Source: Oscillospiraceae bacterium (GTDB taxonomy: Bacteria; Bacillota; Clostridia; Oscillospirales; CAG-382). From it: a stretch of DNA of 64,000 nucleotides. The position numbers and the translations under genes are program-made. The stretch covers positions 84,113 to 148,112 of the forward strand of contig SVRI01000002.1 of NCBI GenBank assembly GCA_015064895.1. Reading direction: 5' to 3'. The notes below the pieces were generated by a model that searched no databases, had not been told where the DNA came from, and worked only from the letters and a program-made list of their open reading frames with translations. Below are positions 1 through 64,000 of this stretch, piece by piece. Numbering within the stretch: the stretch's first letter is position 1; every line of letters starts with the position of its first letter.

Positions 1-244
1 AATTGACAACAAATTCATCCGACTGCGAACCTGAATTATCAAAAGAACCTTTGATAACAAATTTTCCGTCTTTGAACAAAATTTCAACACTTTCATTTTC
101 GAAGAAATCATATTCGGCTTCAGTCTGAATATTTGCTGTCGAAGCAGAATTCTCCGGTGTTTTTTCGCTTTTACACGATACAAATGCCGTAATTACGAGC
201 AAAGTCACGGCGGCAAAAAGAAAAATACGAATTGCCTTTTTCAT
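1..244 (-). CDS. putative lipoprotein, N-terminal part only (gene runs off the left edge of the window)
   Basis: Not in the ORF track because no stop lies in the window. ATG at 244-242 on the minus strand sits 6 nt after GGAGGA (reverse complement of 251-256). Translation MKKAIRIFLFAAVTLLVITAFVSCKSEK has a basic n-region, a hydrophobic core and a lipobox Cys. Confidence 0.5.
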   Translation of the reverse strand, partial: MKKAIRIFLFAAVTLLVITAFVSCKSEKTPENSASTANIQTEAEYDFFENESVEILFKDGKFVIKGSFDNSGSQSDEFVVN

Positions 245-304
245 GATATATCCTCCAACAACAATCTATTTTCATTTATTTTAACGTGTTAAACGCTTTA
301 TGTC

Positions 305-338
305 AACAAAAAAGTCCGGCATTTTCATGTCGGACTTT
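305..338 (-). terminator. Rho-independent terminator after secF
   Basis: Stem aaagtccg (311-318) pairs with cggacttt (331-338). On the minus strand it is followed by a T-run (the A-run at 305-313 on plus). It lies 18 nt after the secF stop. Confidence 0.7.
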
Positions 339-355
339 AAAACAATACATTTTAA

Positions 356-1480
356 TTAGTTCTTCTTACCAATCTTCTTGAGTGAAAACCAAAGGTTACC
401 GGAAAGGCAAACAGAGGAATAAACACCGGAGATGATACCTACGATAAGAGGAAGTGCAAAATTCTTGATGGAAGTTACACCCATAAAGTAGATAAGACCG
501 ATTGTGAGAAGTGTTGTGATTGTTGTATTGAGTGAACGTAAGAGTGTTGACTTAATACCTGCATCAACCTTTTCTTCAAAGGATACCTGAGAAGACATGT
601 TCTTGTTGTTTTCTCTGATTCTGTCGAAGATAACGATTGTGGCATTAATGGAATAACCGAGAATTGTAAGGATTGCCGCGATGATTGTGGAGCTTACGGG
701 AATCTGGAAGATGGAGTAAGCAAGAACCATTGCAATTACGTCATGAGCAAGACAGATGATAGCAGCAATGGATGCTCTGCCTTCAAATCTGAATGCGATA
801 TACACAAGCATGAGAACTACAGCGATTACCGTAGCAAGGATGGCAGTCTTCTTAAGACCTGCACTTACATCGGAGCTTACTGTGCTCATGTTTGTAAGAC
901 GTGTTGTTTCATTGGATGTTTCAGCGAGAGGATAAAGTTCGTTTACCTTATCTTCAACAGCTTTTCTCTTGTTATTAACTTCACTTGCAGGTGTATACTT
1001 TACAACGTACTCATTTTCCTTTTCGCCATTTTCAACAGAAGAAGCAAAAAGATGTTCGTTTGTAGACAATGCAGTTTCAAGGTCGCTTGTCTTATCTGCA
1101 ATTGTATAAGTGAGAGCACCGTTCTTCTTTGCAGTCTGCTTAGCTTCGGGATAAAGTTCCTTAACCTGCTTATCGATGCTTGCATTGATCATATCGTAAT
1201 CATATTCTTCGTCAACGAGTGTTGTTCTGAGAATAATCTGATTACCTTCAGCAGTTCTTACGGAAGGCTTTTCGCCGATAATCTTTTCAACTTCGGCAAC
1301 GAGCTTATTTGTTTCTTCCTTGCTGAGTGCTTTATCAAGAGTAAATGTAAGTTCTGTACCGCCCACAAATTCAATGTCGAGCTTAAGACCTACTGTAAGC
1401 AAGCAAACAATTGTTGCAACTACCATAACAAGGGAAATCGCAAAGAATATTTTTCTATTTTTAACAAAACTGAATTTCAT
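356..1480 (-). CDS. secF: protein-export membrane protein SecF
   Basis: ORF 356..1543 trimmed to ATG 1480 (AGGGGG 9 nt upstream; MKFSFVKNRKIFFAISLVMVV is TM1). The C-terminal half has multiple TM segments with GYSINATIVIFDRIREN. It lies directly downstream of secD. The extracytoplasmic loop looks longer than in typical SecF. Confidence 0.9.
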   Translation of the reverse strand: MKFSFVKNRKIFFAISLVMVVATIVCLLTVGLKLDIEFVGGTELTFTLDKALSKEETNKLVAEVEKIIGEKPSVRTAEGNQIILRTTLVDEEYDYDMINASIDKQVKELYPEAKQTAKKNGALTYTIADKTSDLETALSTNEHLFASSVENGEKENEYVVKYTPASEVNNKRKAVEDKVNELYPLAETSNETTRLTNMSTVSSDVSAGLKKTAILATVIAVVLMLVYIAFRFEGRASIAAIICLAHDVIAMVLAYSIFQIPVSSTIIAAILTILGYSINATIVIFDRIRENNKNMSSQVSFEEKVDAGIKSTLLRSLNTTITTLLTIGLIYFMGVTSIKNFALPLIVGIISGVYSSVCLSGNLWFSLKKIGKKN

Positions 1481-1496
1481 TTCTCTGCACCCCCTA

Positions 1497-2786
1497 TTAC
1501 TGCTTATCGGCTCTCTTGCCGCCCATGATCCAAGAACCTGCACCCATGTTGGCTACAGAGTACATGAATACTCTTGAAACTACAAGAGATGTGAATAATG
1601 AAACGAGAGTACCGATGAGAAGTGTGATACCAAAGCCCTTAACTGCACCTGTACCCATTGCTACAAGCACAACTGCTGCAATAAGAGTTGTTACGTTAGC
1701 GTCGACAATCGCAGATGTTGCGCCTTTGAAGCCTGACTTAACGGCACTTCTTACTGTCTTACCGTTTCTCAGTTCTTCCTTGACTCTTTCGTAAATGATT
1801 ACGTTTGCGTCAACTGCCATACCGATTGTAAGGATGATACCTGCAATACCGGGAAGTGAAAGGTTAACTCTCAATGCTACGAGAAGGATTGCTACGATTG
1901 CAACATATCCTACAAGTGCAAGAGATGAAAGGAAGCCGGGAAGTCTGTATACAATAATCATGAAGAGCATTACAAGAGCAATACCGATTGCACCTGCCAT
2001 AAGGCTTGAAGAAAGTGCATTGGAACCAAGTGTAGCACCTACGTGACGTACTTCTTCCTGCTTGAGTTCAACGGGAAGGTTACCGGAGTCAATCTTTGCT
2101 GCAAGTTCGGTTGCTGCTTCCTGAGTAAAGTTACCGGAAATTGTACAGGAATCGCTGTTGATTGTTTCCTTAACGGATGCATGAGAAATGTTAATACCGT
2201 CAAGTTCAATATCAATGAAGTTTGTACCTGCTTTTACGTTGGCAGCACTTGAAGCCTGTTTTGTAGCTTCTGCAAAAAGCTTACGACCTTCGGATGTGAA
2301 TTCGATGGATACGTAGTGTTCATCCTTCATACCCTGAGCTAAAGGTCCGTAGTTTGCAGTAGCACCCTTTACTGCGTCACCTTCGAAGATTACTTCGCCG
2401 TCTGCATTCTTGAACTGGAGCTTTGCAACAGAACCGAGTGTTTCGGCAGCTTCGTTGGGGTCGTCAATACCGGGGATTTCAATTCTTATCTTATCATCGT
2501 CTACTCTTGCGATTGTTGCTTCATTATAACTGAGAGCATCAAGTCTTTCTCTGAGGACTGTTTCAACCTTATCAAGAGCTACGGTTGTGTCAAAGTTTTT
2601 ATCGTTTTCGTCGGGTACGACACTGAATGTAATGGACGAACCGCCAACTAAGTCAAGACCCTTGTTGATGGCATCCTCTTCAGTTACGCTTTTGAGGCCC
2701 ATTGAGTTTATACCGAAGAATGCAACCGTTACGCAAAGAACGATGCACAAAAGCATAAACACAAAGGAACATACGCTGTTTTTCAT
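1497..2786 (-). CDS. secD: protein-export membrane protein SecD
   Basis: ORF 1497..2852 trimmed to ATG 2786 (MKNSVCSFVFMLLCIVL is the signal-anchor). LDLVGGSSITF and GIAGIILTIGMAVDANVIIYERVKEE are typical SecD motifs. The secD-secF order is canonical. Confidence 0.92.
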   Translation of the reverse strand: MKNSVCSFVFMLLCIVLCVTVAFFGINSMGLKSVTEEDAINKGLDLVGGSSITFSVVPDENDKNFDTTVALDKVETVLRERLDALSYNEATIARVDDDKIRIEIPGIDDPNEAAETLGSVAKLQFKNADGEVIFEGDAVKGATANYGPLAQGMKDEHYVSIEFTSEGRKLFAEATKQASSAANVKAGTNFIDIELDGINISHASVKETINSDSCTISGNFTQEAATELAAKIDSGNLPVELKQEEVRHVGATLGSNALSSSLMAGAIGIALVMLFMIIVYRLPGFLSSLALVGYVAIVAILLVALRVNLSLPGIAGIILTIGMAVDANVIIYERVKEELRNGKTVRSAVKSGFKGATSAIVDANVTTLIAAVVLVAMGTGAVKGFGITLLIGTLVSLFTSLVVSRVFMYSVANMGAGSWIMGGKRADKQ

Positions 2787-2923
2787 GTGTTTCTTCCTTT
2801 CTTTTTTCACAAAAAGTCGCTTATAGCATACATTATACAATTTCCAATTCAATAAGTCAACACTTTTTTTGGAAAATATTGTTTTTTTACAATTATCATC
2901 TATTTACATCAATTTTGAACACA

Positions 2924-5086
2924 TTATTTGAAGTCAAAGGACGATGTTATAAAATTACCGCCATAGGAAGCATTCTTTGTACTGCCCGTGAAATCGAAGA
3001 CTGCTTTCCCCTCGACAAGTTTAAGAATACCGTCGAATTTTTTACCGAGCTTTGAAACAAAGCCCTGTATTTTTGCCGTCTGTCCCGTTTCAAGAAGAAG
3101 TTTTATATTTGAGACGGATATATTTCGGTTACATATGTTTATACTTACGCCGAATTCACAGCCGTCCTTATATCCTCGGCAGCCGTATTTATATCTGCCC
3201 CTTACAACCTCTTTGCCGCACAGCGGGCAGTTGCCGACAACATCTCCGAAATTACCCGTATAGTCGTCCGTTTCGGGAGGCATTTCATTTCTTTGGAACA
3301 CCTTACTTATTTCGTTTTCCGCAAGAAGAACGCTGTCGGAAATCTCAATTTCGCCTCTGTACACCTTTTTAAGTGCCTGACCCAGCTCGCTTGTCTTATA
3401 CTTATCCATACTGATGTTCATTCTTGACAGCGATTCAATCAGGAACACCCCGTCGGGAAGAATGGTATAAACATCTTTTTTCAAAAGAATATATTTACTC
3501 TTGCAGGCATTTTCGATAATACCCGTTCTTGTGGCTTCGGTACCCAGCTCAAGTCCTTCGAAGATTGCTTTATAGTCCTCGGCATCGTCTTTATTTTCTT
3601 CGTCGTTTGCCGCCGCCTTTTCTTCCTTGAAGGGGTTTTTCAGATAATTATTGAGGGTTTCAATGGTATAGTGTTTGGGCGGTGTTGTTTCCTTTTCTAC
3701 CGGTTCAAAGTTTACGTTTAATATTTCACCTTTTTCGAGCTTCGGGAGTATTTTATCCTTTGCCGAGTATGTATCATACTGTGTCCAGCCCTTTTGAATG
3801 ATAACAGCGCCCTTGAGATTAAATTCCTCAAGTCCGCCGAGGTCAATTTTGATTTCGGTCTTTTCTGCAAGGCAGGGTTCAGCGCAGAAAACGGCACAGA
3901 ATCTGTGCACTACCGTGGAATACACCTGCATTTGCTTTTCGGTAAGAGAGTCCTTGGGCGGAACCTTATATGTGGGAGTCAGCGCCGAATGGGACTCGAT
4001 TTTACTGTCGTCAAACACCGTCTTATCATCGCGGAACTTGAGGTTATATCCCATTTTTGTAAAGTTTGCGACAATCTTGGAAATCTTATCCTTTTCTGCC
4101 GTTGCAAGATATTCGGAGTTTGTTCTGGGGTATGTAAGATACCCCATTTCGTACAGCTTCTGAACAATTTCAAGGCTCTCGGTCATATTCATCTTATACT
4201 TTTTACTCAGTACATTCTGAAGCTTTGAAAGTGAATAAAGTTTACCGGGAGCTATTGTGTCCTTTTTGCGTTTTACGCTTGTGACAACTGCCTTTTGTGC
4301 GTTATACTTTTCGCACATTGCCTTTGCTTTTGAGAGCTCATCCTTTGAAAATTTCAGCTTTGAATTAAGCTCTATTTCCTCGCCTTTCGTTTCGGCAACG
4401 CTTTTAAGGCCGTAATATATTTCGGGAACAAAGTTTTCTATCTGCTTGTCCCTGTCGTAGATTGCCTTGACAATGGGAACGATTACTCGTCCCACTCTCA
4501 GAAGAAGTCCCGTTCTGATTGTGGCGTATCTTGTGAGATTCACACCGTAAAGCCAATCAATATATGTTCTTGCAAAGCCTTCGTTAGCAAGGTTATTATA
4601 TTCTGTTTCGTCCTTCATATCGACGAGCCCCTGACGTATTGTTTCTGCCGTCTGGTCGGGAAGCCACAGACGTTTGAGGCTTTTTTCAGATTTGAGTGCA
4701 TTGTCGATACAGAGGCGGACAATGATTTCACCCTCTCTGTCGGCGTCGCCTGCGTTGACGATTGTATCGACATCGGGGCGGTTGCAGAGTGCTTCGATAA
4801 GTTCAAACTGGCGTCTTACACCGTCATCCGGTTCCTTGTTATCACCCTTACGCAGTGCAAAATCAAACTTTTTCGGGAAGCACGGAAGATTGTTCAGAGA
4901 CCAGCGGTTTGTCCCGTCGGGATTCGGGTTGTAATGCTCTATGTCCTCAAGGGAAAAGAGGTGTCCGAATGCCCATGTGACAATATACTCGTCATTTTCA
5001 AGATACCCTTGACGTTTATTCATTTGTCCTATAGCCTCGGCAATGTTTCGTCCGAGACTCGGTTTTTCTGCTATGATTAACTTCAT
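2924..5086 (-). CDS. topB: DNA topoisomerase III (type IA)
   Basis: 720 aa. Toprim N-terminus MKLIIAEKPSLGRNIA..YIVTWAFGHLFSL. Active-site Tyr region GYLTYPRTNSEYL. C-terminal Cys-rich zinc ribbon CPLCGKEVV..YGCRGYKDGC. Confidence 0.9.
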   Translation of the reverse strand: MKLIIAEKPSLGRNIAEAIGQMNKRQGYLENDEYIVTWAFGHLFSLEDIEHYNPNPDGTNRWSLNNLPCFPKKFDFALRKGDNKEPDDGVRRQFELIEALCNRPDVDTIVNAGDADREGEIIVRLCIDNALKSEKSLKRLWLPDQTAETIRQGLVDMKDETEYNNLANEGFARTYIDWLYGVNLTRYATIRTGLLLRVGRVIVPIVKAIYDRDKQIENFVPEIYYGLKSVAETKGEEIELNSKLKFSKDELSKAKAMCEKYNAQKAVVTSVKRKKDTIAPGKLYSLSKLQNVLSKKYKMNMTESLEIVQKLYEMGYLTYPRTNSEYLATAEKDKISKIVANFTKMGYNLKFRDDKTVFDDSKIESHSALTPTYKVPPKDSLTEKQMQVYSTVVHRFCAVFCAEPCLAEKTEIKIDLGGLEEFNLKGAVIIQKGWTQYDTYSAKDKILPKLEKGEILNVNFEPVEKETTPPKHYTIETLNNYLKNPFKEEKAAANDEENKDDAEDYKAIFEGLELGTEATRTGIIENACKSKYILLKKDVYTILPDGVFLIESLSRMNISMDKYKTSELGQALKKVYRGEIEISDSVLLAENEISKVFQRNEMPPETDDYTGNFGDVVGNCPLCGKEVVRGRYKYGCRGYKDGCEFGVSINICNRNISVSNIKLLLETGQTAKIQGFVSKLGKKFDGILKLVEGKAVFDFTGSTKNASYGGNFITSSFDFK

Positions 5087-5176
5087 TTAGTACCTCTGTA
5101 AAAATTCATTACTATATATTGTATCACAGATGCATTTCTTTGTAAAGGGTTTTTTCACTCAAATACTTTTTAGGTC

Positions 5177-5205
5177 AAAAAAACAGCCGCCCGGTCGGGC
5201 GGCTG
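5177..5205 (-). terminator. Rho-independent terminator after the acidic lipoprotein gene
   Basis: Hairpin cagccgccc-ggtc-gggcggctg (5184-5205). The A-run at 5177-5183 on plus gives a U-tail on minus. Confidence 0.7.
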
Positions 5206-5240
5206 CAAAAACTATTATGCAAAACTATGCCATGAAACGA

Positions 5241-6119
5241 TTAGGACATTGTATCCGTATCGACAAGCCATTCGCCATCAACATTGACAACTGTGATTTC
5301 AGCAGTCTCGGTCAGCAATTCGACATCATATGCCGCACTCTCTATAACCTTAACCATATATTCGGTCATATAGGGAATCAATGCATCAATCATTTCGTCT
5401 TCTGTCATGTCTTCGGTGATAACTCCTTCTTCAAGTGCCTGCATTGCCAATGCCGCACCATCATCTTCACCCATCATAGTCATTATGTCAATGTTGTCAA
5501 AATCGGGTGTGTAAAGTTCAACCTCGAACACAGCTTCCTCTTCGTCTGCACTGAGACATTCAATGATTTCATAATCCATATCTTCTATCAAATCAATGTA
5601 AAGGGCTCTGGTTGCATCAACAACTGTAACAGCATTTGCTTCACCAAGTGTTTCAGCAAACCAAGTTTCCATATCAAGACCTTCTATGATTGAATCGGCA
5701 AGATCATCTGCACATGTGATTCCGCTGTTTTCATATTCGCCGGGATCGGTTGTATATTCCACCATACCTTCAAAATCGCAGGCGACCAAGCAGTCAAGAC
5801 AGTTAACCAAAGCTTCTTCTGCTGCTTCTTCGGGAGATTTTTCTTCTACAACCGGCTTGTCTTCATTCTTGTCCTTCTTGACATCATTCTTCTTGCCCTC
5901 GTCGTTTTTAACGTCTTCAGCATCAGACTTTTTGTCTTCATCTTCTTCATCATCTTCGTTTTCTTCGTCGCTATCTTTCTTATCCTTTTCGTCTTCATCT
6001 TCTTCGTCGTCTTCATCCTCGACTCTTGAAGCAGAAGTATCTTCAGAGCAGGAAACGGCTGTGAAGATTACCGCCATACCGAGCATAAGTGCAATCAAAA
6101 TTTTCAATAAGCTTTTCAT
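5241..6119 (-). CDS. lipoprotein with long D/E/K-rich linker, function unknown
   Basis: 292 aa. Signal peptide with lipobox MKSLLKILIALMLGMAVIFTAVSC, then about 90 aa of low-complexity acidic sequence and a globular C-terminal part. I recognise no family. Confidence 0.7.
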   Translation of the reverse strand: MKSLLKILIALMLGMAVIFTAVSCSEDTSASRVEDEDDEEDEDEKDKKDSDEENEDDEEDEDKKSDAEDVKNDEGKKNDVKKDKNEDKPVVEEKSPEEAAEEALVNCLDCLVACDFEGMVEYTTDPGEYENSGITCADDLADSIIEGLDMETWFAETLGEANAVTVVDATRALYIDLIEDMDYEIIECLSADEEEAVFEVELYTPDFDNIDIMTMMGEDDGAALAMQALEEGVITEDMTEDEMIDALIPYMTEYMVKVIESAAYDVELLTETAEITVVNVDGEWLVDTDTMS

Positions 6120-6437
6120 TTGTCATATCCTCCAAATAGTATTATGATTATCGAATCACGTGCTGACACAAATTCAATGAGATAATTTTAAATCAAACTA
6201 TTAACCAAAAATAAATGTTTTGTTGTACGTTTTGTGAACTCAATGTAGAAAAAATAACGATTTTGTGACTGTTGTTCAATTCATTTTACATACTTTTGGT
6301 AAAATCGACGTTTTCAAATTCAAAACAGCCTTTTACCATAAACCATCTCTTTCCATTTCATCCAGCATTTGATTGATGACAAACCGCATTAAAAGCAGTA
6401 CAATATACATAGATATTTTTTGAAACGGAGACACGTC

Positions 6438-6965
6438 ATGCACATTATAAAAATAAGTCCCGTCAGCTTCAAAATCGTTCTTACAAAGGAGGATTTACAA
6501 AGATGCGGGGTAAGTAACATATTGGAGCATTCAGAACTGTCGGGAGATTTCTTTGCCGAAATAATAGATGAAACAAACAGACTGTATGGCAATCCCTTTA
6601 CCGGCGGCTTATTGGATGCGGATTTTTTTGAGTCAAAGAACGGCGGCGGTGAGCTGTTCATCAGTAAAAGAGTTAAGTCCGAAAACAGCATTTACATATT
6701 TACAACAGAGATTATCGAAAATCTCATCATGCTTTGCAAAAGACTTTACACACTTAATATCAAAGACGACAAAGGGCTGTATTTCTGCAACGGAAAATAC
6801 AGCCTTTTGATATATTCGGAAAAAGAAGGAGCAATACTGTTTCCGATATTGTCCGAATACGGGGATGTATCGATGGCAACAAAGCTCGACATCTGGCATA
6901 TACAGGAGCATGCAGATGCAGTCATCAAAGAAAATGCTGTCAGCACATTTGCAAACACCTTTTGA
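6438..6965 (+). CDS. MecA-like adaptor protein (short form)
   Basis: ORF 6420..6965 trimmed to ATG 6438 (GGAG 7 nt upstream). The N-terminus MHIIKISPVSFKIVLTKEDLQRCGV follows the pattern I remember for MecA N-domains (M-I-x-I-..-h-x-h-x-L-T-x-E-D-L). Assignment is by pattern only. Confidence 0.5.
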   Translation: MHIIKISPVSFKIVLTKEDLQRCGVSNILEHSELSGDFFAEIIDETNRLYGNPFTGGLLDADFFESKNGGGELFISKRVKSENSIYIFTTEIIENLIMLCKRLYTLNIKDDKGLYFCNGKYSLLIYSEKEGAILFPILSEYGDVSMATKLDIWHIQEHADAVIKENAVSTFANTF

Positions 6966-6966
6966 T

Positions 6967-7842
6967 TCAGCAAAGAAAATCAAGTGATACGCCGTTATAG
7001 TAATATTTGAGAATATCAATATAACTCATGCCGTCACATGCAAAAATATTGGCACCGTACTGACTCATGCCGACTCTGTGTCCCATTCCCGATGACGAAA
7101 CCTCGATTTCCCCTTCGGGTGATTTTACCGAACGCAGATACTCTACCCTGCCGCCCCACACATCTTCGCTGTCGAGTGTTCCCTCACCGCTTGAAGCGTG
7201 GTATACAGCTTCTATGGGTTCTCCATCATATACAATAATTATTCCCCTTGTAGCATTTACGGCACTTTTGAGCTTATCAAGGTTTTGTGCCGTAACACCT
7301 GCACTTTCCGGCAGTACAAAATTCTGACAACAGGCGGGATTTGTGCACACATCCGCATTTTTATGCTTTGATTTGCCCAGTGCCTGTCTTACAGCGAAAG
7401 TACGTGCTGCAACGCTTTGCGCCATAATTGCCTGTGCCTCAAAGTAAAGCGGCATTTCTCCAAGCACGCATGCAGTTACATATTCTTCAAGCGGCATTTC
7501 TGTTACGGTATTATTGTCCTGCAAAACTCTGACTTTATCGCATTTTATGCCTTTTGGGGAAGTATTTGTGTTAGAATAAACGTTTTTTGCATTATTTCGT
7601 AATGGATTATTCATTTCTGTAATCGCGTTCATACTCTTGTTTTGGGTATTAAAGCAGTAAACATCACTTGTTTCGGCAAAGGATGTTTGGGGTGATTTGG
7701 AAGCGAAACGGCTTGGTGTTGAAAAGCCGTTATCACGTAAAAACGTCACAATTGAGACTATTGCCGCCGAAAATGCAAGTATCGCTGCAATGACTCGTGC
7801 CACAGGAATTTTCTTTTTCGGCTTTTGTAAATAATTTTGCAT
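6967..7842 (-). CDS. spoIID: stage II sporulation protein D (SpoIID/LytB domain)
   Basis: 291 aa with an N-terminal membrane anchor. Matches include AQAIMAQSVAARTFAV, VCTNPACCQNF, YHASSGEGTLDSEDVWG and GHRVGMSQYGA. Confidence 0.85.
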   Translation of the reverse strand: MQNYLQKPKKKIPVARVIAAILAFSAAIVSIVTFLRDNGFSTPSRFASKSPQTSFAETSDVYCFNTQNKSMNAITEMNNPLRNNAKNVYSNTNTSPKGIKCDKVRVLQDNNTVTEMPLEEYVTACVLGEMPLYFEAQAIMAQSVAARTFAVRQALGKSKHKNADVCTNPACCQNFVLPESAGVTAQNLDKLKSAVNATRGIIIVYDGEPIEAVYHASSGEGTLDSEDVWGGRVEYLRSVKSPEGEIEVSSSGMGHRVGMSQYGANIFACDGMSYIDILKYYYNGVSLDFLC

Positions 7843-7935
7843 AATTACACTTTTCCTCTTGCATTTTTGTTTTTTATGTGGTATAGTGTTATAAATTCGT
7901 TATTATACCCTTAAATTCTGAAAGGACAATGCACC

Positions 7936-9300
7936 ATGTTTACAGACCACTATCCCGAATCCCTTAACATGCTCACGGAAATGTGTAAGGAAAGCTATTC
8001 CATTCCCAAAAATGCTTTCCAGAACGCAAACGTAAAGCGCGGACTTCGTAATTTTGACGGTTCGGGTATTGTTGCAGGCGTTACAAATATATCAATGGTA
8101 CACGGCTATGTACTCTATGAAGGTGAAAAGATGCCCGACGACGGCAGACTCCTTTACAGAGGCTACGACGTACCTTCTCTCATAGACGGTTATACCAAGG
8201 ACAACAGATACGGCTACGAAGAATGTGCCTTTCTGCTTCTCTTCGGTTTTCTTCCCTCGCAGGATCAGCTCAATGCCTTTAAGAGCCTTGTCAGCGAATG
8301 TTCGTTCCTGCCTCAGAACTTTACCGAAGACATCATTATGCGTGCTCCCAGCATGAATATAATGAACAAGATGCAGTCTAGTGTTCTTTCATTATATACA
8401 TATGACAAGAATCCCGAAGATATGTCTATTGAAAATCAGCTGAGACAGAGCATTCAGCTCATTGCACGTCTTCCCATAATTGCTGCAAACGCATATTCCG
8501 TAAAGAAGCACATTTTTGAAAACGACAGCCTCCTTATTCACAGACCGAAAGAGGGTCTTGCAACGGCACAGAACTTCATGAGAATCCTCGGTCAGGACGT
8601 AACCTTTGACGAAGAAGAAGCAAGACTTCTCGACGTATGTCTCGTACTTCACGCAGAACACGGCGGCGGTAACAACTCTACCTTTACCTGCCGTGCAGAA
8701 ACAAGCTCGGGTACAGACATCTATTCCGCAACAAGTGCTGCCATCGGTGCCCTCAAAGGTCCCAAGCACGGCGGTGCAAACATCAAGGTTGAAGAAATGT
8801 TCTCAGAAATAAAGGCAAATGTCAAGGACTGGAAGGACGACGAGGAAGTAAACGCATATCTTGAAAAGATACTGAAGAAAGAAGCCGGCGATGGCAGCGG
8901 TCTTATCTACGGTATGGGACATGCCATTTACACCAAGAGCGACCCAAGAGCAATAGTGCTCAAGAAACATGCTGAATCCCTCGCACAAAAGAAGGGATTT
9001 GGTGCAGAATTTGACTTACTCAAGAAGGTAGAAGAGCTTTCTCCTGCGGCATTCCTCAAAATTACAGGCCACGACAAGGCCATGTGTGCAAATGTTGACA
9101 TGTACTCAGGACTTATCTACAGAATGCTCGGCATTCCCGCAGAGCTTTACACACCCCTCTTTGCTTCAGCACGTATCGCAGGCTGGTGTGCTCACAGAAT
9201 TGAGGAAATGTTAACGGGCGGCAAGATTATGCGTCCTGCCTACAAGACAATTTACAAGGTTAAGGAATATACACCTATCAATGAAAGAAGCGATATATAA
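7936..9300 (+). CDS. citrate synthase
   Basis: 454 aa. HAEHGGGNNSTF, GPKHGGAN and the signature GMGHAIYTKSDPRA. Confidence 0.9.
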   Translation: MFTDHYPESLNMLTEMCKESYSIPKNAFQNANVKRGLRNFDGSGIVAGVTNISMVHGYVLYEGEKMPDDGRLLYRGYDVPSLIDGYTKDNRYGYEECAFLLLFGFLPSQDQLNAFKSLVSECSFLPQNFTEDIIMRAPSMNIMNKMQSSVLSLYTYDKNPEDMSIENQLRQSIQLIARLPIIAANAYSVKKHIFENDSLLIHRPKEGLATAQNFMRILGQDVTFDEEEARLLDVCLVLHAEHGGGNNSTFTCRAETSSGTDIYSATSAAIGALKGPKHGGANIKVEEMFSEIKANVKDWKDDEEVNAYLEKILKKEAGDGSGLIYGMGHAIYTKSDPRAIVLKKHAESLAQKKGFGAEFDLLKKVEELSPAAFLKITGHDKAMCANVDMYSGLIYRMLGIPAELYTPLFASARIAGWCAHRIEEMLTGGKIMRPAYKTIYKVKEYTPINERSDI

Positions 9301-9349
9301 CAATCCCTCAGTCACCTGACGGCGACAGCTCCCTTTACACAAGGGAGCC
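9301..9349 (+). repeat. family C double-hairpin repeat unit; its second hairpin doubles as the citrate synthase terminator
   Basis: caatccctcagtcacctgacggcgacagctccctttacacaagggagc. It is related to 19243-19297 (same orientation) and 19166-19215 (inverted). Stem gctccctt/aagggagc (9328-9348) is followed by ctttattta. Confidence 0.6.
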
Positions 9350-9381
9350 TTTATTTATCAAAACGTTGAAAGGACAACGAT

Positions 9382-10263
9382 ATGAAAATTTCAACACAAA
9401 CAGGCTCATTTATGAAGCATTTTTCCGACAGGGAAATAGTTGACATTCTTAAAGACGCAGGCTTTGACGCCATAGACTACTCATTTTTTGACGTACAGAG
9501 ATGCAATCCCGACATATCGGACAGTGAATACAAACAAAGGTTTACCGAACTCAGAAAATACGCCGAGGACAAGGGGTTATACTTCAACCAGTCCCATGCT
9601 CCCCACCCGTCTTCACTTATCGATGAAGATTTTACAAAGAGAAGATTCAGTGAGCTTATTACAGCCCTGAAAAATTCCTCTTATCTCGGTGTCCGCAACA
9701 TTATTATTCATCCGTTTCAGCATCTCAGATACTACACAAATGAAAACGTCGAGGTACTTTACCAAATGAACCTTGAGTTTTACGCAAGGCTTATCCCCTA
9801 CTGCGAGGAATACGGCATTACGGTATGCACCGAAAATATGTTTCAAGCCTACGGAGATTCCTACAAGCTTTGGGATTCAACATGTTCAAAAGCAGAGGAA
9901 TTTGTAAGATATATTGACGGCATAGGCAGTCCCTATGTAAAGGCTTGCGTTGACATAGGTCATACGGTGCTTGTTGGGGAAAATCCCGTAAAGATGATAA
10001 AATCGCTTGGTCACAGGGTTGCGGCACTTCACGTTCACGACAACGACGGTATACACGACGAGCACACAGTTCCTTTCCACGGCATTATCAAGTGGAACGA
10101 GGTTGCAAAGGCGCTCAAAGACATTGGATACAGCGGTGAAATCACCCTTGAAACCGAAGGCTTTATGAATCAGTACAAGATTCCGAAAGAGCTTGTTCCT
10201 GCCTCTGCCAAGTACATGGCAGAAACGGCAAGATTATTTTCTGATATGGTCATCAATGCCTGA
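9382..10263 (+). CDS. sugar phosphate isomerase/epimerase (xylose isomerase-like TIM barrel)
   Basis: 293 aa. Pattern typical of AP-endonuclease-2/xylose-isomerase-like TIM barrels (NIIIHP, CTEN, DIGH, HVHDN, TLE). Substrate unknown. Confidence 0.65.
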   Translation: MKISTQTGSFMKHFSDREIVDILKDAGFDAIDYSFFDVQRCNPDISDSEYKQRFTELRKYAEDKGLYFNQSHAPHPSSLIDEDFTKRRFSELITALKNSSYLGVRNIIIHPFQHLRYYTNENVEVLYQMNLEFYARLIPYCEEYGITVCTENMFQAYGDSYKLWDSTCSKAEEFVRYIDGIGSPYVKACVDIGHTVLVGENPVKMIKSLGHRVAALHVHDNDGIHDEHTVPFHGIIKWNEVAKALKDIGYSGEITLETEGFMNQYKIPKELVPASAKYMAETARLFSDMVINA

Positions 10264-10311
10264 TACAAACAAAAATCTGCTCTAAAGGGTCTTCATACAG
10301 GAAATAAATTA

Positions 10312-10810
10312 AAGTCAGCGAGTTTTTTGCTTGCTGGCTTTTTTATATTATTCTTTCTGTACTTTTGCCCCGATGCAAAAGTACCAAAAAATCTCCACTC
10401 AAAAAGAGGGGATGGCTCATTCGGGAGGAATAAAGTACAAAAAGGCAAATTTTGACTAGGACAAATGAAACCAAACACTTCTACGAAGCCGTCAAAATTT
10501 GAACATCTACAAACTTCAATGATACTGCCGCCCTCATTCCGCTGACTTCCCCTCTTTCGCCGTGGTGGCTTAACTTCCCTCTCTTGGTGTTGGTGCAAAT
10601 CTGAAGTAAATTCGGTTGGTTGGATTGAATGTGTTCAGCCGATGTATCCCAAGCGATGCCGGGTGCGTTTTCGCGGAAATAAGGTTTGAAACTCTGTAAA
10701 CACTTACCCGCGTTGTGAGAGGTAAGCCGCCGCAGGTCGGGAAAGCCCGACCACCGCAGTGACGAAATACTCCTCTATGTACAAAGAAAGGCGTACCGAA
10801 GTACGCCTTA
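10312..10810 (+). repeat. family A large modular structured repeat, copy 1 (candidate ncRNA or MITE-like element)
   Basis: Collinear with the minus strand of 49111-48692 and partly with 16487-16716. Parts: H0 terminator-like hairpin 10312-10340; H1 gtacttttgc/gcaaaagtac 10359-10384; helix aaagagggga (10403-12) with tcccctcttt (10548-57); inner helix caaattttgac (10445-55) with gtcaaaatttg (10491-501); helix 10564-10583 with 10717-10733; hairpin gtcgggaaagcccgac 10736-51; terminal hairpin 10787-10810. Confidence 0.75.
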
Positions 10811-10829
10811 AAATTCATTCAGCCCTAAG

Positions 10830-10862
10830 AAAACGCCCCTTATTGGCGTTTTTTGTTTTTTT
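10830..10862 (+). terminator. terminator-like hairpin plus T-run downstream of family A copy 1
   Basis: aacgcc (10832-37) pairs with ggcgtt (10845-50), followed by ttttgttttttt. No plus-strand CDS ends nearby, so it could terminate a transcript of the repeat itself. Confidence 0.45.
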
Positions 10863-10972
10863 CACGGAACTTTTTTTATTTTTATACGTCTTACAAGTGT
10901 AAAATGCTTAAAATCTCCTTTTAAACAGCTTTTTACAATTATCGCTTCCTCCTATTTTTTGCGATAATTGAG

Positions 10973-11003
10973 CAGCCGTGCCCATCGGGGCACGGCTGTT
11001 TTC
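10973..11003. terminator. GC-rich hairpin at the dnaE 3' end (T-run on the plus side)
   Basis: cagccgtgccc (10973-83) pairs with gggcacggctg (10988-98), followed by ttttctttt on plus. It lies 3 nt from the dnaE stop codon (11006-11008) and is possibly bidirectional. Confidence 0.5.
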
Positions 11004-11005
11004 TT

Positions 11006-14000
11006 TTATTTTTTGTCCTTTAGTTTGACATTCTCTTTGCCGAGAATTCTATAAAGGGTTTCGAGCATGGTATCCGTTACAAACGAATGGGTGTCAAGGG
11101 CACGGACAAGCTTCTTTGTGTCATCGAAGTAGATATACACATCCTGTTTTCCGTAATTGTAGATTTCAAGTACGCTCTGCGTCATGTGCATTTCATTTGA
11201 ATTTTCACTCGGAATTTTCAGGTACAGATCCTGCATTTTTCTTTCGGGTTCAGGAGTGTATACCTCCCTCTCGGGCGGTGTTTGTCTGACATTCCCTCCC
11301 ATGATTGCCGAAAGATTGACCTTCACTTTCTTTGCGTCATCATTTGCAGGCGGTGTATACTGTTTTTTCTCAATTACAGGTATTTCGCCTTCTTTTACGT
11401 CAAAGATACTGCGAACAAGGATTTTTGGTTCTTCCTTTTGTTCTTCACCGTCATCATTTCTTGATTCCTTGACGGATATTTCGCCCGTAACACCGAGAAT
11501 CTTACCCGGCTGAAGCTTTGAAACATTGGCTTCATACACATTCGGGAAAACAATAAGCTCAATTTCACCCGATTCGTCTTCAAGCTGTACAAACGCCATT
11601 CTTGTATCGCTCTTTGTCAGCTTTTCCTTCTTTGAAGAAACAAGACCGAGAAGCGTCACCGTCTTTCCGTCACGGTACTTTGATTTATCCCCGTCTGCAA
11701 CGGCATTATTGATATCCGACAGCTTATCGCACCTTAGCTTCTTTGATGTTTCTGCATATCTTTCAAGGGGATGTCCCGAAAGATAGAGTCCTGTCATCTC
11801 CTTTTCCATGGCAAGCTTTTCATAATGCGAAAACTCGGGTATATCGGGGTAGGAAATATTGAGAGAACCAACATCATCTTCACTTGTATCAACGGCTGAG
11901 AACATATCGAACTGCCCCTCAACATTTCTGTGGTTTCTTCTCTGAAGTGCATCAATTGCATCCTCAAATACCGAGAGAAGCTGACTTCGTTTTTTTCCGC
12001 CGAGACCGTCAAGTGCACCTGCTTTAATGAGGCTTTCAACCATACGTTTATTGATTTCGCCGTCGCTCATTCGTGTGAGGAAATCTTCAAGGCTTACAAA
12101 TTTTCCGCCGCTTCGTTTTTTGATTATCTCCTTAACAAAGCCTTCGCCGACATTCTTTATTGCCATAAGACCGAAAACAATACCGTCTTGTCCTGCCGAG
12201 AAGGTAAGCGAGCTTGTATTGACATCCGGTCGTGTCACGGCAACACCCATCTTTTTACTCGAGCCGATATATTCCATTACCTTATCGGTACTGTTTATGA
12301 CACTCGACAGAAGCGAAGCCATATATTCTTTGGGATAATGGCATTTGAGATATGCCGTATAATAGGCAAGATAGGCATAGCACGCCGCATGGGATTTATT
12401 GAAAGCATACTGGGCAAAGGTTGCCATATCGTCATATATTTCCTTTGCAGCCTCCTCGGACACACCGTTATTTATACAGCCGGGAACTTCCACGTTTCCG
12501 TTTTCATCCTTTTTACCGTAGATGAAGTATTCCCTTTCACGTTCCATGACGTCCCTTTTCTTTTTGGACATGGCACGTCTTACAATATCGGCTCTGCCAA
12601 AGGAATAGCCTGCAAGTTTACGGAAGACCTGCATAACCTGCTCCTGATATACTATACAGCCGTTGGTAACATTCAGGATTTCTTCTAAGTTCGGATCTGC
12701 ATATTTTACACCCTTCGGGTTCTTTCTGTTTTCAAGGAACTTCGGAATTGAGTCCATGGGGCCGGGTCTGTAAAGAGAAATGGCGATTGTGATATCTTCG
12801 ATATTCTTTGGAACCATTCTCACAAGCAGGCTTCTCATTCCGCCCGACTCAAGCTGGAATATGCCGTCGGTATCACCTTTTGCAAGAAGGCCATAGGTCT
12901 TTTCATCGTCAAGGGGAATATCCGACACGGATAGTCCCGCACTTTTTGCCGCTTCATAGATGACCGTAAGGTATCTAAGTCCGAGAAAGTCGATTTTAAG
13001 AAGTCCCAAATCCGCGATTTCATTCATTGTATACTGGGTTACAATGCAGTCGCCGTTCATGGAAAGGGGTACATATTCCGAGACGGGTTTATCGGTGATT
13101 ACCACACCTGCCGCATGAGTAGATGTATTTCTCGGCATACCCTCGATTTTCTTTGCGATATTTATAAGGGAATTTACCTTGAAATCTTCTCGGCAAAGCT
13201 CTCGAAGCTCGCTGCTTTCTTCAAGTGCCTGACTGAGTGTTATATTGAAAGGACGGGGTATAAGCTTTGCAACCCTATCGACATCGGCATAAGGCATTCC
13301 GAGAACACGTCCGACATCCCTTATTGCCGCCTTTGCCGCAAGTGTACCGAAGGTTACAATCTGTGCAACATGGTCTTTACCGTATTTATTCGCAACGTAG
13401 TCTATGACCTCCTGCCGTCTGAAGTAGCAGAAGTCTACGTCAAAGTCGGGCATACTTACCCTTTCGGGGTTAAGGAAGCGTTCAAAAAGAAGGTCATGGG
13501 GAATGGGGTCAACGTCGGTAATGCCGAGGCAATATGCCGCAAGGCTGCCTGCACCCGAGCCTCTGCCGGGACCTACGGGAATACCCTCACTCTTTGCGTG
13601 GGCAATAAAGTCACGCACTATAAGATAGTATTCGTCATAGCCCATGGTATTGACCACGGATAACTCGTATTCGAGACGTTTTTCGTATGCATCTCTGTCA
13701 GGTTTTTCATACTTTGAAAGACGTCTTTCAAGTCCTTCGTGACAGAGTTTATCAAGGTACTGTTTTGATGTAAGTCCGTCGGGCGGATAAAATGCAGGAA
13801 GGAACAATTTATCAAATTCAAAGTCAAAGTTACACTTTTGTGCAATCTTCAATGTATTCTCAAGTGCCTCGGGAACATCGCCGAAAAGTATTTTCATTTC
13901 ATCGGGTGTTTTGAGGTAAAATTCATCCTGTTCAAAGCCCTTATGTCTGCCGTCGGCAAGGGTGGTCTGGGTCTGGATGCACATAAGAACTGCCTGTGTC

Positions 14001-14641
14001 TGGGCATCGTCTTTATCTATATAATGGGCATCGTTTGTTGCGACAAGGGGGATGTTCAGCTTTTTGGAAAGCTCTACAAGCTTTTCATTTACGATTTCCT
14101 GTTCGTCAATACCGTGTCTCTGAAGTTCAAAGTAGTAGTCCTCACCGAAAAGGGATTTCATTTTGAGTGCGTGATTTACGGCATCATCTATATTTCCGTC
14201 GAGAATCTTCTGAGGAACAAATCCGGCAAGGCATGCCGAAAGGCACACAAGTCCTTCATGGTACTCTTCGAGAAGCGACATATCAATTCTCGGTTTTGAG
14301 TAAAAGCCTTCGGTAAAGCCGAGGGACACCATTTTAATGAGGTTCTTATAGCCCGTCTCATTTTTACAGAGCAGTACAAGGTGATTATATTTTGCGTCAA
14401 GATTTCTGTCCCTGCCGTGTCGGGAATTCGGTGCAACATACACCTCACATCCGATAATGGGTTTTATTCCGTTATCTTTACAGGCTTTATAAAATTCAAC
14501 AGCACCGTACATAACGCCGTGGTCGGTTACAGCAAGAGCAGGCATACCGCAATCTTTTGCCTTTTTAGCCGCCTCTCTTATTCTACAGGCACCGTCAAGA
14601 AGGCTATATTCTGTATGGACGTGTAAATGGACAAAGGACAT
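11006..14641 (-). CDS. dnaE: DNA polymerase III subunit alpha (DnaE type)
   Basis: ORF 11006..14650 trimmed to ATG 14641 (AGGTG 6 nt upstream). PHP N-terminus MSFVHLHVHTEYSLLDG, polymerase core, and an OB fold near the C-terminus. There is no PolC-type exonuclease insert. Confidence 0.93.
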   Translation of the reverse strand: MSFVHLHVHTEYSLLDGACRIREAAKKAKDCGMPALAVTDHGVMYGAVEFYKACKDNGIKPIIGCEVYVAPNSRHGRDRNLDAKYNHLVLLCKNETGYKNLIKMVSLGFTEGFYSKPRIDMSLLEEYHEGLVCLSACLAGFVPQKILDGNIDDAVNHALKMKSLFGEDYYFELQRHGIDEQEIVNEKLVELSKKLNIPLVATNDAHYIDKDDAQTQAVLMCIQTQTTLADGRHKGFEQDEFYLKTPDEMKILFGDVPEALENTLKIAQKCNFDFEFDKLFLPAFYPPDGLTSKQYLDKLCHEGLERRLSKYEKPDRDAYEKRLEYELSVVNTMGYDEYYLIVRDFIAHAKSEGIPVGPGRGSGAGSLAAYCLGITDVDPIPHDLLFERFLNPERVSMPDFDVDFCYFRRQEVIDYVANKYGKDHVAQIVTFGTLAAKAAIRDVGRVLGMPYADVDRVAKLIPRPFNITLSQALEESSELRELCREDFKVNSLINIAKKIEGMPRNTSTHAAGVVITDKPVSEYVPLSMNGDCIVTQYTMNEIADLGLLKIDFLGLRYLTVIYEAAKSAGLSVSDIPLDDEKTYGLLAKGDTDGIFQLESGGMRSLLVRMVPKNIEDITIAISLYRPGPMDSIPKFLENRKNPKGVKYADPNLEEILNVTNGCIVYQEQVMQVFRKLAGYSFGRADIVRRAMSKKKRDVMEREREYFIYGKKDENGNVEVPGCINNGVSEEAAKEIYDDMATFAQYAFNKSHAACYAYLAYYTAYLKCHYPKEYMASLLSSVINSTDKVMEYIGSSKKMGVAVTRPDVNTSSLTFSAGQDGIVFGLMAIKNVGEGFVKEIIKKRSGGKFVSLEDFLTRMSDGEINKRMVESLIKAGALDGLGGKKRSQLLSVFEDAIDALQRRNHRNVEGQFDMFSAVDTSEDDVGSLNISYPDIPEFSHYEKLAMEKEMTGLYLSGHPLERYAETSKKLRCDKLSDINNAVADGDKSKYRDGKTVTLLGLVSSKKEKLTKSDTRMAFVQLEDESGEIELIVFPNVYEANVSKLQPGKILGVTGEISVKESRNDDGEEQKEEPKILVRSIFDVKEGEIPVIEKKQYTPPANDDAKKVKVNLSAIMGGNVRQTPPEREVYTPEPERKMQDLYLKIPSENSNEMHMTQSVLEIYNYGKQDVYIYFDDTKKLVRALDTHSFVTDTMLETLYRILGKENVKLKDKK

Positions 14642-14649
14642 ATATTTCA

Positions 14650-14785
14650 CCTACTTTCTCTTTCGCAGAGAAAGTAGGCAAAGAGAACTCGCATTTTGCA
14701 CCTTTCTGCAAAGATTTAATATTCTGTTTATCACTCGATTGGTTTACCGTTCGACCGCCATATATCCAAGCGGTCGAACTCATTA
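14650..14785 (-). repeat. family B bipartite hairpin element, copy B1 (the entire whiA-dnaE intercistronic region)
   Basis: Minus-strand reading: TAATGAG, then hairpin 1 (gttcgaccg / loop cttggatatatgg / cggtcgaac, 14779-14749), about 70 nt, then hairpin 2 (cctactttctct / gcgaa / agagaaagtagg, 14678-14650). It aligns end to end with 21084-20947. Confidence 0.8.
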
Positions 14786-15493
14786 TTCTCCAAATGCAAT
14801 CTTAATAAGTTTCTCAAGTCTATGATTCACGCACGACTTTGTAATGGGCGGCTCATGGATTGCAGCCAAGTCCGTAAGAGACAAATCGGGGTTATCACGG
14901 CGGAGTATTGCGGTATAGAGCAGTTTTTCAGGCAGGGTATCAAACTTTTCATCTTTTATCAGTTCATTTATTGCGTCAAGCTGTCTTACTGTAGCATTTG
15001 CACTCTTTTGCATATTCGCCATTTCGCAGTTATTTACCCTGTTTACATTATTGCGTATGTTCTTTTCTATCTGTGTGTTCACCAAATCAAAGGCACATTT
15101 CTGTGCACCCATAAGCGAAAGTACTGCAAATATGGTATCGCCGTCTTTGAAATAGACAATGTACTTTTCACGTCTCTTTGACACCTTTGCCTCAAGTCCC
15201 ATTTCACGAAGCAGAATACACAGCTCGTCTGCATTCATTTCGCTTTTCACCTTCATTTCAAGGTGGCCTCTCTTATCGGGTGAATTGACAGAGCCGCATT
15301 TTAAAAACACGCCTCTTAAAAATGCATTTTTACATTCGGGACAGGTAAAATTTTCCCTTTCAATCAATGCATTCTCATTCAAAAACCTATCGGCATTTTC
15401 TATTGCTTTTTTACAGCATCTTTTCTCCTTGATGGACAAAAGTGCCTGCTTAACCTGTCCCGTAAAGGTGAGTTTTTCGTCTTGTTTTATCAT
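14783..15493 (-). CDS. whiA: DNA-binding protein WhiA, compact form
   Basis: 236 aa. ECKNAFLRGVFLKCGSVNSPDKRGHLEM, RNNVNRVNNCEMANMQKS and the C-terminal HTH ITKSCVNHRLEKL match WhiA regions I remember from B. subtilis YvcL. About 80 aa of the N-terminal half appear to be missing. Confidence 0.8.
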   Translation of the reverse strand: MIKQDEKLTFTGQVKQALLSIKEKRCCKKAIENADRFLNENALIERENFTCPECKNAFLRGVFLKCGSVNSPDKRGHLEMKVKSEMNADELCILLREMGLEAKVSKRREKYIVYFKDGDTIFAVLSLMGAQKCAFDLVNTQIEKNIRNNVNRVNNCEMANMQKSANATVRQLDAINELIKDEKFDTLPEKLLYTAILRRDNPDLSLTDLAAIHEPPITKSCVNHRLEKLIKIAFGE

Positions 15494-16395
15494 AATGAGA
15501 AAAATTCTCCGTCTTTATTAAGAAGTTTTATTTCGGCTTGCATTATAACGCCGTTCTTTTGTTTTATGGTTTCTCTTATGTGCCTCATAAGCGACAGCAC
15601 ATCTGAAGTTGTTGCATTATCTCTGTTTATAACAAAGCCTGCGTGCTTTTCGGAAACCTGTGCACCGCCCATACTGAAGCCTTTGAGACCTGCTTCTTCA
15701 ATAAGTGCACCGGCAAAATATCCTTCGGGACGTTTGAATGTACTGCCGCAGGAAGGGTATTCGAGGGGCTGTTTATCGACACGTCTTTGCATTATTTCTT
15801 TGGCATTTTTTACGCACTCATCGGCATCGGCTTTTGTAAGAGAAAACTCTGCACCGAGTATTACAAAACCATTCTTCTGGAATATGCTTGTTCTGTAGCC
15901 AAACTCACAATCCTCATTGGAAAATTCGACTATATTTCCGTCATTATCAAGTGCCGTAACCTTTGTTATTACGTCCTTTGCTTCACCGCCGTAAGCACCT
16001 GCGTTCATATAGACAGCACCGCCCACACTTCCGGGGATTCCGTAGGCAAATTCAAGTCCCGAAAGTCCTTTTCGGCACATATCGATGGAAATCTTTGTAA
16101 AGGAAACACCTGCCGAGGCATAGACGGTGTTTTCATCCTTCATCTCCACGTTTTTCATGTCGGTGGTAACAACAAGCGGCACTTCTATATCCCCATCCGG
16201 AAGAAGTACATTTGACATATTACCGAGGACTATGTATTTTTTATTTTCGGCTTTGAGCATCTTTATTATTTCACAAAGTTCCCTCTCATTTTCGGGGAAA
16301 TAGGCACATTTTGCCTTTCCGCCCGTTTTCATGGAGGCAAGGTTTTTCATTTCTTTGTTAAGGATTGGTGTGAGCATACTTTTCTCCTTATACAT
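15490..16395 (-). CDS. murB: UDP-N-acetylenolpyruvoylglucosamine reductase
   Basis: 301 aa. FAD-binding N-domain (VLGNMSNVL, GIPGSVGGAVYMNAGAYG). C-terminal GSTFKRP, AGALIEEAGLKG and GGAQVSEKHAGFVIN. Confidence 0.92.
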   Translation of the reverse strand: MYKEKSMLTPILNKEMKNLASMKTGGKAKCAYFPENERELCEIIKMLKAENKKYIVLGNMSNVLLPDGDIEVPLVVTTDMKNVEMKDENTVYASAGVSFTKISIDMCRKGLSGLEFAYGIPGSVGGAVYMNAGAYGGEAKDVITKVTALDNDGNIVEFSNEDCEFGYRTSIFQKNGFVILGAEFSLTKADADECVKNAKEIMQRRVDKQPLEYPSCGSTFKRPEGYFAGALIEEAGLKGFSMGGAQVSEKHAGFVINRDNATTSDVLSLMRHIRETIKQKNGVIMQAEIKLLNKDGEFFSL

Positions 16396-16486
16396 TTATT
16401 CATTATAAGTATAGCATGGAAATAGAGCTTTGTGAAGTGTTTTTTTACTTTTAATAGCAAAATTTTATAAAACCGTATCATTTTTC

Positions 16487-16810
16487 ATTTCTGTTCTTTT
16501 GTCCCGAAACAAAAGAACCAAAAATTCTCCACTCAAAAAGAGGGGATGGCTCATTCGGGAAAAGCAAAATGCAAAAAGGCAAATTTTGACTAGGACAAAT
16601 GAAACCAAATACTTCTACGAAGCCGTCAAAATTTGGGTATCGTCAAACTTCATTTATACTGCCGCCCGCCTTGCGCTGACTTCCCCTCTTTCGCCGTGGC
16701 GGCTTAACTCCTCTCACTGTTTGTGCGACACCAATGATTGGCGAACAAATAAAATTTCCCGTGAATTTGCTGTCGGGCTTTCCCGACCCGTGGCGGCTTA
16801 ACTCCTCTCA
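16487..16810 (+). repeat. family A modular structured repeat, copy 2
   Basis: H1 gttcttttgt/acaaaagaac at 16493-16518. Helix aaagagggga (16537-46) with tcccctcttt (16682-91). The 23-nt motif ccgtggcggcttaactcctctca occurs twice as a perfect direct repeat (16694-16716, 16788-16810). Hairpin gtcgggctttcccgac at 16772-87 is the inverse complement of 10736-51. Confidence 0.75.
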
Positions 16811-16837
16811 TTCAGTGTAGTGCAAGATATAATGATG

Positions 16838-16866
16838 TTGACAATTATTTTTAATTGTAGTAAAAT
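16838..16866 (+). promoter_or_regulatory. sigma-70/SigA-type promoter upstream of the LRR protein gene
   Basis: TTGACA (16838-43), exactly 17 nt, then TAAAAT (16861-66). This implies a 5' leader of about 185 nt. Confidence 0.55.
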
Positions 16867-17058
16867 CAACTTGCTACATGCTACACAAAATTAAATTATT
16901 TTCACTGCTAATAGTGTGTATTTTTTTAGGTAAAAATGCACGCTCTATCCGTCATACTGTTAGTAGTGGATTGATTTTGTGTAGCAACAAGCGGAGCTGC
17001 GTTTTTCGTGTGTGGCTCTGTTTGGGCTACACACTTTTTTATTTTAGGAGGTATTTCC

Positions 17059-19080
17059 ATGAAAAAACGAGTTATTATTCTGTTATCACTCTTAATGTGT
17101 CTGTTTTTTGCTTTTTCCACATCTGCAACTGTAGTAGATTCCGGAACTTGCGGTGATAATTTAACATGGACTTTTGATGATATAGGAACGCTTACTATCA
17201 GTGGTACGGGGGATATGTATAATTGGCGGTTCGAAGATGCTGAGCCAGAGTACGATGCACCGTGGTATCGTTACAGAGAAACGATAGATAATGTTATTGT
17301 AGAAGCAGGTGTAACAAGCATAGGTAATCAGGCGTTTAGTTGCTTCCGACTTGTATTATATTATGAAAGCATAGGCGGTCCTCTTACAAGCATAAGCATT
17401 CCCGATACCGTGGTAAAAATCGGTGAACGGGCATTCGAACATTGTTCAAGCCTTGAATCAATAGTAATTCCAAACAGTGTAACCAGTATTGGAAATAGAG
17501 CGTTCAATTGTTGTACAAGCCTTAAAGAGATATTCATTCCTGCAAGTGTAACAAGCCTTGGACGTCAAGTGATCGGGGGACTAGTAAGCCAAGACGAGGT
17601 GATTTACGATTACGCTGAAGGAGACTTTGGCGGCACTGTACTCGGAGGTTGCACAAGTCTTGAAAGCATTACAGTTGATTCAAACAATAAAATGTATTCT
17701 AATGATGAAAGAGGTGTTTTATTTAATAAGGACAAAACAATACTTATTAAATACCCTATCGGAAATAAAGCAACTTCTTATAAAATCCCCGACGGCGTAA
17801 CAATCATTGGCAGAGGTGCATTCGAAGGTTGTTCAAATCTTAAGGAAATAATTATTCCTGAAGGTGTAACATGTATAAGCAGTTATGCATTCGAAGGTTG
17901 TTCAAATCTTAAGGAAATAATTATTCCTGAAAGCGTAATAAGCGTTGACTACGGGGCGTTCGAAGATTGCACAAACCTCGAAAGCGTTGATGTTGGAAAT
18001 AGCATAACAATCATTGATGAAAGTGCGTTTGACGGTTGCACAAGCCTTAAAAACATAACTGTTGCTGAAAATAACGAGTTATATTCAAAAGATGAAAGAG
18101 GTGTTTTGTTTAATAAGGACAAAACAATACTTATAAAATATCCAGTTAAAATTGAAGGAACTTCTTATGAAATTCCCGACGGTGTAACAAAAATTAACGA
18201 TTACGCATTCAAAGGATGCACAAGTCTTGAAGAAGTATTAATTCCTGACGGTGTAACAAGTATTGGATATTCTGCTTTCGAGGATTGCACAAGACTTAAA
18301 GCAATAGTCATTCCCGACAGTGTAACGGGTATTGGTGAACGTGCGTTTTATGGTTGTACAAATCTTAAAAGTGTAAAAATTGGTAGTAGAGTAACAAATA
18401 TAGGTGGTATGTACGCATTTGCATTTTGCACAAGTCTTGAATCGATAGAAATTCCCGAAAGCGTCACATACGTAGGGCAATTTTCATTTATGTATTGTAG
18501 GAATCTAAAAAAAGCAACTGTTTTGAGCAGAAATGCAGAATTCAGTTTTAGTATAGATGACGTGTTTGGACGTTCAAATCCCGTCATCTACGGCTACAAA
18601 GGTTCAACGGCGGAAACGGAAGCAAAAGAATACAACCGCCCGTTTGTTGCCCTTTCCGCCACCCCCACAAACGCAAAAGTACTCATCAACGGCAAAGAAG
18701 TTGCATTTACAGCCTACAACATCGGCGGCAACAACTACTTCAAACTCCGTGATGTTGCAATGGCACTAAACGGCAGTGAAAAGAATTTCAACGTAGGTTG
18801 GGACAGCACCAACAATGCAATTTCTCTTACTTCAAACCAAAGCTACACATCGGTCGGCGGCGAACTCATTGTTGATGCAAATGCTACCTCAACAGAACCT
18901 ATCGTTACAAATTCAAGAGTTTACAAGGATAGCGAGCCCGTTTCATTCATTGCGTTCAACATCGGTGGAAACAACTACTTCAAGCTTCGTGATATTGGCA
19001 AAGCTTTTGATTTCGGTATCGGTTGGGACAATGAGACTAAAACCATTACCATTGACACAAGCATAGGTTATACCGAATAA
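17059..19080 (+). CDS. secreted BspA-type leucine-rich-repeat surface protein with two C-terminal stalk-like repeats
   Basis: ORF 17008..19080 trimmed to ATG 17059 (AGGAGG 7 nt upstream; signal peptide MKKRVIILLSLLMCLFFAFSTSA). About 15 units of the ~23-aa repeat IP..V..IG..AF..C..L. The C-terminus has two copies of a module ..NGK/S..V.F.A(Y/F)NIGGNNYFKLRD.. resembling copper-amine-oxidase-N-like stalk domains. Confidence 0.8.
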   Translation: MKKRVIILLSLLMCLFFAFSTSATVVDSGTCGDNLTWTFDDIGTLTISGTGDMYNWRFEDAEPEYDAPWYRYRETIDNVIVEAGVTSIGNQAFSCFRLVLYYESIGGPLTSISIPDTVVKIGERAFEHCSSLESIVIPNSVTSIGNRAFNCCTSLKEIFIPASVTSLGRQVIGGLVSQDEVIYDYAEGDFGGTVLGGCTSLESITVDSNNKMYSNDERGVLFNKDKTILIKYPIGNKATSYKIPDGVTIIGRGAFEGCSNLKEIIIPEGVTCISSYAFEGCSNLKEIIIPESVISVDYGAFEDCTNLESVDVGNSITIIDESAFDGCTSLKNITVAENNELYSKDERGVLFNKDKTILIKYPVKIEGTSYEIPDGVTKINDYAFKGCTSLEEVLIPDGVTSIGYSAFEDCTRLKAIVIPDSVTGIGERAFYGCTNLKSVKIGSRVTNIGGMYAFAFCTSLESIEIPESVTYVGQFSFMYCRNLKKATVLSRNAEFSFSIDDVFGRSNPVIYGYKGSTAETEAKEYNRPFVALSATPTNAKVLINGKEVAFTAYNIGGNNYFKLRDVAMALNGSEKNFNVGWDSTNNAISLTSNQSYTSVGGELIVDANATSTEPIVTNSRVYKDSEPVSFIAFNIGGNNYFKLRDIGKAFDFGIGWDNETKTITIDTSIGYTE

Positions 19081-19165
19081 ACAGTAAAAGAGAGGCACAC
19101 AGCCACTCAGCTTAATGACAAACCCCTACTCTAAGAGCGGATATTGGCATATCGTACAAACAGCG

Positions 19166-19215
19166 GCTCCCCTGTGTAAGGGGAGCTGTTTTGCGTATGC
19201 AAAACTGAGGGGTTG
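19166..19215 (-). repeat. family C double-hairpin repeat unit (inverted copy)
   Basis: The reverse complement reads caacccctcagttttgcatacgcaaaacagctccccttacacaggggagc. The order of modules is the same as in 9301-9349. Confidence 0.6.
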
Positions 19216-19242
19216 TTTTTAGGCTGTTTACGTACATTACCA

Positions 19243-19297
19243 CAATCCCTCCGTCATTTTCCAAAGAAAATGACACCTCCCTTTACACAAGGGAGGC
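19243..19297 (+). repeat. family C double-hairpin repeat unit
   Basis: caatccctccgtcattttccaaagaaaatgacacctccctttacacaagggagg. The first hairpin differs from 9301-9349 but is again self-complementary. Confidence 0.6.
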
Positions 19298-19364
19298 TCT
19301 TGAATTGATACATTTATACACATTGTTAACAAAGTTTTAGAGAATACACTTTATCGGCAATCTT

Positions 19365-19390
19365 AGAGAGGCACACAGCCTCTCTTTTTT
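19365..19390 (+). terminator. Rho-independent terminator (probably the displaced terminator of the LRR gene; also abuts the mgtE stop)
   Basis: agagaggc (19365-72) pairs with gcctctct (19378-85), loop acaca, followed by ttttt. The 5' arm plus loop is duplicated at 19089-19104. Confidence 0.7.
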
Positions 19391-19396
19391 ACTCTT

Positions 19397-20767
19397 TTAC
19401 ATCCTATGACCAAGCAGCACCATTGCAAGCTTAAAGTAGAACATCAGCGACACAACGTCAACTATAGTCGTAATCATGGGAGATGCCACAACGGCAGGGT
19501 CGAGTTTTATTCTCTTTGCAAGAAGCGGCAGAAATGCACCGAGGGTTTTTGCCATAAGTATTGTGAAAATCATGGCAAGACCGAGAACAAGTCCCATCAT
19601 TACCCTGTCAGGGTCGTTTGTGAAGAAATAAATTCTTGCAAAATTGAGTGCTCCGAAAATCACACCGATTGTAAGCGCCACTCTTATTTCCTTCCACATG
19701 ACACGGAAAGAGTCGCGAAGGCTGATTTCATCAAGGGTCATGGCACGGATAACCGTTGCCGTTGTCTGAGATCCTGAATTGCCGCCGGTACCTGTCAGCA
19801 TCGGCATAAATGTAACAAGCAGCGGAAGCGCCGAGATTGCAATTTCGTATTTTCCTAAGATAAGTCCGTTCAGCATACCTGCAAGCATGAGTACGAAAAG
19901 CCACGGAATTCTTGCTTTCACATGAGAAAATACGCTTGTTTTAAGGTAGGGCGTTTCGGTAGGAACGATAGCCGCCATCTGTTCGATATCTCGTGTTGCC
20001 TCTTCTTCGATAACGTCAACAATGTCGTCGACCGTAACAATGCCGACGATTCTTTCTTCGCTGTCAACAACAGGAAGTGCAAAAAGGTCATATTTCTGAG
20101 TAAGCCTTACCGCCTCTTCCCTGTCGTCATGGGTTTCAACCTTAATGACATTTGTTTCCATAAGGTTTTCGATAAGTTCTTCATCATCACGGCAGCCGAG
20201 AATGTCCGACAGTTCAAGAACGCCTATAAGCTTTCTACGTTCTCCGAGAACATAACAGGTATATACCGTTTCTTTATGATATGAAACCTTTCTGATGTAT
20301 TCGATAGCCTCACCGACCGTCATGCCCGATTTGAGGCTGGTGTATTCGCTGGTCATAATACTGCCCACGCTGTCTTCATTATAATTCAGAAATTTATTGA
20401 TTTCGGCACGGGTATTTGCGTTTGCATTACGAAGTACCTTCTGCACAAGATTTGCAGGCATTTCTTCCAGCATGTCAACGGCATCGTCTGTTGCAAGTTC
20501 TTCAATGAGCTTTTTGATTTCTTCATCCGTTGCAATTCCGACGATTTCTTCCTGAAAATCGGGTTCAATATAACTGAAAACGTCTGCCGCAAGGTCTTTG
20601 GGCATGAGTTTCATGACAATTAGCGCGGTTTTGGGTTCGAGAGTCTGAAGATATTCAGCGGTATCCGCTTCGGGTGTATCTTCTACCAGCTCACGCATCT
20701 TTTTATAGCTTTTATTTTCAAAAAGCTCATTCATTTCACTTTCAAAAATATCATAATTTTCTTTCAC
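19397..20767 (-). CDS. mgtE: magnesium transporter MgtE
   Basis: MgtE N-domain, two CBS domains (ALPVVDSEERIVGIVTVDDIVDVIEEE) and a C-terminal 5-TM channel with GTGGNSGSQT. The start is uncertain: the ORF track gives ATG 20824, but that N-terminus overlaps a strong hairpin. GTG 20767 or ATG 20734 give lengths of 446-457 aa, closer to typical MgtE. Confidence 0.88.
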   Translation of the reverse strand: MKENYDIFESEMNELFENKSYKKMRELVEDTPEADTAEYLQTLEPKTALIVMKLMPKDLAADVFSYIEPDFQEEIVGIATDEEIKKLIEELATDDAVDMLEEMPANLVQKVLRNANANTRAEINKFLNYNEDSVGSIMTSEYTSLKSGMTVGEAIEYIRKVSYHKETVYTCYVLGERRKLIGVLELSDILGCRDDEELIENLMETNVIKVETHDDREEAVRLTQKYDLFALPVVDSEERIVGIVTVDDIVDVIEEEATRDIEQMAAIVPTETPYLKTSVFSHVKARIPWLFVLMLAGMLNGLILGKYEIAISALPLLVTFMPMLTGTGGNSGSQTTATVIRAMTLDEISLRDSFRVMWKEIRVALTIGVIFGALNFARIYFFTNDPDRVMMGLVLGLAMIFTILMAKTLGAFLPLLAKRIKLDPAVVASPMITTIVDVVSLMFYFKLAMVLLGHRM

Positions 20768-20946
20768 GGTAAATACAGTCCTTTCTTTCGGATATGACAA
20801 TACCGCCATCACGCAAAAAAGCATGACGGCGGCAGAAAGTACGTATTTACTCTTTTAAAAGGCGACAGTGAGCCGAAGTGAATACGTCTTTCTGCGATTT
20901 ATGTAATTGTAAAGGCAACTTCGCCCGTCCGTACTCATTCTACTCA

Positions 20947-21084
20947 CCTACTTTTTCTTTCGGAGAAAAAGTAGGCAAAAAGAACTCACACTTAGCTCGT
21001 TCCTGCCATTATCTTTCTCCGATTTTTTGTTTCTCAAATTGTTTTACGTCTGTGTGCCATAAATCCAAGCACACAGGCTCATTA
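20947..21084 (-). repeat. family B bipartite hairpin element, copy B2 (in the mgtE leader, just after mutS)
   Basis: Minus-strand reading: TAATGAG, then hairpin 1 (gcctgtgtg / cttggatttatgg / cacacagac, 21078-21048), then hairpin 2 (cctactttttct / ccgaa / agaaaaagtagg, 20975-20947), followed by TGA. Confidence 0.8.
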
Positions 21085-21109
21085 GAAATTATAAATTCTT
21101 AATTCAAAT

Positions 21110-23716
21110 TTACTTCAGCATATTTTTCAGTTCATACAGCTTTGTAAGAGCTTCGATGGGTGTAAGTGTATTTACATCAATCTTTTTGATTTCGTCTATC
21201 ACCCTGTCCTGTTCAAGAGAATCAAGGCTGAGTGTTCCCGAAAAGTCATCTGTTATCTTTATTTTAGGCATCTGGCTCTTTACGGGAGAAACATTATGCT
21301 TTTCTTCAATTTCCTTCAAAATCTCATTTGCCCTGTCAACCACCGACTTCGGCACGCCTGCAAGCTTTGCAACTTCAATACCGTAGCTTTTGTCTGTTGC
21401 ACCTTCGACAATCTTTCTGAGGAAGATTAGGTCGTCGCCCCTCTTTTTTGCAACAATATGGAAATTGGCAACACCTTTACAAACTTCGGAAAGCTCCGTA
21501 AGTTCATGGTAGTGGGTTGCAAACATGGTCTTTGAATTCAGTTTTTTGCTGACGGTATATTCAACAATGGCTCTTGCAATACTCATGCCGTCATAGGTGG
21601 ATGTGCCTCTGCCGATTTCGTCATAGACTACAAGGCTTTTACTTGTGGCATTCTTTAAAATATAGGCACATTCCGACATTTCAAGCATAAAGGTACTCTG
21701 TCCCTGTGCAAGGTCATCCGATGCTCCTATTCGTGTAAACACCTTATCAATTATGCCTATTCTTGCACTTCTTGCGGGAACAAAAGAGCCTATCTGTGCC
21801 ATAATCACAATAAGTGCTGTCTGGCGCATATATGTACTCTTACCTGCCATGTTGGGACCTGTAATGAGAAGAAGCCGTCTGTTTTCATCAAAATGCACAT
21901 CATTGGGAACGAACATTTCGTTCTTCATAAACTTTTCAACTACGGGATGACGGCTGTCTACAAGGTCAATTACATCACTTGTATCAACCTCAGGGCAGGT
22001 GTAGTTATTCTTCTTTGCTACATCTGCCAGCGACACATACACATCAAGCTTCGAGAGGGCAACAGCAGTTTTCTGAACCCTTGCAAGGTTGGAGGCAACA
22101 TATTCACGAAGCCTCTGGAAAAGCTCATATTCCAGGGTGACAAGTCTTTCCTTTGCACCGAGAACTTTAGTTTCCATCTCTTTAAGTTCCTGAGTTATGT
22201 ATCTTTCGGCACCCGTAAGCGTCTGTTTTCTCACATAGCTGTCGGGAACAAGGTCTTTGAATGAATTTGTAACCTCAATATAGTAGCCGAACACTCTGTT
22301 ATAGCCGACTTTAAGGTTTTTGATACCCGTCAGTTCCTTTTCCTGCTGTTCGATTCTTGCCATCCAGGAGTGACCGTCATTCATCATATCGCGAAGCTCA
22401 TCTGCTTCCTTTGAAAAGCCTTCCTTTATAAAGCCGCCTTCCCTGATTGAAAAGGGCGGGTCGTCTTTTATTGCATTGGCAATGTATTCGGCAATATCAT
22501 CAAGTGTATCAAGGCTATTGCAAAGAGACGACAGTTCCTCACTGTTAAACTTTGACACATACTCTTTTATTGGTTTTATAACATTTATCGACTGCTCAAT
22601 TGCCTTCATATCCTTACCGTTGGTGGTGTTATACACAACACGCGTCATAAGGCGTTCGAGGTCGCCGATTTCAGATAACAGGTGCTGAAGCTCTTCTTTT
22701 GTGATAAAGTCGGAGTAAAGCTCCTTTACCGCGTTCTGTCTTTTTATTATTTCGTTACAGTTGACAAGGGGCATTTCAATCCATTTGCGAAGAAGTCTTG
22801 CACCCATAGCCGTCTTTGTTTTATCGAGAACCCAAAGGAGTGTGCCCTTCTTTTCGCGTGTTCTCATGGTTTCGCAAAGCTCAAGGTTACGTCTTGTATT
22901 TACATCTATTCCGAGATATGCGTTATTATCGTATCCGGTGATTTTATTAAGATACGAAAGGTCAACCTTCTGGGTATCTGCAATATAAAGAAGAAGTGCC
23001 GCAATTGAATCCACGGCGGGCGATGATTCATCAAGAAAAGCATTGTCAAGCTCATCCTTGCCGAAGTGCTCAAGTACTGCTGTATATGCACCGTTCTTAT
23101 AAAGCCCTGCCGCCCTGTCATTGAAAACACAGCCGAGGCGTTCCGAAACAAAGGAATATATTTCGGGAACACCGCTTCTGTCGGCGTTTGTAATAATTTC
23201 GCTGGGACAGTAGGTCGCAAGCTCATTGATGATGCGTTTGTTCATATCCGCATCGCTTATACTTGTTACAAATATCTTTGCCGTTGAAACGTCGCAGAAG
23301 CATAGACCGCAGGAAGTTCCTCTGATGTACATTGAGCAGAGGTAATTATTTTTACCCTCTTGCAGCATTGTACTCTCGGTTACGGTACCCGGTGTGATTA
23401 TTCTTGACACCTCACGTCTAACAAGTCCTTTAGCCGTTGCAGGGTCTTCTGCCTGCTCGCAGACAACTACCGTATAGCCCTTTTTGACAAGTCTTGCAAT
23501 ATACGTTTCGGCACTGTGATAGGGTACTCCGCACATGGGTGCTCTTTCTTCCATGCCGCAGCTCTTACCTGTAAGTGTCAGTTCAAGCTCACGGGATACA
23601 ACTTTGGCATCGTCAAAGAACATCTCGTAAAAGTCACCGAGACGGTAGAAGAGTATTTCGTTTTTATACTTTTCCTTGACTTCAAGGTACTGAAGCATCA
23701 TGGGAGTATATGGCAT
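21110..23716 (-). CDS. mutS: DNA mismatch repair protein MutS
   Basis: ORF 21110..23794 trimmed to ATG 23716 (MPYTPMMLQYLEVK is the canonical MutS N-terminus). Walker A GPNMAGKSTYMRQ, plus STFMLEMSE and DEIGRGTSTYDG. Confidence 0.93.
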   Translation of the reverse strand: MPYTPMMLQYLEVKEKYKNEILFYRLGDFYEMFFDDAKVVSRELELTLTGKSCGMEERAPMCGVPYHSAETYIARLVKKGYTVVVCEQAEDPATAKGLVRREVSRIITPGTVTESTMLQEGKNNYLCSMYIRGTSCGLCFCDVSTAKIFVTSISDADMNKRIINELATYCPSEIITNADRSGVPEIYSFVSERLGCVFNDRAAGLYKNGAYTAVLEHFGKDELDNAFLDESSPAVDSIAALLLYIADTQKVDLSYLNKITGYDNNAYLGIDVNTRRNLELCETMRTREKKGTLLWVLDKTKTAMGARLLRKWIEMPLVNCNEIIKRQNAVKELYSDFITKEELQHLLSEIGDLERLMTRVVYNTTNGKDMKAIEQSINVIKPIKEYVSKFNSEELSSLCNSLDTLDDIAEYIANAIKDDPPFSIREGGFIKEGFSKEADELRDMMNDGHSWMARIEQQEKELTGIKNLKVGYNRVFGYYIEVTNSFKDLVPDSYVRKQTLTGAERYITQELKEMETKVLGAKERLVTLEYELFQRLREYVASNLARVQKTAVALSKLDVYVSLADVAKKNNYTCPEVDTSDVIDLVDSRHPVVEKFMKNEMFVPNDVHFDENRRLLLITGPNMAGKSTYMRQTALIVIMAQIGSFVPARSARIGIIDKVFTRIGASDDLAQGQSTFMLEMSECAYILKNATSKSLVVYDEIGRGTSTYDGMSIARAIVEYTVSKKLNSKTMFATHYHELTELSEVCKGVANFHIVAKKRGDDLIFLRKIVEGATDKSYGIEVAKLAGVPKSVVDRANEILKEIEEKHNVSPVKSQMPKIKITDDFSGTLSLDSLEQDRVIDEIKKIDVNTLTPIEALTKLYELKNMLK

Positions 23717-23802
23717 TTTTTTACCCGACCTTTTTTTCTGAAATATAATTTTGGCATCTCCAAAAATGCCAAATGATGAATTAGGAATAAGCAAAGAGTT
23801 TG

Positions 23803-23940
23803 GTCGGTCGGATTTATGCCGACCAAACGGGGTTATTTATGCGACACCGATGGCATGTTTTCGACAAAACATGCCCCGTGAATTCTTTTCTTTTTTGCTG
23901 ACTTTTTTCTTTTCAGCAAAGAAAAAAGTCAGTGGCAGCC
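23803..23940 (+). repeat. family B bipartite hairpin element, copy B3 (opposite orientation to B1 and B2)
   Basis: Plus-strand reading: GAG, then hairpin 1 (tttggtcgg / tcggatttatg / ccgaccaaa, 23807-35), ACGGGG, a middle hairpin at 23860-83 closed by acgggg/ccccgt, then hairpin 2 (ctgacttttttcttt / tcagc / aaagaaaaaagtcag, 23906-40). Confidence 0.7.
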
Positions 23941-24369
23941 TTTGCAAGTTGCGCAGTTATGGGTACATTCCGCACCGCCCTCAACACCGTCCTCATAATC
24001 GTCGTACTGCTTTTCACTTGTAAGATTTTCGGGGCTGATATAGGATGTGATTGTCATATTGATGGCATTAAGAAGAATATTGAGGTTTTCTTCTGCCGTG
24101 TTGTATGCCATCATTTCGGGGTGGTTTGTAATTTCCGAATAGAGTGCTTCCATGCGTGCCGAAACCGCATCAAGAAGCTGCATATCGTTTTCGTCGCCTT
24201 TTGAGCTTTCTATATCGTAAATCTTCTTCTGTACGTTAAATTCGTCAAGCTTTGCCTTGAGTGCCGCGTTTGCTTTGCATGCATCTCTTGTTTCACAAAA
24301 TGTTTTATACTGTGTGCTTTCAGCGAGTTTTTCGCCGAGAGCTCTGGCAAGATTCATCATTTCTATCAT
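23929..24369 (-). CDS. YlbF/YmcA (Ric) family regulator-like protein with a Cys-rich C-terminal tail
   Basis: 146 aa. The helical pattern ARALGEKLAESTQYKTF..AKLDEFNVQKKIY..YSEITNHPEMMAYNTAEENLNILLNAIN fits the YlbF family as I remember it. The tail ECTHNCATCKGCH has four Cys. Family assignment is by pattern only. Confidence 0.6.
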   Translation of the reverse strand: MIEMMNLARALGEKLAESTQYKTFCETRDACKANAALKAKLDEFNVQKKIYDIESSKGDENDMQLLDAVSARMEALYSEITNHPEMMAYNTAEENLNILLNAINMTITSYISPENLTSEKQYDDYEDGVEGGAECTHNCATCKGCH

Positions 24370-24387
24370 TGTAATTACTTCCTTTCG

Positions 24388-25797
24388 TTACTGTGCGTTG
24401 CCTTTGAGTAATGACTCTCCGAAGGCATCTATTTTTACATTCACGTATTTTCCGTATATATCCTTATTATCACTTGTGAATTTCACAAGTTTAAAGCCCG
24501 ATGTTCTTCCGCCGAACATGCCGTTTTCATCCTCGGTCTGTTCGCACAGCACTCGAACCGTTTTTCCGACATATGAGGCATTTATTGCAGTGATATTCTC
24601 CCTGTGAAGGGTGAGTAGGCGTGACATTCTCTCGGTCTTTTCCTCGTCGGATGTACCGTCTTGCATCTCACTTGCGGGAGTACCGGGGCGTCTTGAATAG
24701 ATAAATGAGAACACCGAATCATACTTTACCTCTTTTATGAGGCTGAGGGTTTCCTCAAAGTCCTCAGCTGTCTCACCGGGAAAACCGACGATGATATCGG
24801 TTGTGAGAACTATATCGGGTACAGCTTCTCTCAGCTTTCTAACCGTTTCAAGATAGCCTTCACGGGTGTATTTTCTGTTCATTTCCGAAAGTGTTCTTGT
24901 GGAACCCGACTGCACAGGCAGGTGGAAATGACGTTCAACCTTAGGATTGTTCTTTATAACCTCAATGAGTCTGTCCGAAACATCCTTCGGGTGACTTGTC
25001 ATAAAGCGAAGTGTAAAGTCTCCGTCGATTTTGCAAATTTCTTCAACAAGCGTTGCAAAATCACACGGTTCGTCTAAGCTTTTTCCATAGGAGTTTACGT
25101 TCTGACCGAGAAGTGTGATTTCCTTATAGCCGTCACGAACAAGTCCTTTTACTTCATTCAGTATGTCTTCTTTTTTTCGGCTTCTTTCCCTTCCTCTTAC
25201 ATACGGAACTATACAGTATGTACAGAAGTTATTACAGCCGTACATAATGGAAACATATGCCTTGATATCATTATTTCTTTCTACGGGGACGCCCTCAACG
25301 ATGGAATAATCGAGCTCATCCACATAGTATCTTCGTCTGTCCGATTCCATTACATCACATAGAATTTCGGGAAGTCGGTGAAGCATATTCGTACCTGCAA
25401 CAAAGTCAACATAGGGGTACTTATGCTTTATATCCTCTACCCTTTTTTCCTGACTTACCATACATCCCCAAAGACCGATAAGAAGGTTTTTATTCTTATC
25501 TTTAAGATGCTTTAACTGTCCCGTTTTGGATAAAGCTCTCAGCTCTGCGTGTTCACGTACCGCGCAGGTATTGAAGATGATAAGGTCGGCATCATCCATG
25601 CTCTCTGCCTTTTCATAGCCAAGATTTTTTGCAGTACCCGAGAGTCTTTCACTGTCGGCTTCATTCTGCTGACAGCCGAAGGTTGTGATATAATACTTTG
25701 GCGTTCTTCCCTTACTCTTTAGTATTTCACGGACACGCAAAGTATATTTTTCCTGATTTTTGATATCGGCTGTATTTTCGTCAAAAGTTTTAGCCAT
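24388..25797 (-). CDS. miaB: tRNA-2-methylthio-N6-dimethylallyladenosine synthase MiaB
   Basis: 469 aa. UPF0004 N-domain (TFGCQQNEADSE), radical-SAM motif GCNNFCTYCIVPYVRG and a C-terminal TRAM domain. Confidence 0.9.
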   Translation of the reverse strand: MAKTFDENTADIKNQEKYTLRVREILKSKGRTPKYYITTFGCQQNEADSERLSGTAKNLGYEKAESMDDADLIIFNTCAVREHAELRALSKTGQLKHLKDKNKNLLIGLWGCMVSQEKRVEDIKHKYPYVDFVAGTNMLHRLPEILCDVMESDRRRYYVDELDYSIVEGVPVERNNDIKAYVSIMYGCNNFCTYCIVPYVRGRERSRKKEDILNEVKGLVRDGYKEITLLGQNVNSYGKSLDEPCDFATLVEEICKIDGDFTLRFMTSHPKDVSDRLIEVIKNNPKVERHFHLPVQSGSTRTLSEMNRKYTREGYLETVRKLREAVPDIVLTTDIIVGFPGETAEDFEETLSLIKEVKYDSVFSFIYSRRPGTPASEMQDGTSDEEKTERMSRLLTLHRENITAINASYVGKTVRVLCEQTEDENGMFGGRTSGFKLVKFTSDNKDIYGKYVNVKIDAFGESLLKGNAQ

Positions 25798-25801
25798 AGG
25801 T

Positions 25802-26677
25802 TTAGCCTTTCATGAGCTTTCTTAAATCATCGGGTGTGAATGTATAGATTTTATCGCAGAACTGACAGGACACATCAATATCCTTGCCTTCATTTATCAT
25901 GTCCGCAATCTCGTCCTTGCCGACAGAAAGAATTGCTCTTTCTACCTTTTCTTTATTACATTCGCAGAAATATGAAACATCTGCTTCGTCAAAGATATCA
26001 AATTCGATATCGCCGAGGATTTCTTTAAGGTATTCCTCGTTTGTTTTTCCGCTTGAGAACATATGAGACACGGGCGGGATAAGAGGAAGTCTTGCTTCGA
26101 GCCTGTCAATAAACTTATCATCGGTACCGGGAAGAAGCTGTATCATAAAGCCGCCTGCTGCCTTACATTTATAGTCATTTCCCATAAGCACACCGAGGGC
26201 ACAGACGGTGGGTGTTTGCTCGCTTGTGGCATAGTAGTTTGTAAAGTCTTCGGCGATTTCGCCCGAAACTATGGGTACAAGTCCCACAAAGGGTTCGCCC
26301 TGTCCCATATCCTTGACGATACTCATAGTACCTTTACCTACAGCGCCTGCAACGTCAAGCTTACCTCTGGAGTTTAAGGGCAGGTCTGCCTGAGGATTCT
26401 GAACAAAGCCCTTTACATTACCGTAGTAATCGGCAACGGCTAAAACTTTGCCGCATACACCGTCACCGTTAAAGGATACGGTTACGGTATCGTCACGGTC
26501 TTTGAGCATGATACCTGCCATACTGGTAGCTGTCAGAGTTCTTCCGAGAGCTGCAGCGGCAGTCGGCGAAAGGTTATGGATTTTTATCGCGTCATTTACC
26601 ATAGCCTTGGAGTTTATAATAATGATTCGTGCCGAGCCGCAAGTGGTCATGGCACGGGTTATTGTGTTATCAAGCAT
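25802..26677 (-). CDS. hslO: redox-regulated chaperone Hsp33
   Basis: 291 aa. The C-terminal zinc centre YFCECNKEKV...SCQFCDKIYTF has the CxC...CxxC arrangement typical of Hsp33. Confidence 0.88.
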   Translation of the reverse strand: MLDNTITRAMTTCGSARIIIINSKAMVNDAIKIHNLSPTAAAALGRTLTATSMAGIMLKDRDDTVTVSFNGDGVCGKVLAVADYYGNVKGFVQNPQADLPLNSRGKLDVAGAVGKGTMSIVKDMGQGEPFVGLVPIVSGEIAEDFTNYYATSEQTPTVCALGVLMGNDYKCKAAGGFMIQLLPGTDDKFIDRLEARLPLIPPVSHMFSSGKTNEEYLKEILGDIEFDIFDEADVSYFCECNKEKVERAILSVGKDEIADMINEGKDIDVSCQFCDKIYTFTPDDLRKLMKG

Positions 26678-26704
26678 AGGGTTAAGTTCCTTTTTATATT
26701 TTGT

Positions 26705-26745
26705 CTTGAGTTTGCATCGTAGCGTTTATGCGATGCAAACGGGGT
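26705..26745 (+). repeat. family B hairpin-1 module only, copy B4
   Basis: tGAGtttgcatcg / tagcgtttatg / cgatgcaaaCGGGGTTA (stem 26709-17 with 26729-37). The flanks and loop match 23803-23845, but the stem sequence is different and still complementary. Confidence 0.65.
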
Positions 26746-26762
26746 TAGTTACGCGATTAATA

Positions 26763-27569
26763 TTATTTGTTCTTATCAGAAGCTTTGCCCGCGAAATTGC
26801 CTGCGGCGGCTCGCCGTGCAATAAAATGCAATCTTTCATTTACATTTTCGTCTGCCCCTGAAAAGTCCATGCCGCCGAAAGAGTATACCTTTTCAAAGCC
26901 TGCTTCCTTAAGGTATGCACGTATATTCTTTTCGGTATACATCCTTTCCTTATTATCTTCATCGTGGCGTGAGTATGTACCGTCTTCGTTTTCGATAAAG
27001 AATGAAAGATAAAAATCGCAGATTTTCTTTTCTTCATCATAGAAGTTCTGCCATGCACAGAGTACCCCATCATCTTCAAGGACATAAGCATTGTCGGCAT
27101 AGATATTTTCAAACTTATACTTTGAGTTTACGTCAAAGACAAACACACCGCCGTCGACAAGTATATCGTATGCACTCTTAAAGCATTCCTTGACGCTTTT
27201 GGGAGTCAGCAGGCAGTTTACGCTGTCAAGAAGGCAGATTACGGCACCCGCTTTATTTGAAGCTGTAAACGAGCACATATCCTGTTTTGCGAAAATTACA
27301 TTTCTGCATCCCTTTTCAAATGCCTTGTTGTCGGCAATTGACAGCATATCCTCCGAAAGGTCGCTGGCGGTAACTTTATAACCGCGTTTTTCAAGTTCAA
27401 TGGCAACGCTACCCGTACCGCATGCAATTTCGCAAACGTGTTTTACCTCACACTCTGCATACTTTTCAAAGCATTCTTCACAAAAGTCTGCCCAATCTTT
27501 CGGGTCAACATCGGCGTTGAGTCTGTCGTAAACTTCAGACAGATACTGTCCGTAGCCTTTATTCTTCAT
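26763..27569 (-). CDS. class I SAM-dependent methyltransferase
   Basis: 268 aa. Motif I VCEIACGTGSVAIELEKRGYKVTASDLSEDML. Substrate unknown. Confidence 0.75.
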   Translation of the reverse strand: MKNKGYGQYLSEVYDRLNADVDPKDWADFCEECFEKYAECEVKHVCEIACGTGSVAIELEKRGYKVTASDLSEDMLSIADNKAFEKGCRNVIFAKQDMCSFTASNKAGAVICLLDSVNCLLTPKSVKECFKSAYDILVDGGVFVFDVNSKYKFENIYADNAYVLEDDGVLCAWQNFYDEEKKICDFYLSFFIENEDGTYSRHDEDNKERMYTEKNIRAYLKEAGFEKVYSFGGMDFSGADENVNERLHFIARRAAAGNFAGKASDKNK

Positions 27570-27852
27570 ATTCTATTTTTGAGAGGGCTCTGGTATAGCC
27601 GTCGCTTCCGTATTTAAGGCAGCGGTTCACTCTGGAGATTGTCGCTGTCGAAAGTCCTGTTTCGTCGGCAATTTCGGTATACTTCTTGCCTTCCGAAAGC
27701 ATATGGGCGGCTGCCACTCTCTTTGCCATTTCATTTATTTCGGAGGCGGTGCAAAGATCCTCGAAAAGGTCATAGCACTCCTCAATTGTTTCAAGAGAAA
27801 GTATTGCACGGAAAAGATTGTTTACTCGCGCACTTTTAAGTTTTTCGTTCAT
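27559..27852 (-). CDS. YerC/YecD (TrpR-like) family DNA-binding protein
   Basis: 97 aa. LFRAILSLETIEECYDLFEDLCT..EINEMAKRV..YTEIADETGLSTATISRVNRCLKYG matches the YerC/YecD pattern. Confidence 0.75.
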   Translation of the reverse strand: MNEKLKSARVNNLFRAILSLETIEECYDLFEDLCTASEINEMAKRVAAAHMLSEGKKYTEIADETGLSTATISRVNRCLKYGSDGYTRALSKIEYEE

Positions 27853-27971
27853 TTTTCAGACAGTTCCTTTCTACATTTTTGCGTATAATAGGTGATTTTA
27901 ATATTATAACAACTTAAAGTGTAAAAGTAAAGAGTTTTTTTGAAAAAAACGATATTTTTCCATAACAAACA

Positions 27972-27999
27972 AAAAAGCCGCCCCCGATAAAGGGCGGCA
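27972..27999 (-). terminator. Rho-independent terminator after the HPr-like gene
   Basis: On the minus strand gccgccc pairs with gggcggc and is followed by ttttttg (the A-run at 27971-76 on plus). Confidence 0.7.
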
Positions 28000-28015
28000 G
28001 GCTTCATTGTCTGTA

Positions 28016-28246
28016 TTACTTTACAATGTAGTCGGAAAGCTTTTCTACGATTGCATCGCAGTCATCACAGTGAATTGTCATTTCAACGGGATTTAAAAGG
28101 TCAAGGCTGAAAATACCCATGATGGATTTTGCATCTACGGTATATCTTCCCGACTTGAGGTCAATTTCACCTTCAAATGCCGTAACAACGTTTACAAACT
28201 TTCTTACATCTTCGAGTGTGTTGAGTTTAATCATAAATGTTTTCAT
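28016..28246 (-). CDS. HPr-family protein lacking the His15 phosphorylation site (Crh-like)
   Basis: ORF 28016..28282 trimmed to ATG 28246 (AGGAGG 10 nt upstream). VDAKSIMGIFSL matches the HPr Ser46 region (K-S-I-M-G). At the His15 position the sequence is LEDVRKF, where HPr has GIHARPA. Confidence 0.65.
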   Translation of the reverse strand: MKTFMIKLNTLEDVRKFVNVVTAFEGEIDLKSGRYTVDAKSIMGIFSLDLLNPVEMTIHCDDCDAIVEKLSDYIVK

Positions 28247-28466
28247 ATATATGTGTCCTCCTTTGAAAAGTATTACAGTCAAATTATATTAAATGATTGT
28301 CGTTTTGTCAATACATGGTTACAAAATGACATGAAAATTCAAAATTGTAACACTTATTTTGCAATGTGTTTACAGATTGCGGGGAAAATATATTATAATT
28401 ATGATGTTGTGTTATGTATTTAACAAACACAAATGCCTATCATCACAGAATCCAGAGGTAATTAAA

Positions 28467-29534
28467 ATGGCAAAAGAATTTAAGAGAATAGGTGTTCTTA
28501 CATCAGGCGGCGATGCGCCCGGTATGAACGCAGCAATCAGAAGTGTAGTAAGAAGTGCAATTTCCCGCGGCATTGAAGTCATGGGTATTTATTGCGGCTA
28601 CAAGGGACTTATAGAAAATGACATGAAGCTTCTCTCAGAAAGAGATGTTTCAAATATACTCAATCACGGCGGTACAATGCTCTATTCCGACAGATGCGAC
28701 AAGTTCAAAACCCAGGAAGGTATCAATCTTGCCGTTGAAAACTGTAAGAAGAACGGCATTGACGGTATCGTCACCCTCGGCGGAGACGGTACTTTCAGAG
28801 GTGCTACAGACCTTTCAAGAAACGGTATTCCTTGTATTGGTATTCCCTGTACTATCGACAACGATATTTCCGCAACCGACTACACCATCGGTTACGATAC
28901 GGCAAAGAACACCGTTATTGAAATGGTTGACAGACTAAGAGACACATGCGAATCCCATGCAAGATGTAATGTTGTTGAAGTAATGGGCAGACACGCGGGC
29001 TACATTCCCGTAGAATGCGGTATTGCAATCGGTGCAACAGGCATTGCCATTCCTGAAATTGATTTTGACAAAGAAGGTCTTATCCGAAATCTTAAAACCC
29101 TTTCAACGCACGGCAAGAGAAACTTCATTGTAATGGTTTCCGAGGGTATGGGCAAGGGCTTCTCTGCTGAGCTTACAAAGGAAATAGAAGAAAAGACAGG
29201 CATCGAAACAAGACTTGCAGTGCTTGCTCACGTACAGAGAGGCGGTTCGCCCAGCTGTACCGACAGAGTTATCGCTACAAGAATGGGCTACCGTGCCGTT
29301 GAACAGCTTCTTGCAGGCAGATACAACGAGGTTGTTTGCTACACAAGAGGAAACATTCATATTTCCGAAATGGAATATGCCTTCACTTTCGACAGAATCG
29401 TAAAAGGCAAGGCTACCGAAGAAGAAATCAACGCCCTTGAACCCACGCTGAGAGCAGAAATGTTGGAACGTGCGGCATCTAAGAAGGATTATCTTGTTCG
29501 TCTTTACAACCTTGCACAAAGAATTTCTTTCTAA
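28467..29534 (+). CDS. pfkA: ATP-dependent 6-phosphofructokinase
   Basis: ORF 28359..29534 trimmed to ATG 28467 (MAKEFKRIGVLTSGGDAPGMNAAIR). Also GGDGT, PCTIDND and MGRHAG. Confidence 0.92.
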   Translation: MAKEFKRIGVLTSGGDAPGMNAAIRSVVRSAISRGIEVMGIYCGYKGLIENDMKLLSERDVSNILNHGGTMLYSDRCDKFKTQEGINLAVENCKKNGIDGIVTLGGDGTFRGATDLSRNGIPCIGIPCTIDNDISATDYTIGYDTAKNTVIEMVDRLRDTCESHARCNVVEVMGRHAGYIPVECGIAIGATGIAIPEIDFDKEGLIRNLKTLSTHGKRNFIVMVSEGMGKGFSAELTKEIEEKTGIETRLAVLAHVQRGGSPSCTDRVIATRMGYRAVEQLLAGRYNEVVCYTRGNIHISEMEYAFTFDRIVKGKATEEEINALEPTLRAEMLERAASKKDYLVRLYNLAQRISF

Positions 29535-29556
29535 AACTTGTCTTTTTCAAGGATTA

Positions 29557-29581
29557 AAAGCACCATTTTTTGGTGCTTTTG
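29557..29581 (+). terminator. Rho-independent terminator after pfkA
   Basis: aaagcacca (29557-65) pairs with tggtgcttt (29571-79), followed by T residues. Confidence 0.7.
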
Positions 29582-29603
29582 TCATATTTTCACATTTTAT
29601 TCA

Positions 29604-29632
29604 TTGAAAAATCGGAATTGACGTGTTATAAT
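29604..29632 (+). promoter_or_regulatory. promoter of SBP paralog 1 (extended -10)
   Basis: TTGAAA (29604-09), 17 nt, then TATAAT (29627-32) preceded by TGt (29624-26). Confidence 0.55.
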
Positions 29633-29676
29633 AGCAATTGTAATGCTTTTTATTTAATTCAAAGGAGTTGTTTGTT

Positions 29677-31089
29677 TTGAAATTGAAACGAATATTATTT
29701 GTTTTACTTGCATTTATTTCACTTCTTGCCATTTGCTCCTGCAAAAAAGATGAAGACAAAAAATCTACATACGTTCCTGTAGCAGGTGACGAATACTGGC
29801 TCGGTCACAATCCTCAGGAAGACATGAAAGGTTATCAATTCAGAATTCTTTCCAGAAAAGGCATGAAAAGCGATCAGTATGCTGAAGAACAGACCGGTGA
29901 CATTATCAACGATGCCATTTACAAGAGGAACGAAACTGTAAAGGGTTATTTCAACTGTGATGTCGTTTCAATTGAAAGCTCATCAGGCAGTGCCGATGAT
30001 GCCATCAACTCCATTCTTGCGGGTGATGACCAGTATGACATCATTTTCCCTCACTCAAGATCAGCATTCCAGTATGCTGTTCAGGATGCTCTTGTAAATT
30101 TCAATGACATAAAAACCATCCACCTTGACAAGTCCTGGTGGTCGCAGGATATTATTGATTCATGTAATGTAAACGGACATCTTTACGTTCTTGACGGCGA
30201 TATCTCCACACACAGACTTCAGTATGCATTCTGTATGTTCTTCAACAAGAGAATCTTTGACGAACTCGGTATTGAATATCCTTACCGGATGGCTCTTGAC
30301 GGCACATGGACATTTGATGAGTTTTCAAAGCTTGTAAAGAAGGGTTCAAAGGACCTCAACGGTGACGGTATTCTTAAGCCCGAAGACGACCAGTTCGGTT
30401 ATTACACAAGTAACTGGTACGGACCTATCAACGTACTTTATACGGGCGGTCAGAGAATTTATTCCAAAAATGCGGCAGGAGTACCTTATATATCTCTCAA
30501 TTCCAACAAGACTGTGGAAATTTTCTCAGAATTCTTTAAGCTTACCGATTCCGACGATGTCTATATTTACAATCAGATAAGCAATGAAAGCGACCCTGCA
30601 GGAAATCCCTTCAATGAAGGCCGTTCAATGTTTGCAGACAAGGGCCTTGGTAATGCGAAGGCTATGAGAAGCATGAACGACGAATTCGGTATTCTCCCTT
30701 GGCCCAAGTTCACCGAGGAAGACGTATATGCAACTGTAGTAAACGGTCATGCAAGCCTTATGGTTATGCCTATAACCGTTGCTGACAAACAGAAATCCGG
30801 TAAAATTATCGAAGCACTCTGTGCTATCGGTAACAAGGAAGTTATTCCTGCATTCTACGATGTATCACTTAAAACAAAATTCTCTAGAGACGCCGAATCC
30901 GAAGCAATGATTGATATCATAAAAGATTCCATCATCTACGACCTCGGTTACGTTTCCGGCGGTGTATTGAATTCTGTAGGTTCGTCACTTTCCAAGAGCA
31001 GCAACCATGACTTCGCTCAATTCTATGCTCAGAACGAATCCAAGGCTCAGTCAGACCTTCAGAGCTTCCTTGAAGCTTACGGTTCATAA
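29677..31089 (+). CDS. ABC-type extracellular solute-binding lipoprotein (family-1 SBP-like), paralog 1
   Basis: ORF 29668..31089. TTG 29677 is the best start (AAAGGAG 9 nt upstream) and gives MKLKRILFVLLAFISLLAICSC with a lipobox. SBP-like features: NKRIFDELGIEYP..DGTWTFDEFSKLVKKGSKDLNGDG. Confidence 0.8.
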   Translation: MKLKRILFVLLAFISLLAICSCKKDEDKKSTYVPVAGDEYWLGHNPQEDMKGYQFRILSRKGMKSDQYAEEQTGDIINDAIYKRNETVKGYFNCDVVSIESSSGSADDAINSILAGDDQYDIIFPHSRSAFQYAVQDALVNFNDIKTIHLDKSWWSQDIIDSCNVNGHLYVLDGDISTHRLQYAFCMFFNKRIFDELGIEYPYRMALDGTWTFDEFSKLVKKGSKDLNGDGILKPEDDQFGYYTSNWYGPINVLYTGGQRIYSKNAAGVPYISLNSNKTVEIFSEFFKLTDSDDVYIYNQISNESDPAGNPFNEGRSMFADKGLGNAKAMRSMNDEFGILPWPKFTEEDVYATVVNGHASLMVMPITVADKQKSGKIIEALCAIGNKEVIPAFYDVSLKTKFSRDAESEAMIDIIKDSIIYDLGYVSGGVLNSVGSSLSKSSNHDFAQFYAQNESKAQSDLQSFLEAYGS

Positions 31090-31101
31090 TATTAAGATTT
31101 G

Positions 31102-31134
31102 AAAGCCCGTTTTCCAACGGGCTTTTCTTTTTTT
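31102..31134 (+). terminator. Rho-independent terminator after SBP paralog 1
   Basis: aaagcccgt (31102-10) pairs with acgggcttt (31117-25), followed by tcttttttt. Confidence 0.8.
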
Positions 31135-31225
31135 CGATTTATTATTTTTTTACAATTTGTTATCCGCATTCTAACAAAGTGGTGTTAATGTATAGTGAGA
31201 GTTAGGCTTTTTAGGGGGTAATATT

Positions 31226-32632
31226 TTGAATATTAAGAGTATTTTTTTAATCCTTCTTGCGGTATTATCTATTTTTGCTGTCAGCTCATGCAAGAAGAAA
31301 GACTCCGGAATTTCTACATACGTTCCTGTTGCCGGTGATGAGTACTGGCTGGGTCACAATCCGCAGGAAGATATGGACGGATATCAATTCAGAATCCTTT
31401 CGAGAAAAGGCATGAAAAGTGACCAGTATGCAGAAGAAGAAACCGGCGATATTATCAATGATGCAGTTTTCAAAAGAAATGAAACGGTAAAGGGTTATTT
31501 CAACTGCGACATCATTACAATAGAAAGCTCTACAAACAAGGCCGACGATGCCATCAACTCAATCCTTGCAGGCGATGACCAGTATGACATTCTTCTTCCC
31601 CACTCAAGATCGGCTTTCCAGTATGCAATCCAGGATGCACTTGTTAACTTCAACGATGTAAAGACAATCGATACATCCAAGGATTGGTGGTCGAAGGATA
31701 TTATTGACTCCTGTAACATAAACGGTTATCTCTACGTTCTTGACGGTGACATCTCTACCCACAGACTTGAATACGGCTTTGCCATGTACTTCAACAAGAG
31801 GATTTTTGACGAGCTTGGTCTTGAATATCCTTATCAGATGGCTATTGACGGTACATGGACATTTGACGAATTTTCAAAGCTCGTAAAGAAGGGTTCAAAG
31901 GACCTCAACGGCGACGGTCTCATCAAGCCCGAGGACGACCAGTACGGTTACTATTCATGGCATGCCTTCGGACCCATTCAGGTGCTTTATACGGGCGGTC
32001 AGAGAATCTATTCCAAGAGTGCTACGGGTGTTCCCTATCTTTCTTTAAACTCAACAAAAACTTTAAATCTTTATTCCGATTTCTTCAGACTTTGCGATTC
32101 CGATGACGTATTACTCTGTGCTGCACAGAATGCTCCGTCAGAAAATTTATTCACTGCAGGACGTGCAATGTTCGCAGACAACGGTCTCGGTCAGGCAAAA
32201 ACATTTAGAAACATGAGCGATGAATTCGGTATTCTCCCCTGGCCCAAGTACACAGCAGAAGATGAATACAAGACAGTTATCAACGGTCATGCAAGCCTTC
32301 TCGTTATGCCCATCACTGTTCCGGACAAGCAAAAATCGGGCAAGATTATCGAAGCACTCTGTGCTCTTGGCAACAAAGAAGTAGTTCCTGCTTTCTATGA
32401 TGTATCTCTTAAAACAAAGTTTTCGAGAGACGCCGAATCCGAAGCAATGATTGATATTATCAGAGACTCTCTCATATATGACCTCGGCTATGTTTCGGGC
32501 GGTACATTCCAGAATGTCGGTGAAAGACTTGCATCAATGGGTAACCGTGACTTTGCCTCCTATTATGCACAGAACGAATCCAAGGCTCAGACAGATCTTC
32601 AGAACTTCCTCGCATCCTACGGCAAATTATAA
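31226..32632 (+). CDS. ABC-type extracellular solute-binding lipoprotein, paralog 2
   Basis: 468 aa. TTG start with AGGGGG 7 nt upstream. Signal and lipobox MNIKSIFLILLAVLSIFAVSSC. Full-length alignment with paralog 1. Confidence 0.8.
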   Translation: MNIKSIFLILLAVLSIFAVSSCKKKDSGISTYVPVAGDEYWLGHNPQEDMDGYQFRILSRKGMKSDQYAEEETGDIINDAVFKRNETVKGYFNCDIITIESSTNKADDAINSILAGDDQYDILLPHSRSAFQYAIQDALVNFNDVKTIDTSKDWWSKDIIDSCNINGYLYVLDGDISTHRLEYGFAMYFNKRIFDELGLEYPYQMAIDGTWTFDEFSKLVKKGSKDLNGDGLIKPEDDQYGYYSWHAFGPIQVLYTGGQRIYSKSATGVPYLSLNSTKTLNLYSDFFRLCDSDDVLLCAAQNAPSENLFTAGRAMFADNGLGQAKTFRNMSDEFGILPWPKYTAEDEYKTVINGHASLLVMPITVPDKQKSGKIIEALCALGNKEVVPAFYDVSLKTKFSRDAESEAMIDIIRDSLIYDLGYVSGGTFQNVGERLASMGNRDFASYYAQNESKAQTDLQNFLASYGKL

Positions 32633-32644
32633 AATGCAACAGCA

Positions 32645-32677
32645 AAAGGCTTGTCTTACGGCAAGCCTTTATTTTTG
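32645..32677 (+). terminator. Rho-independent terminator after SBP paralog 2
   Basis: aaaggcttg (32645-53) pairs with caagccttt (32662-70), followed by atttttg. Confidence 0.8.
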
Positions 32678-32706
32678 TACATTTTTTATTCTTTACAAAT
32701 TAGATG

Positions 32707-32735
32707 TTGACTACAGTGAAAAAACTGTGTAAAAT
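32707..32735 (+). promoter_or_regulatory. promoter of SBP paralog 3
   Basis: TTGACT (32707-12), 17 nt, then TAAAAT (32730-35). Confidence 0.6.
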
Positions 32736-32769
32736 ACAATATGAAGTTCATATTTAGGAGGTATATCCT

Positions 32770-34179
32770 TTGAGAATCAAAAGATTATCATGTATTCTTC
32801 TTGCCGTAGCATCTTTATTTATAATCAGTGCGTGCAAGAAAGATGACAAAGACAGAACCACATACGTTCCTGTAGCCGGTGACGAATATTGGTTAGGTCA
32901 CATTGAACAGGAAGACATGCAGGGATATCAGTTCAGAATACTTTCAAGAAAAGGCATGGTAGATGACCAGTATGTTGAAAAAGAAACAGGCGATATCATC
33001 AACGATGCCGTCTACAAGAGAAATGAAACGGTAAAGGGATATCTTAATATCGACATAGTTTCAATCGAAAGTTCCACTGACACCGCGTCCGACGCAATCA
33101 ACTCAATTCTTGCGGGCGATGACCAGTATGACGTAATGTTCCCCCACTCAAGAGCGGCTTTCCAGTATGCTGTTCAGGATGCACTTGTAAACTTCAATGA
33201 CATTAAAACAATTGACACCTCTAAACCCTGGTGGTCACAGGATATCATAGATTCATGTAATGTAAACGGACATCTTTATGTTCTTGACGGCGACATTCAG
33301 ACTGACAGACTTTTCTATGCGTTCTGTATGTTCTTCAACAAGAGAATCTTTGACGAGCTGGGTGTTGAATATCCTTACCAGATGGCACTTGACGGCACAT
33401 GGACATTTGATGAGTTTTCAAAGCTTGTAAAGAAGGGCTCAAAAGACCTCAACGGTGACGGTTTGCTCAAGCAAGAAGAAGACCAGCTCGGCTACTACAC
33501 AAGAGAATGGTACGGTCCTATCCAGGCACTTTATTCGGGTGGACAAAGAATCTATTCCAAGGATGCAAGAGGCATACCCGTTCTCTCACTCAACTCCAAT
33601 AAAACAGTTGATATTTTCTCCGATTTCTTCAAGCTCGCCGACTCAGATGACGTTTTCCTTCAGTTGACTCCCGGAAGACTTGCAAAGGAAGACTTATTCC
33701 CTGTAGGACGTGCAATGTTTGCAGACAGAGGTCTCGGCTCTGCCCAGGCACTCAGAAGTATGGATGACGAATTCGGTATTCTCCCCTGGCCAAAGTTTTC
33801 TGCCGATGATGAATACAAGACGGTGGTTAACGGTCATGCATGTTTACTTACAATGCCCATCACTGTTCCCGATAAGCAGAAGTCAGGTAAGATTATTGAA
33901 GCCCTCTGTGCCCTCGGCAACAAGGAAGTACTTCCTGCATTCTATGAAGTATCACTAAAGACCAAGTTCTCTAGAGATGCCGAATCCGAAAAGATGATTG
34001 ACATTATCAAGGACTCCATTATCTACGACCTCGGTTACGTTTCCGGCGGTACAATGAACTCGGTCGGTGCTACTCTTGCTCAGAGTAACAACCATGATTT
34101 CTCTCAGTTCTATGCACAGAATGAATCAAAGGCTCAGACAGACCTTCAGAGTTTCCTTAAATCCTACGGTAAAATGTAA
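32770..34179 (+). CDS. ABC-type extracellular solute-binding lipoprotein, paralog 3
   Basis: 469 aa. TTG start with AGGAGG 8 nt upstream. MRIKRLSCILLAVASLFIISAC. Confidence 0.8.
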   Translation: MRIKRLSCILLAVASLFIISACKKDDKDRTTYVPVAGDEYWLGHIEQEDMQGYQFRILSRKGMVDDQYVEKETGDIINDAVYKRNETVKGYLNIDIVSIESSTDTASDAINSILAGDDQYDVMFPHSRAAFQYAVQDALVNFNDIKTIDTSKPWWSQDIIDSCNVNGHLYVLDGDIQTDRLFYAFCMFFNKRIFDELGVEYPYQMALDGTWTFDEFSKLVKKGSKDLNGDGLLKQEEDQLGYYTREWYGPIQALYSGGQRIYSKDARGIPVLSLNSNKTVDIFSDFFKLADSDDVFLQLTPGRLAKEDLFPVGRAMFADRGLGSAQALRSMDDEFGILPWPKFSADDEYKTVVNGHACLLTMPITVPDKQKSGKIIEALCALGNKEVLPAFYEVSLKTKFSRDAESEKMIDIIKDSIIYDLGYVSGGTMNSVGATLAQSNNHDFSQFYAQNESKAQTDLQSFLKSYGKM

Positions 34180-34184
34180 TTTTC

Positions 34185-34211
34185 AAACTCCCCTTTTTGG
34201 GGAGTTTTTTT
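34185..34211 (+). terminator. Rho-independent terminator after SBP paralog 3
   Basis: aaactcccc/ggggagttt followed by a T-run. Nearly identical to the terminator at 36104-36132. Confidence 0.85.
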
Positions 34212-34212
34212 A

Positions 34213-34241
34213 TTGACTCATTCATGAAACAGTGATATAAT
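34213..34241 (+). promoter_or_regulatory. promoter of SBP paralog 4
   Basis: TTGACT (34213-18), 17 nt, then TATAAT (34236-41). Confidence 0.65.
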
Positions 34242-34265
34242 CTATTACAATAAGGAGGTTTGATT

Positions 34266-36098
34266 ATGAAAAACATTCGCAAACTGACACTTACATTACT
34301 TTTAATCTCACTTATAGTTTCAATTATCGCATGTACTTCTGCAGATACAAAGGAAACAGATCCGGAGGATGCTGTATGGGAAGGCTATGATGATGTTGAG
34401 TTTGTTAAGTTTCTGGGAAACAGCAGTGCAGATGAGGTAGAAGTCACGGTAAAGGAAGGTTGGGGCAAGTCGGATGAGCTTAACGAAGAAGATGACTTAT
34501 CCGAGGATGCAAAGGCTTATACATACACCTATGAGCGTGTTTCGGGCAAAGATATTGTAGAAAAAATCCACTTTTTTATGATTCTTGAAGACAATGAGCT
34601 TACGCCTGCGGGTTGTTACAACGAAACCACCCATGAGGAGCTGGACAAAGGCGACACCGAGGATATACTCGAAGGGCTGATTGACGAATTTGAACTGTAC
34701 AACGAAAAGAAAAGCTCAAGCAACAATAGTAATTATCCCGACAATAACAATGCAGAATCTTTACGTCCCAACAATACAACATATCTTCCTAATTCAGGCT
34801 ATGAAAACTGGCTTGGTCACATTGAACAGGAAAACATGGACGGTTATACGTTCAGAATCCTTTCAAGAAAAGGCATGGTAGATGACCAGTATGTTGAAGA
34901 AGAAACAGGTGACATTGTCAACGATGCTGTCTACAAAAGAAACGAAATTGTAAAGGGTTACTTCAATATTGACATTGTTTCAATCGAAAGCTCCACTGAC
35001 ACAGCTTCCGACGCAATCAACTCAATTCTTGCGGGCGATGACCAGTACGATATCATGTTCCCTCACTCAAGAACAGCATTCCAGTATGCTGTTCAGGATG
35101 CTCTTGTCAATTTCAATGATGTATACACAATCGATACATCAAAAGAATGGTGGTCACAGGATATTGTTGACTCATGTAACGTAAACGGTAACCTTTACGT
35201 ACTTGACGGTGATATCTCAACTCACAGACTTTATTACTGCTTTGCAATGTACTTCAACAAGAGAATATTTGATGAACTCTGTCTTGAATATCCCTATCAG
35301 ATGGCTCTTGACGGCACATGGACATTTGACGAATTCTCAAAGCTTGTAAAGAAGGGTTCAAAGGACCTCAACGGTGACGGTCTTCTCAAGCAGGAAGATG
35401 ACCAGCTCGGCTATTATACAAGAGAATGGTTCGGTGCAATTCAGGTTCTTTATTCAGGTAACCAGAGAATCTACTCAAAGGATGCAAGAGGAATTCCGAG
35501 ACTTTCGCTTAATACACCTAAAACAGTTCAGTTGTTTTCCGACTTCTTTAAACTGACCGATTCCGATGATGTATTCATGCAGATTTCACCCGGAAATCTC
35601 GCAAAGGAAGACTTGTTCCCTGCAGGTCGTGCAATGTTTGCAGACAAGGGTCTCGGCTCTGCTCAATCACTCAGAAGCATGGACGATGAATTCGGTATCC
35701 TTCCCTGGCCTAAGTTCTCTGAAGAAGATGAGTATGAAACGATTGTAAACGGTCATGCAAGCCTTATGGTTATGCCCATCACTGTTCCGGACAAACAAAA
35801 ATCCGGTAAGATTGTAGAAGCACTCTGTGCCATCGGTAACAAGGAAGTTATTCCTGCATTCTACGAAGTATCACTTAAAACAAAATTCTCTAGAGACGCC
35901 GAATCCGAAGCAATGTTTGATATCATAAAAGATTCCATCATCTACGACCTCGGTTACGTTTCGGGAGGTACAATGAACTCTGTTGGTGCTACTCTTGCTC
36001 AGAGAGACAACCACGATTTCTCTCAGTTCTATGCACAGAATGAATCAAAGGCTCAGTCAGACCTTCAGAACTTCTTAAGCTCTTACGGTAAAATGTAA
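34266..36098 (+). CDS. ABC-type extracellular solute-binding lipoprotein, paralog 4, with an extra ~150-aa N-terminal region
   Basis: ATG 34266 (GGAGG 7 nt upstream). MKNIRKLTLTLLLISLIVSIIAC. About 150 aa of acidic, unique sequence and an S/N-rich linker precede the SBP body shared with the other paralogs (from ..YLPNSGYENWLGH). Confidence 0.8.
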   Translation: MKNIRKLTLTLLLISLIVSIIACTSADTKETDPEDAVWEGYDDVEFVKFLGNSSADEVEVTVKEGWGKSDELNEEDDLSEDAKAYTYTYERVSGKDIVEKIHFFMILEDNELTPAGCYNETTHEELDKGDTEDILEGLIDEFELYNEKKSSSNNSNYPDNNNAESLRPNNTTYLPNSGYENWLGHIEQENMDGYTFRILSRKGMVDDQYVEEETGDIVNDAVYKRNEIVKGYFNIDIVSIESSTDTASDAINSILAGDDQYDIMFPHSRTAFQYAVQDALVNFNDVYTIDTSKEWWSQDIVDSCNVNGNLYVLDGDISTHRLYYCFAMYFNKRIFDELCLEYPYQMALDGTWTFDEFSKLVKKGSKDLNGDGLLKQEDDQLGYYTREWFGAIQVLYSGNQRIYSKDARGIPRLSLNTPKTVQLFSDFFKLTDSDDVFMQISPGNLAKEDLFPAGRAMFADKGLGSAQSLRSMDDEFGILPWPKFSEEDEYETIVNGHASLMVMPITVPDKQKSGKIVEALCAIGNKEVIPAFYEVSLKTKFSRDAESEAMFDIIKDSIIYDLGYVSGGTMNSVGATLAQRDNHDFSQFYAQNESKAQSDLQNFLSSYGKM

Positions 36099-36103
36099 TT
36101 TTC

Positions 36104-36132
36104 AAACTCCCCTTTTTTGGGGAGTTTTTCTT
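36104..36132 (+). terminator. Rho-independent terminator after SBP paralog 4
   Basis: aaactcccc-tttttt-ggggagttt followed by ttc tt. Confidence 0.8.
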
Positions 36133-36182
36133 ATTTCAGCAATACCAAACAACTTTCTTAATATTGATGAAACAAAAAATCG

Positions 36183-36211
36183 TTGATATGTTAACAGAAT
36201 TTTGGTATAGT
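36183..36211 (+). promoter_or_regulatory. promoter of SBP paralog 5
   Basis: TTGATA (36183-88), 17 nt, then TATAGT (36206-11). Confidence 0.6.
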
Positions 36212-36250
36212 TATGGTGTATTGCAAGAATTTATTAAGGAGGTACATACC

Positions 36251-37660
36251 TTGAAAATCAAAAGATTGCTTTGTTTTGCTGCCCTGATTCTCTCAGTTGT
36301 TGCTTTCAGTGCATGTAAAAACGAGGATGAAGAAATATCCAAGTACATTCCTAATGCCGGCGATGAATATTGGCTCGGTCACATCCCACAGGAAAACATG
36401 GACGGTTACGAATTCAGAATCCTTTCAAGAAAAGGCATGGTAGATGACCAGTATGTTGAAGAAGAAACAGGTGATATCATCAACGATGCCGTTTTTAAAA
36501 GAAATGAAACAGTAAAGGGTTACTTTAACATTGACATTGTTTCAATTGAAAGCTCCTCCAATACTGCGGATGATGCTATCAGTTCCATCCTTGCAGGTGA
36601 TGACCAGTATGACATCATGCTGCCCCACTCAAGAACAGCATTCCAGTATGCTATTCAGGATGCACTCGTAAACTTCAACGATATCAAAACAATCGATACA
36701 TCAAAAGAATGGTGGTCTCCCGATATTATCGACTCTTGTAACGTAAACGGACATCTTTACGTTCTCGACGGCGATATTTCTACTCACAGACTTTACTACT
36801 GCTTTGCGATGTACTTCAACAAGAGAATCTTTGATGAACTCGGTCTTGAATATCCTTATCAGATGGTTTTGGATAATAACTGGACATTTGACGAATTTTC
36901 AAAGCTCGTAAAGAAGGGTTCAAAGGACCTCAACGGTGACGGTCTTCTCAAGCAGGAGGACGACCAGCTCGGCTATTATACAAGAGAATGGTTCGGTGCA
37001 ATTCAGGTTCTTTATGCAGGTAACCAGAGAATTTACGCAAAGGATGCCGCAGGCATTCCCAGACTTACACTTAACTCTCCTAAGACAGTTCAGGTATTCT
37101 CTGACTTCTTCAAGCTCGCCGACTCCGACGATGTATTCCTTCAGATTTCACCCGGTAAGGTTGCTAAGGAAGACTTGTTCCCTGCAGGTCGTGCAATGTT
37201 CGCCGATAATGACCTTGGTCAGGCTCAGCAGCTCAGAGCCATGGATGACGAATTCGGTATTCTCCCCTGGCCTAAGTTCTCTGCCGATGATAAGTATGAA
37301 ACAGTTGTAAACGGTCATGCAAGCCTTCTTACAATGCCTATCACGGTTCCCGATAAGCAGAAGTCAGGCAAGATTATTGAAGCGCTTTGTGCTCTCGGTA
37401 ATAAGGAAGTTATTCCCGCGTTCTACGAAGTATCTCTTAAGACAAAGTTCTCAAGAGATACAGAATCCGAAAAGATGATTGACATTATCAAGGACTCTAT
37501 CATCTACGACCTCGGTTACGTTTCCGGCGGTACAATGAACTCTGTTGGTGCTACTCTTGCAAATCAAAGCAATCATGACTTTGCTCAGTTCTATGCTCAG
37601 AACGAATCAAAGGCTCAGGTTGACCTTCAGAACTTCTTAAGCTCTTACGGTAAAATGTAA
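36251..37660 (+). CDS. ABC-type extracellular solute-binding lipoprotein, paralog 5
   Basis: ORF 36164..37660 trimmed to TTG 36251 (AAGGAGG 8 nt upstream), which gives MKIKRLLCFAALILSVVAFSAC, matching the N-termini of the other paralogs. The upstream part of the ORF overlaps the promoter. Confidence 0.8.
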   Translation: MKIKRLLCFAALILSVVAFSACKNEDEEISKYIPNAGDEYWLGHIPQENMDGYEFRILSRKGMVDDQYVEEETGDIINDAVFKRNETVKGYFNIDIVSIESSSNTADDAISSILAGDDQYDIMLPHSRTAFQYAIQDALVNFNDIKTIDTSKEWWSPDIIDSCNVNGHLYVLDGDISTHRLYYCFAMYFNKRIFDELGLEYPYQMVLDNNWTFDEFSKLVKKGSKDLNGDGLLKQEDDQLGYYTREWFGAIQVLYAGNQRIYAKDAAGIPRLTLNSPKTVQVFSDFFKLADSDDVFLQISPGKVAKEDLFPAGRAMFADNDLGQAQQLRAMDDEFGILPWPKFSADDKYETVVNGHASLLTMPITVPDKQKSGKIIEALCALGNKEVIPAFYEVSLKTKFSRDTESEKMIDIIKDSIIYDLGYVSGGTMNSVGATLANQSNHDFAQFYAQNESKAQVDLQNFLSSYGKM

Positions 37661-37671
37661 AACATAATATT

Positions 37672-37706
37672 AAAACCTCATGCTTTAATCAGCATGAGGT
37701 TTTTTC
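37672..37706 (+). terminator. Rho-independent terminator after SBP paralog 5
   Basis: acctcatgct (37675-84) pairs with agcatgaggt (37691-700), followed by ttttt. Confidence 0.85.
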
Positions 37707-37716
37707 TGTATAAATT

Positions 37717-38160
37717 AAAACCGAAACTAACGTGTAGTCTCGGTTTTGCCGCGGGGCTTCCCCTTACAAAACACATAGTCTTTTGCCTGAGTTTGTCCGC
37801 TTTCGTTTATGGCGGACAAACGGTACTTCACTCGGGCAATAAAAAAACAAAACCGAAACTAGAGTATAGTCTCGGTTTTGCCGCGGGGCTTCTCCTTACA
37901 AAACACATAGTCTTTTGCCTAAGTTTGTCCGCTTTCGTTTATGGCGGACAAACGGTGATTCACTCGGGCAATAAAAAAATAAACCGAAACTAGAGTATAG
38001 TCTCGGTTTTGCCGTGGGGCTTCCCCTTACAAAACACATAGTCATTTGCCTGAGTTTGTCCGCTTTCGTTTATGGCGGACAAACGGTGCTTCACTCGGGC
38101 AATAAAAAAATAAACCGAAACCAACGTGTAGTCTCGGTTTTGCCGTGGGGCTTCCCCCAC
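37717..38160. repeat. tandem array, 3 full units plus 1 partial unit of 131-132 bp, directly abutting the 3' end of tRNA-Val
   Basis: Unit starts (aaaccgaaac..) at 37718, 37850, 37981 and 38112. Units are near-identical. Each holds an 11-bp hairpin aaaccgaaact/agtctcggttt (on the minus strand this is followed by atttttttatt, which is terminator-like) and a family B hairpin-1 module (tttgtccgc / tttcgtttatg / gcggacaaa at 37792-37820, 37924-52 and 38055-83). Confidence 0.9.
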
Positions 38161-38236
38161 TGGTGGACGATAAGGAACTCGAATCCCTGACCACTCGCAC
38201 GTCAAGCGAGTGCTCTACCAACTGAGCTAATCGTCC
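38161..38236 (-). tRNA. tRNA-Val (anticodon GAC), CCA encoded
   Basis: Manual cloverleaf: acceptor GGACGAT/ATCGTCC; D-arm GCTC-AGTTGGTA-GAGC; anticodon arm CTCGC-TTGACGT-GCGAG (GAC at 34-36); variable loop TGGTC; T-arm AGGGA-TTCGAGT-TCCTT; then A-CCA. Total 76 nt. Confidence 0.9.
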
Positions 38237-38251
38237 GTGTGTTGTAGCGGT

Positions 38252-38280
38252 ATTTTAACATAAAGAGGATGGATTGTCAA
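38252..38280 (-). promoter_or_regulatory. promoter of tRNA-Val
   Basis: On the minus strand: TTGACA (38280-75), 17 nt, then TAAAAT (38257-52), 15 nt upstream of the tRNA 5' end. Confidence 0.7.
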
Positions 38281-38310
38281 GAAGTTTTTTTGCTTGTTTT
38301 CATTTTATTA

Positions 38311-38339
38311 TTGAAATGAAAAAGAAGATATGATAGAAT
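38311..38339 (+). promoter_or_regulatory. candidate promoter of the parvulin/SLH-like gene
   Basis: TTGAAA (38311-16), 17 nt, then TAGAAT (38334-39). A second TATAAT lies at 38354-59. Confidence 0.4.
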
Positions 38340-38376
38340 TAGATAAACTATACTATAATCAATGGGAGTAATATTG

Positions 38377-39906
38377 ATGAAAAAACTTAGATTTTCCGTA
38401 TTTGTCTCAGTATTTTTACTTGTACTTGCTGTTTCGGCAGGTGCTTCGGGCTTTGAAAAGAGCCGTACATATTCCTCTAATTTCAATGATATACAGGAAG
38501 GCAAATGGTTTACCCAAAGTGTAAAGGATGTGTATGAGCTTGCTCTTATGGAAGGTGTTACATCCGACACCTTTGATGCCGACTCTCAGATGAGCGTTGC
38601 TCAGAGTATTACTATTGCCGCACGTCTTCACAGCATTTATAATAACACCGAGATTCCCGAATTTTCGGGCAATACATGGTATATGAAGTATGTGAACTAC
38701 TGTAAAGAAAACGGCATTATAGATGAAAACCAGTTTAATTCATACGGCCGTCCCGTTATGGCCTTTGAAATGGTGCAGCTTTTTGCTTCTGCTCTTCCCG
38801 AAGAATATTTCCCAAAAATCAATGACATCACATATATTCAGGATGTGCGTGAAGATATGAGCTTTGCAGACGATGTTTTTATGTTCTACAGAGCAGGTGT
38901 TCTTAACGGTAATGACAGCTATGGCACATTTCTTCCGATGAGTGAAATTACAAGAAAAAGAGCTGCCGTTCTTTTAGCAAGAACAGTTCTTCCCGAACAA
39001 AGACTCAAATACTCCCTTGAAACAAAACGTGAAACATATACTCTCGATGAAGTTTTTGCAATTGTTGATAAAGAAACCGTAAGGGACACGCTTGATGACG
39101 TTGAGCTTATCAGTGCGGATTCCTACAGCGTATCTGCCGCAGAATACAGATATTATTCCGGTATTTCAAACGGCGATGCCGCAAAAATCGAAGGCTTGGT
39201 AAAATCTTCGGCTGCCAAGATGAATATAATCAGGCAGGTTGTACCTCAGGTGTCGTTTGATGTTCTTTGCGACATTTTAAGCACTTACTACGATGCCAGA
39301 ACCGATAACTACGGCACTTCCTCTTACTTTGACGCATTGGATGCACAGCGTCTCAGCGACAGTTTTTATGCAAAGCTTGTGGCAATAAATGAATTATATT
39401 ACCTTGCCGTAAAGGCAAGTGCAGAATCTGTATCTCAGGATGATGTTTACGACTATGCGTTGGAAAATGATTTTGTTTGCGAAAGGGAAATTTTTATTGC
39501 AAAGTCAACTCCCGATGCATATAAGATTATTCTTCAGGCATACCTCGACCTTGCAAACGGTGCCGATTTTGAAGAGTTGCTTGTCGAAATCGGTCAGGAT
39601 CCAAGCATGAAAACACGTCAGAGCGGTTACTATTTCACCAAAGGCTGGAAAGCAAAGGAAATCGAGAACGCCGTTTACGGTCTAAAGGAAGGCGAAATAA
39701 GCGAAATAGTTACTACACCTTTGGGATATCACATCATCAAAAGACTTCCCATAAAGAAGAATGAACTCTTAGCAAGTCCCGATTATACTCTGATTGCGGC
39801 AAATACTGCAACCGAGCAGTTTAACGAAAAGCTGATTGAGGCACAGAACAGTGTTAATCTCACTTATGTTGAAAACTTTGAAGGACTTTCTGCCATACTG
39901 AGATAA
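38377..39906 (+). CDS. secreted PpiC/parvulin-type peptidyl-prolyl isomerase (PrsA/SurA-like) with N-terminal SLH-like repeats
   Basis: ORF 38362..39906 trimmed to ATG 38377 (GGGAG 8 nt upstream; signal peptide MKKLRFSVFVSVFLLVLAVSAGA with no lipobox). Two SLH-like segments (FNDIQEGKWFTQSV..GVTSDTFDADSQMSVAQSITIAARL; FADDVFMFYRAGVLNGNDSYGTFLPMSEITRKRAAVLLAR). C-terminal parvulin motif GYYFTKGW..YGLKEGEISEIVTTPLGYHIIK. Confidence 0.65.
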   Translation: MKKLRFSVFVSVFLLVLAVSAGASGFEKSRTYSSNFNDIQEGKWFTQSVKDVYELALMEGVTSDTFDADSQMSVAQSITIAARLHSIYNNTEIPEFSGNTWYMKYVNYCKENGIIDENQFNSYGRPVMAFEMVQLFASALPEEYFPKINDITYIQDVREDMSFADDVFMFYRAGVLNGNDSYGTFLPMSEITRKRAAVLLARTVLPEQRLKYSLETKRETYTLDEVFAIVDKETVRDTLDDVELISADSYSVSAAEYRYYSGISNGDAAKIEGLVKSSAAKMNIIRQVVPQVSFDVLCDILSTYYDARTDNYGTSSYFDALDAQRLSDSFYAKLVAINELYYLAVKASAESVSQDDVYDYALENDFVCEREIFIAKSTPDAYKIILQAYLDLANGADFEELLVEIGQDPSMKTRQSGYYFTKGWKAKEIENAVYGLKEGEISEIVTTPLGYHIIKRLPIKKNELLASPDYTLIAANTATEQFNEKLIEAQNSVNLTYVENFEGLSAILR

Positions 39907-39912
39907 AACAAC

Positions 39913-39943
39913 ACGGGGAGAAACTTTTTCTTCCCGTTTTTTT
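39913..39943 (+). terminator. Rho-independent terminator
   Basis: cggggagaa (39914-22) pairs with ttcttcccg (39928-36) including one G-U pair, followed by ttttttt. Confidence 0.75.
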
Positions 39944-40013
39944 GTAAAACGCGGAACTTTTTTGAAAAAACAGCGTCTAACACTATACAAAGACATTCAA
40001 GGAGGTCAAATAT

Positions 40014-42314
40014 ATGAAAAAAATTATCAGTGCTGTACTTGCAGGTTACCTTGTTGTTTCCGCATCGGCAGTAACACAGATGAATGTTGAATCTTATTCA
40101 TATGAAGCCCCCGTTTCTTTGGCACAAGCCGGAGAAGCAACTCCCGAAGCCATGGAGCAAATGATAAAGAAGGTACGCCCTCTTATTGACGTTCCCGAGG
40201 ATTATACCATCTTTGAATGGAATTTCAATGCTGCATCTGTTTACAGTGAAGCTTCCTGGAATTTTTCATGGGCAAACCATGAAAAAGGCGAAATCTATGT
40301 AAGCTGCGATAATCAGGGCAGAATTACAGGGTACCGCACTTATGATTATAATAAAAGCCGTACTCCCATGCTCCCCGAGGCTTCTCCCGAGGACTATAAG
40401 GAAACAGTAAAGGCGTTTGTTGCAAAAACTGCTCCTTATACAAAAGGCTTGGATTTAAGACTCAGCGAAGTCAGTTGCGGCAGTATCTACTCGCCTTGTT
40501 ATACATACTATTTCACAAGATATGAAAACGATATTATCGTTCCCGATGAATATATAACCGTAACATTTGACTATTCCTCTTGTGAGGTCACACGCTTCAG
40601 CTCATATATTTCGGACAGCGTTGTATTCAAACAACCCGAAAACATTATTACAGAGGAAAAAGCCAAGGAAATTTTGAGTGAAAATCAGAAGATGAACCTT
40701 TCTTACAGGCTCAAGACAGAATATGACGATGACGGAAATATTGTTTCGAGAAAAGCGTATCTTGTTTACACACCCGACATCGGTTATATCTCGGTTGATG
40801 CCGAAAGCGGCGAGGTTTACACCGAAAGAAATACCTGGAATACAGTCAAAAGAGCACCGACACTCAACGGCGCACTGATGGACAGCGATTCTGTTTCAAA
40901 AGAAGAAAGTGCCGATGGTGAAGCCGGCGGCGGATATCAGCTTTCAGAAGAAGAGCTGGCACAGCTTGCAGTGCTTGAATCGCTCATAAAAAAGGATGAG
41001 GCAATCAAGATTGTAACCTCCAACGAAAAGCTCTACATTGACCCTGTTGCAAATGTAGTAACTGCCAATCTTGCAAAGAACCGTTACGGTGTGAGACCTT
41101 TGAACGGTGAAGAATCATCCGAAGAATATGTATGGAATATTTATTTTTCCGCACCCGAAACACTCGGCATAGATTACCCTTATTACTATCATTCAATGAG
41201 CGCTGTCGTAGATGCTTCTACAGGTGAAATTTTAAGCTTCCATGCAGAAATACCCGACTATTATTACTATGTAGAAACAGAAAAAGAAGTTCCTTCTCTT
41301 AAATACACCGATACAGAGGCTCAAGGCATTGCATCGGAATTTATCAAGGAAATGCTTCCCGACAAGTACGAAAAGGTACGTTATTCCACAAATTATTATA
41401 ACACCCCCATTCTTTATACAGAAGATGCCGAGGGTAAAAGAATCCCCACATACGGTGTTTCAAGAATGACCTTTGTAAGACAGAACGAAGGCGTTGACTT
41501 TACATATAATAACGTTCAGGTTGGTGTTGAGCTTCTTACAGGTAAAGTTACAAACTATAACTATTCATGGTATGACGATGTTGTATTTGAATCCCCCAAG
41601 GATGCGATAGGTGAAAAGGAAGCTCTTATGTCCCTTTATTCATATGACGGCTTCGGAATAAACTATGAAGTAAATGCACATTATACATACAACGAGTATC
41701 TCACCAAAGAATTTGAAGGCGAATATATCGACTATGACAAGCTCTTTGACACAGCCTTCTACAGCCGTGCAGTATATTCGGCATATAATTTGGGTACAAC
41801 TACAATTAGAGCACTTGACGGTAAAATGATTGACTACAGCGGCGAAGAATATGTCGAAAACGGCAATTTCTATTCCTATGATGACATAAGTTCCCACTGG
41901 GCACAGGAAACAATCATGCGTTTTTCATGGATTGGCATGGGATTTGACGGCGGAAAATTTGAACCGTCTAAGGAAATTTCTTTTGACGATTTTGTAAATC
42001 TCTGCTCCTCCATAGGTCTTTATTCATACGAATTTGAATCCGAAACCACAGATTCCATCACCAGAATGGATGCAGTAAAATATATCATTGACTGCCTCGG
42101 ATACTCAAAAATCGCAGGACTCGAAAATGTATTTATAACAGATTTTGTTGACAATTCGGATTTTCTTGCGGGTGACGTCGGATATGCCGCAATAGCAAGG
42201 GGCTTTGGTCTTATTCAGGGTGACGGCGAAAACTTCAGACCGTATGATATTCTTACAAGAGCAGAGGCTTATACAATTGCCGCAAATGTTGTTGACCTTG
42301 GTATGACAGCATAA
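40014..42314 (+). CDS. large secreted protein with C-terminal SLH-like repeats, function unknown
   Basis: 766 aa. Signal peptide MKKIISAVLAGYLVVSASA. The C-terminus has SHWAQETIMRFSWIGMGFDGGKFEPSKEISFDDFVNL and a second SLH-like segment (GYAAIARGFGLIQGDGENFRPYDILTRAEAYTIAANV). I do not recognise the central region. Confidence 0.55.
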   Translation: MKKIISAVLAGYLVVSASAVTQMNVESYSYEAPVSLAQAGEATPEAMEQMIKKVRPLIDVPEDYTIFEWNFNAASVYSEASWNFSWANHEKGEIYVSCDNQGRITGYRTYDYNKSRTPMLPEASPEDYKETVKAFVAKTAPYTKGLDLRLSEVSCGSIYSPCYTYYFTRYENDIIVPDEYITVTFDYSSCEVTRFSSYISDSVVFKQPENIITEEKAKEILSENQKMNLSYRLKTEYDDDGNIVSRKAYLVYTPDIGYISVDAESGEVYTERNTWNTVKRAPTLNGALMDSDSVSKEESADGEAGGGYQLSEEELAQLAVLESLIKKDEAIKIVTSNEKLYIDPVANVVTANLAKNRYGVRPLNGEESSEEYVWNIYFSAPETLGIDYPYYYHSMSAVVDASTGEILSFHAEIPDYYYYVETEKEVPSLKYTDTEAQGIASEFIKEMLPDKYEKVRYSTNYYNTPILYTEDAEGKRIPTYGVSRMTFVRQNEGVDFTYNNVQVGVELLTGKVTNYNYSWYDDVVFESPKDAIGEKEALMSLYSYDGFGINYEVNAHYTYNEYLTKEFEGEYIDYDKLFDTAFYSRAVYSAYNLGTTTIRALDGKMIDYSGEEYVENGNFYSYDDISSHWAQETIMRFSWIGMGFDGGKFEPSKEISFDDFVNLCSSIGLYSYEFESETTDSITRMDAVKYIIDCLGYSKIAGLENVFITDFVDNSDFLAGDVGYAAIARGFGLIQGDGENFRPYDILTRAEAYTIAANVVDLGMTA

Positions 42315-42334
42315 CAAAAGCCGATAAAGACAGT

Positions 42335-42368
42335 GCCGTATCCGTCATTAGGATACGGCTTTGTTTTA
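42335..42368 (+). terminator. Rho-independent terminator
   Basis: gccgtatcc (42335-43) pairs with ggatacggc (42351-59), followed by tttgtttt. Confidence 0.8.
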
Positions 42369-42468
42369 TATTTTTCACGTAATTATCACATAAAATTCAA
42401 AAAACCATAACGAAATGCGTTTAGAATAGCAACAGAATAAATGATTATTCCCGAAAGGAAGATTAACT

Positions 42469-44265
42469 ATGTCAGAAGAAACAAGAAAAAATGAAAATGA
42501 ACAGATTGAAGAAAATGCAAAAAACAATGCTGTAGAAGCTGATGTTTCGGAAAGCACAACCGACACATCTGCTGATTCGCCGGAAGAGACAGCTTCTTTA
42601 ATATATGTTCCGAATGAGGAGATTTCCAATGGCGAAACTCCTGCCGAAGTCAATGTTTTTTACGTTCCGGATGAAAATGTTCTATTGTCATCGGATGGAT
42701 TCGATTCACCATCGACAGACAGTGACAATGCAGGCGAAACTTTAACCGAAGCATCAAATGAAACAAATGAAGAAGAAAGTTCTGCTTCGGCAATTTATGT
42801 CCCGAATGAGGTTGTTGAGGCAAAAAAGGACGCGGCAGGCAGCGACGAAGCTCCTCTCATATATGTTCCGGATTCTGAAGTCGGCATTTCAACAGATCCC
42901 CCCGCTCCGACCGAATTCAAAGACGGTGTTGCTTATACAAAAAACGCCGACGGAAATATAACAAACGGTTATGAGTGGAACGGTGCAGAGTCCAAATCCG
43001 ATGAGAAAGTAAAAAAAGAAAAGAAGGAATCGTCACGCACAGGTCTCAAAGTACTTCTCACAATCATGATTTCGATTTTTTCTGTTGCAACAATTGTAGG
43101 TCTTGCTTATTTTATTCCCGAATTAATACAAGACAGAAGCAAAAATAAAGAACAGGCTCCCGGTAATGTTGTTTCCGGTGATATACAGAATTCTGACAAT
43201 TATGATTACAGCCAAACAACGCTTAATAATGAAAACTATGTTTCTTACGAGTTTGATGAACACGCTCCCGATGAGTCACTTTCTATCCCCGAAATTGCTG
43301 CAAAGTGCACTCCTTCCTCTGTTGGTATCATTGCTGAGTCTGAATACACAACCGGCAATTTCTTCTTTGGTTATTCAACAGGCATCCAACAAGCTTCGGG
43401 CTCCGGCTTTGTGTACAGTGCCGAAGGCTACATTATAACAAACCATCACGTAGTTGAAGGTGCTGACAAAATTACGGTTGTCATGCATGACGGTTCTGAA
43501 TACGAGGCTGAGTTTTGGGCATCGGATTCACTTTCTGACATTGCAGTTCTCAAGATTGAACCCAAAGACGGCGAAGCATTCCTTCCCATAGAGCTCGGTG
43601 ATTCAAACGAGCTTGTTGTAGGTGAGTCTGTTGTTGCCATCGGATGTCCCGCAGGTATTGAGTTTATAAATACTGTAACTGACGGTATTATTTCATCCAT
43701 AAACAGAAATGTTAAGCTTACAGATGAATCAGGAAATACGCAAAAAACGATGGCTCTCATTCAGACAAATGCCACAATCAACCACGGCAATTCCGGCGGT
43801 CCCCTTATCAACAGCCGCGGACAGGTTATCGGCATCAACACCTTAAAGCTTGCCTCAGACTACGAGGGTATTGGTTTTGCAATTCCCATTAACGGTGCGG
43901 TATCCATTATTAATCAGCTTATCGATTATAAGGAAGTCAAAGAGAGAACTGATGAAGATTTTGTATACGGCAAGAGCATAATCGGCATTGAAGGCTCTGA
44001 TATTACCGAGGTCGAATCTAATTATTATGATATTCCCCAGGGTGTCCTCGTCGTGCAAATTGATAAGAATTCTTCTGCTGCCAAGGCCGGTCTCAAGCGC
44101 GGAGACATTATCACGCACTTTAACGGAAAAGAAGTAAAGAGTATTAATGAACTCAACAATGCCAAGATCAATATGAGACCGGGTACTGAAGTCACGGTTA
44201 CTGTATACAGAGATGATGAAGGCGAAAAACTTACAATCAAATTCAAGCTTGAAGCTTCAGAATAA
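42469..44265 (+). CDS. htrA: HtrA/DegP-family (S1C) serine protease with PDZ domain and a long acidic N-terminal region
   Basis: 598 aa. One TM segment (LKVLLTIMISIFSVATIVGLAYFI). Catalytic residues in ITNHHVV, DIAVLKI and GNSGGPL. C-terminal PDZ (GVLVVQIDKNSSAAKAGLKRGDIITHFNGKEV). Confidence 0.88.
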   Translation: MSEETRKNENEQIEENAKNNAVEADVSESTTDTSADSPEETASLIYVPNEEISNGETPAEVNVFYVPDENVLLSSDGFDSPSTDSDNAGETLTEASNETNEEESSASAIYVPNEVVEAKKDAAGSDEAPLIYVPDSEVGISTDPPAPTEFKDGVAYTKNADGNITNGYEWNGAESKSDEKVKKEKKESSRTGLKVLLTIMISIFSVATIVGLAYFIPELIQDRSKNKEQAPGNVVSGDIQNSDNYDYSQTTLNNENYVSYEFDEHAPDESLSIPEIAAKCTPSSVGIIAESEYTTGNFFFGYSTGIQQASGSGFVYSAEGYIITNHHVVEGADKITVVMHDGSEYEAEFWASDSLSDIAVLKIEPKDGEAFLPIELGDSNELVVGESVVAIGCPAGIEFINTVTDGIISSINRNVKLTDESGNTQKTMALIQTNATINHGNSGGPLINSRGQVIGINTLKLASDYEGIGFAIPINGAVSIINQLIDYKEVKERTDEDFVYGKSIIGIEGSDITEVESNYYDIPQGVLVVQIDKNSSAAKAGLKRGDIITHFNGKEVKSINELNNAKINMRPGTEVTVTVYRDDEGEKLTIKFKLEASE

Positions 44266-44275
44266 AATTTAATTT

Positions 44276-44304
44276 AAGGTGCGGTGCAAATGCCGCACCT
44301 TTTT
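44276..44304 (+). terminator. Rho-independent terminator after htrA
   Basis: aaggtgcgg (44276-84) pairs with ccgcacctt (44293-301), followed by ttttg. Confidence 0.8.
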
Positions 44305-44391
44305 GTATCATTTCAAGTAGGCACTTTTATTGACAAACACACCGCATGAGAGTATAATATATTTTAGCAAAGAATCGAAAAGAGGTAAAAC

Positions 44392-45216
44392 ATGTATTTC
44401 GATACTCACACCCATACAATGCATTCATGTGATTCTTCCAAAATCCCCGAAGACGGTGTTCTTACAGCAATCAAAAACGGGCTTTCGGGCATTGCAATTA
44501 CCGACCACAGTGATCTTAGGCTTTTTGAACCATACAACATCCCCACCGAAATTCCTGCCTCATGCCGCGAAGCTGACAGGTTGGCAGAAAAGTACAAGGG
44601 CAAAATACAGGTTTTTTCGGGAATTGAAATAAGCGATGCCGCAATTCCCAGATATCATGACAGATTGGATGCCGCCCTTAATTTCTATGACTATGATACT
44701 GTTCTTGCAAGTGTGCACATTGTAGACCTCTATGACAAGCCATGTGAGTTTTCAAGTACGGATTTTTCTAATTTTGATACTGAAACACTTACAAAACTCA
44801 TGGACACCTACTTTGAATACATGCTCAAAACGGTTTATGAAAACAGCTACTCTGCACTTTGTCATGTGACATATCCTCTAAGATATATCAACGGTATTTA
44901 CAAGCATGGCTTTACTCTTGATTCTTACACAAAGCGAATTGAAGATATTTTCAAGGTCATAATTGACAAAAAAATCGCCCTTGAAATTAATACTGCCAAG
45001 TGCACAAAAGACAATCCCTGTGCCTTCTGTCCCGAAGAGGATTTACTAGAATTATATCTGTCGGTTGGCGGGAAAATGTTCAGTCTTGCCTCCGACAGCC
45101 ACATTGCCGGCAGTGAAGGAAGATGCTTTGAAAATGCGGCTGCATTTCTCAAGGAACACGGGATTTTCGGCTGTTACTACTTCAAAAAAAGAGAACCTAT
45201 CTATTACGAAATATAA
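44392..45216 (+). CDS. PHP-domain phosphoesterase (HisJ-family histidinol-phosphatase-like)
   Basis: 274 aa. N-terminus MYFDTHTHTMHSCDS plus later His/Asp motifs (ITDHSD, SVHIV, ASDSH) typical of PHP hydrolases. Confidence 0.6.
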   Translation: MYFDTHTHTMHSCDSSKIPEDGVLTAIKNGLSGIAITDHSDLRLFEPYNIPTEIPASCREADRLAEKYKGKIQVFSGIEISDAAIPRYHDRLDAALNFYDYDTVLASVHIVDLYDKPCEFSSTDFSNFDTETLTKLMDTYFEYMLKTVYENSYSALCHVTYPLRYINGIYKHGFTLDSYTKRIEDIFKVIIDKKIALEINTAKCTKDNPCAFCPEEDLLELYLSVGGKMFSLASDSHIAGSEGRCFENAAAFLKEHGIFGCYYFKKREPIYYEI

Positions 45217-45229
45217 AGAAGGTGAGTAA

Positions 45230-46726
45230 ATGTACACATTAAGTCCCAAAACAATTAAAGATGCCGATGCCCTTGCCGTATCAAAGTACGGCATTTCCGA
45301 GCTTACTTTAATGAAAAATGCCGCTAAAAGCTGTCACAAGTACATTTACACTCTTATCACAAAAAATGACAGGGTTACAATACTCTGCGGAAAAGGAAAC
45401 AACGGCGGTGACGGATACGAAATCGCCTCCCTGCTGAAAAATGACGGTTTTGACATTACTGTAATAAATGTATTTGACACAATTCCGGGCACAGATACGG
45501 CAAAGCATGTATTTGACGACTGCTTGAAAAACGGAGTCAATGTTTTAGCCTTTGCGGAGTATGAAAAAGTTCTTTCCAAGTCAACCGTCATAATTGATGC
45601 TGTTTTCGGTGTCGGTTTTTACGGAAGTATTGACAAGTCTTCCGATTTAGGAAAACTATTCTCATTATGTAACGGTCTCGACGTTCTCAGAATTGCGATT
45701 GATACACCGTCAGGAATAAATTCCGCCGACGGCACATGCAGAGGCATCGCTTTTGCTGCCGACCATACAATCACCATGGCATACATCAAAACGGGAATGG
45801 TATCATACCCTGCAAAGAAATACTGCGGTAATATTATGACTGCTGACATAGAGTATCCGAAAGAGCTTTGCGATGAGATTTTAAAAGATGCTCTGATCCC
45901 CGATGATGATTATATCAAAACAGTCATTCCAAAAAGGAGTGTCGATTCACACAAGGGCACTTACGGACGTCTTCTGATGTTTTGCGGATGTCAGAACATG
46001 ACGGGCGCCGCTATTCTCAGTGCCAAGGCTGCACTTCGTTCGGGTGCGGGTCTTGTAAACATTGCCCGTGACAAAGGGACAATACGGATTCTTCAATCCC
46101 ATCTTACCGAACCCATTTTCTCTCCCATTTCGGAAAATGCCGAAAACGATTTATTATCATTGTCCGAAAAGGCAACGGCAGTACTCACAGGATGCGGTCT
46201 CGGTACTTCCGAATATGACAAAAACGCACTTTATTCACTGATAAAAAATGCAAATTGCAACTTAATTATTGATGCAGACGGTATAAATCTTATTTGTGAG
46301 AATACAATTATATTAAAGGAAGCAAAAAAGCCTCCCATTCTCACACCCCATCCCCTTGAGTTTTCAAGACTTTTGGGTAAAACCGTATCAGAAATTCAGC
46401 AAGACAGAATCAACTGTGCAAAAAGCTTTGCTAAGGAGTACAGATGTGTTTTGGTGCTCAAAGGTGCAGCAACGGTTATTGCATCACCCGACGGAAGACT
46501 TGCCGTTAACACAACCGGAAATCCGGGGCTCGCAAAGGGCGGAAGCGGTGATGTTCTTGCAGGTGTTATCTCATCCTTATGTGCTCAAGGATTGCCGCCT
46601 TTTGAAAGTGCAGTATGCGGTGTTTATCTACACGGCAAAGCCGCAGATATTCTCAAAGAAACAATAGGTGAGTATGGAATGTTGCCCTCGGATCTGCCGT
46701 TGGAAATTGCAAAGCTGCTTCCTTAA
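45230..46726 (+). CDS. nnr: bifunctional NAD(P)H-hydrate repair enzyme Nnr (epimerase plus ADP-dependent dehydratase)
   Basis: 498 aa. YjeF-N motif CGKGNNGGDG. C-terminal kinase-like domain with HKGTYGRLL and AKGGSGDVLAG. Confidence 0.88.
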   Translation: MYTLSPKTIKDADALAVSKYGISELTLMKNAAKSCHKYIYTLITKNDRVTILCGKGNNGGDGYEIASLLKNDGFDITVINVFDTIPGTDTAKHVFDDCLKNGVNVLAFAEYEKVLSKSTVIIDAVFGVGFYGSIDKSSDLGKLFSLCNGLDVLRIAIDTPSGINSADGTCRGIAFAADHTITMAYIKTGMVSYPAKKYCGNIMTADIEYPKELCDEILKDALIPDDDYIKTVIPKRSVDSHKGTYGRLLMFCGCQNMTGAAILSAKAALRSGAGLVNIARDKGTIRILQSHLTEPIFSPISENAENDLLSLSEKATAVLTGCGLGTSEYDKNALYSLIKNANCNLIIDADGINLICENTIILKEAKKPPILTPHPLEFSRLLGKTVSEIQQDRINCAKSFAKEYRCVLVLKGAATVIASPDGRLAVNTTGNPGLAKGGSGDVLAGVISSLCAQGLPPFESAVCGVYLHGKAADILKETIGEYGMLPSDLPLEIAKLLP

Positions 46727-46749
46727 TATCTGCTAAGGAATGGTGCTGT

Positions 46750-47346
46750 ATCAAACCGACAAAGCTTTCATTTTTCACCGTATTAATTACACTGTTGTTA
46801 TTTTGTCTATGCTCATGTGCACAAGACAGGTTTGAAAAAGAGCGTCTATGTTCAACTCTTTATTCCCACTACAGCACAAAGGCTGACTTTATCATTTCAG
46901 ACGGCGAAAACAACACAAGCGGAAAGGCTGACATTTCAAAGCGCGACACGACGACCGTCACCTTTTCTGAGCCGTCGGTATACGGCGGAATCTCAATCAA
47001 AAGCGATAATACGGGAAATGCCGACACTTTTATCTTTGAATTATCGGGAATACCTGCAAAGGTCCCCAAAAGTCTCTCGGGTGATTTATCCTTGATTTTC
47101 TCTTTATTTTCGGATAACATACCCACCAAAATCAAATCACTTGACTCTACAGCTTTTCGTGAATCATCCCGCAAAGACAAAAACGGGAAAGCACTGACCG
47201 AAGTATCCTTTATTGAAAACGGTTACAACTATACCGTAACGTATGACAAAGATACAGGCATTCCACAATCTATTGATGCAGGAAACGACAAACTTTCCGT
47301 CAGTATTGAACTTTCGGATTTCAAAACAATAAACAATCAGCAATAA
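46750..47346 (+). CDS. putative lipoprotein (YdcC-like by position upstream of alr); start codon unresolved
   Basis: The ORF track starts at TTG 46795 (MLFCLCSCAQD). The in-frame upstream sequence encodes the rest of a lipoprotein signal (.KPTKLSFFTVLITLLLFCLCSC) but has no ATG, GTG or TTG. ATC 46750 has TAAGGAA 9 nt upstream. Only 46795-47346 is secure. Confidence 0.5.
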   Translation: MKPTKLSFFTVLITLLLFCLCSCAQDRFEKERLCSTLYSHYSTKADFIISDGENNTSGKADISKRDTTTVTFSEPSVYGGISIKSDNTGNADTFIFELSGIPAKVPKSLSGDLSLIFSLFSDNIPTKIKSLDSTAFRESSRKDKNGKALTEVSFIENGYNYTVTYDKDTGIPQSIDAGNDKLSVSIELSDFKTINNQQ

Positions 47347-47359
47347 CATACAGAAAAGA

Positions 47360-48463
47360 ATGGAAAAAATGACAAAAGAACTGAAAACATGGTGCAACAT
47401 CAATCTTGATGCCATCGCACACAACTACAAATACACCTGTTCAAGAACAGATTCCGCGGTAATATGTGTTATCAAGGCAAATGCATACGGACACGGTGCT
47501 GTCCCTATTGCAAGGCGTCTTTACGACGAGGGGTGCAGGAGCTTTGCGGTTTCCTCCATTGAAGAGGCTCTTGAACTTCGTTTAGGCGGAATAACAGACT
47601 GCTGTATTCTTGTTCTCGGGTATGTCCTTCCCTGCCGTATAAAAGAGGCAGTTGAAAACGACATTTCGTTCGCCCTGGCTTCATACGATTTCGCAAAACA
47701 ACTTTGTGAAACTGACACAGAAAAAGCACCAAAGGTACATATAAAGCTAAACACCGGCATGAACCGTACAGGATTTACTGTGTGTCATAATTCAGGATAT
47801 CAGGAGTTAGCCGAGGCAATTGAGCTTATACGAGAGAATAACATAGAGGTTGAGGGTGTTTTTTCTCACTTTGCAAAGGCTGAAGATGACACTGCTTTCT
47901 CTCAAAAGCAATGGGGATATTTTGAAAACGCCGTCGATTTTATAAAATCAAAGGGTGTTTCTCCAAAAGTGATTCACATTTGCAACAGCATGGGCACTTA
48001 CAATTATCCTTCCATGCATCTTGATGCCGTAAGGCTTGGCATTCACCTTTACGGATGCAGTTCGGATGACAAAAACTATCTTCCTGCCATGGATTTCTAT
48101 ACAAGAATAGTCGACATACACACATTGAAAGAGGGCGACGGTGTCAGCTACGGTCTTGACTTTATTGCTGACAAAGAAATGAAAATTGCCGTTATCGGTG
48201 CAGGCTATGCCGACGGCATTTTCAGATGCCTTTCAGACGGCAAGGGGTATGTTCTTGTCAGAGGTAAAAAATGCCCTATCCTCGGAAGAGTCTGCATGGA
48301 CATGACAATGATTGACATAAGTCATGTTCCGGATGCGAAAGTTTGTGACGTTGTTACAATCTGGGGCGAAGGTCTTTCTGCCGACGAGCAAGCAAAAAAT
48401 GCAGGAACCATCAGTTACGAGCTTTTATGTTCGGTAGCTCCAAGAGTTACGAGGGTATATTAA
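47360..48463 (+). CDS. alr: alanine racemase
   Basis: 367 aa. PLP-lysine motif VIKANAYGHG, plus later RLGIHLYG and VSYG motifs. Confidence 0.92.
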   Translation: MEKMTKELKTWCNINLDAIAHNYKYTCSRTDSAVICVIKANAYGHGAVPIARRLYDEGCRSFAVSSIEEALELRLGGITDCCILVLGYVLPCRIKEAVENDISFALASYDFAKQLCETDTEKAPKVHIKLNTGMNRTGFTVCHNSGYQELAEAIELIRENNIEVEGVFSHFAKAEDDTAFSQKQWGYFENAVDFIKSKGVSPKVIHICNSMGTYNYPSMHLDAVRLGIHLYGCSSDDKNYLPAMDFYTRIVDIHTLKEGDGVSYGLDFIADKEMKIAVIGAGYADGIFRCLSDGKGYVLVRGKKCPILGRVCMDMTMIDISHVPDAKVCDVVTIWGEGLSADEQAKNAGTISYELLCSVAPRVTRVY

Positions 48464-48487
48464 TAAAAAATGTTTCCTTAGGGATAG

Positions 48488-48512
48488 AAGGCGTACTGCG
48501 GTACGCCTTTTG
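48488..48512 (+). terminator. Rho-independent terminator after alr (also the terminal hairpin module of the family A repeat)
   Basis: aaggcgtac (48488-96) pairs with gtacgcctt (48501-09), followed by ttgtcg. A homologous hairpin sits at 10787-10810. Confidence 0.65.
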
Positions 48513-49113
48513 TCGTTCTTTTGTCCCGAAACAAAAGAACCAAAAATTCTCCGCTCAAAAGGAGAGAGGGCTCGGTTGAGGTTATGGCAAAGACGGAAAA
48601 GGTTCGTCTTGACCACGGGATGGGTCAAGACTCAGGTTCGCAATAAGTAAGCTTTCGCAATCTCAACCTACGCTGACTTCTCTCCTTTGCCGCGGCGGCT
48701 TACCTCTCACAACGCGGGTAAGTGTTTACAGGATTTAAGCCTTAATTATCGCGAAAATGCCAAAGACATAACTTGGTATACTCTGTTTAACCACATTTAA
48801 TCCAACCAACCGAATTAACTTTGAATTTGCACCAACACCAAGAGAGAGGAGTTAAGCCGCCACGGCGAAAGAGGGGAAGTTAGCGGAATGAGGGCGGCAG
48901 TATCATTTAAGTTTGAAGAAATTCAAATTTTGACGGCTTGGTAGAAGTAGCTTGTTTCATTTGTCCTAGTCAAAATTTGCCTTTTGTACTTTGCTTTTCC
49001 CGAATGAGCCATCCCCTCTTGTTGAGTGGGCGTTTTTGGTACTTTTGTCGATACAAAAGTACAGAAAAAGAATAAACACAAAAAAGCCAGCAAGCACAAA
49101 CTTACTGGCTTTT
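48513..49113. repeat. family A modular structured repeat, copy 3: two diverged units in inverted orientation around a shared 135-nt core
   Basis: Unit b is on the plus strand at 48515-48708. The core is 48709-48843. Unit a is on the minus strand at 49062-48844, with the H0 hairpin at 49084-49111. See the findings for helices and covariation. Confidence 0.8.
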
Positions 49114-49149
49114 ATTTGTTCCCTATATGAATACACCTTATGCTGTCTT

Positions 49150-49515
49150 TTATATATGCTTTATAAAAACCGTAACATTTTTCTTTTTTGCATATTCTAT
49201 AAGACTCTTTGTTCCTCTTGAATTGCTGTCCCAAAAGGCAACAACCACATCACTTTTTTCAACCATTTCCCTGTTTCTTTTAGGTCCTGCAGATCTGCCG
49301 TATTTTTTCCAATCTGCAGGATAAATTTCAATTTCATATCCCTTTTCGGATGCATACTTTTCTGCCATCAGATCGGTGCCTTTGCAATGTCCCGACAAAA
49401 TTATAATTCTGTCATGATGATTTATGCTTTCGATACATTCTCCTACGAATTTACTGAAAATTTTGTAATTATCAAAAGTTCTGCATCCGCCTATTGTTAG
49501 TCTTATCGTTTTCAT
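49150..49515 (-). CDS. DUF2493 / SLOG-family protein
   Basis: 121 aa. The pattern IILSGHCKGTDLMAEKYA..G..I..YPADWKKYGRSAGPKRNREMVE.SDVVVAFWDSNSRGTKSLIEYA matches what I remember of DUF2493 (a Rossmann-like SLOG fold). Confidence 0.65.
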   Translation of the reverse strand: MKTIRLTIGGCRTFDNYKIFSKFVGECIESINHHDRIIILSGHCKGTDLMAEKYASEKGYEIEIYPADWKKYGRSAGPKRNREMVEKSDVVVAFWDSNSRGTKSLIEYAKKKNVTVFIKHI

Positions 49516-49529
49516 TTTAGCACCCTTAT

Positions 49530-49574
49530 AATTCTGTTTTGGAATTATTTACATTATAATTCTTTTACGGAATT
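49530..49574. promoter_or_regulatory. two operator-like palindromes in the DUF2493/XRE divergent region
   Basis: TATAATTC-N7-GAATT occurs twice: AATTCtgttttgGAATT at 49530-46 and AATTCttttacgGAATT at 49558-74, 28 bp apart. Each overlaps a TATAAT hexamer. Confidence 0.45.
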
Positions 49575-49629
49575 TTGTCAATCGTATCATCTTTTATAAT
49601 TTGGTAAAGATTATTAAAGGGTGATTGTT

Positions 49630-49875
49630 TTGAAGATTCGTAAAAAAGACTACGGAAACGCAAATATGGTTGGTAAACAAATTGAATCCATTAGGAAATC
49701 GCATGGCATCAAGCAAAAGGATTTTGTATCAAAAATGCAAGTTTTAGGTGTTGACATCAACCCTACAAGTTATTCAAAGCTAGAAGGTCAGTTACGTATC
49801 GTTACCGACAAAGAATTATATGCCATTTCAAAAATACTCGGTATAACCATTGATGAATTGTTTAATAAGGAATAA
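49630..49875 (+). CDS. XRE-family helix-turn-helix transcriptional regulator
   Basis: GKQIESIRKSHGIKQKDFVSKMQVLGVDINPTSYSKLE is a Cro/C1-type HTH. The start is ambiguous: GTG 49621, TTG 49630 (AGGGTG 6 nt upstream) or ATG 49666. Confidence 0.75.
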   Translation: MKIRKKDYGNANMVGKQIESIRKSHGIKQKDFVSKMQVLGVDINPTSYSKLEGQLRIVTDKELYAISKILGITIDELFNKE

Positions 49876-49887
49876 TCAAGGCAACAT

Positions 49888-49916
49888 AAAAAGCCGCGGC
49901 ACTGCCGCGGCTTTAC
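49888..49916. terminator. bidirectional terminator between the XRE gene and ftsH
   Basis: aaagccgcggc (49890-900) pairs with gccgcggcttt (49904-14). It is flanked by an A-run on the left and a T-rich stretch on the right. Confidence 0.7.
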
Positions 49917-49920
49917 TTAT

Positions 49921-51984
49921 TTATTCGGTTTTATTTTCGTCATCGGAAGGCTTTTGTGAGTCTTCTTCTTCCTTTTTCTTAACCGTGTATCTCTGAAACT
50001 CGGGATCGGTCATACGAGCTGCCTGCTGCCATCTCTGGTTTTCCTGCTGCTGTTTTTCTTTTTCCTGCTGTTCCTTCTGTGCATTCAATTCCTTCTGTTC
50101 AAGGTTTTCGGCATCGCTCTTCTTTGTCTTACTTTCTGCGATTGCTTCCACACCCTCAACAGTAGGCTCTGAGGTTTCCATGATATACTTAAACTGATCT
50201 TCGTCCATGATTTCATGGTCGATAAGGTACTCTGCAGTAAAGTTAAGCTTGTCACGGTTCTTTGTGAGAATATCTGTAGCATGCTTATAAGCCTTATCAA
50301 CAATGCTTCTGACTTCTGCGTCAATATCTGCCGCAACCTTTTCGGAGAAGTCACGCGTTGAACCAAAGTCACGTCCCAGGAACACTTCTTCATGTCCCGT
50401 ACCGTAAACGATAGGACCTAAAAGGTCGCTCATACCGTACTTTGTAACCATGCCGCGTGCCATCTTAGTCGCTCTTTCGATATCATTTGAAGCACCCGTT
50501 GAAATGTCACCAAACACAATAGCTTCTGCAACACGTCCGCCGAGAAGTGATACGATTTCTTCTTCCATTTCTCTCTTTGTCATATACATTTTATCTTCTG
50601 TGGGAAGTGAAAGTGTATAACCGCCTGCACGTCCTGCAGGAATGATGGAAATCTGATGAACTGTATCCTGGGTTTCAAGAAGCTGGGTGATAACTGCATG
50701 ACCGGCTTCATGGTATGCGGTAATCTTCTTTTCACGTTCGGAAATAACCTTTGACTTCTTCTTAGGACCTACAATTGTCTTGATTGTAGCTTCTTCGAGT
50801 TCTGTCATACCGATAAGGTGCTTACCCTTACGTGCGGCAAGGAGTGCCGCTTCATTGAGAAGGTTTGCAAGGTCTGCACCCGTAAAGCCTGCAGTTGTCT
50901 TTGCAAGCGTCTTAAGGTCAACGTCCTTTTCAAAGGGTTTATTTCTTGAATGAACCTTGAGTATTTCTTCTCTGCCCTTGATATCAGGGTAATTGACGGT
51001 AATCTGTCTGTCAAAACGTCCGGGTCGGAGTAGTGCAGGGTCAAGAATGTCAGGTCTGTTTGTTGCCGCAATAACAATTATGCCGTCATTGTTGCCGAAA
51101 CCGTCCATTTCAACCAGCAACTGGTTAAGTGTCTGTTCTCTTTCATCATGTCCGCCGCCAAGACCAGCGCCTCTATGGCGTCCTACCGCATCAATTTCGT
51201 CGATGAAGATAATTGCGTTCTGGCTCTTCTTTGCTGTATCAAAAAGGTCACGCACACGGGATGCACCGACACCGACATACATTTCAACAAAGTCAGAACC
51301 TGAGATTGAGAAGAATGGTACATTTGCTTCACCTGCAACAGCTTTTGCAAGAAGGGTTTTACCCGTACCGGGAGGGCCTACAAGGAGTACGCCTCTGGGG
51401 ATTTTTGCACCGAGCTTTGTAAACTTCTGGGGATTCTTTAAAAATTCAACAACCTCCTGAAGTTCTTCCTTTTCCTCATCCGCACCCGCAACGTCGGTGA
51501 AAAGAACTTTATTCTTTTCATTTGCACCAAGCTTTGCCTTACTTCTTCCGAAGGAGTTCATCTTGCCGCCCTTACCGCCTGCCGAATTCATGATAACAAT
51601 CCAGATTACTATGAATATCACGGCAATAATGATATACGGCACAAAGCTTACCCACCAAGGCATCTCTGTTGGTTCCTCATAATGGAACTCGGTAATTATA
51701 CCCTCTTTCTTCTGTTCGAGAATAAGTTCCTTGAGGTCATTTTCAAATATTGCGAGGTCACGTATTTTAAATGTCAGCTTTTCGTCTTTTTGTGTTGTAA
51801 TGTCTATTGTATTGTCTTCATGGACGACATAGGACTTTACCTGTTCATTCTGGAACAGTTCAACCACTTCGCTGTACTGAATTTCTTTGTTGTTGGTTTT
51901 AGTACCCATCAGGGTTGAGGTCGCTATAAGTATGCCGACAATCAGCACAATGTAGAAAATTATAACCTTTACGTTTTTCTTCAT
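49921..51984 (-). CDS. ftsH: ATP-dependent zinc metalloprotease FtsH
   Basis: ORF 49921..52029 trimmed to ATG 51984 ([17 protein letters not shown]; AGGAGAG upstream). Walker A GPPGTGKT, Walker B IIFIDEID and zinc motif HEAGH. It has a long Q/E/K-rich C-terminal tail. Confidence 0.93.
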
Positions 51985-52003
51985 CGAAGGCATCTCTCCT
52001 AAT

Positions 52004-53410
52004 CTATACTTTGCGGTAAAGTGACACACTCACTATTTTATCTGTATGCTCACTTTTTTTACATTTATCATTTTTTACGCAGCCGGGAACAAGCAGAATT
52101 TCTTCATTATCGCATATAAACGGCACAAGGTATCTGTCTTTAACGCCAAAGGCGGAGTCCGTCATTATGCGTTTGATACTCTTATTCATACCCGAATTCT
52201 GAATTTTATCGCCGTCGCGTCTGTTACGTGCAAAAATCACATGGGGTATTGTATCAAAATACAAATAATCTGTAGTGTATTTTTTGTAAACAATTTTACC
52301 ATTTTCAAGAGTTTGCGGAATATCCTTATTTTGGTCAAAGCTTATATACAAAGCATACGGATTTTCTTCAAAAAATGTACTGCCCGTATACAGCGTTTTT
52401 TCAAAATCAGAAACATTCTGAGTTACTCTTGTGTCCTTTTCAAAGGTGATTTTTCCTTTTTCAAGTCTTGCTGTCATACTGTCAGGCAATGAGATACTTG
52501 TTTTCTTTCCGTCAAAGGATTTTATCTTTTCACAAACACCCTTTACATGGTATTCTGACAAGGTTTCATCACTTACTGCTGCAAAAAGCTCAATAACAAC
52601 CCTTGAAAGTATACTTTCGTCAAGTTGTGACAATGTTTTTATATCACTTGTTATATTATTTTTTGCCACAGAAGATAGATACTCTTCGTCCTGTCTCAAA
52701 AGCTTTGAACTTCTTACAAAGCTTTCTTCAAAAGACATGTTTACCTTTTCAAAAAGAGGAAGAATTTCATGTCTAATATAATTCCTTGTATAATCGGAGC
52801 ACTCATTGGTAGAATCGGTAACAAAGGTCTGTCGGTTAAATGACAAAAACTCCTCGATTTCCTTTCTGCCGATATAAATCAGCGGTCGGATTACCGAAAT
52901 GCCTTCGCAAAGTATTCTTTTTGGAGGAATACCGCAAACGCCTTTGAGTCCTGTTCCTCTTGCAAGGTTGAAAAGCACCGTTTCGGCGTTATCGTTGGCA
53001 TTATGTGCCGTTGCAACAAGATTCATATTCTGCTCGTTACAGATTTTTTCAAAGGCAGAATACCTTACGTTTCTTGCACAAAGCTCCACCGATTCGCCAC
53101 TCTTTTCGGCAAGTGCGGGCACATCAGCCTTTTCACAAAAGAATTGTATGCCGAGTTTTTCACATAAAGACCTGGAAAACGCTTCATCTCTATCGGCTTC
53201 TTGTCCTCTTATCATGTGATTTACATGAAGAGCACACAGGGTGAAACCGTATTTTTCTGACAGCTTCTTTAACGACAGCACAAGACTTACCGAGTCTGCG
53301 CCGCCCGAAAGTCCTGCAAGAATCCTTGAGTCTTTATCAAACAGTGAAAAATCTCTGTTGGCTTTTTCTATTTTTTCCAAAAAGGAAAAAGTTATGTTAG
53401 TGCTGTTCAT
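52004..53410 (-). CDS. tilS: tRNA(Ile)-lysidine synthase TilS
   Basis: 468 aa. PP-loop [10 protein letters not shown]. The position upstream of ftsH is the usual synteny, although no hpt gene lies between them here. Confidence 0.88.
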
Positions 53411-54737
53411 GTGTATTGTCTAGGCTTGTAAACTTGGTATACTGTGCAAACCATCCAAGGTCTACCTTACCCATTGAGCCGTGTCTGTTCTTTGCAATGT
53501 TACATGTTGCAACATTCTGCATGTCGGGGTCATTCTGATAGTAGTCACGGGACAAGAACATAACGATATCCGCATCCTGCTCAATGGCACCCGAGTCACG
53601 AAGGTCTGAAAGCATTGGAGGCTTATCCGTCTTTTCAGGTCCACGGGAAAGCTGCGAGCACACGATTACGGGAACCTCAAGTTCCTTTGCCATAAGCTTT
53701 AAGTTTCTCGAAATATCCGAAACTTCGTTTACACGGTTATCTGTTTTTCTGTCGGATTTCATAAGACCGAGATAGTCGACAACCACAAGTCCAAGGTTTT
53801 CTACTCTTCTGAGCTTTGACTTCATTTCCGAAACAGAGATGTTTGCAGTATCGTCAAGAAGGATGTCTGTCTGCGAAAGCACACTCGATGCCCTTGCAAG
53901 CTTTACCCATTCATCCTCCGTGAAATTGCCCATTCTGAACTTTGAAGCATCAATAAGCGCCTCTGATGAAAGCATTCTCTGTGCAAGCTGTTCACAAGAC
54001 ATTTCCAGTGAAAATACAACAACCTTCTTTTTTGTCTTTATCGCAACCTGCGTTGCAATGTTAAGGCAAAAGCTTGTCTTACCTACACCCGGACGTGCAG
54101 CAACAATAATGAGGTCCGATTTGCCCATTCCGATAAGGTATTTATCAATATCGGAAAAATACGTAGGAGTACCCAGAGCATCAACACCGTTCTTTTGAAG
54201 CTCATCAAGATGTTTATAGTTTGAAAGGATAACATCCCTGATATGCAAAAAGCCTTTTGTTTCCTTCTTTTCGGCAATGTCAAAAATAAGCTGCTCGGAT
54301 CTGTCGAGAATATCTGCAGTATCCCCTTCCGCAGCATATGCAAGACGGGAAATTTCGCCCGATGCCTCGATAAGTCTGCGAAGAAGTGCCTTATCCTTAA
54401 TGATTCTGAGGTAGTCGGGAAGATTGGCAATTGAAGGCACCGACTGGGCAAGAAGAGCCACATAGTTCTTACCGCCCGCATCGTCATATGTGCCGCTTTT
54501 TACAAGCTCATCAATAAGTGTTACTACGTCAATTGTATTATTCGAAAGAAAAAGCTCACGCATTGCTTCATAAATTGCTCTATGCTGTTCAAGATAGAAG
54601 TCCTCTGCGTGAATAACATTCGCCACATCCCTGATTTTTTCGGGATCAAGGATTATTGCACCGAGTACAGACTGCTCTGCCTCAAGCGAAAAAGGCATTC
54701 TGTTCAAATTTTCTTCAGTAAGAAAAACGTCAGCCAT
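53397..54737 (-). CDS. dnaB: replicative DNA helicase DnaB
   Basis: 446 aa. N-terminal PFSLEAEQSVLGAIL, Walker A ARPGVGKTSF and the rplI-dnaB synteny. It overlaps the tilS start by 14 nt. Confidence 0.93.
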   Translation of the reverse strand: MADVFLTEENLNRMPFSLEAEQSVLGAIILDPEKIRDVANVIHAEDFYLEQHRAIYEAMRELFLSNNTIDVVTLIDELVKSGTYDDAGGKNYVALLAQSVPSIANLPDYLRIIKDKALLRRLIEASGEISRLAYAAEGDTADILDRSEQLIFDIAEKKETKGFLHIRDVILSNYKHLDELQKNGVDALGTPTYFSDIDKYLIGMGKSDLIIVAARPGVGKTSFCLNIATQVAIKTKKKVVVFSLEMSCEQLAQRMLSSEALIDASKFRMGNFTEDEWVKLARASSVLSQTDILLDDTANISVSEMKSKLRRVENLGLVVVDYLGLMKSDRKTDNRVNEVSDISRNLKLMAKELEVPVIVCSQLSRGPEKTDKPPMLSDLRDSGAIEQDADIVMFLSRDYYQNDPDMQNVATCNIAKNRHGSMGKVDLGWFAQYTKFTSLDNTHEQH

Positions 54738-54743
54738 TATTTA

Positions 54744-55193
54744 TCATTCCTTATTTGTGATAAGAACGTTGAGCTTACCTGTAATTTCAGGGTGAAGCTT
54801 TACGTCAACCGTATGAGTGCCGAATGTTTTGATTGCTTCGGCAAGTACAATCTTTCTCTTGTCAACTTCGATGGAAAACTGCTTCTGGAGTTCTTCTGCG
54901 ATTTCCTTATTTGTTACAGAGCCGAAGAACTTATTGTCTGCACCTGCAGTAGCAAAGATTTTAACAACAATGCTTTCAAACTTCTTTGCCGTATCGACAG
55001 CCGCCTGTCTTTCAAGCGCCTCTCTTCTCTTTTTTGCTTCTTCCTTATTCTTGAGATCGTTAAGAACTGCCGCATCCACTTCACATGCAAGCTTCTTGGG
55101 AAAAAGGAAATTTCTTGCATATCCGTCGGATACGTTGATAACGTCGCCCTTTTTACCCTGACCCTTTACGTCATTCAAAAGTAATACTTTCAT
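54744..55193 (-). CDS. rplI: 50S ribosomal protein L9
   Basis: 149 aa. [36 protein letters not shown] is the canonical L9 N-terminus. Confidence 0.95.
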
Positions 55194-55310
55194 TTATGTG
55201 TACCTCCGTATAAAGTATTATAGTCCTATTCTAATATACATTACCACAAAACACACCTAAAGTCAACAACATCAATTAATAAATAATGTAAACAAAAATA
55301 AGTTTAACTA

Positions 55311-55339
55311 TTGATAATTATAATTTTTTCTGCTATAAT
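55311..55339 (+). promoter_or_regulatory. promoter of uppP
   Basis: TTGATA (55311-16), 17 nt, then TATAAT (55334-39). Confidence 0.6.
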
Positions 55340-55386
55340 GTAATATGATATATTAGTGTAATTATGCAAAGGGGTATATTAGAACC

Positions 55387-56232
55387 ATGATTGAATACAT
55401 TAAATCAATTGTTTACGGAATAATACAGGGGCTTACTGAGTTTTTGCCCGTTTCAAGTTCGGGGCATCTTGCGGTTTTTCAGAATATTTTCGGTTCGGTA
55501 GGCGTTCCTGAAGTCACCTTCACACTGCTTTTACATGTAGGTACCCTAGCTGCGGTACTCCTGGTATACTACAAGGATGTATGGGAGCTTATTAAGAGCT
55601 TCTTCTCGGTAGTGGGAAAGATATTTACGGGCAAATTCAAATTCAAAAACCTGAATGACGGCGAAAAATTCTTCTGTTTACTGTTCATTGCCCTTATCCC
55701 TCTTGTTATAGGTGCACTTCTTGAAAATGCAGTTGAATTCCTTTCGGGTTACACATTTGCCGTAGGTATTCTCTGGCTTATTAACGGTGTTGTATTTATA
55801 TTATCCGAAAATGCTGCGGTAAAGCAAAAGCAGCTTGATGAAATAAAGCCTTCAGACGCTTTCAAGGTTGGCTTTTTCCAGCTCTTTGCGATTCTTCCCG
55901 GCATTTCACGTTCGGGTATGACCATCACAGGCGGTGTCCTTCACGGATTCAAGAGAGAATTTGCAGTTAAATTCTCATTTATTCTCTCAATTCCCGCAAT
56001 TCTTGGTTCAACACTCATTACCCTTTTAAAGGATTGGGAAGCAATCAATTTCGGTGACTCGACCGGTATAATTCTCGCCGGTGTTGCTGCTTCTTTCATT
56101 TCAGGTCTTGCGGCAATCAAGCTTTTGCAGTACATAACAAACAAGCACAACTTCAAGGTATTTGCATACTACTGCTTTGCAGCCGGTGTAATTGCCATCG
56201 GTTATGATGTTGTGACAAGATTTATCATTTAA
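55387..56232 (+). CDS. uppP: undecaprenyl-diphosphate phosphatase (BacA/UppP)
   Basis: 281 aa polytopic membrane protein. GLTEFLPVSSSGHL and PGISRSGMTI motifs. Confidence 0.92.
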   Translation: MIEYIKSIVYGIIQGLTEFLPVSSSGHLAVFQNIFGSVGVPEVTFTLLLHVGTLAAVLLVYYKDVWELIKSFFSVVGKIFTGKFKFKNLNDGEKFFCLLFIALIPLVIGALLENAVEFLSGYTFAVGILWLINGVVFILSENAAVKQKQLDEIKPSDAFKVGFFQLFAILPGISRSGMTITGGVLHGFKREFAVKFSFILSIPAILGSTLITLLKDWEAINFGDSTGIILAGVAASFISGLAAIKLLQYITNKHNFKVFAYYCFAAGVIAIGYDVVTRFII

Positions 56233-56266
56233 CGGACTCATGCGTTAAAAACGGAGGAATACGATT

Positions 56267-58921
56267 TTGGCTGAAAATAATAAAAAAACAAGTAAATCGG
56301 CAGTTAAAAAGAATACCGACAGCAAAAAGGAAAAACAGCTTGAACTGAGCGAAAGTGCAAAAGTCAAGCAGAATATAAAAGAATTAAAAAAACAGCAGGA
56401 AAGGGGCAACCGTCCCATTTACAGCATCATGCCCATAATACTTCTTTTTGGTGCGCTTTTCCTTACTGTTTGCTTTATAATACCCGGCAAAATGGGTTTT
56501 CTTTCATATCTTGTCGAATTTCTCACATGGCTTTTCGGCAGTGCAAAATGGATTATTCCCGCAATACTTGCCGTTAATTCTTTTTTCTGGAAGCAGGACT
56601 ATGTCAATTATCACGTTGCAAGAAAGAGTATTATTTCGGGTCTGCTTCTCATTTTCTTCTCGATTTTGATGAATCTGCTGCCATCAAGCGGCGGTAAAGT
56701 CGGCGGTCTGCTTGAAAAAGCACTTAGCAGTATCACAGGTGTCGGTGCATGGATTTTTACCATTTTCTTACTCTTGGTATTGGGCTTTGCACTTTTCAAC
56801 ATATCGCCCTACGATATCATTGAATTTATAAAAAATAAAATCAAAGAAGCAATATACAATGCCAACATGAAGAAGCAAGCTCGTCTTGAAGAAGCCATAA
56901 GACTTCAGAATGAGTCAAAAAAGAAGGTTGTTTCGGAGGCAAAGGAAAAAAGTGCCAAGGAAGAAGCTGAAGATGCAACACTCATCAGAAAAAGGCGTGC
57001 ATTTCTTACAGATATCAACGACGATGCGGGTGTTGACGAGGGTGATGTTCTTCCTCCAGAGGAAATCAAACCCAGTCTTTCTGACTTTGACGAGCCCATT
57101 GCTTACGGCGAAAACAATGACGGAATGATTGACATCAATGCCTTCGACGAAATAAAAGAAAGCACCGAGGAAAGAATGGCTGAAAAGGCATCCTCCATGG
57201 AACCTCCTGCCAACGTACAGGGTGCCACATTTACAGATTTATCCGAAATATTCACCAACGATGCCTCCATCGCTATTGCAGGTGAAGAATCCTCAGCTGC
57301 CGTAATGGACGGTGCGGAAGCATCCACCGTAAAAAGAGTTTCTGAATCGACAGAGGAAATATCCGCCGAGACAGAGCCCGTTGAAGTAAAACCCGAGCCT
57401 GTAATTGAAGAAGTATATCATTTTCCGCCCATAAACTTTTTACAGAAAGACCCCAACCCACTTACATTTACCGTTACCGATGAGCTTAAGCAGACAAGCA
57501 TTAAGCTTGTTGAAACGCTCAAAAACTTCGGTGTCAAGACAAAGATTATGAATATTTGCTGCGGTCCCACCGTAACAAGATATGAGCTTCAGCCCGAAGT
57601 CGGTGTAAGAGTACGTTCAATCGCAAACCTTGCAGACGACATTGCACTTCATCTTGCCGCAAACGGTGTAAGAATTGAAGCACCAATCCCGGGCAAGGAT
57701 GCTGTTGGTATCGAAGTACCTAACAAAACGGTTTCAACGGTATACATAAGAAATCTTATTGAAAGCAATGCCTTTGAAACTCAGAAGGGCAAGCTTACGG
57801 TAGCCCTCGGCATGGACGTTGCAGGAAGCCCCGTTTACATGAATGTTGCAAAAATGCCCCATCTTCTCATTGCCGGTGCTACGGGTATGGGTAAGTCGGT
57901 ATGTATCAACACATTCATTGTCAGCATGCTTTACAAGGCAAAACCCGACGAAGTAAAATTTATCCTTATTGACCCGAAAAAGGTCGAGCTTTCCATATAC
58001 AACGGTCTTCCCCACCTTCTTGTACCCGTTGTCAGCGACCCCAAGAAGGCGGCAGGCTCTCTTGCATGGGCTGTAAACGAAATGGAACGCAGATTCCTGC
58101 TTATTGAAGAAGTAGGAGTCCGTGACATTGATACATACAACGAAGTAACAAAGAACGATCCCGAAAAGGAATACATGCCAAAAATCGTTATTATTATTGA
58201 CGAGCTTGCGGACCTTATGATGACGGCCAGAGATGAAGTAGAAACCTCCATATGCCGTCTTGCACAGAAGGCAAGAGCTGCGGGCATGCATCTCGTTATC
58301 GGTACCCAGCGTCCCTCTGTTGACGTTATCACAGGTCTTATCAAGGCAAACGTGCCTTCACGTATTGCTTGTACAGTTGCGTCGCAGGTCGACTCAAGAA
58401 CAATCATTGACGTATCGGGAGCCGAAAAGCTTCTCGGTCGCGGTGACATGCTTTATGCCCCTGTCGGATGCATGAAGCCGACAAGAGTTCAGGGTTCATT
58501 TGTCAGCGAAAAAGAAATCGAAAACATTGTCGAATTTCTCAAGAACGGCAAGACCCACGAATATGACAACGATATCATCGAAAGCATCGAAAGAGAAGCG
58601 GCAAGGTGCGGCGAAAAGAAGAAGGGCAAGGCTTCTGCCGATACCGATGATTTTGAGGGCGGCGAAGACAGAGCTTCCATCATTGCAAGCGACGATGCAG
58701 TTCTTCCTGCAATTGAAATTGCTGTAGATTCGGGTTCTGTATCAACTTCACTTCTTCAGAGAAAGCTTTCTCTCGGCTATGCAAGAGCCGCAAGAATTGT
58801 AGACAAGCTTGAAAAGATTGGCGTTGTAGGTCCTTTTGAAGGTTCCAAACCAAGAAAAGTACTCATAACACGTGAAGAATATCTAGAAATGAGAATGAAC
58901 TACGAAGGTACAGACGAATAA
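56267..58921 (+). CDS. ftsK: DNA translocase FtsK/SpoIIIE
   Basis: 884 aa. TTG start (GGAGG 9 nt upstream). N-terminal TM segments, an acidic linker, Walker A GATGMGKS and a C-terminal gamma winged helix LLQRKLSLGYARAARIVDKLE. Confidence 0.92.
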   Translation: MAENNKKTSKSAVKKNTDSKKEKQLELSESAKVKQNIKELKKQQERGNRPIYSIMPIILLFGALFLTVCFIIPGKMGFLSYLVEFLTWLFGSAKWIIPAILAVNSFFWKQDYVNYHVARKSIISGLLLIFFSILMNLLPSSGGKVGGLLEKALSSITGVGAWIFTIFLLLVLGFALFNISPYDIIEFIKNKIKEAIYNANMKKQARLEEAIRLQNESKKKVVSEAKEKSAKEEAEDATLIRKRRAFLTDINDDAGVDEGDVLPPEEIKPSLSDFDEPIAYGENNDGMIDINAFDEIKESTEERMAEKASSMEPPANVQGATFTDLSEIFTNDASIAIAGEESSAAVMDGAEASTVKRVSESTEEISAETEPVEVKPEPVIEEVYHFPPINFLQKDPNPLTFTVTDELKQTSIKLVETLKNFGVKTKIMNICCGPTVTRYELQPEVGVRVRSIANLADDIALHLAANGVRIEAPIPGKDAVGIEVPNKTVSTVYIRNLIESNAFETQKGKLTVALGMDVAGSPVYMNVAKMPHLLIAGATGMGKSVCINTFIVSMLYKAKPDEVKFILIDPKKVELSIYNGLPHLLVPVVSDPKKAAGSLAWAVNEMERRFLLIEEVGVRDIDTYNEVTKNDPEKEYMPKIVIIIDELADLMMTARDEVETSICRLAQKARAAGMHLVIGTQRPSVDVITGLIKANVPSRIACTVASQVDSRTIIDVSGAEKLLGRGDMLYAPVGCMKPTRVQGSFVSEKEIENIVEFLKNGKTHEYDNDIIESIEREAARCGEKKKGKASADTDDFEGGEDRASIIASDDAVLPAIEIAVDSGSVSTSLLQRKLSLGYARAARIVDKLEKIGVVGPFEGSKPRKVLITREEYLEMRMNYEGTDE

Positions 58922-58922
58922 T

Positions 58923-59813
58923 ATGTTTAACTCACTTTCAAAAAGAGAAAAAAAGAAATTGATAACTGCAATATTATGTATTGCAGTTATCCTGTTTTGT
59001 GTAGTATTTGAATTATACGAAAACAATAAACGCAGAAGCCTCATCGGTGACGAATATGCAGCCGTACATTTTATCGATGCAGGTCAAGGCGATTGTACGC
59101 TTATTGAGACAAGCGACGGCAAATTTGCAATAATTGATGCGTCAACACAGGATGCATCTGACAAGATAACCGATTACCTAAAAGACAGAAACGTCAAAGA
59201 GATTGAATTTATTCTTTTTACTCATCCCCATGAAGACCACATTGGTTGCGGCGATGAAATCATTAATGAATTTAAGGTTAAAACCGTTTATATGAATAAG
59301 GTGACACAAAACACCTCTGCCTATGAGAATGTTATAAATGCAATAAAAAAGAGTAAAGGCAAATACGGTACAAAGCTTTTAAATCCCCGTGAGGGCGACA
59401 CCATTTCATTATCGGATCTTGAATTTACCATACTTTCCGACGGCAGCGGATACGGCGATAACATAAACAATTCAAGCATTTGTGTAAAGCTTGAATATGG
59501 TAAAAGCTCGTTTTTATTTACGGGCGACGCCGAAAAAGAAGTTGAAGAAGATTTATTAGAGAGTGATTTTAATGTTGAAGCAGATGTATATCACTGCGGC
59601 CACCACGGTTCATCCACTTCAAACTCGGAGGATTTTCTTGACGAGGTTTCTCCCGATATAAGCGTAATAAGCTGCGGAACAGACAACAGCTACGGCCATC
59701 CTCACACCGAGGTTATCAAAGCCTTGAACAAAATGGATGTTGACATTTATCAGACAAACAAAGACGGAGATATTGTTATTGTATTTGACAAAAAATCAAT
59801 CTCTGTCAAGTAA
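58923..59813 (+). CDS. MBL-fold metallo-hydrolase (ComEC/Rec2-related beta-lactamase domain only)
   Basis: 296 aa. N-terminal TM segment, VHFIDAGQGDCTLIE, FTHPHEDHIGC and HCGHHGS. The start is 1 nt after the ftsK stop. Confidence 0.65.
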   Translation: MFNSLSKREKKKLITAILCIAVILFCVVFELYENNKRRSLIGDEYAAVHFIDAGQGDCTLIETSDGKFAIIDASTQDASDKITDYLKDRNVKEIEFILFTHPHEDHIGCGDEIINEFKVKTVYMNKVTQNTSAYENVINAIKKSKGKYGTKLLNPREGDTISLSDLEFTILSDGSGYGDNINNSSICVKLEYGKSSFLFTGDAEKEVEEDLLESDFNVEADVYHCGHHGSSTSNSEDFLDEVSPDISVISCGTDNSYGHPHTEVIKALNKMDVDIYQTNKDGDIVIVFDKKSISVK

Positions 59814-60890
59814 TTCTACTCCGAAATGTCCTATGGGGACACCGTCGGCATAGTATTCGGCACGGCCGATGCCACTCACAAGGTCTATTGTTACCTTATA
59901 CGCTATCGTCGGCTCATCACCTTTGGGAAACGTCAGGTATATGTCATCATACGCAATGTAATCATCAAAGCCTACTCTGAACACACTGTCTTTATCCGAG
60001 ACAATCTGTGTGACATCATAGTTATCCATTGCGTACGTAAGCATTGCTTTATGGTCATTCCAGTCATTGCGGTCACAGAGGGTTACGGCAATATATTCCT
60101 TTTCACCATCAACGGCGGACGATACAAGACACCTTCCCGACTTTGATGTATATCCTGTTTTCACACCCGTTACATAGTCGGTTGTGACAAGAAGACGGTT
60201 ATGATTTGAAAAAAATCTTTGGTTTTCGCCGTTTGTTGTATATGTTTTTGACGATACAATTTGCCTGAAGATGCCGTTTTTCATTGCTTCTTTGGCAATA
60301 AGAGCAAGCTCATATGCCGTTGTATAGTGGTTTTCGCTGTCAAGACCGTGGACATTTTCAAAATTTGTACTGACAAGTCCCATTTCATGCGCTCTCTTAT
60401 TCATATATTCTGTGCATGCCTTTTCCGAACCGAAAACACCTACTGCAAGAGCGTGTGCTGCATCATTTCCCGATTCCAGCAAAAGACCGTAGAGAAGGTC
60501 ATTGACGGTTATCTTCTCACCGGCTTTAAGGTATATTGACGAGCCTTCAATACCCGCAGATTCTTTTGTGACACTTATCACATCGTCGGGGTCTGACTGT
60601 TCAAGGACACAAAGAGCCGTCATTATTTTAGTTGTACTTGCCATTGGAAGACGGACATTCGAATTTTTTTCATACAGTACGGCACCGCTTTTGGCATCAA
60701 TAAGTACCGCAGCCTTTGCTGACGGGCAAAATACAGTATCGGTATATGTCGAAACGGCAATCGGTGTTGTGATAGATACCTGTCGGACATTCTCGACATC
60801 TTTACTGTCCAAAACAGACGCAATCACTGCCACAATTGCAATTATCATACAGTTAAATAAAAGCAAATATTTTTTAGTACTCTGTTTCAT
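59796..60890 (-). CDS. D-alanyl-D-alanine carboxypeptidase (PBP5/DacB-like, S11 family)
   Basis: 364 aa. Signal anchor, SxxK (ASTTKIMT), SxN (ESGNDAA) and KTG (VKTGYT). Confidence 0.88.
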   Translation of the reverse strand: MKQSTKKYLLLFNCMIIAIVAVIASVLDSKDVENVRQVSITTPIAVSTYTDTVFCPSAKAAVLIDAKSGAVLYEKNSNVRLPMASTTKIMTALCVLEQSDPDDVISVTKESAGIEGSSIYLKAGEKITVNDLLYGLLLESGNDAAHALAVGVFGSEKACTEYMNKRAHEMGLVSTNFENVHGLDSENHYTTAYELALIAKEAMKNGIFRQIVSSKTYTTNGENQRFFSNHNRLLVTTDYVTGVKTGYTSKSGRCLVSSAVDGEKEYIAVTLCDRNDWNDHKAMLTYAMDNYDVTQIVSDKDSVFRVGFDDYIAYDDIYLTFPKGDEPTIAYKVTIDLVSGIGRAEYYADGVPIGHFGVELLDRD

Positions 60891-60969
60891 ATTGTCACCT
60901 GCTTATAGATTTATACTTAATTATATGAGTGGCTTTTTAAAGTATGAAACAGCCCGAAAGGTATTATTT

Positions 60970-61776
60970 ATGGAATACACATTCAACACAAGAAGAATCC
61001 TGAGTTACACCCGCCGTGCGGTAGATGACTACGGCATGATTGAAGACGGAGACAAAATTGCTGTCGGTCTTTCGGGCGGAAAAGACTCTCTTGCCCTTGT
61101 ATGTGCCTTGGCAAATCTGAAAAAGTTCTATCCTAAAAGGTTTGATCTTGAGGTTATTACCATGGACCCGGGCTTTTACAAGGCAGGCTTCGGAGATGAG
61201 TCGGAAACAAAAAAAGGCTACACGGCACTTTCGGATTTATGCCGCCAGCTAGAAGTTAATTTCACCCTTTTTGAAACAGACATTGCAAAAATAATCTTTG
61301 ATATACGAAAAGAAAAGAATCCTTGTTCACTTTGTGCAAGAATGAGAAGAGGTGCTCTTCACACACATGCAAAGGAATTAGGATGCAATAAGATAGCTCT
61401 GGGTCATCACTTTGACGATGCAGTTGAAACATTTATGATGAATCTTTTCAACGAAGGAAGAATCGGTTGTTTTTCACCCGTTACTTACCTTGACAGAATG
61501 GACATAACACTACTACGCCCCCTTGTATACACTCCTGAAAAGGATATCAGATACTTTATAAACCATTCAGACCTTCCCGTACTTAAAAGTCCATGTCCTG
61601 CAGACAAAACAAGCGACAGAGAAAACATCAAGCAGCTTCTCCATTCGCTTGACAAAGAAAACAAGGGCATAAAGTACCGCATATTCGGAGCAATGCAAAG
61701 AGCAGGCATTGACGGGTACAAAGAAGGCGGAGAGTTTAAACTTCTTAAAGAGGAAACAGATACAAATGACAATTAA
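60970..61776 (+). CDS. ttcA: TtcA-family tRNA thiolation PP-loop ATPase
   Basis: ORF 60502..61776 trimmed to ATG 60970, because the upstream part is antisense to the carboxypeptidase gene. PP-loop VGLSGGKDSLAL, CSLCARMRRG and a later C..PCP motif. Confidence 0.75.
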   Translation: MEYTFNTRRILSYTRRAVDDYGMIEDGDKIAVGLSGGKDSLALVCALANLKKFYPKRFDLEVITMDPGFYKAGFGDESETKKGYTALSDLCRQLEVNFTLFETDIAKIIFDIRKEKNPCSLCARMRRGALHTHAKELGCNKIALGHHFDDAVETFMMNLFNEGRIGCFSPVTYLDRMDITLLRPLVYTPEKDIRYFINHSDLPVLKSPCPADKTSDRENIKQLLHSLDKENKGIKYRIFGAMQRAGIDGYKEGGEFKLLKEETDTNDN

Positions 61777-62530
61777 TGTGATGACTTTCAACATAAGATG
61801 TGATAATTCAATCGACGGAAAAAATTCATTTTCGGGCAGAAGAAGGCTTGTCAAAAAAATGCTTTTAAGAGAAAACCCCGATATAATCGGATTTCAGGAA
61901 GTATTGCCTCACGTCAAAAAGTGGCTGACAAAAAAGCTCCGTGATTATGAATTTATCGGAATCGGCAGGAATGCTGATTTTTCGGGTGAAGCAGTACCGA
62001 TTGCCTACAAAAAGGAAAAGTTTGAGTTATTATCGTACCGTCAGTTTTGGTTATCGGACACACCGTCCGTTCCCGGATCACGTTTTGAAAACTCAGACCA
62101 AAGCAAATATCCGAGAATATGTGTAATTGCTACGTTTTTCCACAAGCCCGACGGTAAAGTGTTCACTTTCGCCAACACACATCTTGACCACAAGGGCAAC
62201 CAGGCAAAGGCTGATGCTTCAACGCTTATTGTTTCCGAGCTTGCAAAGGATGGTCTGCCGTTTATTCTTACAGGCGATTTCAATGCACGTCCCAATGACG
62301 AACCAATAAAGCTTATCCTTGAAAACCCTTCAATTGTGGACATAACAAAGTCTTTGGGTAAAGATTACGCAACATTTCATAACTATGGAAAAGTCATAAA
62401 AGACTATAAAATTGATTACATTTTCTCGAATTTTGGCAGTACCGCTTCAAACCTCAAGGTACACACCGACGAAAAACGCGGCATCTATCTTTCTGACCAC
62501 TATCCTATTTCTGTAAGTATAAATTTATAG
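61766..62530 (+). CDS. endonuclease/exonuclease/phosphatase (EEP) family protein
   Basis: ORF 61709..62530 trimmed to ATG 61766 (MTINVMTFNIRCDN). Also IIGFQEV, NTHLDH, GDFN and SDHYPI motifs. Confidence 0.75.
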   Translation: MTINVMTFNIRCDNSIDGKNSFSGRRRLVKKMLLRENPDIIGFQEVLPHVKKWLTKKLRDYEFIGIGRNADFSGEAVPIAYKKEKFELLSYRQFWLSDTPSVPGSRFENSDQSKYPRICVIATFFHKPDGKVFTFANTHLDHKGNQAKADASTLIVSELAKDGLPFILTGDFNARPNDEPIKLILENPSIVDITKSLGKDYATFHNYGKVIKDYKIDYIFSNFGSTASNLKVHTDEKRGIYLSDHYPISVSINL

Positions 62531-62598
62531 CAAACAATCATATTTTTTCTCCGATTTGCATATAATGTCTTTAGCACTATAATCGGGAGGAATATGTT

Positions 62599-62793
62599 TT
62601 GTCAGACAAGAAAGAGTATTACAAGGAAACTGTTGAACGTTATTGTCACGTTATCGGCAAAAATACAACATTCAGCCGTTACACAAAGGATAATCAGAGT
62701 TGTTTTGAATGCGAAAACCGTCATGAATGCGAAAAAAACGGCGGTTGCAGGCATCATCTCTTTCATACACACAACAAAAAAGAAGAAGGCTGA
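62599..62793 (+). CDS. hypothetical small Cys/His-rich protein (64 aa)
   Basis: TTG start 8 nt after GGGAGG (62585-90). C..CFEC..H.C....GGC.HH pattern. No family recognised. The 3' end is embedded in the purF terminator hairpin, so it could be spurious. Confidence 0.3.
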   Translation: MSDKKEYYKETVERYCHVIGKNTTFSRYTKDNQSCFECENRHECEKNGGCRHHLFHTHNKKEEG

Positions 62794-62808
62794 TACCTTC
62801 TTCTTTTA
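62776..62808. terminator. bidirectional Rho-independent terminator (purF on minus, small ORF on plus)
   Basis: aagaagaagg (62780-89) pairs with ccttcttctt (62796-805). There is an A-run on the left and a T-run on the right. Confidence 0.75.
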
Positions 62809-62810
62809 AT

Positions 62811-64000
62811 TTATTTTGTTCCTTTTTTACCGCTCCAGCAATATGTACAAAGCTGATCCTCGGGAAGACCTGTTGCTTCAATCATATCATCGAGTCTATG
62901 ATAGCGAAGTGATGTGAAATGAAGTTCCTTTCGGATTTCTTCCACCATGTTATTATACTCTTGTGTTTCGGGATCAGAGTATACTCTGAGAAGCTCCTCA
63001 TCGGGTTCTCTGCCTTCAAGACGTGTAATCACCCTTCTGGTAATAAGCTCCATTTCACTTGTGGAACGTGAGAAATTAAGATACTTACAACCGTAAAGAA
63101 GAGGCGGACAACCTACTCTTATATGTACTTCCTTTGCACCGCAGTCATAGAGAAATTCGGTAGTTTCTCTCAACTGTGTTCCTCTGACAATAGAGTCGTC
63201 GATAAGAAGCAGGCTCTTGCTGTCAATAAGGTCATGAATGGCAATAAGCTTCATCTTGGCGATAAGATTTCTCTTTGTCTGTGTAGGCGGCATAAACGAA
63301 CGGGGCCAGGTAGGAGTATACTTGATAAATGGACGGGCATAAGGAATACCCGATTCTGTAGAATAACCGATTGCATGGGCAATACCCGAGTCGGGAATAC
63401 CTGTTACAAGGTCAGGCTTTACATCATCTCGTTTTGCAAGAAGTTTTCCGCAATTATATCTCACCTGTTCGACGCTTCTTCCTTCATATGACGAACAAGG
63501 ATAGCCATAATAAATCCAAAGGAAGGTACAGATTTTTCTGTTTTCGCCAACCGGTGCCACAAGCGTCTTAACTTCATCGGGAGTGAAAACAACTATTTCG
63601 CCGGGGCCGAGTTCTTTATAATCGGTATAGCCGAGATTAAGATATGCAAAGGATTCAAAGCATGCACAAAAGCCTGCACCGTCGCTTTTTTTGCCGATTA
63701 CAATAGGTGTCTTACCGTATTTATCACGGGCAGCATATATTCCGATAGGTGTAAGAATCAGCATGCTGAGTGAACCGTCGATAACATTAAGAGCATGCTT
63801 GATACCGTCGATAAAATTATCCTTCTGATTGATAATTGCCGCAACAAGCTCTGTAGGATTAATCTCACCGCTTGTCATTTCAAAAAAGTGAGTTCCTTTT
63901 TCAATTATAGATTCCGCAAGCTCGGCAGCATTATTGATTTTACCGACCGTGGTAATGGCAAAAGAGCCATGATGAGAACGGATAAAAAGAGGCTGAGGTT
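62811..64000 (-). CDS. purF: amidophosphoribosyltransferase PurF (5' end beyond the right edge of the window)
   Basis: The frame stays open upstream of the track's ATG 63878 to the window end (..PLFIRSHHGSFAITTVGKINNAAELAESIIEKGTHFFEM..). PRTase motif LLLIDDSIVRGTQ. Cys-rich C-terminal region. Confidence 0.85.
   Translation of the reverse strand, partial: PQPLFIRSHHGSFAITTVGKINNAAELAESIIEKGTHFFEMTSGEINPTELVAAIINQKDNFIDGIKHALNVIDGSLSMLILTPIGIYAARDKYGKTPIVIGKKSDGAGFCACFESFAYLNLGYTDYKELGPGEIVVFTPDEVKTLVAPVGENRKICTFLWIYYGYPCSSYEGRSVEQVRYNCGKLLAKRDDVKPDLVTGIPDSGIAHAIGYSTESGIPYARPFIKYTPTWPRSFMPPTQTKRNLIAKMKLIAIHDLIDSKSLLLIDDSIVRGTQLRETTEFLYDCGAKEVHIRVGCPPLLYGCKYLNFSRSTSEMELITRRVITRLEGREPDEELLRVYSDPETQEYNNMVEEIRKELHFTSLRYHRLDDMIEATGLPEDQLCTYCWSGKKGTK

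Follow-up and report, generated by a model that had tools for sequence, protein, structure and literature searches.

A 742-bp gap (10264-11005) separates a xylose-isomerase-like TIM-barrel gene (9382-10263, + strand) from dnaE (11006-14650, − strand) in the 64,000-nucleotide stretch of Oscillospiraceae DNA analyzed here (the window), and the question raised by this locus is whether the repeated, hairpin-rich sequence inside the gap is an RNA gene or an insertion between two resident genes. A preliminary description of the locus had modeled it as a copy of a repeat (Family A) expressed as a + strand transcript of 450-500 nt. The sequence is indeed self-pairing, repeated, free of ORFs and equipped with terminator-like hairpins of its own, as that model held, but the promoter and the 3′ terminator that it called for were not supported. 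The only ORFs in the gap are mechanical (101 and 82 aa on the − strand, three of 42-47 aa on the + strand), none of them is kept in frame or strand among the copies, and no conserved ORF was found in six-frame translations of seven copies. A consensus scan of the locus returned four terminator-like sites (+ 10311-10341, − 10809-10788, + 10828-10854 and + 10970-11001) versus 1.0 expected, and no sigma-70-like promoter in the loci of copy 1 (the copy in this gap) or copy 3, where a promoter search had been proposed.

Filled and empty sites

Orthologous loci were fetched via homologues of the isomerase gene, namely L023 (93% nucleotide identity to the isomerase gene of the window), L025 and L026 (both 89.6%), L027 (85.7%) and L028 (79.8%). 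In L025, L026, L027 and L028 the isomerase-dnaE gap measures 176-185 bp versus 742 bp in the window, and it consists of a bidirectional terminator, AAAAAATCCGCC..GGCGGTTTTTT, homologous to window positions 10828-10862, and of a dnaE-side hairpin. In L023, the nearest relative, the isomerase stop codon is followed directly by ACAAAAAACCGCC, and the start of the gap (A-run and hairpin) is intact. The loop of that same terminator is interrupted in L023 by a different island.

Homology between the window and its relatives ends at ~10277, at ...ACAAAAA(TC), and restarts at ~10830, at AAAACGCC; thus, copy 1 is an insertion of ~552 bp at the A-run edge of the terminator. The whole composite insertion extends over 10278-10829, with ends accurate to a few bases, and the relatives carry the empty sites. 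By the gene identities, it was gained on the window's own branch. When filled and empty sites are compared, copy 1 offers no better candidate for a target-site duplication than an imperfect AAAA(T)C, and copy 3 has none that is clear.

The filled/empty comparison also decides the nature of the hairpin with T-run at 10830-62, which had been described as having no gene to terminate and had been proposed as the 3′ end of the transcript. The hairpin is present, at 10828-10862, but the same terminator is found in the 176-185-bp empty sites as well as in L023, so it is the resident bidirectional terminator of the two flanking genes and not the element's own; it lies outside the element, predates it and belongs to the isomerase/dnaE pair. 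A dedicated + strand transcript of 450-500 nt therefore has for its proposed 3′ terminator that of the resident genes, it has no promoter-like site, and the terminator-like hairpin directly upstream of the core argues against it. A recent insertion that close relatives lack, as copy 1 is, had also been named in the preliminary description as an outcome that would refute its model.

Other sites gave similar comparisons. The distance from alr to a YpsA-like gene is 32 bp, occupied by one terminator, in L032 versus 686 bp in the window, so copy 3 is likewise an insertion, into a terminator-only gap of 32 bp. Upstream of murB, three different architectures occupy the orthologous site, namely a single unit with a duplicated motif in the window (copy 2), a mini unit in L025 and a full composite in L027; the site is empty in L028. 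In addition, three independent assemblies of a relative with 81% identity in alr (L029-31) all break 65 bp past alr, and the breaks fall exactly at TTTTT-AGGGATAGAG, which is the B-end terminus of the element.

The repeat family and its modules

Repeat finding, alignment and profile search agreed on three loci in the window, and Family A, as first described, is thus real; with the core profile, nhmmer E-values for the three copies were 1e-80 to 1e-85. The core of copy 1 lies at 10354-10590 (+). Copy 2 (16488-16815, +) contains one A-type unit, a hairpin at 16772-87 and a second, direct 3′ motif at 16788-16810; the 3′ half of the element is not shared with it. Copy 3 (48477-49140, −) is a full composite in which the A unit (49067-48826, −) is faced by a diverged B unit (48510-48722, +; nhmmer E = 1e-17), and it is therefore made of two convergent units. 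B units are inverted relative to A units and significantly homologous to them (nhmmer E = 1e-17 and 2e-10). With lengths of 552 bp (copy 1) and 664 bp (copy 3), the elements are short, non-coding and multi-copy, as expected of a MITE, and all copies are intergenic, with A and B units inverted around a conserved spacer in a REP/BIME/REPIN-like arrangement. Housekeeping genes make up the whole gene content of the window and the surroundings of every copy; no transposase was found in the window or near any copy, and no autonomous partner or mobilizing enzyme around the copies.

Beyond the window, about ten more copies were found in related gut Oscillospiraceae assemblies, among them those of L004, L009, L013, L014, L035, L037, L039 and L040. 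When 185,579 species genomes were scanned with an 18-mer, true matches came from one MAG only, Clostridia bacterium RGIG8792 from water-deer colon, where the family is present on four contigs. A 19-mer metagenome scan returned three chance matches only, and no match was obtained in phage and plasmid collections (blastn, sensitive "distant" mode) or in viral contigs scanned with three conserved blocks. A search of protein collections with a spurious 101-aa ORF overlapping the core led, through four clusters, to copies L035-L040 in JGI and ENA assemblies, and the family is rare, as only these four protein clusters were found. No sampled pair of copies is more than 90% identical, which is compatible with the family having been active at about the time of the split between the window and L023 (7% nucleotide divergence) and gives no sign of more recent activity or present mobility.

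Read from its left end, copy 1 starts with the A-end terminus TAAAGGG (10283-10289, +), where homology begins in the same way in copy 3, L014 and L035 (TAAGGTG, TAAAATG and TAAAGGT). It is followed by hpA (10311-10341, +), a terminator-like hairpin with T-run that is the element's own and is conserved in copy 3, L014 and L035. This first hairpin had been reported, with its G-U pairs, as conserved in copy 3, and this was borne out: it has 13 pairs, its counterpart in copy 3 is at 49113-49082, its G-U pairs occur on the + (unit) strand only, and L014 shows one compensatory A-T to G-C change. The A-type unit, or core (10354-10590, +), is 72-90% identical to eight other A units and comprises the hairpin H1, a CCAAAAA linker, the helices P0 and P1, which enclose a 135-nt interior, and a 3′ tail, GGCTTAACTTCCCTCTC. 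H1 (10359-10384, +) is a perfect 10-bp palindromic hairpin. The 5′ arms (10395-10412, +) are CCAC for P0 (10395-98) and AAAGAGGGGA for P1 (10403-12), and the 3′ arms (10548-10565, +) are TCCCCTCTTT for P1 (10548-57) and GTGG for P0 (10562-65). The inner 11-bp helix (10446-10501, +) had been placed correctly except for its first arm, which is one base off: it pairs 10446-56 with 10491-501 around a 34-nt loop, and is invariant in most copies.

To the right of the core, a spacer between the two convergent units (10585-10716) is conserved at ~84% mean column identity among copy 1, copy 3, L027, L035 and L037. The right-hand unit of copy 1 is a reduced B-type unit (10717-10786, −), recognized by comparison with the full B units of the window (48510-48722, +) and of L027 (17119-16926, −); only the 3′ motif GCGGCGGCTTACCTCTC (10717-36), the small hairpin GTCGGGCTTTCCCGAC (10736-51) and a remnant of the hairpin H0 are left of it. 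The module of hairpin plus motif recurs at 16772-16810 in copy 2. The hairpin at 10736-51 had been described with a GAAA loop; the hairpin exists, but in the unit orientation of the family the loop is CTTT. Next comes hpB (10788-10809, −), the terminal hairpin previously placed at 10787-10810, which is terminator-like, faces inward, carries a C-G-closed TTCG or TGCG loop on the unit strand, and is also found at 48483-48514 (+), in L027 and in L035. The B-end terminus, CCCTAAG (10823-10829, +), is the inverse of TTAGGG and is shared with copy 3 (48477-83), L027 and the contig breaks of L029-31.

Across the family, the part shared by the copies is the 5′ core of ~230 nt, and the sequence after it varies by copy. 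The core runs from H1 through the CCAAAAA linker, CTCCACTC and the block AAGAGGGGATGGCTCATTCGGGA to the 11-bp helix, GCTGAC followed by TTCCCCTCTTT, and GCCGTGGCGGCTTAACTCCTCTC. The block AAGAGGGGATGGCTCATTCGGGA is an unpaired 23-mer that is invariant in all A units with a large interior; in the type-m units of L025 and L039 no more than the leading 17 nt of it remain. At least four interchangeable interiors occur between the P1 arms: a large A interior, a large B interior, a 45-nt "type m" (L025, the B unit of L037, L039) and the bare hairpin GTCGGGCTTTCCCGAC (the second motif of copy 2 and the B units of copy 1 and L035). Composites end in TAAAGGG, TAAGGTG or TAAAATG on the A side and in inverse TTAGGG or TAAGGG on the B side. 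These extreme termini, T(T/A)AGGG, are only ~7 nt long and are missing from the B end of L035 and from single units, while copy 3 and L027 have ~60 nt of sub-terminal inverted homology (H1 and P-arm). One terminator-like hairpin, hpA or hpB, sits inside each end and faces inward, each being a GC-rich hairpin with a T-run; hpB/H0 occurs with five distinct stems under a C-G-closed loop that reads TGCG throughout, apart from one TTCG. Finally, L039 contains two units in direct tandem, ~485 nt apart.

Several candidates of a known kind were tried and rejected. A possible internal promoter in the inner helix (TTGACT-N16-AATACT) is present in some copies only and its -10 element is not conserved. 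An integron attC site is suggested by GCTTAAC, which fits RYYYAAC, but other units have GCTTATC or GCTTACC, and there are no cassettes. For a remnant of a group II intron or IStron, no intron model matched. A MAHSG mini-ORF, whose ATG comes right after the Shine-Dalgarno-like P1 arm (SD-ATG distance 0-3 nt), is frameshifted among copies and ranges from 5 to ~38 aa; as the length and frame of the peptide shift between copies, it is not a gene.

Covariation, strand and possible roles

We consider it probable that copy 1 is a member of a new mobile mosaic family of intergenic repeats inserted at terminators. The family shows insertion polymorphism, a modular anatomy and helix covariation, and has no coding capacity and no adjacent transposase. 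It may be described as a lineage-restricted, non-coding, non-autonomous set of palindromic modules, similar to BIME, BOX and MITE. The basic unit of ~230 nt starts with a hairpin of terminator type (hpA, or hpB/H0) and its T-rich tract, followed by H1, an A-rich linker, P0 and P1 clamping an interchangeable interior, and a pyrimidine-rich 3′ tail, and the full element is two convergent units around a conserved spacer of 130 nt, with short inverted T(T/A)AGGG termini. Insertion is proposed to target the edges of intrinsic terminators at gene-poor places, which for the most part lie between convergent genes. The inward terminators at each end would halt incoming transcription at the border of the element and, with read-in stopped at both borders, the insertion would be nearly neutral for the flanking genes; this may explain how an insertion that separates a stop codon from its terminator can be tolerated. 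After insertion, copies would decay and be quickly remodeled by internal deletion, module replacement and duplication. Mobilization is presumed to occur in trans, by an enzyme encoded elsewhere, for which a hairpin-recognizing HUH/Y1 enzyme or a TIR-binding transposase would be candidates.

The helices were evaluated in an alignment of 13 units (nine of type A, three of type B and one mini), built solely from their joined 5′ and 3′ segments. For H1, P0 and P1, 97.8% of the cells are paired versus 55-66% in slid-column controls, and none of 500 shuffles attains the observed covariation score; five pairs are compensated, reflecting few independent events, since A and B are two lineages. H1 is paired in 100% of the cells of the 13 units, with two compensated pairs. 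Between A and B types, P1 changes from GAGGGGA/TCCCCTC to GGAGAGA/TCTCTCC (two compensated pairs) and P0 changes between unit types from CCAC/GTGG to CCGC/GCGG (A-U to G-C). Compensatory changes thus back both H1 at 10359-10384 and the 10-bp helix of 10403-12 with 10548-57, which the preliminary description had located exactly. The inner helix has one compensatory pair, in L040. The bulged helix of ~20 bp reported between 10564-83 and 10717-33 is present in the sequence, but it shows no covariation: 92.9% of its cells are paired with no compensated pair, all shuffles equal it, and in L027 both partners have changed without compensation, giving three mismatches. It arises because the 3′ motif of the A unit faces the inverted 3′ motif of the reduced B unit. 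The suggested alternative fold of cttacc with ggtaag never varies informatively and has no covariation either.

An invariant AAGAGGGGATGGCTCATTCGGGA and helices covarying across unit types point to selection beyond the ends of the element, which is unusual for a decaying MITE, and the long non-palindromic core, the invariant block and the covarying clamps leave room for a function at the RNA or ssDNA level. The first such reading is that each unit is a structured-RNA gene or a 3′-UTR module acting on the unit-sense strand, the element being its mobile carrier, with the RNA made by read-through of the upstream terminator-like hairpin or by processing after it. We regard this as unlikely. Besides the compensatory changes in H1, P0, P1 and H0 and the unpaired 23-mer, it is favored by the cUGCGg or cUUCGg loops that H0/hpB carry on the unit strand on five different stems, by the confinement of the hpA G-U pairs to the sense strand, and by the position of the A unit, which in 6 of 9 loci follows a gene and points the same way. 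However, the core is directly preceded by a terminator-like hairpin and T-tract, promoter-like sites are missing, the whole interior is lost or swapped in orthologous copies, and the distribution is very narrow. The strand evidence is divided as well. On the unit strand, each of the four non-Watson-Crick cells of the inner helix is A.C (G-U on the antisense), so hpA favors sense and the inner helix antisense. Folding is far stabler than in shuffled sequences, with a z-score of -5.3 for copy 1 and, for copy 3, of -6.1 sense and -7.8 antisense; the antisense folds at least as well as the sense, and it does better for the A cores, but it is G/U-rich. Counting G-U against A-C cells and comparing folding energies give conflicting strand assignments. 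No Rfam family matched: in the window and seven related loci the only match at the gathering score was a tRNA elsewhere, and in the copy-1 locus nothing relevant was found at E<=10. Sub-threshold scores over the A core (10354-10590) are at most ~20 bits versus gathering scores of at least 55, and the stronger sub-threshold matches in the copy-1 locus are all over the hairpins at 10771-11013.

A related reading, which we hold to be quite doubtful, is that the ~230-nt unit is an undescribed self-folding mobile module with interchangeable "cargo" interiors that homes to intrinsic terminators and acts either as RNA or as ssDNA. The conserved 5′ and 3′ segments would pair through P0 and P1, with the tail repeating the 3′ arm of P1; as RNA, the module could be a guide, a scaffold or a ribozyme-like partner of a trans-encoded enzyme, and as DNA, it could be a folded single-stranded transposition intermediate.

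The terminators might instead be what the host keeps. Under this reading the element is a beneficial terminator or insulator cassette, retained for stopping convergent transcription and stabilizing the 3′ ends of flanking mRNAs, in agreement with the inward-facing terminator-like hairpins at both ends and with a placement between convergent genes, directly at resident terminators. REP elements provide a precedent for a terminator or 3′-end-stabilizing role. Another precedent is SPRITE (PMC3049150). At these positions, however, one bidirectional terminator is enough for the relatives; the element is redundant at copy 1, since the resident terminator is still intact alongside; copy 2 lies upstream of a promoter and not at a 3′ end; and termination does not need a conserved core of 230 nt, all of which makes a cassette of this kind improbable. 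Least likely by far is a convergent sense/antisense RNA pair (a type I toxin-antitoxin or an antisense regulator) with overlapping and pairing 3′ motifs, as suggested by the convergence of the units, the complementarity of the 3′ motifs (92.9% of cells paired) and the SD-like P1 arm followed by ATG in A units, given that promoters are missing, the inter-unit helix has no covariation and three mismatches in L027, single and tandem units occur, and the frameshifted MAHSG ORF (5 to ~38 aa, SD-ATG 0-3 nt) is not hydrophobic and is unconserved in length and frame, unlike the conserved small hydrophobic ORF of type I systems.

Comparison with known systems

Taken as a non-autonomous mosaic repeat, the element adds an undescribed intergenic family to uncultured ruminant-gut Oscillospiraceae, with no match in Rfam or in the searched collections of phages, plasmids and viruses. 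It accounts for assembly breaks in these MAGs, and it shows intrinsic terminators to be hot spots of insertion in this setting, as that of the isomerase/dnaE pair carries a different island in L023. For a MITE, clamp helices that covary around exchangeable interiors are unusual, as are hairpins capped by cUNCGg. Should expression of the units be detected, they would become candidates for a new mobile RNA class. The locus also carries a warning for annotation: folding energy alone is insufficient for calling such regions sRNA genes.

With the large RNAs OLE, GOLLD, ROOL, HEARO/omega RNA and raiA, the family shares a length of a few hundred nucleotides, many helices and conserved unpaired blocks. 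Unlike them, it has no Rfam match even at E<=10, it is present or absent between near-identical loci, it occurs as multiple rearranged copies per genome, and neither a protein gene nor a promoter goes with it. Group II introns of class C (IIC) resemble it in homing next to intrinsic terminator hairpins, but here there is no match to an intron model or to domain V, no reverse transcriptase, and an inverted doublet is formed.

MITEs such as Correia/NEMIS and bcr1 of the Bacillus cereus group are also non-coding, a few hundred base pairs long and polymorphic in insertion among strains, have inverted ends (compare the ~60 nt of inverted homology in copy 3 and L027) and can carry promoter or terminator signals. 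The differences are that no matching IS is known and no clear target-site duplication was found here, and that single and direct tandem units exist. The BIME/REP/REPIN elements of Proteobacteria are mobilized by RAYT HUH transposases. Like the present family, they are extragenic, often between convergent genes at 3′ ends, and form variable mosaics of alternating palindromic units with conserved linkers and hairpins that show compensatory changes. However, the units described here measure ~230 nt versus 20-40 nt, have no GTAG-type head, contain a long non-palindromic conserved core clamped by P0/P1, and reside in a Firmicute, and no RAYT was found around the copies.

The pneumococcal repeats BOX, RUP and SPRITE are modular and enriched between convergent genes, SPRITE being terminator-like (PMC3049150), and BOX ranges from 67 to 637 bp in length (PMC3049150). 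The present family is likewise modular, variable in length, tightly folded, enriched between convergent genes and restricted to a narrow clade, and its hpA and hpB resemble intrinsic terminators as SPRITE does. It has no sequence similarity to the pneumococcal repeats and its TIR and TSD are not clearly defined; what further sets it apart from them is that a single unit brings together ends resembling terminators, a large core that is conserved and interiors that can be exchanged.

Insertions at the sites occupied by Family A

In the nearest relative (L023/L024), whose isomerase gene is 93% identical to that of the window at the nucleotide level, dnaE synteny is replaced by an island spanning 6 kb or more (L023/L024 positions 10882-17032), which carries TnpV, PadR, DUF2812 and HTH genes. 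The junction of this island is the loop of the isomerase terminator, the resident bidirectional terminator of the isomerase/dnaE pair (window 10828-10862), and the same terminator is therefore a target of another mobile element. Two further relatives, L025 and L026, share one isomerase protein. At the site upstream of murB, where the window has Family A copy 2, L026 has another insert in place of Family A (L026 14200-14400), marked by the palindromic motif GTCATTCTGAGCGTAGCCGAAGAATC, which points to rapid turnover at this position.

Leader of the BspA-type LRR gene and a paralogous array

A promoter close to consensus (TTGACA-17-TAAAAT) is followed by a leader of ~170 nt at window 16838-17060, ending 3' in a terminator-like hairpin (17008-17034) just 5' of the RBS of a BspA-type LRR gene. 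This leader, which is kept in relative L025, may be an attenuator. Elsewhere in the window, five paralogous genes of ~470-610 aa each, 72-87% identical at the nucleotide level, are arranged in tandem (29668-37660), the first having a weak match to SBP_bac_1 (extracellular solute-binding protein).

Further intergenic repeats

A 63-nt repeat containing the hairpin CCTACTTTCTCT..AGAGAAAGTAGG is present in two copies (84% identical), one between whiA and dnaE (14647-14709) and the other between mutS and mgtE (20944-21006). Directly 3' of the tRNA gene at 38164-38236 (minus strand) lie four tandem repeats of 131-132 nt (37709-38157), each consisting of hairpins and a T-run on the minus strand. One of their hairpin modules, GAGTTTG-stem-TTTATG-stem-CAAAC, is shared with two other loci: the Family A locus of L014, where it lies towards the 3' end, and the repeats found in synteny in relative L032 (816-980).

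Repeat-module contigs and hairpin loops

Contig L039 (ENA ERZ27317805, 1102 bp), considered alongside L040, consists almost wholly of repeat modules with no convincing gene; the motifs GTGCGACA, CATATGCCGTGAG and GGACGATAGAGAAAATTGCGGGATAG recur in it and are common to L014, L013 and L004. It also contains two units of Family A in direct tandem, ~485 nt apart, both of which have the short type m interior (45 nt between the P1 arms). In H0 and hpB, the hairpins 5' of H1, the stems differ in five ways and the loop is constantly TGCG or TTCG, closed by C-G (window 10359-10384, 48483-48514 and 10788-10809; L004, L009, L027, L037, L039 and L040). On the unit strand, this loop has the sequence of an RNA tetraloop of the cUNCGg type.

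Follow-up and report, generated by a model that had tools for sequence, protein, structure and literature searches.

A Probable Copy of a Dispersed Hairpin-Rich Repeat Family Between whiA and dnaE in an Animal-Gut Clostridia Lineage

Introduction

What is the hairpin-rich sequence that fills the interval between whiA and dnaE in an uncultured Oscillospiraceae genome, and was it built for the two genes that it separates? Both genes lie on the minus strand of the 64,000-nt stretch of contig SVRI01000002.1 analyzed here (the window) and are separated by a spacer of 141 nt. The original prediction treated this spacer as a portable intercistronic cassette that supplies the whiA stop codon, opens with stops in more than one frame, and closes with the Shine-Dalgarno (SD) sequence of dnaE, partly held in a stem that could control synthesis of the polymerase. 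A comparison of relatives distinguishes a designed intercistronic structure of this sort from a repeat that landed beside an older ribosome-binding site.

Bacterial genomes commonly carry families of stem-loop repeats, those of Clostridium, Enterococcus, and Bacillus among them (PMC2267715). We put at roughly 0.75 the probability that the whiA–dnaE element (copy 1) belongs to a family of modular, hairpin-rich repeats dispersed among the intergenic regions of an uncultured Clostridia lineage from animal guts. The family is previously undescribed, and its kind (REP/BIME/BOX-like intergenic repeats) is well known; as an intergenic repeat it is of an ordinary sort, selfish or semi-domesticated, and was not built for the purpose of joining a stop to a start. 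It is abundant in metagenome-assembled genomes (MAGs) of ruminant and other animal-gut Clostridia, in which it breaks assemblies, alters gene ends, and yields spurious small open reading frames (ORFs).

Table 1. Coordinates of the principal features of the window, and the corresponding spacers of relatives (percentages are WhiA identity to the window)
Feature	Position	Strand	Description
whiA	14783-15493	minus	WhiA LAGLIDADG and HTH domains
whiA TAA stop codon	14783..14785	minus	ancestral position; abuts copy 1, with the element's TGA next in frame
dnaE	ATG at 14641	minus	PHP, Pol III alpha, finger, HhH, and OB domains
dnaE SD, AGGTGA	14647..14652	minus	AGG within the P3 stem; ATG 5 nt on
Copy 1 (subfamily A), P1-P2-P3 repeat	14650..14782	minus	~135 nt; begins with TGAG next to the whiA TAA and ends with P3
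Copy 1 P1 hairpin	14749..14779	minus	10 bp GTTCGACCGC/GCGGTCGAAC, 11-nt loop TTGGATATATG
Copy 1 P3 hairpin	14650..14678	minus	12 perfect bp CCTACTTTCTCT/AGAGAAAGTAGG, loop GCGAA
Copy 2 (subfamily A)	20947..21081	minus	between the mutS stop (21110) and the mgtE leader ATG; 51.1 bits
Copy 2 hairpins	P1 21078-21048, P3 20975-20947	minus
Copy 3 (class i/B), full length	23796..23932	plus	antisense to a ylbF-like gene and mutS; 56 bits
Copy 3 hairpins	P1 23798-23828, P3 23898-23932	plus
Copy 4 (class iii)	26708..26820 (end approximate)	plus	antisense to hsp33 and a methyltransferase gene; 55.2 bits
Array of head-to-tail 131-nt units	37709..38157	plus	three P1 modules: 37786-37826, 37918-37958, 38049-38089; 52.6-58.1 bits
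whiA-dnaE, L016/L017 (81%)			198 nt; element, set off from the whiA stop by ~60 nt of AGGAATT repeats
whiA-dnaE, L015 (82%)			162 nt; class-i P1; an unrelated GC hairpin in place of the 5' arm of P3
whiA-dnaE, L013/L014 (89%)			769 nt; other repeats in a mosaic, with a plain GGAGGTGA
whiA-dnaE, L018 (71%), L020 (68%), L021 (60%)			36-53 nt; purine-rich, without the element
ylbF-mutS, L049 and L050			53 and 61 nt between called genes; without a P1-P3 element
ylbF-mutS, L047			heptamer arrays; without a P1-P3 element
ylbF-mutS, L048			different repeat mosaic; without a P1-P3 element

The whiA-dnaE Spacer and Its Counterparts in Relatives

The structural core of the original prediction is present in the sequence. 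The perfect 12-bp stem (14678-14667 paired with 14661-14650) closes a 5-nt loop, and the AGG of the SD is paired within it, with the dnaE ATG following after 5 nt. The P1 hairpin of copy 1 scores 55.5 bits with the covariance model and has a folding free energy of -19.6 kcal/mol; the value for P3 is -21.6 kcal/mol, and further G·U and A-U pairs can lengthen its stem over the SD, RNAfold extending the 12 bp to 15-16 pairs. Compared with shuffled sequences, two copies have fold z-scores of -5.8 (the whiA-dnaE region) and -4.0. Copy 1 is identical in the same-species contigs L008-L012, which have the same 141-nt spacer; the species was represented by 23 contigs from many samples.

The ends of the element proved different from what had been proposed. 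The TGA of TAATGAG, taken for a +1-frame stop, is an in-frame tandem stop (GGA GAA TAA TGA). The element supplies neither the whiA stop nor the GGTGA of dnaE, since both are present in relatives with or without it: the stop occupies the same or an adjacent codon position in all relatives, and GGTGA recurs at equal spacing in the element-free spacers of L018 (AAGGTGA), L020 (GAGGTGA), and L013 (GGAGGTGA). The element here occupies precisely the interval from the ancestral stop codon to the ancestral GGTGA. In L013, the closest relative by WhiA identity, GGAGGTGA lies outside any P3-like stem, and the long spacer contains short modules common to several window intergenic regions together with a reversed P1-like hairpin.

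Several gene-specific explanations were rejected on this evidence. A dnaE-specific leader or riboswitch does not fit a sequence that L018, L020, and L021 lack, that L013 has replaced, and that is rearranged in L015, and a gene-specific cis-regulatory RNA does not fit a unit whose other copies adjoin unrelated genes and a tRNA. Origin of P3 by inverted duplication of the local ribosome-binding site was discarded because the same P3 occurs away from gene starts in L002 and L003.

An ORF of 59 codons begins at TAATG, where an ATG overlaps the whiA TAA (14605-14784, minus strand), and spans the repeat as far as an overlap with the start of dnaE; it is among the genes annotated by some metagenome callers (L009, 4711-4890; L012, 1951-2130). 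A small protein initiated at TAATG was nonetheless rejected: the ORF, 59 codons long in copy 1, has 12 in copy 2 and lacks an ATG in L016. The 59-codon frame through copy 1 is probably spurious.

As a separate observation on the upstream gene, the WhiA proteins of this clade have only ~233-241 residues, with LAGLIDADG-like and HTH domains and a shortened N-terminus (homologues P0001-P0110); forms at the bottom of the homologue hit list have ~300 residues. The start of whiA overlaps the stop of murB.

Additional Copies in the Window

The second copy that had been reported, with conserved ends and a diverged center, was confirmed at 21081-20947; its first hairpin has an almost entirely different stem and the same loop as copy 1. 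Copies 1 and 2 align, flanks included, at 79% identity; a shared 20-mer has a chance expectation of 0.01 and was observed twice. An ATG does follow copy 2 after 5 nt, as had been reported, but it belongs to a pre-existing mgtE leader. That ATG is not part of any cassette, since the leader, starting ATGAGTACGGACGGGCGAAGT and carrying its own purine-rich SD, exists in relatives without the element (L015, L016, and partly L020; it is absent in L013). The mutS-mgtE spacer is free of the element in L013, L015, L016, and L020, and the close relative L005 has an orthologous element just upstream of the leader ATG, as in the window.

Two copies turned out to be an undercount. A hairpin catalogue of the window followed by nhmmer revealed the further copies, and a search with the P1 covariance model, run with no filters, returned exactly seven modules in the 64 kb (51-58 bits), the next match scoring 15 bits and the reverse strand of the same seven sites only 9-14 bits. 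The seven comprise four dispersed elements and three modules in a 131-nt tandem array, a density of about one per 9 kb. Gene ends are touched in two cases: the P3 stem of copy 3 overlaps the TGA stop of ylbF on the opposite strand, and the 3' half of copy 4 extends over ~20 codons at the end of the methyltransferase ORF, whose stop is at 26763. Copy 3 is confined to the window lineage in the comparison with L047-L050.

Three spacers of one conserved cluster (ylbF/mutS/mgtE...murB-whiA/dnaE) have thus been colonised in the window lineage, and the whiA-dnaE, mutS-mgtE, and ylbF-mutS spacers are hot spots for several repeat families. These presence/absence differences at orthologous sites, together with the dispersal of the family, bear out the portability of the element that had been proposed.

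The array abuts a tRNA gene (38164-38236, minus strand). It consists of three to four units, the minus strand of each reading as a terminator made of a canonical hairpin and a run of seven T, and the tRNA gene is thereby trailed by repeated terminators inside the array.

Modular Architecture and Covariation of P1

The module order is common to 42 unique copies retrieved by nhmmer. Each unit (~115-140 nt) consists of P1, a linker of ~8 nt, the P2 helix around a variable insert, a conserved linker, and P3. P1 opens with GAGTTYG and closes with CRAACGG; in between, five variable pairs enclose an 11-nt loop around TTGCGTTTATG. On one strand its flanks are (T)GA and GG(N); on the other they are CC and TC(A). 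P2 is a short helix (UUCGGG/CCCGAA, CUCGG/CCGAG, or UUCGCG/CGCGAA) that includes some G·U pairs, and the linker that separates it from P3 is either YSYGAA(A)TTG or TTTTTGCC. P3 comes in a few interchangeable types, either T-rich/A-rich (e.g., CCTACTTTTTCT/AGAAAAAGTAGG) or GC-rich (e.g., GCGGGGG/CCCCCGC). Modules are also found solitary, in head-to-tail arrays, or in mosaics with other repeats. The 5' consensus of the family is (T)GAGTTTG, not TAATGAG, and most members end in hairpins without an SD.

Covariation was evaluated in an alignment of 22 distinct P1 modules (220 cells). Pairing is preserved in 98.2% of the cells versus 30-40% when partners are slid, and double changes affect seven of the ten pairs (48 cells), with zero one-sided (G·U) changes. 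Almost no variation occurs in the helix base or the asymmetric loop, and the five upper pairs are hypervariable. A hypervariable yet strictly Watson-Crick stem argues for an extruded hairpin, as single-stranded DNA or RNA, and not for a duplex operator. The alternative that P1 is a double-stranded operator, bound by a dimeric protein (e.g., nucleoid or regulatory) on GTTTG...CAAAC half-sites, draws on the conserved outer half-sites with their fixed 21-bp spacing, and an orientation-independent function would fit the mixed orientations of the copies. A duplex site, however, needs no perfect complementarity at five inner hypervariable positions, and mutations that break inner-stem complementarity are not common in natural copies. 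Nor does an operator need the asymmetric conserved loop (covariance scores are 51-58 bits forward versus 9-14 in reverse), and the P2 and P3 modules and the arrays are left unexplained; we consider this alternative scarcely credible.

Conservation of unpaired positions (the P1 loop and the linkers) is strong across many contigs and exceeds that expected of a decaying selfish repeat, which suggests a function for the host or the element. The strand reading GAGTTTG folds to -43.1 kcal/mol versus -40.5 kcal/mol for its complement (26:13, p = 0.007), a slight difference that is confounded by G+T richness; this weak preference and the G·U pairs of P2 hint at a role at the RNA level. By eye, no consistent complement to the P1 loop was seen in downstream sequence that would form a pseudoknot.

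These features raise the alternative of a functional structured RNA, either a cis-acting stability or processing element or a multicopy small RNA, that became repeated secondarily and whose loop and linkers are protein- or RNA-binding sites. Covarying stems around conserved unpaired positions, better folding and more G·U pairs on the forward strand, the G·U pairs of P2, and z-scores of -4 to -5.8 are all in keeping with such an RNA, and many stem-loop repeat families are thought to be active as RNA (PMC2267715, PMC3733652). The absence of G·U from all 220 P1 cells is, however, atypical of RNA helices. About half of the copies are antisense to both neighbors, with no promoter of their own detected and promoter-like sites at background; an own-strand terminator after the unit is absent, and no Rfam relative was found. 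The density of about one per 9 kb, the tandem arrays, and the enrichment at contig ends are typical of repeats. An RNA that was functional first and repeated second is accordingly an unlikely account of the family.

Distribution, Orientation, and Gene Context

In addition to the seven P1 modules of the window, about 35 more were found in metagenomic, genomic, and one phage-like contig. A pattern scan that used only the fixed P1 positions (GAGTTYG-N10-TTTATG-N5-CRAACGG) matched 24 metagenomic loci, of which L026 and L033 are chance matches, and a phage-like contig with three tandem copies that encodes tail, reverse-transcriptase, GIY-YIG, and M23 proteins. The five upper-stem positions left unconstrained by the pattern are all complementary in 29 of the 33 matches, which contain approximately nine stem sequences. 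A scan of a genome collection for the 3' module found it in other Clostridia/Oscillospiraceae MAGs, alone (L003), as a tandem pair (L002), and in an array (L006). Tandem arrays of the family (L023, L028, L031, L046, and the window at 37.7 kb) are all head-to-tail, with periods of 129-165 nt.

Copies are nearly always intergenic, with housekeeping genes as neighbors in the examined cases; distances to genes range from overlap to >800 nt, and many copies lie at contig ends. Orientation was counted on crude ORF maps with arrays and orthologues collapsed to ~27 sites, giving 10 same to 12 opposite for the upstream neighbor and 7 to 10 for the downstream neighbor. Within the window, copies 1 and 2 are sense, and copies 3 and 4 are antisense to both neighbors. 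The preference for positions next to stop or start codons that a cassette would predict is therefore not seen in this survey, in which orientation is mixed and gene distances extend from overlap to beyond 800 nt.

The cassette reading, in which a multiframe stop of upstream translation is joined to a structured downstream SD that controls dnaE, can be weighed at this point. Copies 1 and 2 are sense, begin TAATGAG, and finish GTAGG/TGA-N5-ATG; at dnaE, P3 and the SD persist together in L016, which differs from copy 1 by a compensatory change; folding predictions show the dnaE SD occluded (see below); and MIRUs offer a precedent for insertion at a start codon with coupled ORFs (PMC12548453). Against this, the TGA is in frame, and the whiA stop and GGTGA are older than the element, from which the stop is ~60 nt distant in L016. 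The TAATG ORF varies from 59 codons to 12 to none, as described above, and nothing of this kind is present at dnaE in L013, the closest relative. In other copies the terminal GTAGG runs on into TGG, TCG, GCC, TTA, etc., or the end is a GC-rich hairpin, and the family consensus contains neither TAA nor SD. With orientation and position mixed, the survey largely refutes the proposal, and we regard a cassette with multiframe stops and a terminal SD as highly improbable.

Repeats of another sort often accompany the family. Heptamer arrays, (TTAGGAG)n or (AGGAATT)n, recur right after stop codons and often directly 5' of P1 (L013, 527-575; L015, 3725-3750; L016, 3720-3775; L032, ~140-180; L047, 1985-2085), and remnants occur in the window at 23775-23792 and 21085-21109. 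The unit consists of TAG and AGGAG, so that three units give stops in three frames along with SD-like cores. In L047 the heptamer array is followed by its complement, (ATTCCTC)n.

Comparison with Known Repeat Families

REP/BIME elements of Proteobacteria resemble the present family as dense, short intergenic palindromes that form clusters or mosaics, fall into subfamilies distinguished by complementary changes, and occasionally overlap gene ends; REP subfamilies are known to carry alternative complementary stem residues (PMC3733652). P1 falls within the REP definition of an abundant intergenic palindrome (stem of 5-13 bp, loop of 2-20 nt) with its 10 bp, its 11-nt loop, and seven occurrences in 64 kb. 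It lacks the unpaired GTAG/CGTC tag at the palindrome end: GTAG occurs only inside the paired P3 of subfamily A, and other copies have GTCAG or GTAAG. Arrays are head-to-tail and not clusters of alternating orientation (head-to-head/tail-to-tail) as in REP. The present unit also differs in its three-part organization, its length of ~130 nt, its long conserved 11-nt loop, and its Clostridia host; the phyla listed as bearing REPs exclude Firmicutes (PMC3733652). REPs are associated with RAYT enzymes, none of which was seen near the present copies examined.

The nearest Firmicute families are BOX (Streptococcus pneumoniae), Efa-1 (Enterococcus), bcr1 (Bacillus cereus group), and Clop-1/Clot-1 (Clostridium). 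BOX elements are likewise built of modules. All of these families differ from the present one in module set and consensus, judged without direct comparison of the consensus sequences themselves, and to our knowledge a hypervariable, always-paired upper stem is not a described feature of any of them. They share with it an intergenic location, a length of ~100-200 nt, one or two predicted hairpins, and occurrence in both orientations near genes (PMC2267715).

The known system closest to the cassette idea is that of the MIRUs, mobile short intercistronic repeats, sometimes tandem, that occur at start codons with downstream translation kept (PMC12548453). The ORF of a MIRU is coupled to and co-oriented with the downstream gene, whereas the ORF found here is unconserved and orientation is mixed; most of the present copies, moreover, are not at start codons. 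ERIC/IRU and Correia elements are similar in size (~100-160 nt) and differ as single long imperfect palindromes with terminal inverted repeats, the present units being serial independent hairpins. Correia elements (NEMIS) are transcribed intergenic insertions with TA target duplications, whose RNA hairpins change the expression of neighbors according to orientation. For ERIC, RNA hairpins from transcribed intergenic insertions likewise alter neighbor expression in an orientation-dependent manner (PMC2267715).

Searches for Known Relatives, Enzymes, and Signals

At the gathering threshold, a tRNA was the only Rfam 15 match in the window, and when copies 1-3 and ten loci of the other classes were searched at permissive thresholds, nothing emerged beyond spurious matches of miRNA type and an unrelated FMN riboswitch. 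Blastn against curated phage and plasmid records found no similar sequence, and a literature search by sequence strings yielded irrelevant matches only. No transposase/Y1 (RAYT) protein was detected among 19 neighboring proteins scanned, no mobilizing enzyme adjoins any copy examined, and a related insertion sequence was not found. Target-site duplication was inconsistent among sites, a AGAATGAGT-like direct repeat being present at copy 2/L005 only. An inverted-repeat relation between the two ends (GAGTTTG... and ...P3), as in the terminal inverted repeats that define a MITE, is absent. We infer mobility solely from distribution.

Candidate signals within the unit were also rejected. The reading of P3 as an intrinsic terminator was dismissed because the T-run precedes P3 and no terminator-like site was called within the elements; a terminator reading is available only in the 131-nt array units, on the opposite strand. 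An internal promoter was discounted, with one 10/12 match in copy 2 that is not conserved in copy 1 and counts at shuffle background. The unit does not fit the consensus of an attC-like or dif-like site.

Predicted Effect on the dnaE Shine-Dalgarno Sequence and a Model for the Family

In the folding predictions, AGGUGA is left unpaired with a probability of 0.012 (window) or 0.008 (L016); in spacers with no intact P3 the value is 0.27 (L015), 0.38 (L013), 0.57 (L018), and 0.86 (L020). SD occlusion is thus predicted only with P3 intact. By this folding model, P3 probably masks the ribosome-binding site of dnaE, and an effect on translation or mRNA stability, specific to the lineage, is plausible given values of 0.012 and 0.008 versus 0.27-0.86 in relatives. 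REPs affect mRNA stability and translation once transcribed (PMC3733652, PMC2817692). Control of dnaE translation by the stem, as originally envisaged, accordingly survives as a physically plausible effect; the arrangement at dnaE is not conserved, L013 lacking such a structure. The predicted occlusion offers a testable natural case of a repeat modulating an essential gene.

For the family as a whole, we favor an intergenic repeat whose P1 hairpin is likely read, when extruded, by a structure-specific trans-acting enzyme or protein that may also spread the element. Strict Watson-Crick complementarity in a hypervariable stem with a fixed loop is what points to recognition of the extruded hairpin. 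Insertion near an essential start would survive only where the SD is reconstituted (GTAGG/TGA), and the apparent design of GTAGG/TGA-N5-ATG at two sites would follow because only SD-preserving insertions survive. The identical 5-nt spacing from P3 and SD to the ATG at dnaE and at the mgtE leader is a coincidence, explained only by survivorship or microhomology. Once cotranscribed, P3 would occlude the dnaE SD, lowering dnaE translation or coupling it, and might stabilize the mRNA, as a local side-effect or exaptation and not as the purpose of the element.

The one feature that could hide novelty is the conserved loop over a hypervariable paired stem. It invites a further reading, in which P1-P2-P3 is a new structure-defined class with a dedicated partner for the loop and base, and subfamily A has been repeatedly co-opted as SD-occluding attenuators at dnaE and the mgtE leader. 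Hypothetical partners are a single-stranded DNA transposase that is specific for hairpins and works without REP-type tags, and an RNA-binding protein. We consider this improbable; if a hairpin-specific recognition factor were found, it might represent a new mobilization or RNA-binding system in Firmicutes.

Other Structured Elements and Repeats

The mgtE leader mentioned above is structured and conserved (window, ~20770-20938, minus strand; L005; L015, ~430-617; L016, ~410-560). It begins with a short ORF (M-S-T-D-G-R-S...), contains the boxes GACGGGCGAAGU, CGUAUUCAC, and GGUAAAUACG, and has mutually exclusive helices and a terminator-like hairpin ahead of a probable GTG start. In Rfam it matched neither the M-box nor any family at E ≤ 1. 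It may be an undescribed attenuator or riboswitch, a suggestion based on four compared sequences with little covariation. Between mgtE and murB, the window has a BspA-type leucine-rich-repeat gene with a Cu_amine_oxidN1 domain (17008-19080, plus strand) that is absent there in L013, L015, L016, and L020, in which mgtE is followed directly by murB.

A second repeat family is represented by two stretches of ~231 nt (10354-10584 and 16488-16718; 88% identical), one downstream of dnaE and the other upstream of murB, and carries a P3-like T-rich/A-rich hairpin. No Rfam match was obtained for it; the mosaic spacers of L013 and L048 contain pieces of it, as do L005, L018/L019, and L035. In L043 (435-562, minus strand), an FMN riboswitch (96.8 bits) adjoins two tandem copies of the present repeat, one of which is overlapped by a second, degenerate FMN-like match. 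The window also contains, at 29670-37700 on the plus strand, five tandem paralogous genes of ~1.55 kb each that are 70-87% identical at the DNA level.

Follow-up and report, generated by a model that had tools for sequence, protein, structure and literature searches.

A hairpin with variable stems and a constant loop is the distal module of a mosaic intergenic repeat in uncultured gut Clostridia

Introduction

In a window of 64,000 nucleotides from an Oscillospiraceae bacterium (the whole stretch of DNA analysed here), one hairpin occurs seven times with stems that differ between copies and a loop and foot that stay the same. What kind of element carries this hairpin, which we call H1, and is the hairpin recognised as RNA or as DNA? 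Proteobacteria are well known to have REP-like mosaic repeats, which are unreported for Clostridia in the repeat literature examined. The family described below has no match in Rfam, nor in the collections of annotated plasmids and phages that were searched, and it offers a clean natural experiment, with more than 100 copies, paired stem alleles, a constant loop, shuffled modules, and many filled and empty sites. With such material one can ask how hairpin repeats spread, and whether their pairing is kept by selection or by template switching.

Results

A hairpin with strictly paired stems

We have scanned the whole window with the covariance model R1, with filters off, and have found exactly seven H1 copies (49.5–59 bits, E values from 6e-14 to 3e-11), the same number as given in an earlier note on this DNA. 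The next match, at 14.7 bits, falls on the opposite strand of the same seven sites, and the scan finds no further H1 in the window. A pattern that is blind to the stem (GAG-N14-TNTATG-N9-CG) matches six times in the window, while 0.12 matches are expected from shuffles and none of 100 shuffles reaches six. Folded with DNA parameters, the copies have energies of -7.9 to -12.2 kcal/mol (z of -3.1 to -5.9 against their own shuffles).

The stem consists of ten Watson-Crick pairs with a constant T·G on top, rather than nine pairs as previously described, and can be drawn as 11 bp with a 9-nt loop or as 10 bp with an 11-nt loop. The arms, GTTTGnnnnn and nnnnnCAAAC, pair perfectly, the loop reads T-N4-TTTATG, and the foot is GAG/CGG. 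Among 52 unique cores, GAG is invariant on the 5' side and CGG or CGT stands on the 3' side. The GAG start that had been assigned to all copies of the window holds except in the middle copy of the C array, which has AAG.

As the loop invariably ends in ATG, and the translations read from the sequences start with M-x-x-K/E/R-R, H1 might be thought to open small ORFs (MxxKR...). The lengths of these ORFs range from 5 to more than 20 codons, indels occur in the linker and the middle hairpin, no Shine-Dalgarno (SD) sequence precedes the ATG, and residues 2–3 merely mirror the stem; coding from the loop ATG was rejected on the varying lengths and the indels. The symmetric arms also resemble operator half-sites, as in a palindromic operator to which paralogous dimeric DNA-binding proteins would bind, but such an operator leaves the conserved asymmetric spacer, the attached modules and the copy number unexplained. 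Taken together, small ORFs or an operator would be a most surprising answer.

The covariation already apparent in the window becomes very strong when copies from other genomes are added. In this alignment 97.6% of the cells are paired, double changes are seen in 7 of the 11 pairs, and the covariation score is 0.42 versus 0.11 in shuffles (0 of 500 reach 0.42), while slid partners give at most 0.135. Among 50 unique cores, with more than 11 discrete alleles, about 38 are fully Watson-Crick over the 5 bp that the search pattern leaves unconstrained. Compensatory changes occur in the lower stem too, as seen in 12 extra copies that were detected solely through their nearness to a pattern match.

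The pairs counted in H1 stems comprise 1181 Watson-Crick, 4 G·T, 8 A·C and 7 others, and the strand test of G·T versus A·C shows no asymmetry. From these strictly Watson-Crick stems we infer that H1 is constrained as DNA and can be extruded from either strand. On the other hand, pairing of this kind would also be expected if the hairpin must fold as RNA from both strands. For the terminal hairpin T1, described below, the tally is 295 Watson-Crick, 6 G·T, 1 A·C and 4 others; this slight excess of G·T over A·C (6 versus 1) involves numbers too small for the strand test.

Elements in the window

H1 does not stand alone: it forms the distal module of a non-coding mosaic repeat of about 110–150 bp, in which it is joined to a middle hairpin (M2a, M2b, M2c or M3) and a terminal hairpin (T1 or T2).

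On the plus strand, element B3 (23796–23934, 57 bits with R1) is made of GAG and H1 (arms 23798–23808 and 23818–23828), the middle module M2a (ACGGGG..GCGACACCGA, a variable hairpin at 23844–23867, and CCCCGTGAATT) and T2 (23898–23932). Its hairpin, formerly placed at 23807–35, actually spans 23798–23828, with GAG at 23796–98. B3 is indeed antisense to its operon, ylbF-mutS, and the ylbF stop codon (23929–31) does lie within an arm of its last hairpin, T2. Compared with the ortholog at locus L060, H1, linker and T2 are nearly identical while the flanks are ~88% identical.

B4 (26708–26817, plus strand, 51.2 bits) had been taken for the first hairpin alone. It contains H1 (26710–26720 and 26730–26740), an M2-like module (GGGGTTAGTTACGCGA ... 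CCCGCGAAATT) and a GC hairpin, T1 (~26803–26817). Like B3 it is antisense to its neighbours, the methyltransferase-hslO pair, with the methyltransferase stop codon (26763–65) inside the element, and it is missing from the orthologous site of L060.

Two elements on the minus strand are sense-oriented. A1 (14650–14781, 56.4 bits), with H1 (14779–14749), module M3 (..AATCGAG..GCGAGTTC) and T2 (14678–14650), separates the stop of whiA (14783) from the ATG of dnaE (14641), and the purine arm of its T2 continues into the dnaE SD sequence AGGTGA. At the A1 site of L019, H1 has TTTG/CAAA in place of TTCG/CGAA, and M2a+T1 replaces M3+T2. A2 (20947–21080, 49.5 bits), with H1 (21078–21048), M3 and T2 (20975–20947), lies downstream of the mutS stop (21110), and its T2 adjoins the SD sequence and ATG (20938) of a conserved ORF of 27 codons that precedes mgtE. 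The G-U pair formerly seen in its H1 is a C·A mismatch, and just 8 bp fold. The entire ~145-bp A2 is missing from the orthologous L019 site.

The C array (37709–38160, plus strand) contains 3.4 tandem units of 131–132 bp (repeat families D13 and D17), each in the order hairpin AAACCGAAAC..GTCTCGGTTT, T1 (GCGGGGcttCCCC), TTGCCTGAG, H1, CTCGGGCAA. Its H1 copies are at 37789–37823, 37921–37955 and 38052–38086, all on the plus strand, and its last T1 (38145–38160) adjoins the CCA end of tRNA-Val(GAC) (38161–38236, minus strand). Terminators are predicted on the minus strand at 38140–38112, 38009–37981 and 37882–37846, together with a bidirectional one at 37672–37703, so that these three H1 copies sit between convergent terminators, beyond terminators on both sides. 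The inner hairpin of the C unit alone scores as a terminator, on the minus strand.

In addition, M2a and T1 occur without H1 at 16722–16787 on the plus strand (TGTTTGTGCGACACC ... CCCGTGAATTTGCT GTCGGGctttCCCGAC), within a copy of the ~390-nt X repeat, which shows that the modules exist independently of H1. For the X repeat, Rfam gives nothing relevant at E<=10.

The earlier note had missed both the larger mosaic element and the position of its other end flush against ORF ends.

A mosaic family with rapid turnover

An exact-pattern scan finds H1 at 86 loci or more, from no fewer than 13 uncultured MAGs, all of them Clostridia, and at least 28 exact-pattern matches come from MAG RGIG8792 (JAGAUT01) alone. 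The five stem pairs that the pattern does not fix are nearly always complementary. Stem alleles, M types and T types combine freely across the elements. The consensus fold of the full M2a-type element recovers H1 and part of T1 only, and the M2a-type middle is kept as sequence (GCGACAC, CCGYGAA), not as one clear helix. Most loci hold single copies or head-to-tail arrays. Three copies are located in a genuine phage contig, and two elements compared by BLAST with collections of annotated plasmids and phages give no match.

Between species that are 80–90% identical, the elements have been gained, lost, replaced or inverted. L042 and L072 form a clean pair of filled and empty sites, the orthologous sites L025 and L039 carry different alleles and modules, and at L014 and L056 the element stands in opposite orientation. 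At some orthologous sites there are diverged H1-like hairpins with other loops and feet.

Overall, the elements are multicopy, intergenic, lineage-restricted and stably folded, with interchangeable modules and insertion polymorphism, as interspersed mosaic repeats in the broad sense are. Within one clade of uncultured Clostridia from animal guts, the family has come to occupy dozens of intergenic sites in each genome. It is a previously undescribed family, and a variant of the known REP/BIME/BOX-like bacterial repeats that is unusual in its flush placement at stop codons.

Could such a family be functionless palindromic debris, spread by recombination or slippage between copies, with stems made by intramolecular template switching and gene conversion and an H1 that nothing recognises? 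Strictly Watson-Crick pairing in discrete alleles without G·T intermediates would fit this, as would the free module shuffling, the tandem arrays, the diverged hairpins at orthologous sites, and the negative enzyme search reported below. However, ~120 copies from at least 13 MAGs keep both the asymmetric end of the loop (TTTATG) and the GAG/CGG foot despite the change of the stems, 28 or more copies per genome at unrelated sites require an active spreading mechanism, and the flush placement at gene ends is non-random. We consider debris rather improbable.

Position relative to genes and transcription

The elements occupy 3' UTRs, intercistronic spacers, 5' UTRs and untranscribed gaps. Relative to transcription, 37 are antisense, 20 sense, 11 convergent and 7 divergent, which agrees with the earlier observation of both orientations. 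Their T end adjoins an opposite-strand stop codon, the CCA end of a tRNA, or a same-strand ribosome-binding site. Of 51 genes that face a T end, 21 have a T hairpin beginning at -1 to +1 nt from their stop codon, compared with 16 of 357 other genes, and T1 adjoins the CCA end of two tRNA genes. The classifiable M3+T2 copies are all sense and stand immediately 5' of a ribosome-binding site; the genes that follow are dnaE, argH in two cases, hisS, a gene whose first residues suggest argJ, and the small ORF before mgtE. In addition, the arms of T2 resemble anti-SD and SD sequences, by comparison with the 16S 3' end.

These placements would fit a cis-acting RNA element of untranslated regions, in which T-M-H1 would be selected as RNA. 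A ribosome that terminates or initiates would melt the T hairpin at the stop codon or SD sequence, translation would be coupled to protection of the mRNA 3' end, to stalling and trans-translation or to initiation downstream, and an RNA-binding protein or an RNase would bind H1. The B3 and L042 elements should be transcribed, as they are located between a stop codon and the canonical terminator of the gene, and the near constancy of B3 between species also fits. There is a precedent in the REPs of E. coli near stop codons: those at most 15 nt from the stop codon reportedly lower expression via ribosome stalling, a finding attributed to Liang, Rudd and Deutscher in 2015.

On the other hand, the same H1 alleles and the same loop appear whether the mRNA carries H1 or its complement, so the conserved loop cannot be read as one RNA sequence. 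G·U is tolerated no more than A·C, and the C copies lie beyond terminators on both sides. Elements also come and go at housekeeping genes of close relatives, and no gene-specific logic is therefore apparent. We regard the untranslated-region RNA as possible, though somewhat unlikely. By the Watson-Crick-only pairing, the alleles in sense or antisense, and the three copies between convergent terminators, a protein-binding or ribozyme-like RNA, one of the two readings in the earlier note, is not supported as the primary one.

A riboswitch, a ribozyme or an independently transcribed small RNA family is very unlikely. It would agree with a multi-hairpin unit of ~110–150 nt, with tandem arrays like those of multicopy sRNA loci, and with M3-type copies in 5' UTRs. 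However, cmscan finds no Rfam family at the H1 copies: at the gathering threshold the whole window yields tRNA-Val only, and even at E<=10 no match between 14000 and 39000 overlaps any of the seven copies. A promoter is neither carried nor conserved upstream; the flank logo of H1 contains no -35/-10, just T at -1 (77%) and a weak T at -7/-8, and H1 as an sRNA 5' end was rejected on this ground. The downstream genes are unrelated in function, both orientations occur, the consensus fold contains no conserved structure beyond the H1 and T stems, and T1 and T2 have no U tracts. H1, T1 and T2 were also rejected as intrinsic terminators, with no T runs on either strand and with the canonical terminators of B3 and L042 beyond the element.

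Search for an enzyme and for transposon hallmarks

In line with the earlier note, a Pfam scan of 32 window ORFs finds no transposase. In 690 kb of the window and MAG loci, neither a regex search nor phmmer with Y1/RAYT probes (best E 0.029) finds a Y1/RAYT-like ORF, which is a weak negative as these sequences are part of each genome. At L032, the gene between two divergent H1 copies has no HUH/Y1 motif. By eye, the translation of this gene looks glycosidase-like.

The ends of the element, GAGTTTG... and ...CCCCGC or ...GTAAG, are not inverted repeats, and no target-site duplication is seen in the filled/empty comparisons (A2/L019 and L042/L072). A classical cut-and-paste MITE was rejected on these two points. 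Neither is there a conserved 4–5-nt target at the element ends, where the 5' flank has T at -1 and weak A/T preferences, and, except in convergent context, no triplet is conserved in the 3' flank of T1.

Discussion

Comparison with known systems

With the REP, BIME and REPIN sequences of Proteobacteria, which RAYT (Y1/HUH) transposases mobilise, the family shares short extragenic palindromes in tens to hundreds of copies, with subfamilies that differ in stem and loop, assembly with other short motifs into mosaic arrays, positions of either orientation within 3' UTRs or between the genes of operons, and compensatory changes that preserve the hairpin. In E. coli, some REPs are found no more than 15 nt from a stop codon. 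In contrast to REPs, whose loops are mostly 2–5 nt, the loop of H1 is long (9–11 nt) and is the conserved part; the copies are single, not head-to-head doublets as in REPINs; and the hosts are Firmicutes/Clostridia, with no RAYT found in 690 kb. The foot differs as well: REP/RAYT systems carry the tags GTAG (GTRG) or CGTC at the foot of the palindrome (PMC3733652), whereas the 52 unique cores here have GAG...CGG. The REP/RAYT literature examined does not cover Firmicutes; in the 2013 survey, CGTC repeats are reported from five phyla, Firmicutes not among them, and neither Firmicutes nor Clostridi- appears in its text (PMC3733652).

IS200/IS605 PATEs and other HUH substrates (rolling-circle origins, circovirus and geminivirus stem-loops) likewise combine a free stem with a conserved loop and foot and strand-specific ends, and lack terminal inverted repeats and target-site duplications. 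Unlike PATEs, the present elements have no conserved 4–5-nt target beside either end, and their end hairpins, H1 and T1/T2, are mutually unrelated; no tnpA, tnpB or rep gene is associated with them. The earlier suggestion of a single-stranded DNA hairpin, recognised by a structure-specific enzyme, survives as the best guess at a mechanism. Membership in IS200/IS605-PATE or REP/RAYT is not supported: the conserved target, the GTAG/CGTC tag and inverted doublets are missing, and no Y1/RAYT-like ORF was found in 690 kb.

Pneumococcal BOX (boxA-B-C), ERIC/IRU, Neisseria NIME/Correia, Bacillus cereus bcr1 and mycobacterial MIRU are similar as ~100–150-bp non-coding modular units of variable composition, located at transcribed intergenic sites, sometimes in tandem, with stable predicted folds. 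MIRU units are positioned relative to flanking stop and start codons. There is no sequence similarity to this set, and no TA or other duplication is seen here. The present family is also set apart by its stem alleles, which are discrete and perfectly complementary around a constant loop, and by a terminal hairpin that begins precisely at the stop codon of a gene on the opposite strand. Integron attC sites, too, keep structure while sequence is free, are recognised as a folded single strand, and have their start at, or inside, the stop codon of the ORF before them. However, H1 has no R''/R' core (RYYYAAC/GTTRRRY), its arms being GTTTG.../...CAAAC with no extrahelical bases, and the neighbours are core housekeeping genes, not cassettes, with no integrase seen.

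A preferred explanation

The explanation we prefer, to which we give about an even chance, is that H1 is the distal module of a mobile REP/BIME-like mosaic repeat whose hairpin is recognised as DNA, in trans. A structure-specific enzyme, encoded elsewhere in the genome, would recognise the single-stranded form of H1 by the constant loop (T-N4-TTTATG) and the foot (GAG/CGG), and would copy or move the element; for a variable stem with a constant loop, the best precedent is an HUH/Y1-type nuclease-transposase. The discrete stem alleles would represent lineages from different master copies, and the stems may be kept perfect by selection for extrusion, by quasi-palindrome (template-switch) correction, or by both. 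Inserted elements would be passively co-transcribed, and some of them, such as the sense M3+T2 copies beside ribosome-binding sites, have perhaps been co-opted as UTR structures.

Against this explanation stand the weak negative of the enzyme search and the lack of a target oligonucleotide, terminal inverted repeats and target-site duplications. In addition, none of the known mechanisms of DNA transposition predicts the flush placement of T at stop codons, and together with the strictly sense M3+T2 copies by ribosome-binding sites this placement hints at a role at the RNA or translation level. B3, too, is near-invariant between species whose flanks have diverged by 12%, which suggests local function or recent conversion, not a purely selfish passenger.

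There is a small chance that the flush T junction (at stop codons, CCA ends and SD sequences) reflects a new targeting principle. For a single-stranded DNA element, integration might take place where nascent RNA leaves the ribosome, for example at single-stranded DNA of an R-loop or of uncoupled transcription that starts at the stop codon. For a UTR device, it might be a new class of ribosome-contacted device that is copied around the genome. In both versions H1 would serve as the handle for a putative enzyme. If the placement is mechanistic, it would be a new link from translation termination to DNA insertion or mRNA fate.

GC skew in the window simply tracks gene orientation and is uninformative on replication position. 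In practice, the elements will confuse the prediction of sRNAs, terminators and riboswitches in rumen and gut MAGs; they fill much of several of the intergenic regions examined.

Presence of H1 in the window

We have read five regions of the window and have seen the hairpin module H1 (loop T-N4-TTTATG, foot GAG/CGG) at all seven places claimed in the earlier note. An independent window scan for hairpins ending in TWTATG returned the same seven sites and two unrelated weak hairpins. A covariance model of H1 (R1), built from 52 distinct copies and searched against the whole window with filters off, gave seven matches of 49.5-59 bits (E 6e-14 to 3e-11), and the next match reaches 14.7 bits on the opposite strand of those seven sites. 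In addition, the stem-blind pattern GAG-N14-TNTATG-N9-CG occurs 6 times in the window versus 0.12 expected, and each window hairpin is 3-6 SD more stable than its own shuffles. Overall, the H1 hairpin is real and strongly non-random.

Several details have to be corrected. The hairpin of element B3, previously put at 23807-35, actually lies at 23798-23828 with its GAG at 23796, and the stem has 10 Watson-Crick pairs with a constant T·G on top instead of 9 bp. The defect in the minus-strand element A2 is a C·A mismatch rather than a G-U pair. GAG does not start every copy, since the middle one of the three tandem H1 copies in the plus-strand C array starts with AAG, and B4, taken for a lone first hairpin, is a full element.

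Distribution and stem covariation

The host has 41.6% GC and, as WhiA, YlbF, MiaB, Hsp33, an SLH protein and SpoIID show, is a Firmicute/Clostridium-like bacterium; identical MiaB is found on metagenome contigs. We have searched a single genome of each species with GAGTTTG-N10-TTTATG-N5-CAAACGG, a pattern that fixes 20 bases and thus gives about one chance match per 1.2e12 positions. At least 86 loci carry the exact pattern. Among the matches listed, all hosts are uncultured Clostridia, Oscillospiraceae, Eubacteriales or Feifaniaceae MAGs, and the source, where stated, is ruminant guts. RGIG8792 has at least 28 exact-pattern matches, CAZTNR01 at least 22 loci, and IMG/VR one contig with three copies. 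In the fetched loci (L numbers), R1 finds 113 copies, 12 of which do not match the scan pattern and came to light only through nearness to a pattern match.

The covariation signal claimed before is genuine. In the 52-sequence alignment, 97.6% of cells are paired, 7 of the 11 H1 pairs show double changes, and the covariation score is 0.42 versus 0.108 in shuffles (0/500 reach 0.42) and at most 0.135 with slid partners. The five base pairs left free by the scan pattern are fully complementary in ~38 of 50 unique cores, with more than 11 alleles (ACCGC, GTCGG, CGTTG, CATCG, CGTGC, TGCGG, ACTGC, ACAGC, TGCAC, CATTG, TCCGC). The 12 off-pattern copies add compensatory changes in the lower stem (GTCTG/CAGAC, GTCTT/AAGAC, GCTTTG/CAAAGC).

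Anatomy of the mosaic element

Similarity between copies begins at (T)GAG and extends 75-110 nt past the H1 hairpin. H1 is one module of a new mosaic intergenic repeat family, and not a stand-alone ribozyme- or riboswitch-like motif. It is followed by a middle module and a terminal hairpin. The middle modules are M2a (ACGG-linker-GCGACACCGA-variable hairpin-CCCGTGAATT), M2b (..TTCGGGCA-variable hairpin-GTCCCGAA), M2c (..TTTCGCG...CGCGAAA) and M3 (..AATCGAG...AAAGGTGACAAATKCGAGTTC). The terminal hairpin T1 has a 6-bp GC stem and a 3-4-nt loop, with covarying alleles such as GTCGGG/CCCGAC, GCGGCG/CGCCGC, GCGGGG/CCCCGC and GCGGTG/CACCGC; T2 is a 10-16-bp hairpin with one pyrimidine and one purine arm. 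The pyrimidine arm (CCTACTTTCTC / CTTACTTTCTCTTT) is like the 16S rRNA 3' end (anti-SD), and the purine arm is like an extended SD (window 14650-14678, 20947-20975 and 23898-23932, and T2 copies in the loci), so that T2 reads alike on both strands.

Stem alleles, middle types and terminal types combine freely. B3 is H1 + M2a + T2, B4 is H1 with an M2-like module and T1, A1 and A2 are H1 + M3 + T2, and the C copies are tandem units of 131-132 bp, each with H1, an inner hairpin and T1. M2a+T1 without H1 is present at window 16722-16787. From 33 M2a-type elements RNAalifold recovered only H1 and part of T1, and their middle is conserved mainly as sequence (blocks GCGACAC and CCGYGAA).

Two further repeats lie upstream of H1. 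An H1-like hairpin, TTTTGCCGTC-aataagg-cAGACGGCAAAA-TGAG, recurs 5' of H1 copies, and tandem heptamers/octamers ((A)GTGCGGA / GTTAGGA / ATGCGGA) stand directly upstream in several loci (L060 ~1900-1950; L026, L049, L036 and L040 5' of H1; degenerate at window 23775-23795).

Turnover and comparison with known repeats

We have compared orthologous loci of other species whose coding DNA is 78-90% identical. B3 is present in L060 with H1, linker and T2 almost invariant, and the A1 counterpart in L019 shows a compensatory C-G to T-A stem change with different M and T modules. A2 (~145 bp) is missing from L019 and B4 from L060; L025/L039 carry differing alleles and modules at one site, and in L014/L056 the elements are oppositely oriented. 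At other sites the orthologous partners have H1-like hairpins that have diverged and differ in foot and loop. Three copies lie in a genuine phage contig, L004 (BppU baseplate protein, reverse transcriptase, M23 peptidase). The junctions show no duplication and no inverted terminal repeat, and the 5' flank has neither a promoter nor a conserved target and holds only T at -1 and a weak T at -7/-8. We are highly confident that this is a dispersed, turning-over mosaic repeat.

No Rfam family matches, a check that had been suggested before, and BLAST of two elements against annotated plasmids and phages gave no similar sequence. The GTAG/CGTC tags of REP superfamilies are absent from the H1 family, and a REP survey does not mention Firmicutes (PMC3733652). 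Tested for the defining features of PATEs, classical MITEs, attC sites and intrinsic terminators, the elements showed none of these sets. They do fit the broad kind of BIME, BOX, ERIC, NIME and MIRU, which are likewise lineage-restricted, modular, structured intergenic repeats.

Among viral contigs the element occurs only in L004 (2935-4062, 9700-10100), where the three copies share a single intergenic gap. The reverse transcriptase of this contig (375 aa) is possibly part of a diversity-generating retroelement.

Placement at gene ends

By gene-context classes resting on crude ORF calls, 37 H1 copies are antisense and 20 sense between two co-directional genes, 11 lie between convergent genes and 7 between divergent genes. 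All classifiable M3-type copies are sense and immediately 5' of a ribosome-binding site, and their T2 purine arm continues into the Shine-Dalgarno sequence; downstream come dnaE, hisS, two instances of argH, a small ORF before mgtE and, judged by its first residues, a putative argJ. In the non-M3 types, the T end faces a gene on the opposite strand, at its 3' end, and the H1-to-stop distance clusters at 63-118 nt, a span that equals the length of M+T.

In most cases the last paired base of T1 or T2 is followed or overlapped by the reverse-complement stop codon. Of the genes whose stop faces a T end, 21 of 51 have a perfect hairpin (6 bp or more) that starts -1 to +1 nt from the stop, as do 16 of 357 other genes; several of these 16 cases are due to sister elements, which have a different distal hairpin, CCCGACTGTC-aaacac-GACAGTCGGG. 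T1 also adjoins the CCA end of the window tRNA-Val (38160/38161) and of a tRNA in L046. Outside convergent contexts the T1 flank holds no conserved triplet, so the stop codon is not carried by the element. Flush T hairpins stand at window 23929-23932, 26763-26765 and 38160/38161 and, for example, in L025, L033, L038, L070 and L088. The sister family keeps the stop-flush T and middle architecture with its own hairpin replacing H1 (L005 ~7100-7222; L027 7626-7760; L034 ~1270-1410; L037 2694-2800).

T as a terminator is rejected, since the canonical terminator lies beyond the element: comparison of the filled and empty sites of L042/L072 shows that the old 3' UTR with that terminator is separated from the stop codon precisely by the element, and beyond element B3 stands a hairpin that has a T tail and looks like a terminator. 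The C array lies between the upstream gene's bidirectional terminator and the minus-strand terminators after tRNA-Val, and is therefore largely outside transcripts. We know of no mechanism that explains the placement at stop codons and tRNA ends. Why the terminal hairpin stands precisely there, and at ribosome-binding sites, is the most interesting question.

Between A2 and mgtE, a conserved stretch (window 20824-20945, minus strand) opens with a 27-codon ORF (MSTDGRSCLYNYINRRKTYSLRLTVAF) with a good SD, and over the aligned ~45 nt that begin at the ATG, L019 has almost the same sequence. Rfam scans detected no M-box riboswitch ahead of mgtE.

Constraint on DNA or RNA

Neither the flush placement at ORF ends nor the sense-only M3+T2 class is explained by a DNA-hairpin model, and an RNA- or translation-level role of the elements is the main alternative to it. 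On the other hand, the 1200 H1 pairs in 120 copies comprise 1181 Watson-Crick, 4 G·T, 8 A·C and 7 other pairs, and those of T1 295 Watson-Crick, 6 G·T, 1 A·C and 4 other. Wobble is thus no better tolerated than mismatch, unlike in evolving RNA helices. Moreover, alleles and loop do not differ between sites where the local mRNA holds H1 and sites where it holds the complement, and some copies lie outside transcripts. These observations speak for the DNA palindrome, or both strands, as the thing under constraint rather than a single functional RNA.

Because the asymmetric loop and foot are conserved, an extruded single-strand hairpin might be recognised through them, and the recogniser would be a trans-acting structure-specific enzyme. 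We hold this reading of a DNA-level hairpin tentatively, at a little under even confidence. HUH nucleases are an established example of a free stem with a fixed loop. As claimed before, no transposase was seen in the window among its 32 scanned ORFs, which are all housekeeping genes, and regex and phmmer searches with approximate probes found no Y1/RAYT gene over 690 kb of window and loci.

Other repeats in the window

A second repeat family, X, occurs at window 10354-10740 (+), 16488-16830 (+) and 48692-49037 (-). It is ~390 nt long with a core of ~250 nt, its copies are 79-88% identical, and it has a long internal inverted repeat (CGCCGTGGCGGCTTAACTCCTCTC ... GTGAGAGGTAAGCCGCCGC), frame-breaking indels and no Rfam match. 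Related copies are found in L026, L049, L009, L043, L017, L056 and others; in at least 9 loci the 3' part of X immediately precedes H1 on its 5' side, and T1 adjoins X as it adjoins genes. X may be a multicopy ncRNA of a new type or a larger mobile element.

Among the genes, five tandem paralogues at window 29668-37660 (+), of ~470-610 aa and 70-87% DNA identity, are solute-binding-protein-like (SBP_bac_8 in a matching contig), and a 69-nt (23-codon) periodic repeat runs through 17398-18470 (+) within the gene of a 690-aa LRR_5 protein.

Follow-up and report, generated by a model that had tools for sequence, protein, structure and literature searches.

The tandem array that adjoins the tRNA-Val gene of the window (the whole 64-kb stretch of DNA that was analysed) is probably a minisatellite, in which one member of a lineage-specific, modular repeat family has been amplified in tandem to a variable copy number, with the first copy serving as the terminator of the tRNA. 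Tandem Repeats Finder placed the array at 37718-38157 of the window, with a period of 131, 3.4 copies, 94% matches, no indels and a score of 766. A repeat finder resolved it into a hairpin block of 55 nt that occurred four times, at spacings of 132, 131 and 131 nt, and a long block that occurred three times (families D18 and D13). The sequence-only reading, which had described 3.4 units of 131-132 bp beside tRNA-Val, with a hairpin present four times and the remainder of the unit three times, was thus reproduced by both programs. The units were 131-132 nt long and 92-94% identical to one another, and diagnostic substitutions told them apart. Given this identity, the array appears to be young. 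The array and its immediate neighbours are as follows.

37718-38157, no strand assigned: the whole tandem array, 3.4 units (Tandem Repeats Finder; repeat families D13 and D18)
37718-37849, 37850-37980 and 37981-38111, + strand: the three full units, followed by a partial unit at 38112-38157
38161-38236, - strand: tRNA-Val(GAC) with encoded CCA (ARAGORN; Rfam tRNA, 66.6 bits)
38252-38280, - strand: sigma-70-type promoter of the tRNA, with TTGACA, 17 nt, TAAAAT and a TG extension (promoter scan, 11 of 12 matches)
37672-37703, + strand: two-way terminator hairpin of the convergent gene 36164-37660, scored on both strands
38362-39906: the neighbouring PPIase/SLH gene, used to track the locus in relatives

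One edge of the array lay 1-3 nt from the 3' end of the tRNA and the far edge was formed by the two-way terminator at 37672-37703, so that the array occupied a gap between converging transcription units. The product of the convergent gene, which had been called a paralog of a substrate-binding protein, matched no Pfam or NCBIfam family and had a marginal match to an arabino-oligosaccharide-binding protein (E = 0.0011), which supports that name weakly. According to the domain annotation, the window as a whole is ordinary housekeeping chromosome, with genes for DnaE, WhiA, MgtE, MutS, MiaB, Hsp33, PFK, an HtrA-like protease, alanine racemase, FtsH, FtsK and topoisomerase. The 99-aa open reading frame at 37694-37993, which had been dismissed earlier as an artefact of the periodicity, matched only itself among 5.8 billion clustered proteins, and its ATG fell within the terminator hairpin of the upstream gene; it is not a gene.

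Read on the minus strand, the CCA end of the tRNA was followed by a G and then by the hairpin TGGGGGAAGCCCCA, which was named H3. Next to H3 was the hairpin T, AAACCGAGACTA-CACGT-TGGTTTCGGTTT, and then ATTTTTTTATT. The order within each unit in the tRNA sense was H3, T (a hairpin of 12-16 bp with a U-run), an extended H1 hairpin and a spacer of about 20 nt. The hairpins were located as follows.

38112-38140, - strand: hairpin T nearest the tRNA, a 12-bp stem and then AUUUUUUUAUU (terminator scan; fold of -26.8 kcal/mol including H3)
37981-38009, - strand: second copy of hairpin T, U-run present, in the unit that is missing from the 2.4-copy allele (L124)
37850-37878, - strand: third copy of hairpin T, U-run present (terminator scan, fold)
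37718-37746, - strand: hairpin T furthest from the tRNA, followed by UUUUAAUUUAUAC and scored as a non-terminator
38145-38157, no strand assigned: H3, a short G+C-rich hairpin (GTGGGGCTTCCCC plus CAC) that adjoins the tRNA (regex coordinates; fold)
38014-38026, 37883-37895 and 37751-37763: further copies of H3
38052-38086, + strand: H1, GAGTTTG-TCCGC-TTTCG-TTTATG-GCGGA-CAAACGG (inner-stem covariation in the family)
37921-37955 (AAGTTTG variant) and 37789-37823: further copies of H1
38046-38102, + strand: extended H1 hairpin, with the outer stem TTGCCTGAGT / ACTCGGGCAA around H1 (fold)
37915-37971 and 37783-37839: further copies of the extended H1 hairpin

The extended H1 hairpin folded at -27.6 kcal/mol on the plus strand and at -21.4 on the minus strand. 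Three of the four T hairpins passed the terminator scan on the minus strand, which is the strand of the tRNA, and the copy furthest from the tRNA had no clean T-run; the three with a U-run folded at -20 to -27 kcal/mol. The block of H3 plus T beside the tRNA therefore resembles an intrinsic terminator, and the tRNA-proximal copy of T is probably the terminator of the tRNA-Val transcript. Unlike an ordinary tRNA terminator, the block belongs to a 131-nt unit that is repeated 3.4 times. The loop sequence of T was ACGTG in the two outer copies and GAGTA in the two inner copies, as had been noticed from the sequence. The duplication of an inner unit that had been proposed from this difference agrees with the allele L124, which lacks exactly one inner unit between flanks that are 99.2-99.8% identical to those of the window.

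The unit is not confined to this locus, a point that the sequence-only reading had missed; it is a copy of a dispersed, modular family of intergenic mosaic repeats whose signature hairpin is H1. The H1 pattern GAGTTTG-N10-TTTATG-N5-CAAACGG was found five times in the window, starting at about 23797, 26709, 37790, 37922 and 38053, against 0.09 occurrences expected by chance, and its enrichment over chance outside the array contradicts a chance module. The module had been recognised earlier at two other places in the window, and it is indeed present there, at 23797-23830 and 26709-26742 instead of 23807-35 and 26709-37. In a scan of one genome per species, at least 86 stretches matched the exact 35-nt H1 pattern. 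All of the hosts among the matches listed were related uncultured Clostridia MAGs from the guts of ruminants and other animals, often with dozens of copies per genome. One genome that carries H1 copies, RGIG8792, was syntenic with the window at 84-88% identity. The copies of the family were intergenic, and five loci of the 64-kb window held them, those outside the array being the following.

23796-23945, + strand: copy B1, between the ylbF-like gene and mutS, made up of H1, H2a and a hairpin of H4 type
26708-26816, + strand: copy B2, type 1, between a methyltransferase gene and hsp33
14627-14781, - strand: degenerate type 2, with the H1 outer stem GTTCG/CGAAC, between whiA and dnaE (nhmmer, sequence, Pfam)
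20944-21070, - strand: degenerate type 2, just past the mutS stop codon (nhmmer, sequence)

The elements were built from the modules H1, H2a or H2b, H3 and H4, which combined differently among elements. Type 1 (about 107 nt) consisted of H1, a variable hairpin H2a bracketed by GCGACACC / CCGTGAAT, and H3, a G+C hairpin found in many sequence versions that covary. Type 2 (about 145 nt) consisted of H1 followed by TTCGGGCA...GTCCCGAA (H2b) and then CTTACTTTCTC...GAGAAAGTAAG (H4). The boundary of the element was sharp on the GAGTTTG side, and the other side ran on in modules. Profile HMMs made without the sequences of the window aligned the array units to positions 1-90 of type 2, with E values of 1.2e-16 to 2.7e-18, and T therefore takes the place of H2b. 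By blastn, a stretch of about 57 nt, TTGCCCGAGTGAAGCA plus H1, was the only part recognisably common to many dispersed copies. A hairpin with a T-run occurred only in the subtype of the window and in that of L097, and most type-1 and type-2 copies were without it.

Among 43 type-1 elements, the inner H1 pairs 1 to 5 showed 20, 18, 8, 7 and 20 double compensatory changes, and broken inner pairs were almost absent. H1 thus appears to be a selected hairpin, because its inner stem covaries. No variation was seen in the outer stem or in the TTTATG of the loop, but these were fixed by the search pattern. The strand on which the hairpins would act was addressed by three counts. In the minimum-energy folds G-U pairs were commoner on the GAGTTTG strand (206 vs 106, and 158 vs 86); the comparison is biased, this strand being G/T-rich. 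Single mismatches in H1 stems, counted by hand, favoured the other strand (7 vs 2), and the count of H3 mismatches favoured the GAGTTTG strand (4 vs 0).

The folding and covariation bear on the proposal that the units are tandem sRNA genes, or that RNAs are cut from tRNA read-through, each unit then giving an RNA of about 100 nt (extended H1 plus H3) that ends at T. A terminator-like hairpin does end each unit, the array units form far more stable folds than shuffled sequence does (z about -8), H1 covaries, and most dispersed copies have the same orientation as the upstream gene and are probably transcribed as 3' trailers. However, a DNA hairpin would covary equally, and read-through must first pass a strong terminator. 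The promoter scan found no promoter-like site in the interior of the array on either strand, as had been stated before, and the best hexamer pairs picked by eye on both strands matched at 4/6 plus 3/6. The Rfam search that had been suggested as a check was run on the window and on five other array-bearing loci, and only tRNA and tmRNA reached gathering scores; permissive searches with the array and with copy B1 gave chance-level matches only, so that no family matches the array. With neither a promoter nor an Rfam match, and with a copy number that is polymorphic, the sRNA proposal found no support, and we regard it as quite unlikely.

The family followed a rule of position at gene 3' ends. 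The gene on the H3/H4 side was transcribed into the element in 31 of 39 type-1 and 22 of 27 type-2 cases, and several of the exceptions were false start-codon calls. The distance from H1 to the stop codon peaked at 72-80 nt for type 1 and at 94-102 nt for type 2, which are the lengths of the elements. In about two thirds of the cases the stop codon fell within the terminal hairpin or no more than 3 nt from it; this fraction comes from inspection of the list by eye, since the hairpin-to-stop distance from automatic folding was confounded by pairs within the coding part. In B1, which has an orthologous copy in L057, the TGA of the ylbF-like gene formed part of the stem of the terminal hairpin, and in B2 the methyltransferase reading frame extended into the element. 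The H4 3' arm of the copy at 14627-14781 lay 8 nt ahead of the dnaE ATG. The array adjoined CCA plus G in the orientation of this rule, with the tRNA in the place of the protein gene.

Elements of different types were found at orthologous sites: one intergenic site was occupied by type 2 in one genome and by type 1 in the other (L022 vs L036), and the site of B2 held different subtypes in the window and in L057. There is therefore turnover of elements at fixed sites. The search for empty and filled orthologous pairs returned only sites with differing subtypes, and no target-site duplication was seen at the element boundaries examined.

The locus was tracked through the PPIase/SLH gene into other assemblies, and a metagenome scan with the PPIase alignment gave three useful orthologous loci. 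The forms of the site in relatives were as follows.

Window species (PPIase 100%): the window, L088 and L089, 3.4 x 131-132 nt, with no difference from the window over 800 nt in L088 and L089
Window species (flanks 99.2-99.8% identical): L124, 2.4 x 132 nt
Sister species (PPIase 50%): L097, 4.0 x 123 nt, and L098, 2.0 x 121 nt
Sister species (PPIase 47%): L117, 3.2 x 124 nt, and L118, 1.2 copies
Three other relatives: L095, L100 and L121-123, a single plain terminator after tRNA-Val

An array was thus present at exactly the tRNA-Val site in three of the six related species, and its copy number was polymorphic within each of the three. L124 was exactly 131 nt shorter than the window, by the one inner unit. 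The sequence-only reading had called for a comparison of copy number across strains and had named free variation as pointing to a neutral minisatellite, and variation between strains was the result in all three species. The arrays of the sister species were made of other parts of the family. The units of L097 and L098 corresponded to type-2 positions 46-138 (H2b to H4) and included a T-run hairpin of their own, and those of L117 and L118 corresponded to type-1 positions 36-109, with H3 adjoining CCA. In L117 the hairpin was followed only by TTTG, a weak U-run, and in L118 20 nt of H3 were repeated at both ends of the unit. The arrays of the sister species had no canonical H1.

All of these sequences are short-read metagenome assemblies, in which near-identical repeats can be collapsed or expanded, and several contigs broke exactly at the tRNA or the array (L090, L091-094 and L099). 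The array or its copy number could on these grounds be a product of mis-assembly. On the other hand, the assemblies of two samples agreed on the 3.4-copy form, without a difference over 800 nt, the 2.4-copy form differed by one clean unit, 17 contigs shared exactly the same array-derived reading frame, the units carried diagnostic substitutions, and comparable arrays were present in independent species and samples. An assembly artefact is therefore hardly credible.

In the minisatellite reading, the copy nearest the tRNA would serve as the tRNA-Val terminator and the remaining copies would be redundant. The repeated H3-T blocks would let the array grow and shrink, by unequal recombination or by slippage during replication; repeated end blocks, H3-T here and the 20 nt of H3 in L118, would be the expected substrate for either process. 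The gap between the converging units would tolerate the array DNA. Nothing indicates that the further copies are needed, and they seem to be dispensable because alleles with anything from 1.2 to 4 copies exist side by side and there are relatives with no array.

Alternatively, the array could be a selected multi-terminator or insulator, in which serial terminators stop read-through of tRNA-Val into the converging cluster and prevent polymerase collisions. The sequence signals that had suggested this reading are real: three U-run hairpins face the tRNA, whose promoter is near consensus, the site lies between converging units, and arrays occupy the same site in three species, with a T-run hairpin also in the units of L097. 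An array at the same site in three of six species could reflect selection and not only tolerance. A selected function, however, was mostly unsupported. Alleles that differ in copy number, from 1.2 to 4.0, are found together within species, a single terminator suffices in three related species (just a terminator in L095, L100 and L121), the L117 units have a weak U-run, the converging gene owns its two-way terminator, and about 100 nt of each unit fall outside any termination role. We consider selection for serial termination unlikely, though deserving of some weight. Three of the four hairpins of the array have kept both the hairpin and the U-run, which says little either way, the array being young.

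The array might also be a protein-binding array, in DNA or RNA, with H1 as the putative site of a dedicated protein that the array would concentrate; candidates would be a RAYT-like mobilising nuclease, a nucleoid protein or an RNA-binding protein. Fixed outer bases together with a covarying inner stem would fit recognition of shape plus sequence, with the invariance being partly forced by the search pattern, and several host proteins bind REP/BIME elements (PMC2817692). A crude search for HUH/Y1 motifs in all reading frames of about 750 kb of element-bearing loci found none, however, and the sister-species arrays lack the canonical H1; we hold a binding array to be very unlikely. One reading frame between two inverted H1 copies, in L029, resembled an ordinary enzyme when its sequence was read by eye.

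A wider reading, which we hold to be unlikely, concerns the whole family: the elements would be mobile or recombining and would home to gene 3' ends through a protein that recognises H1, or they would form a genome-wide layer of 3'-UTR control. The targets of homing would be the stop codon or the tRNA CCA, that is, the exact 3' end of the gene, and the arrays at tRNA-Val would be the trace of repeated activity at a preferred site and not of passive duplication. As a control layer, the stop-adjoining hairpins would act on termination, mRNA decay or ribosome release. Taken by itself, the array is ordinary, and the habit of the family of sitting exactly at gene ends is the more interesting matter; the family bears on the origin and movement of REP-like elements outside proteobacteria.

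Compared with known systems, the family appears to be analogous to REP/BIME elements, pneumococcal BOX and SPRITE. REP/BIME elements are high-copy extragenic hairpins that form mosaics with other short motifs (PMC3733652, PMC2817692); large REP clusters are reiterated in tandem along with pieces of the DNA beside them, and stop codons are often provided by REP ends (PMC3733652). Here too, high-copy extragenic hairpins formed mosaics and tandem clusters and lay next to or overlapped stop codons, with copy numbers that differed between strains, and the palindrome was represented by at least 86 exact H1 stretches, intergenic and covarying. REP palindromes have a conserved GTAG or CGTC tag at one end (PMC3733652), whereas H1 was flanked by GAGTTTG and CAAACGG and the H3 stems were untagged, with neither tag. 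Some H4 variants ended in GTAGG, as part of the stem. The elements also differed from REP in their length of about 107-150 nt with three hairpins and in their host, a Clostridia lineage; neither Clostridia nor Firmicutes are mentioned in the REP survey PMC3733652. In REP systems a RAYT gene (an HUH/Y1 transposase) lies between the repeats in the same genome, and the crude HUH...Y motif search of about 750 kb of element-bearing loci gave no RAYT. Unlike BIME and REPIN, all of the arrays were head-to-tail direct repeats and did not alternate in orientation.

BOX elements are modular, with variable boxB arrays (boxA-boxB(n)-boxC), and large arrays create spurious reading frames (PMC3049150). The present family resembled BOX, in architecture only, as a modular, hairpin-forming Firmicute family of variable tandem number, but here the whole composite unit was repeated and not one inner module. 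SPRITE is a terminator-like repeat with a long hairpin and a U-rich tract that is enriched near the 3' ends of coding sequences, and it has been proposed as a co-opted terminator (PMC3049150). The family was similarly dispersed near such ends, with the hairpin plus U-rich tract restricted to the subtypes of the window and L097; unlike SPRITE, which is not reported in tandem arrays, it formed them. We file the family as previously undescribed, of a familiar kind and assigned to no named family.

Several other classes were considered and rejected. In a MITE the ends would form terminal inverted repeats, but here the two ends differed (GAGTTTG vs an H3 or H4 hairpin). The sequence between the H1 copies of the array was itself repeated at 92-94% identity, which rejects a CRISPR array. 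In type III toxin-antitoxin systems the ToxI-like antitoxin is a tandem run of repeats, each about 34-36 nt long, immediately ahead of the gene for an endoribonuclease toxin; the period of the array was 131 nt, and on its two sides lay tRNA-Val and the end of the converging gene. An integron attC site was rejected outright. A tRNA-derived element or the remnant of an integrase att site was also rejected, as the repeats contained no tRNA fragment and stopped 3 nt short of the tRNA.

The array accounts for the spurious 99-aa gene call and for the contig breaks at tRNA-Val, and the repeat family accounts for several odd gene C-termini that run into elements. The array also offers a ready-made variable locus for strain tracking in this uncultured gut lineage. 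At the same site in L121-123, the terminator was followed by a TATCTG microsatellite that was itself variable, with 11 vs 9 copies.

In loci L002-L087 from related uncultured Clostridia and in the two window copies, at 23796-23945 (between the ylbF-like gene and mutS) and 26708-26816 (between the methyltransferase gene and hsp33), where a gene was transcribed into an element carrying the H1 signature hairpin, its stop codon directly adjoined that element, as counted by inspection and without a formal control. The stop codon often lay within the terminal hairpin of the element, and the last codons of several genes were supplied by the element itself. One orthologous intergenic site, with flanks that were about 90% identical, contained a type-2 element (H1, H2b and H4) in one genome (L022 1140-1800) and a type-1 element (H1, H2a and H3) in the other (L036), and the neighbouring gene differed in its final codons in line with the element type. 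This comparison indicates that the elements turn over at fixed sites.

Type-2 elements were also found in a rarer, opposite orientation, both in the window and at L002, L039 and L069. The window copies were:
14627-14781, minus strand, type-2 element
20944-21070, minus strand, type-2 element
In this orientation, the gene that follows the element (dnaE in the window) had the H4 hairpin just 5' of its start codon. Because the 3' arm of H4 (AAGTAGGTG or AGGAGG) resembled the ribosome-binding site of the downstream gene, this putative site could be masked by the hairpin. Additionally, the gap between the post-mutS element and the mgtE-like gene (20830-20945) contained a hairpin-rich leader together with an ORF of 26 codons; neither an M-box nor any other Rfam family matched this leader at the gathering threshold.

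A second repeat, also dispersed and about 230 nt long, had no match in Rfam and occurred in the window as follows:
10354-10584, ~230-nt repeat
16488-16718, ~230-nt repeat
48507-48711, ~230-nt repeat
~48850-49060, ~230-nt repeat, inverted
The repeat started with the hairpin GTTCTTTTGTCCCGAAACAAAAGAAC and terminated in CCCCTCTTTCGCCGTGGCGGCTTAAC. It was also present at loci of related genomes, often immediately to the left of H1 elements. An orphan type-1 fragment, consisting of H2a-H3 without H1, was fused to it at 16718-16789. An octamer-like repeat (AATGCGGAGTGCGGAATG... or GTTAGGAGTTAGGA...) likewise occurred in short runs immediately left of certain H1 elements (L057 1900-1950; L023, L033 and L046). 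The 69-nt repeats at 17398-18468, within the ORF at 17008-19080, are coding: they encode leucine-rich repeats of the BspA type (LRR_5 in Pfam, E = 3.6e-87) and have no relationship to the intergenic repeats.

On a contig classed as viral (IMGVR_UViG_3300031555_010637, 9646-10100), a 163-nt tandem pair and a third H1 element were placed between two small genes, which appeared from their sequences to encode membrane or holin-like proteins. A tmRNA gene was located about 3 kb from the repeats. The contig may be a prophage-host junction, and H1-family repeats may therefore occur in prophage DNA as well.

Beside tRNA-Val, the window contained five paralogous genes in tandem (29668-37660), each of about 470-610 aa, with DNA identities of 70-87%. 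The cluster was kept adjoining tRNA-Val in sister species. Searches of the five against Pfam and NCBIfam gave no match. Their designation as solute-binding proteins is plausible but weakly supported, since the sole match, of the last paralog to an arabino-oligosaccharide-binding protein, was marginal (E = 0.0011). In a relative with a plain terminator and no array at tRNA-Val (L121-L123), a TATCTG microsatellite followed the tRNA terminator; read in the tRNA sense, it lay about 55-125 nt beyond the CCA end, and its copy number was 11 versus 9 between assemblies.
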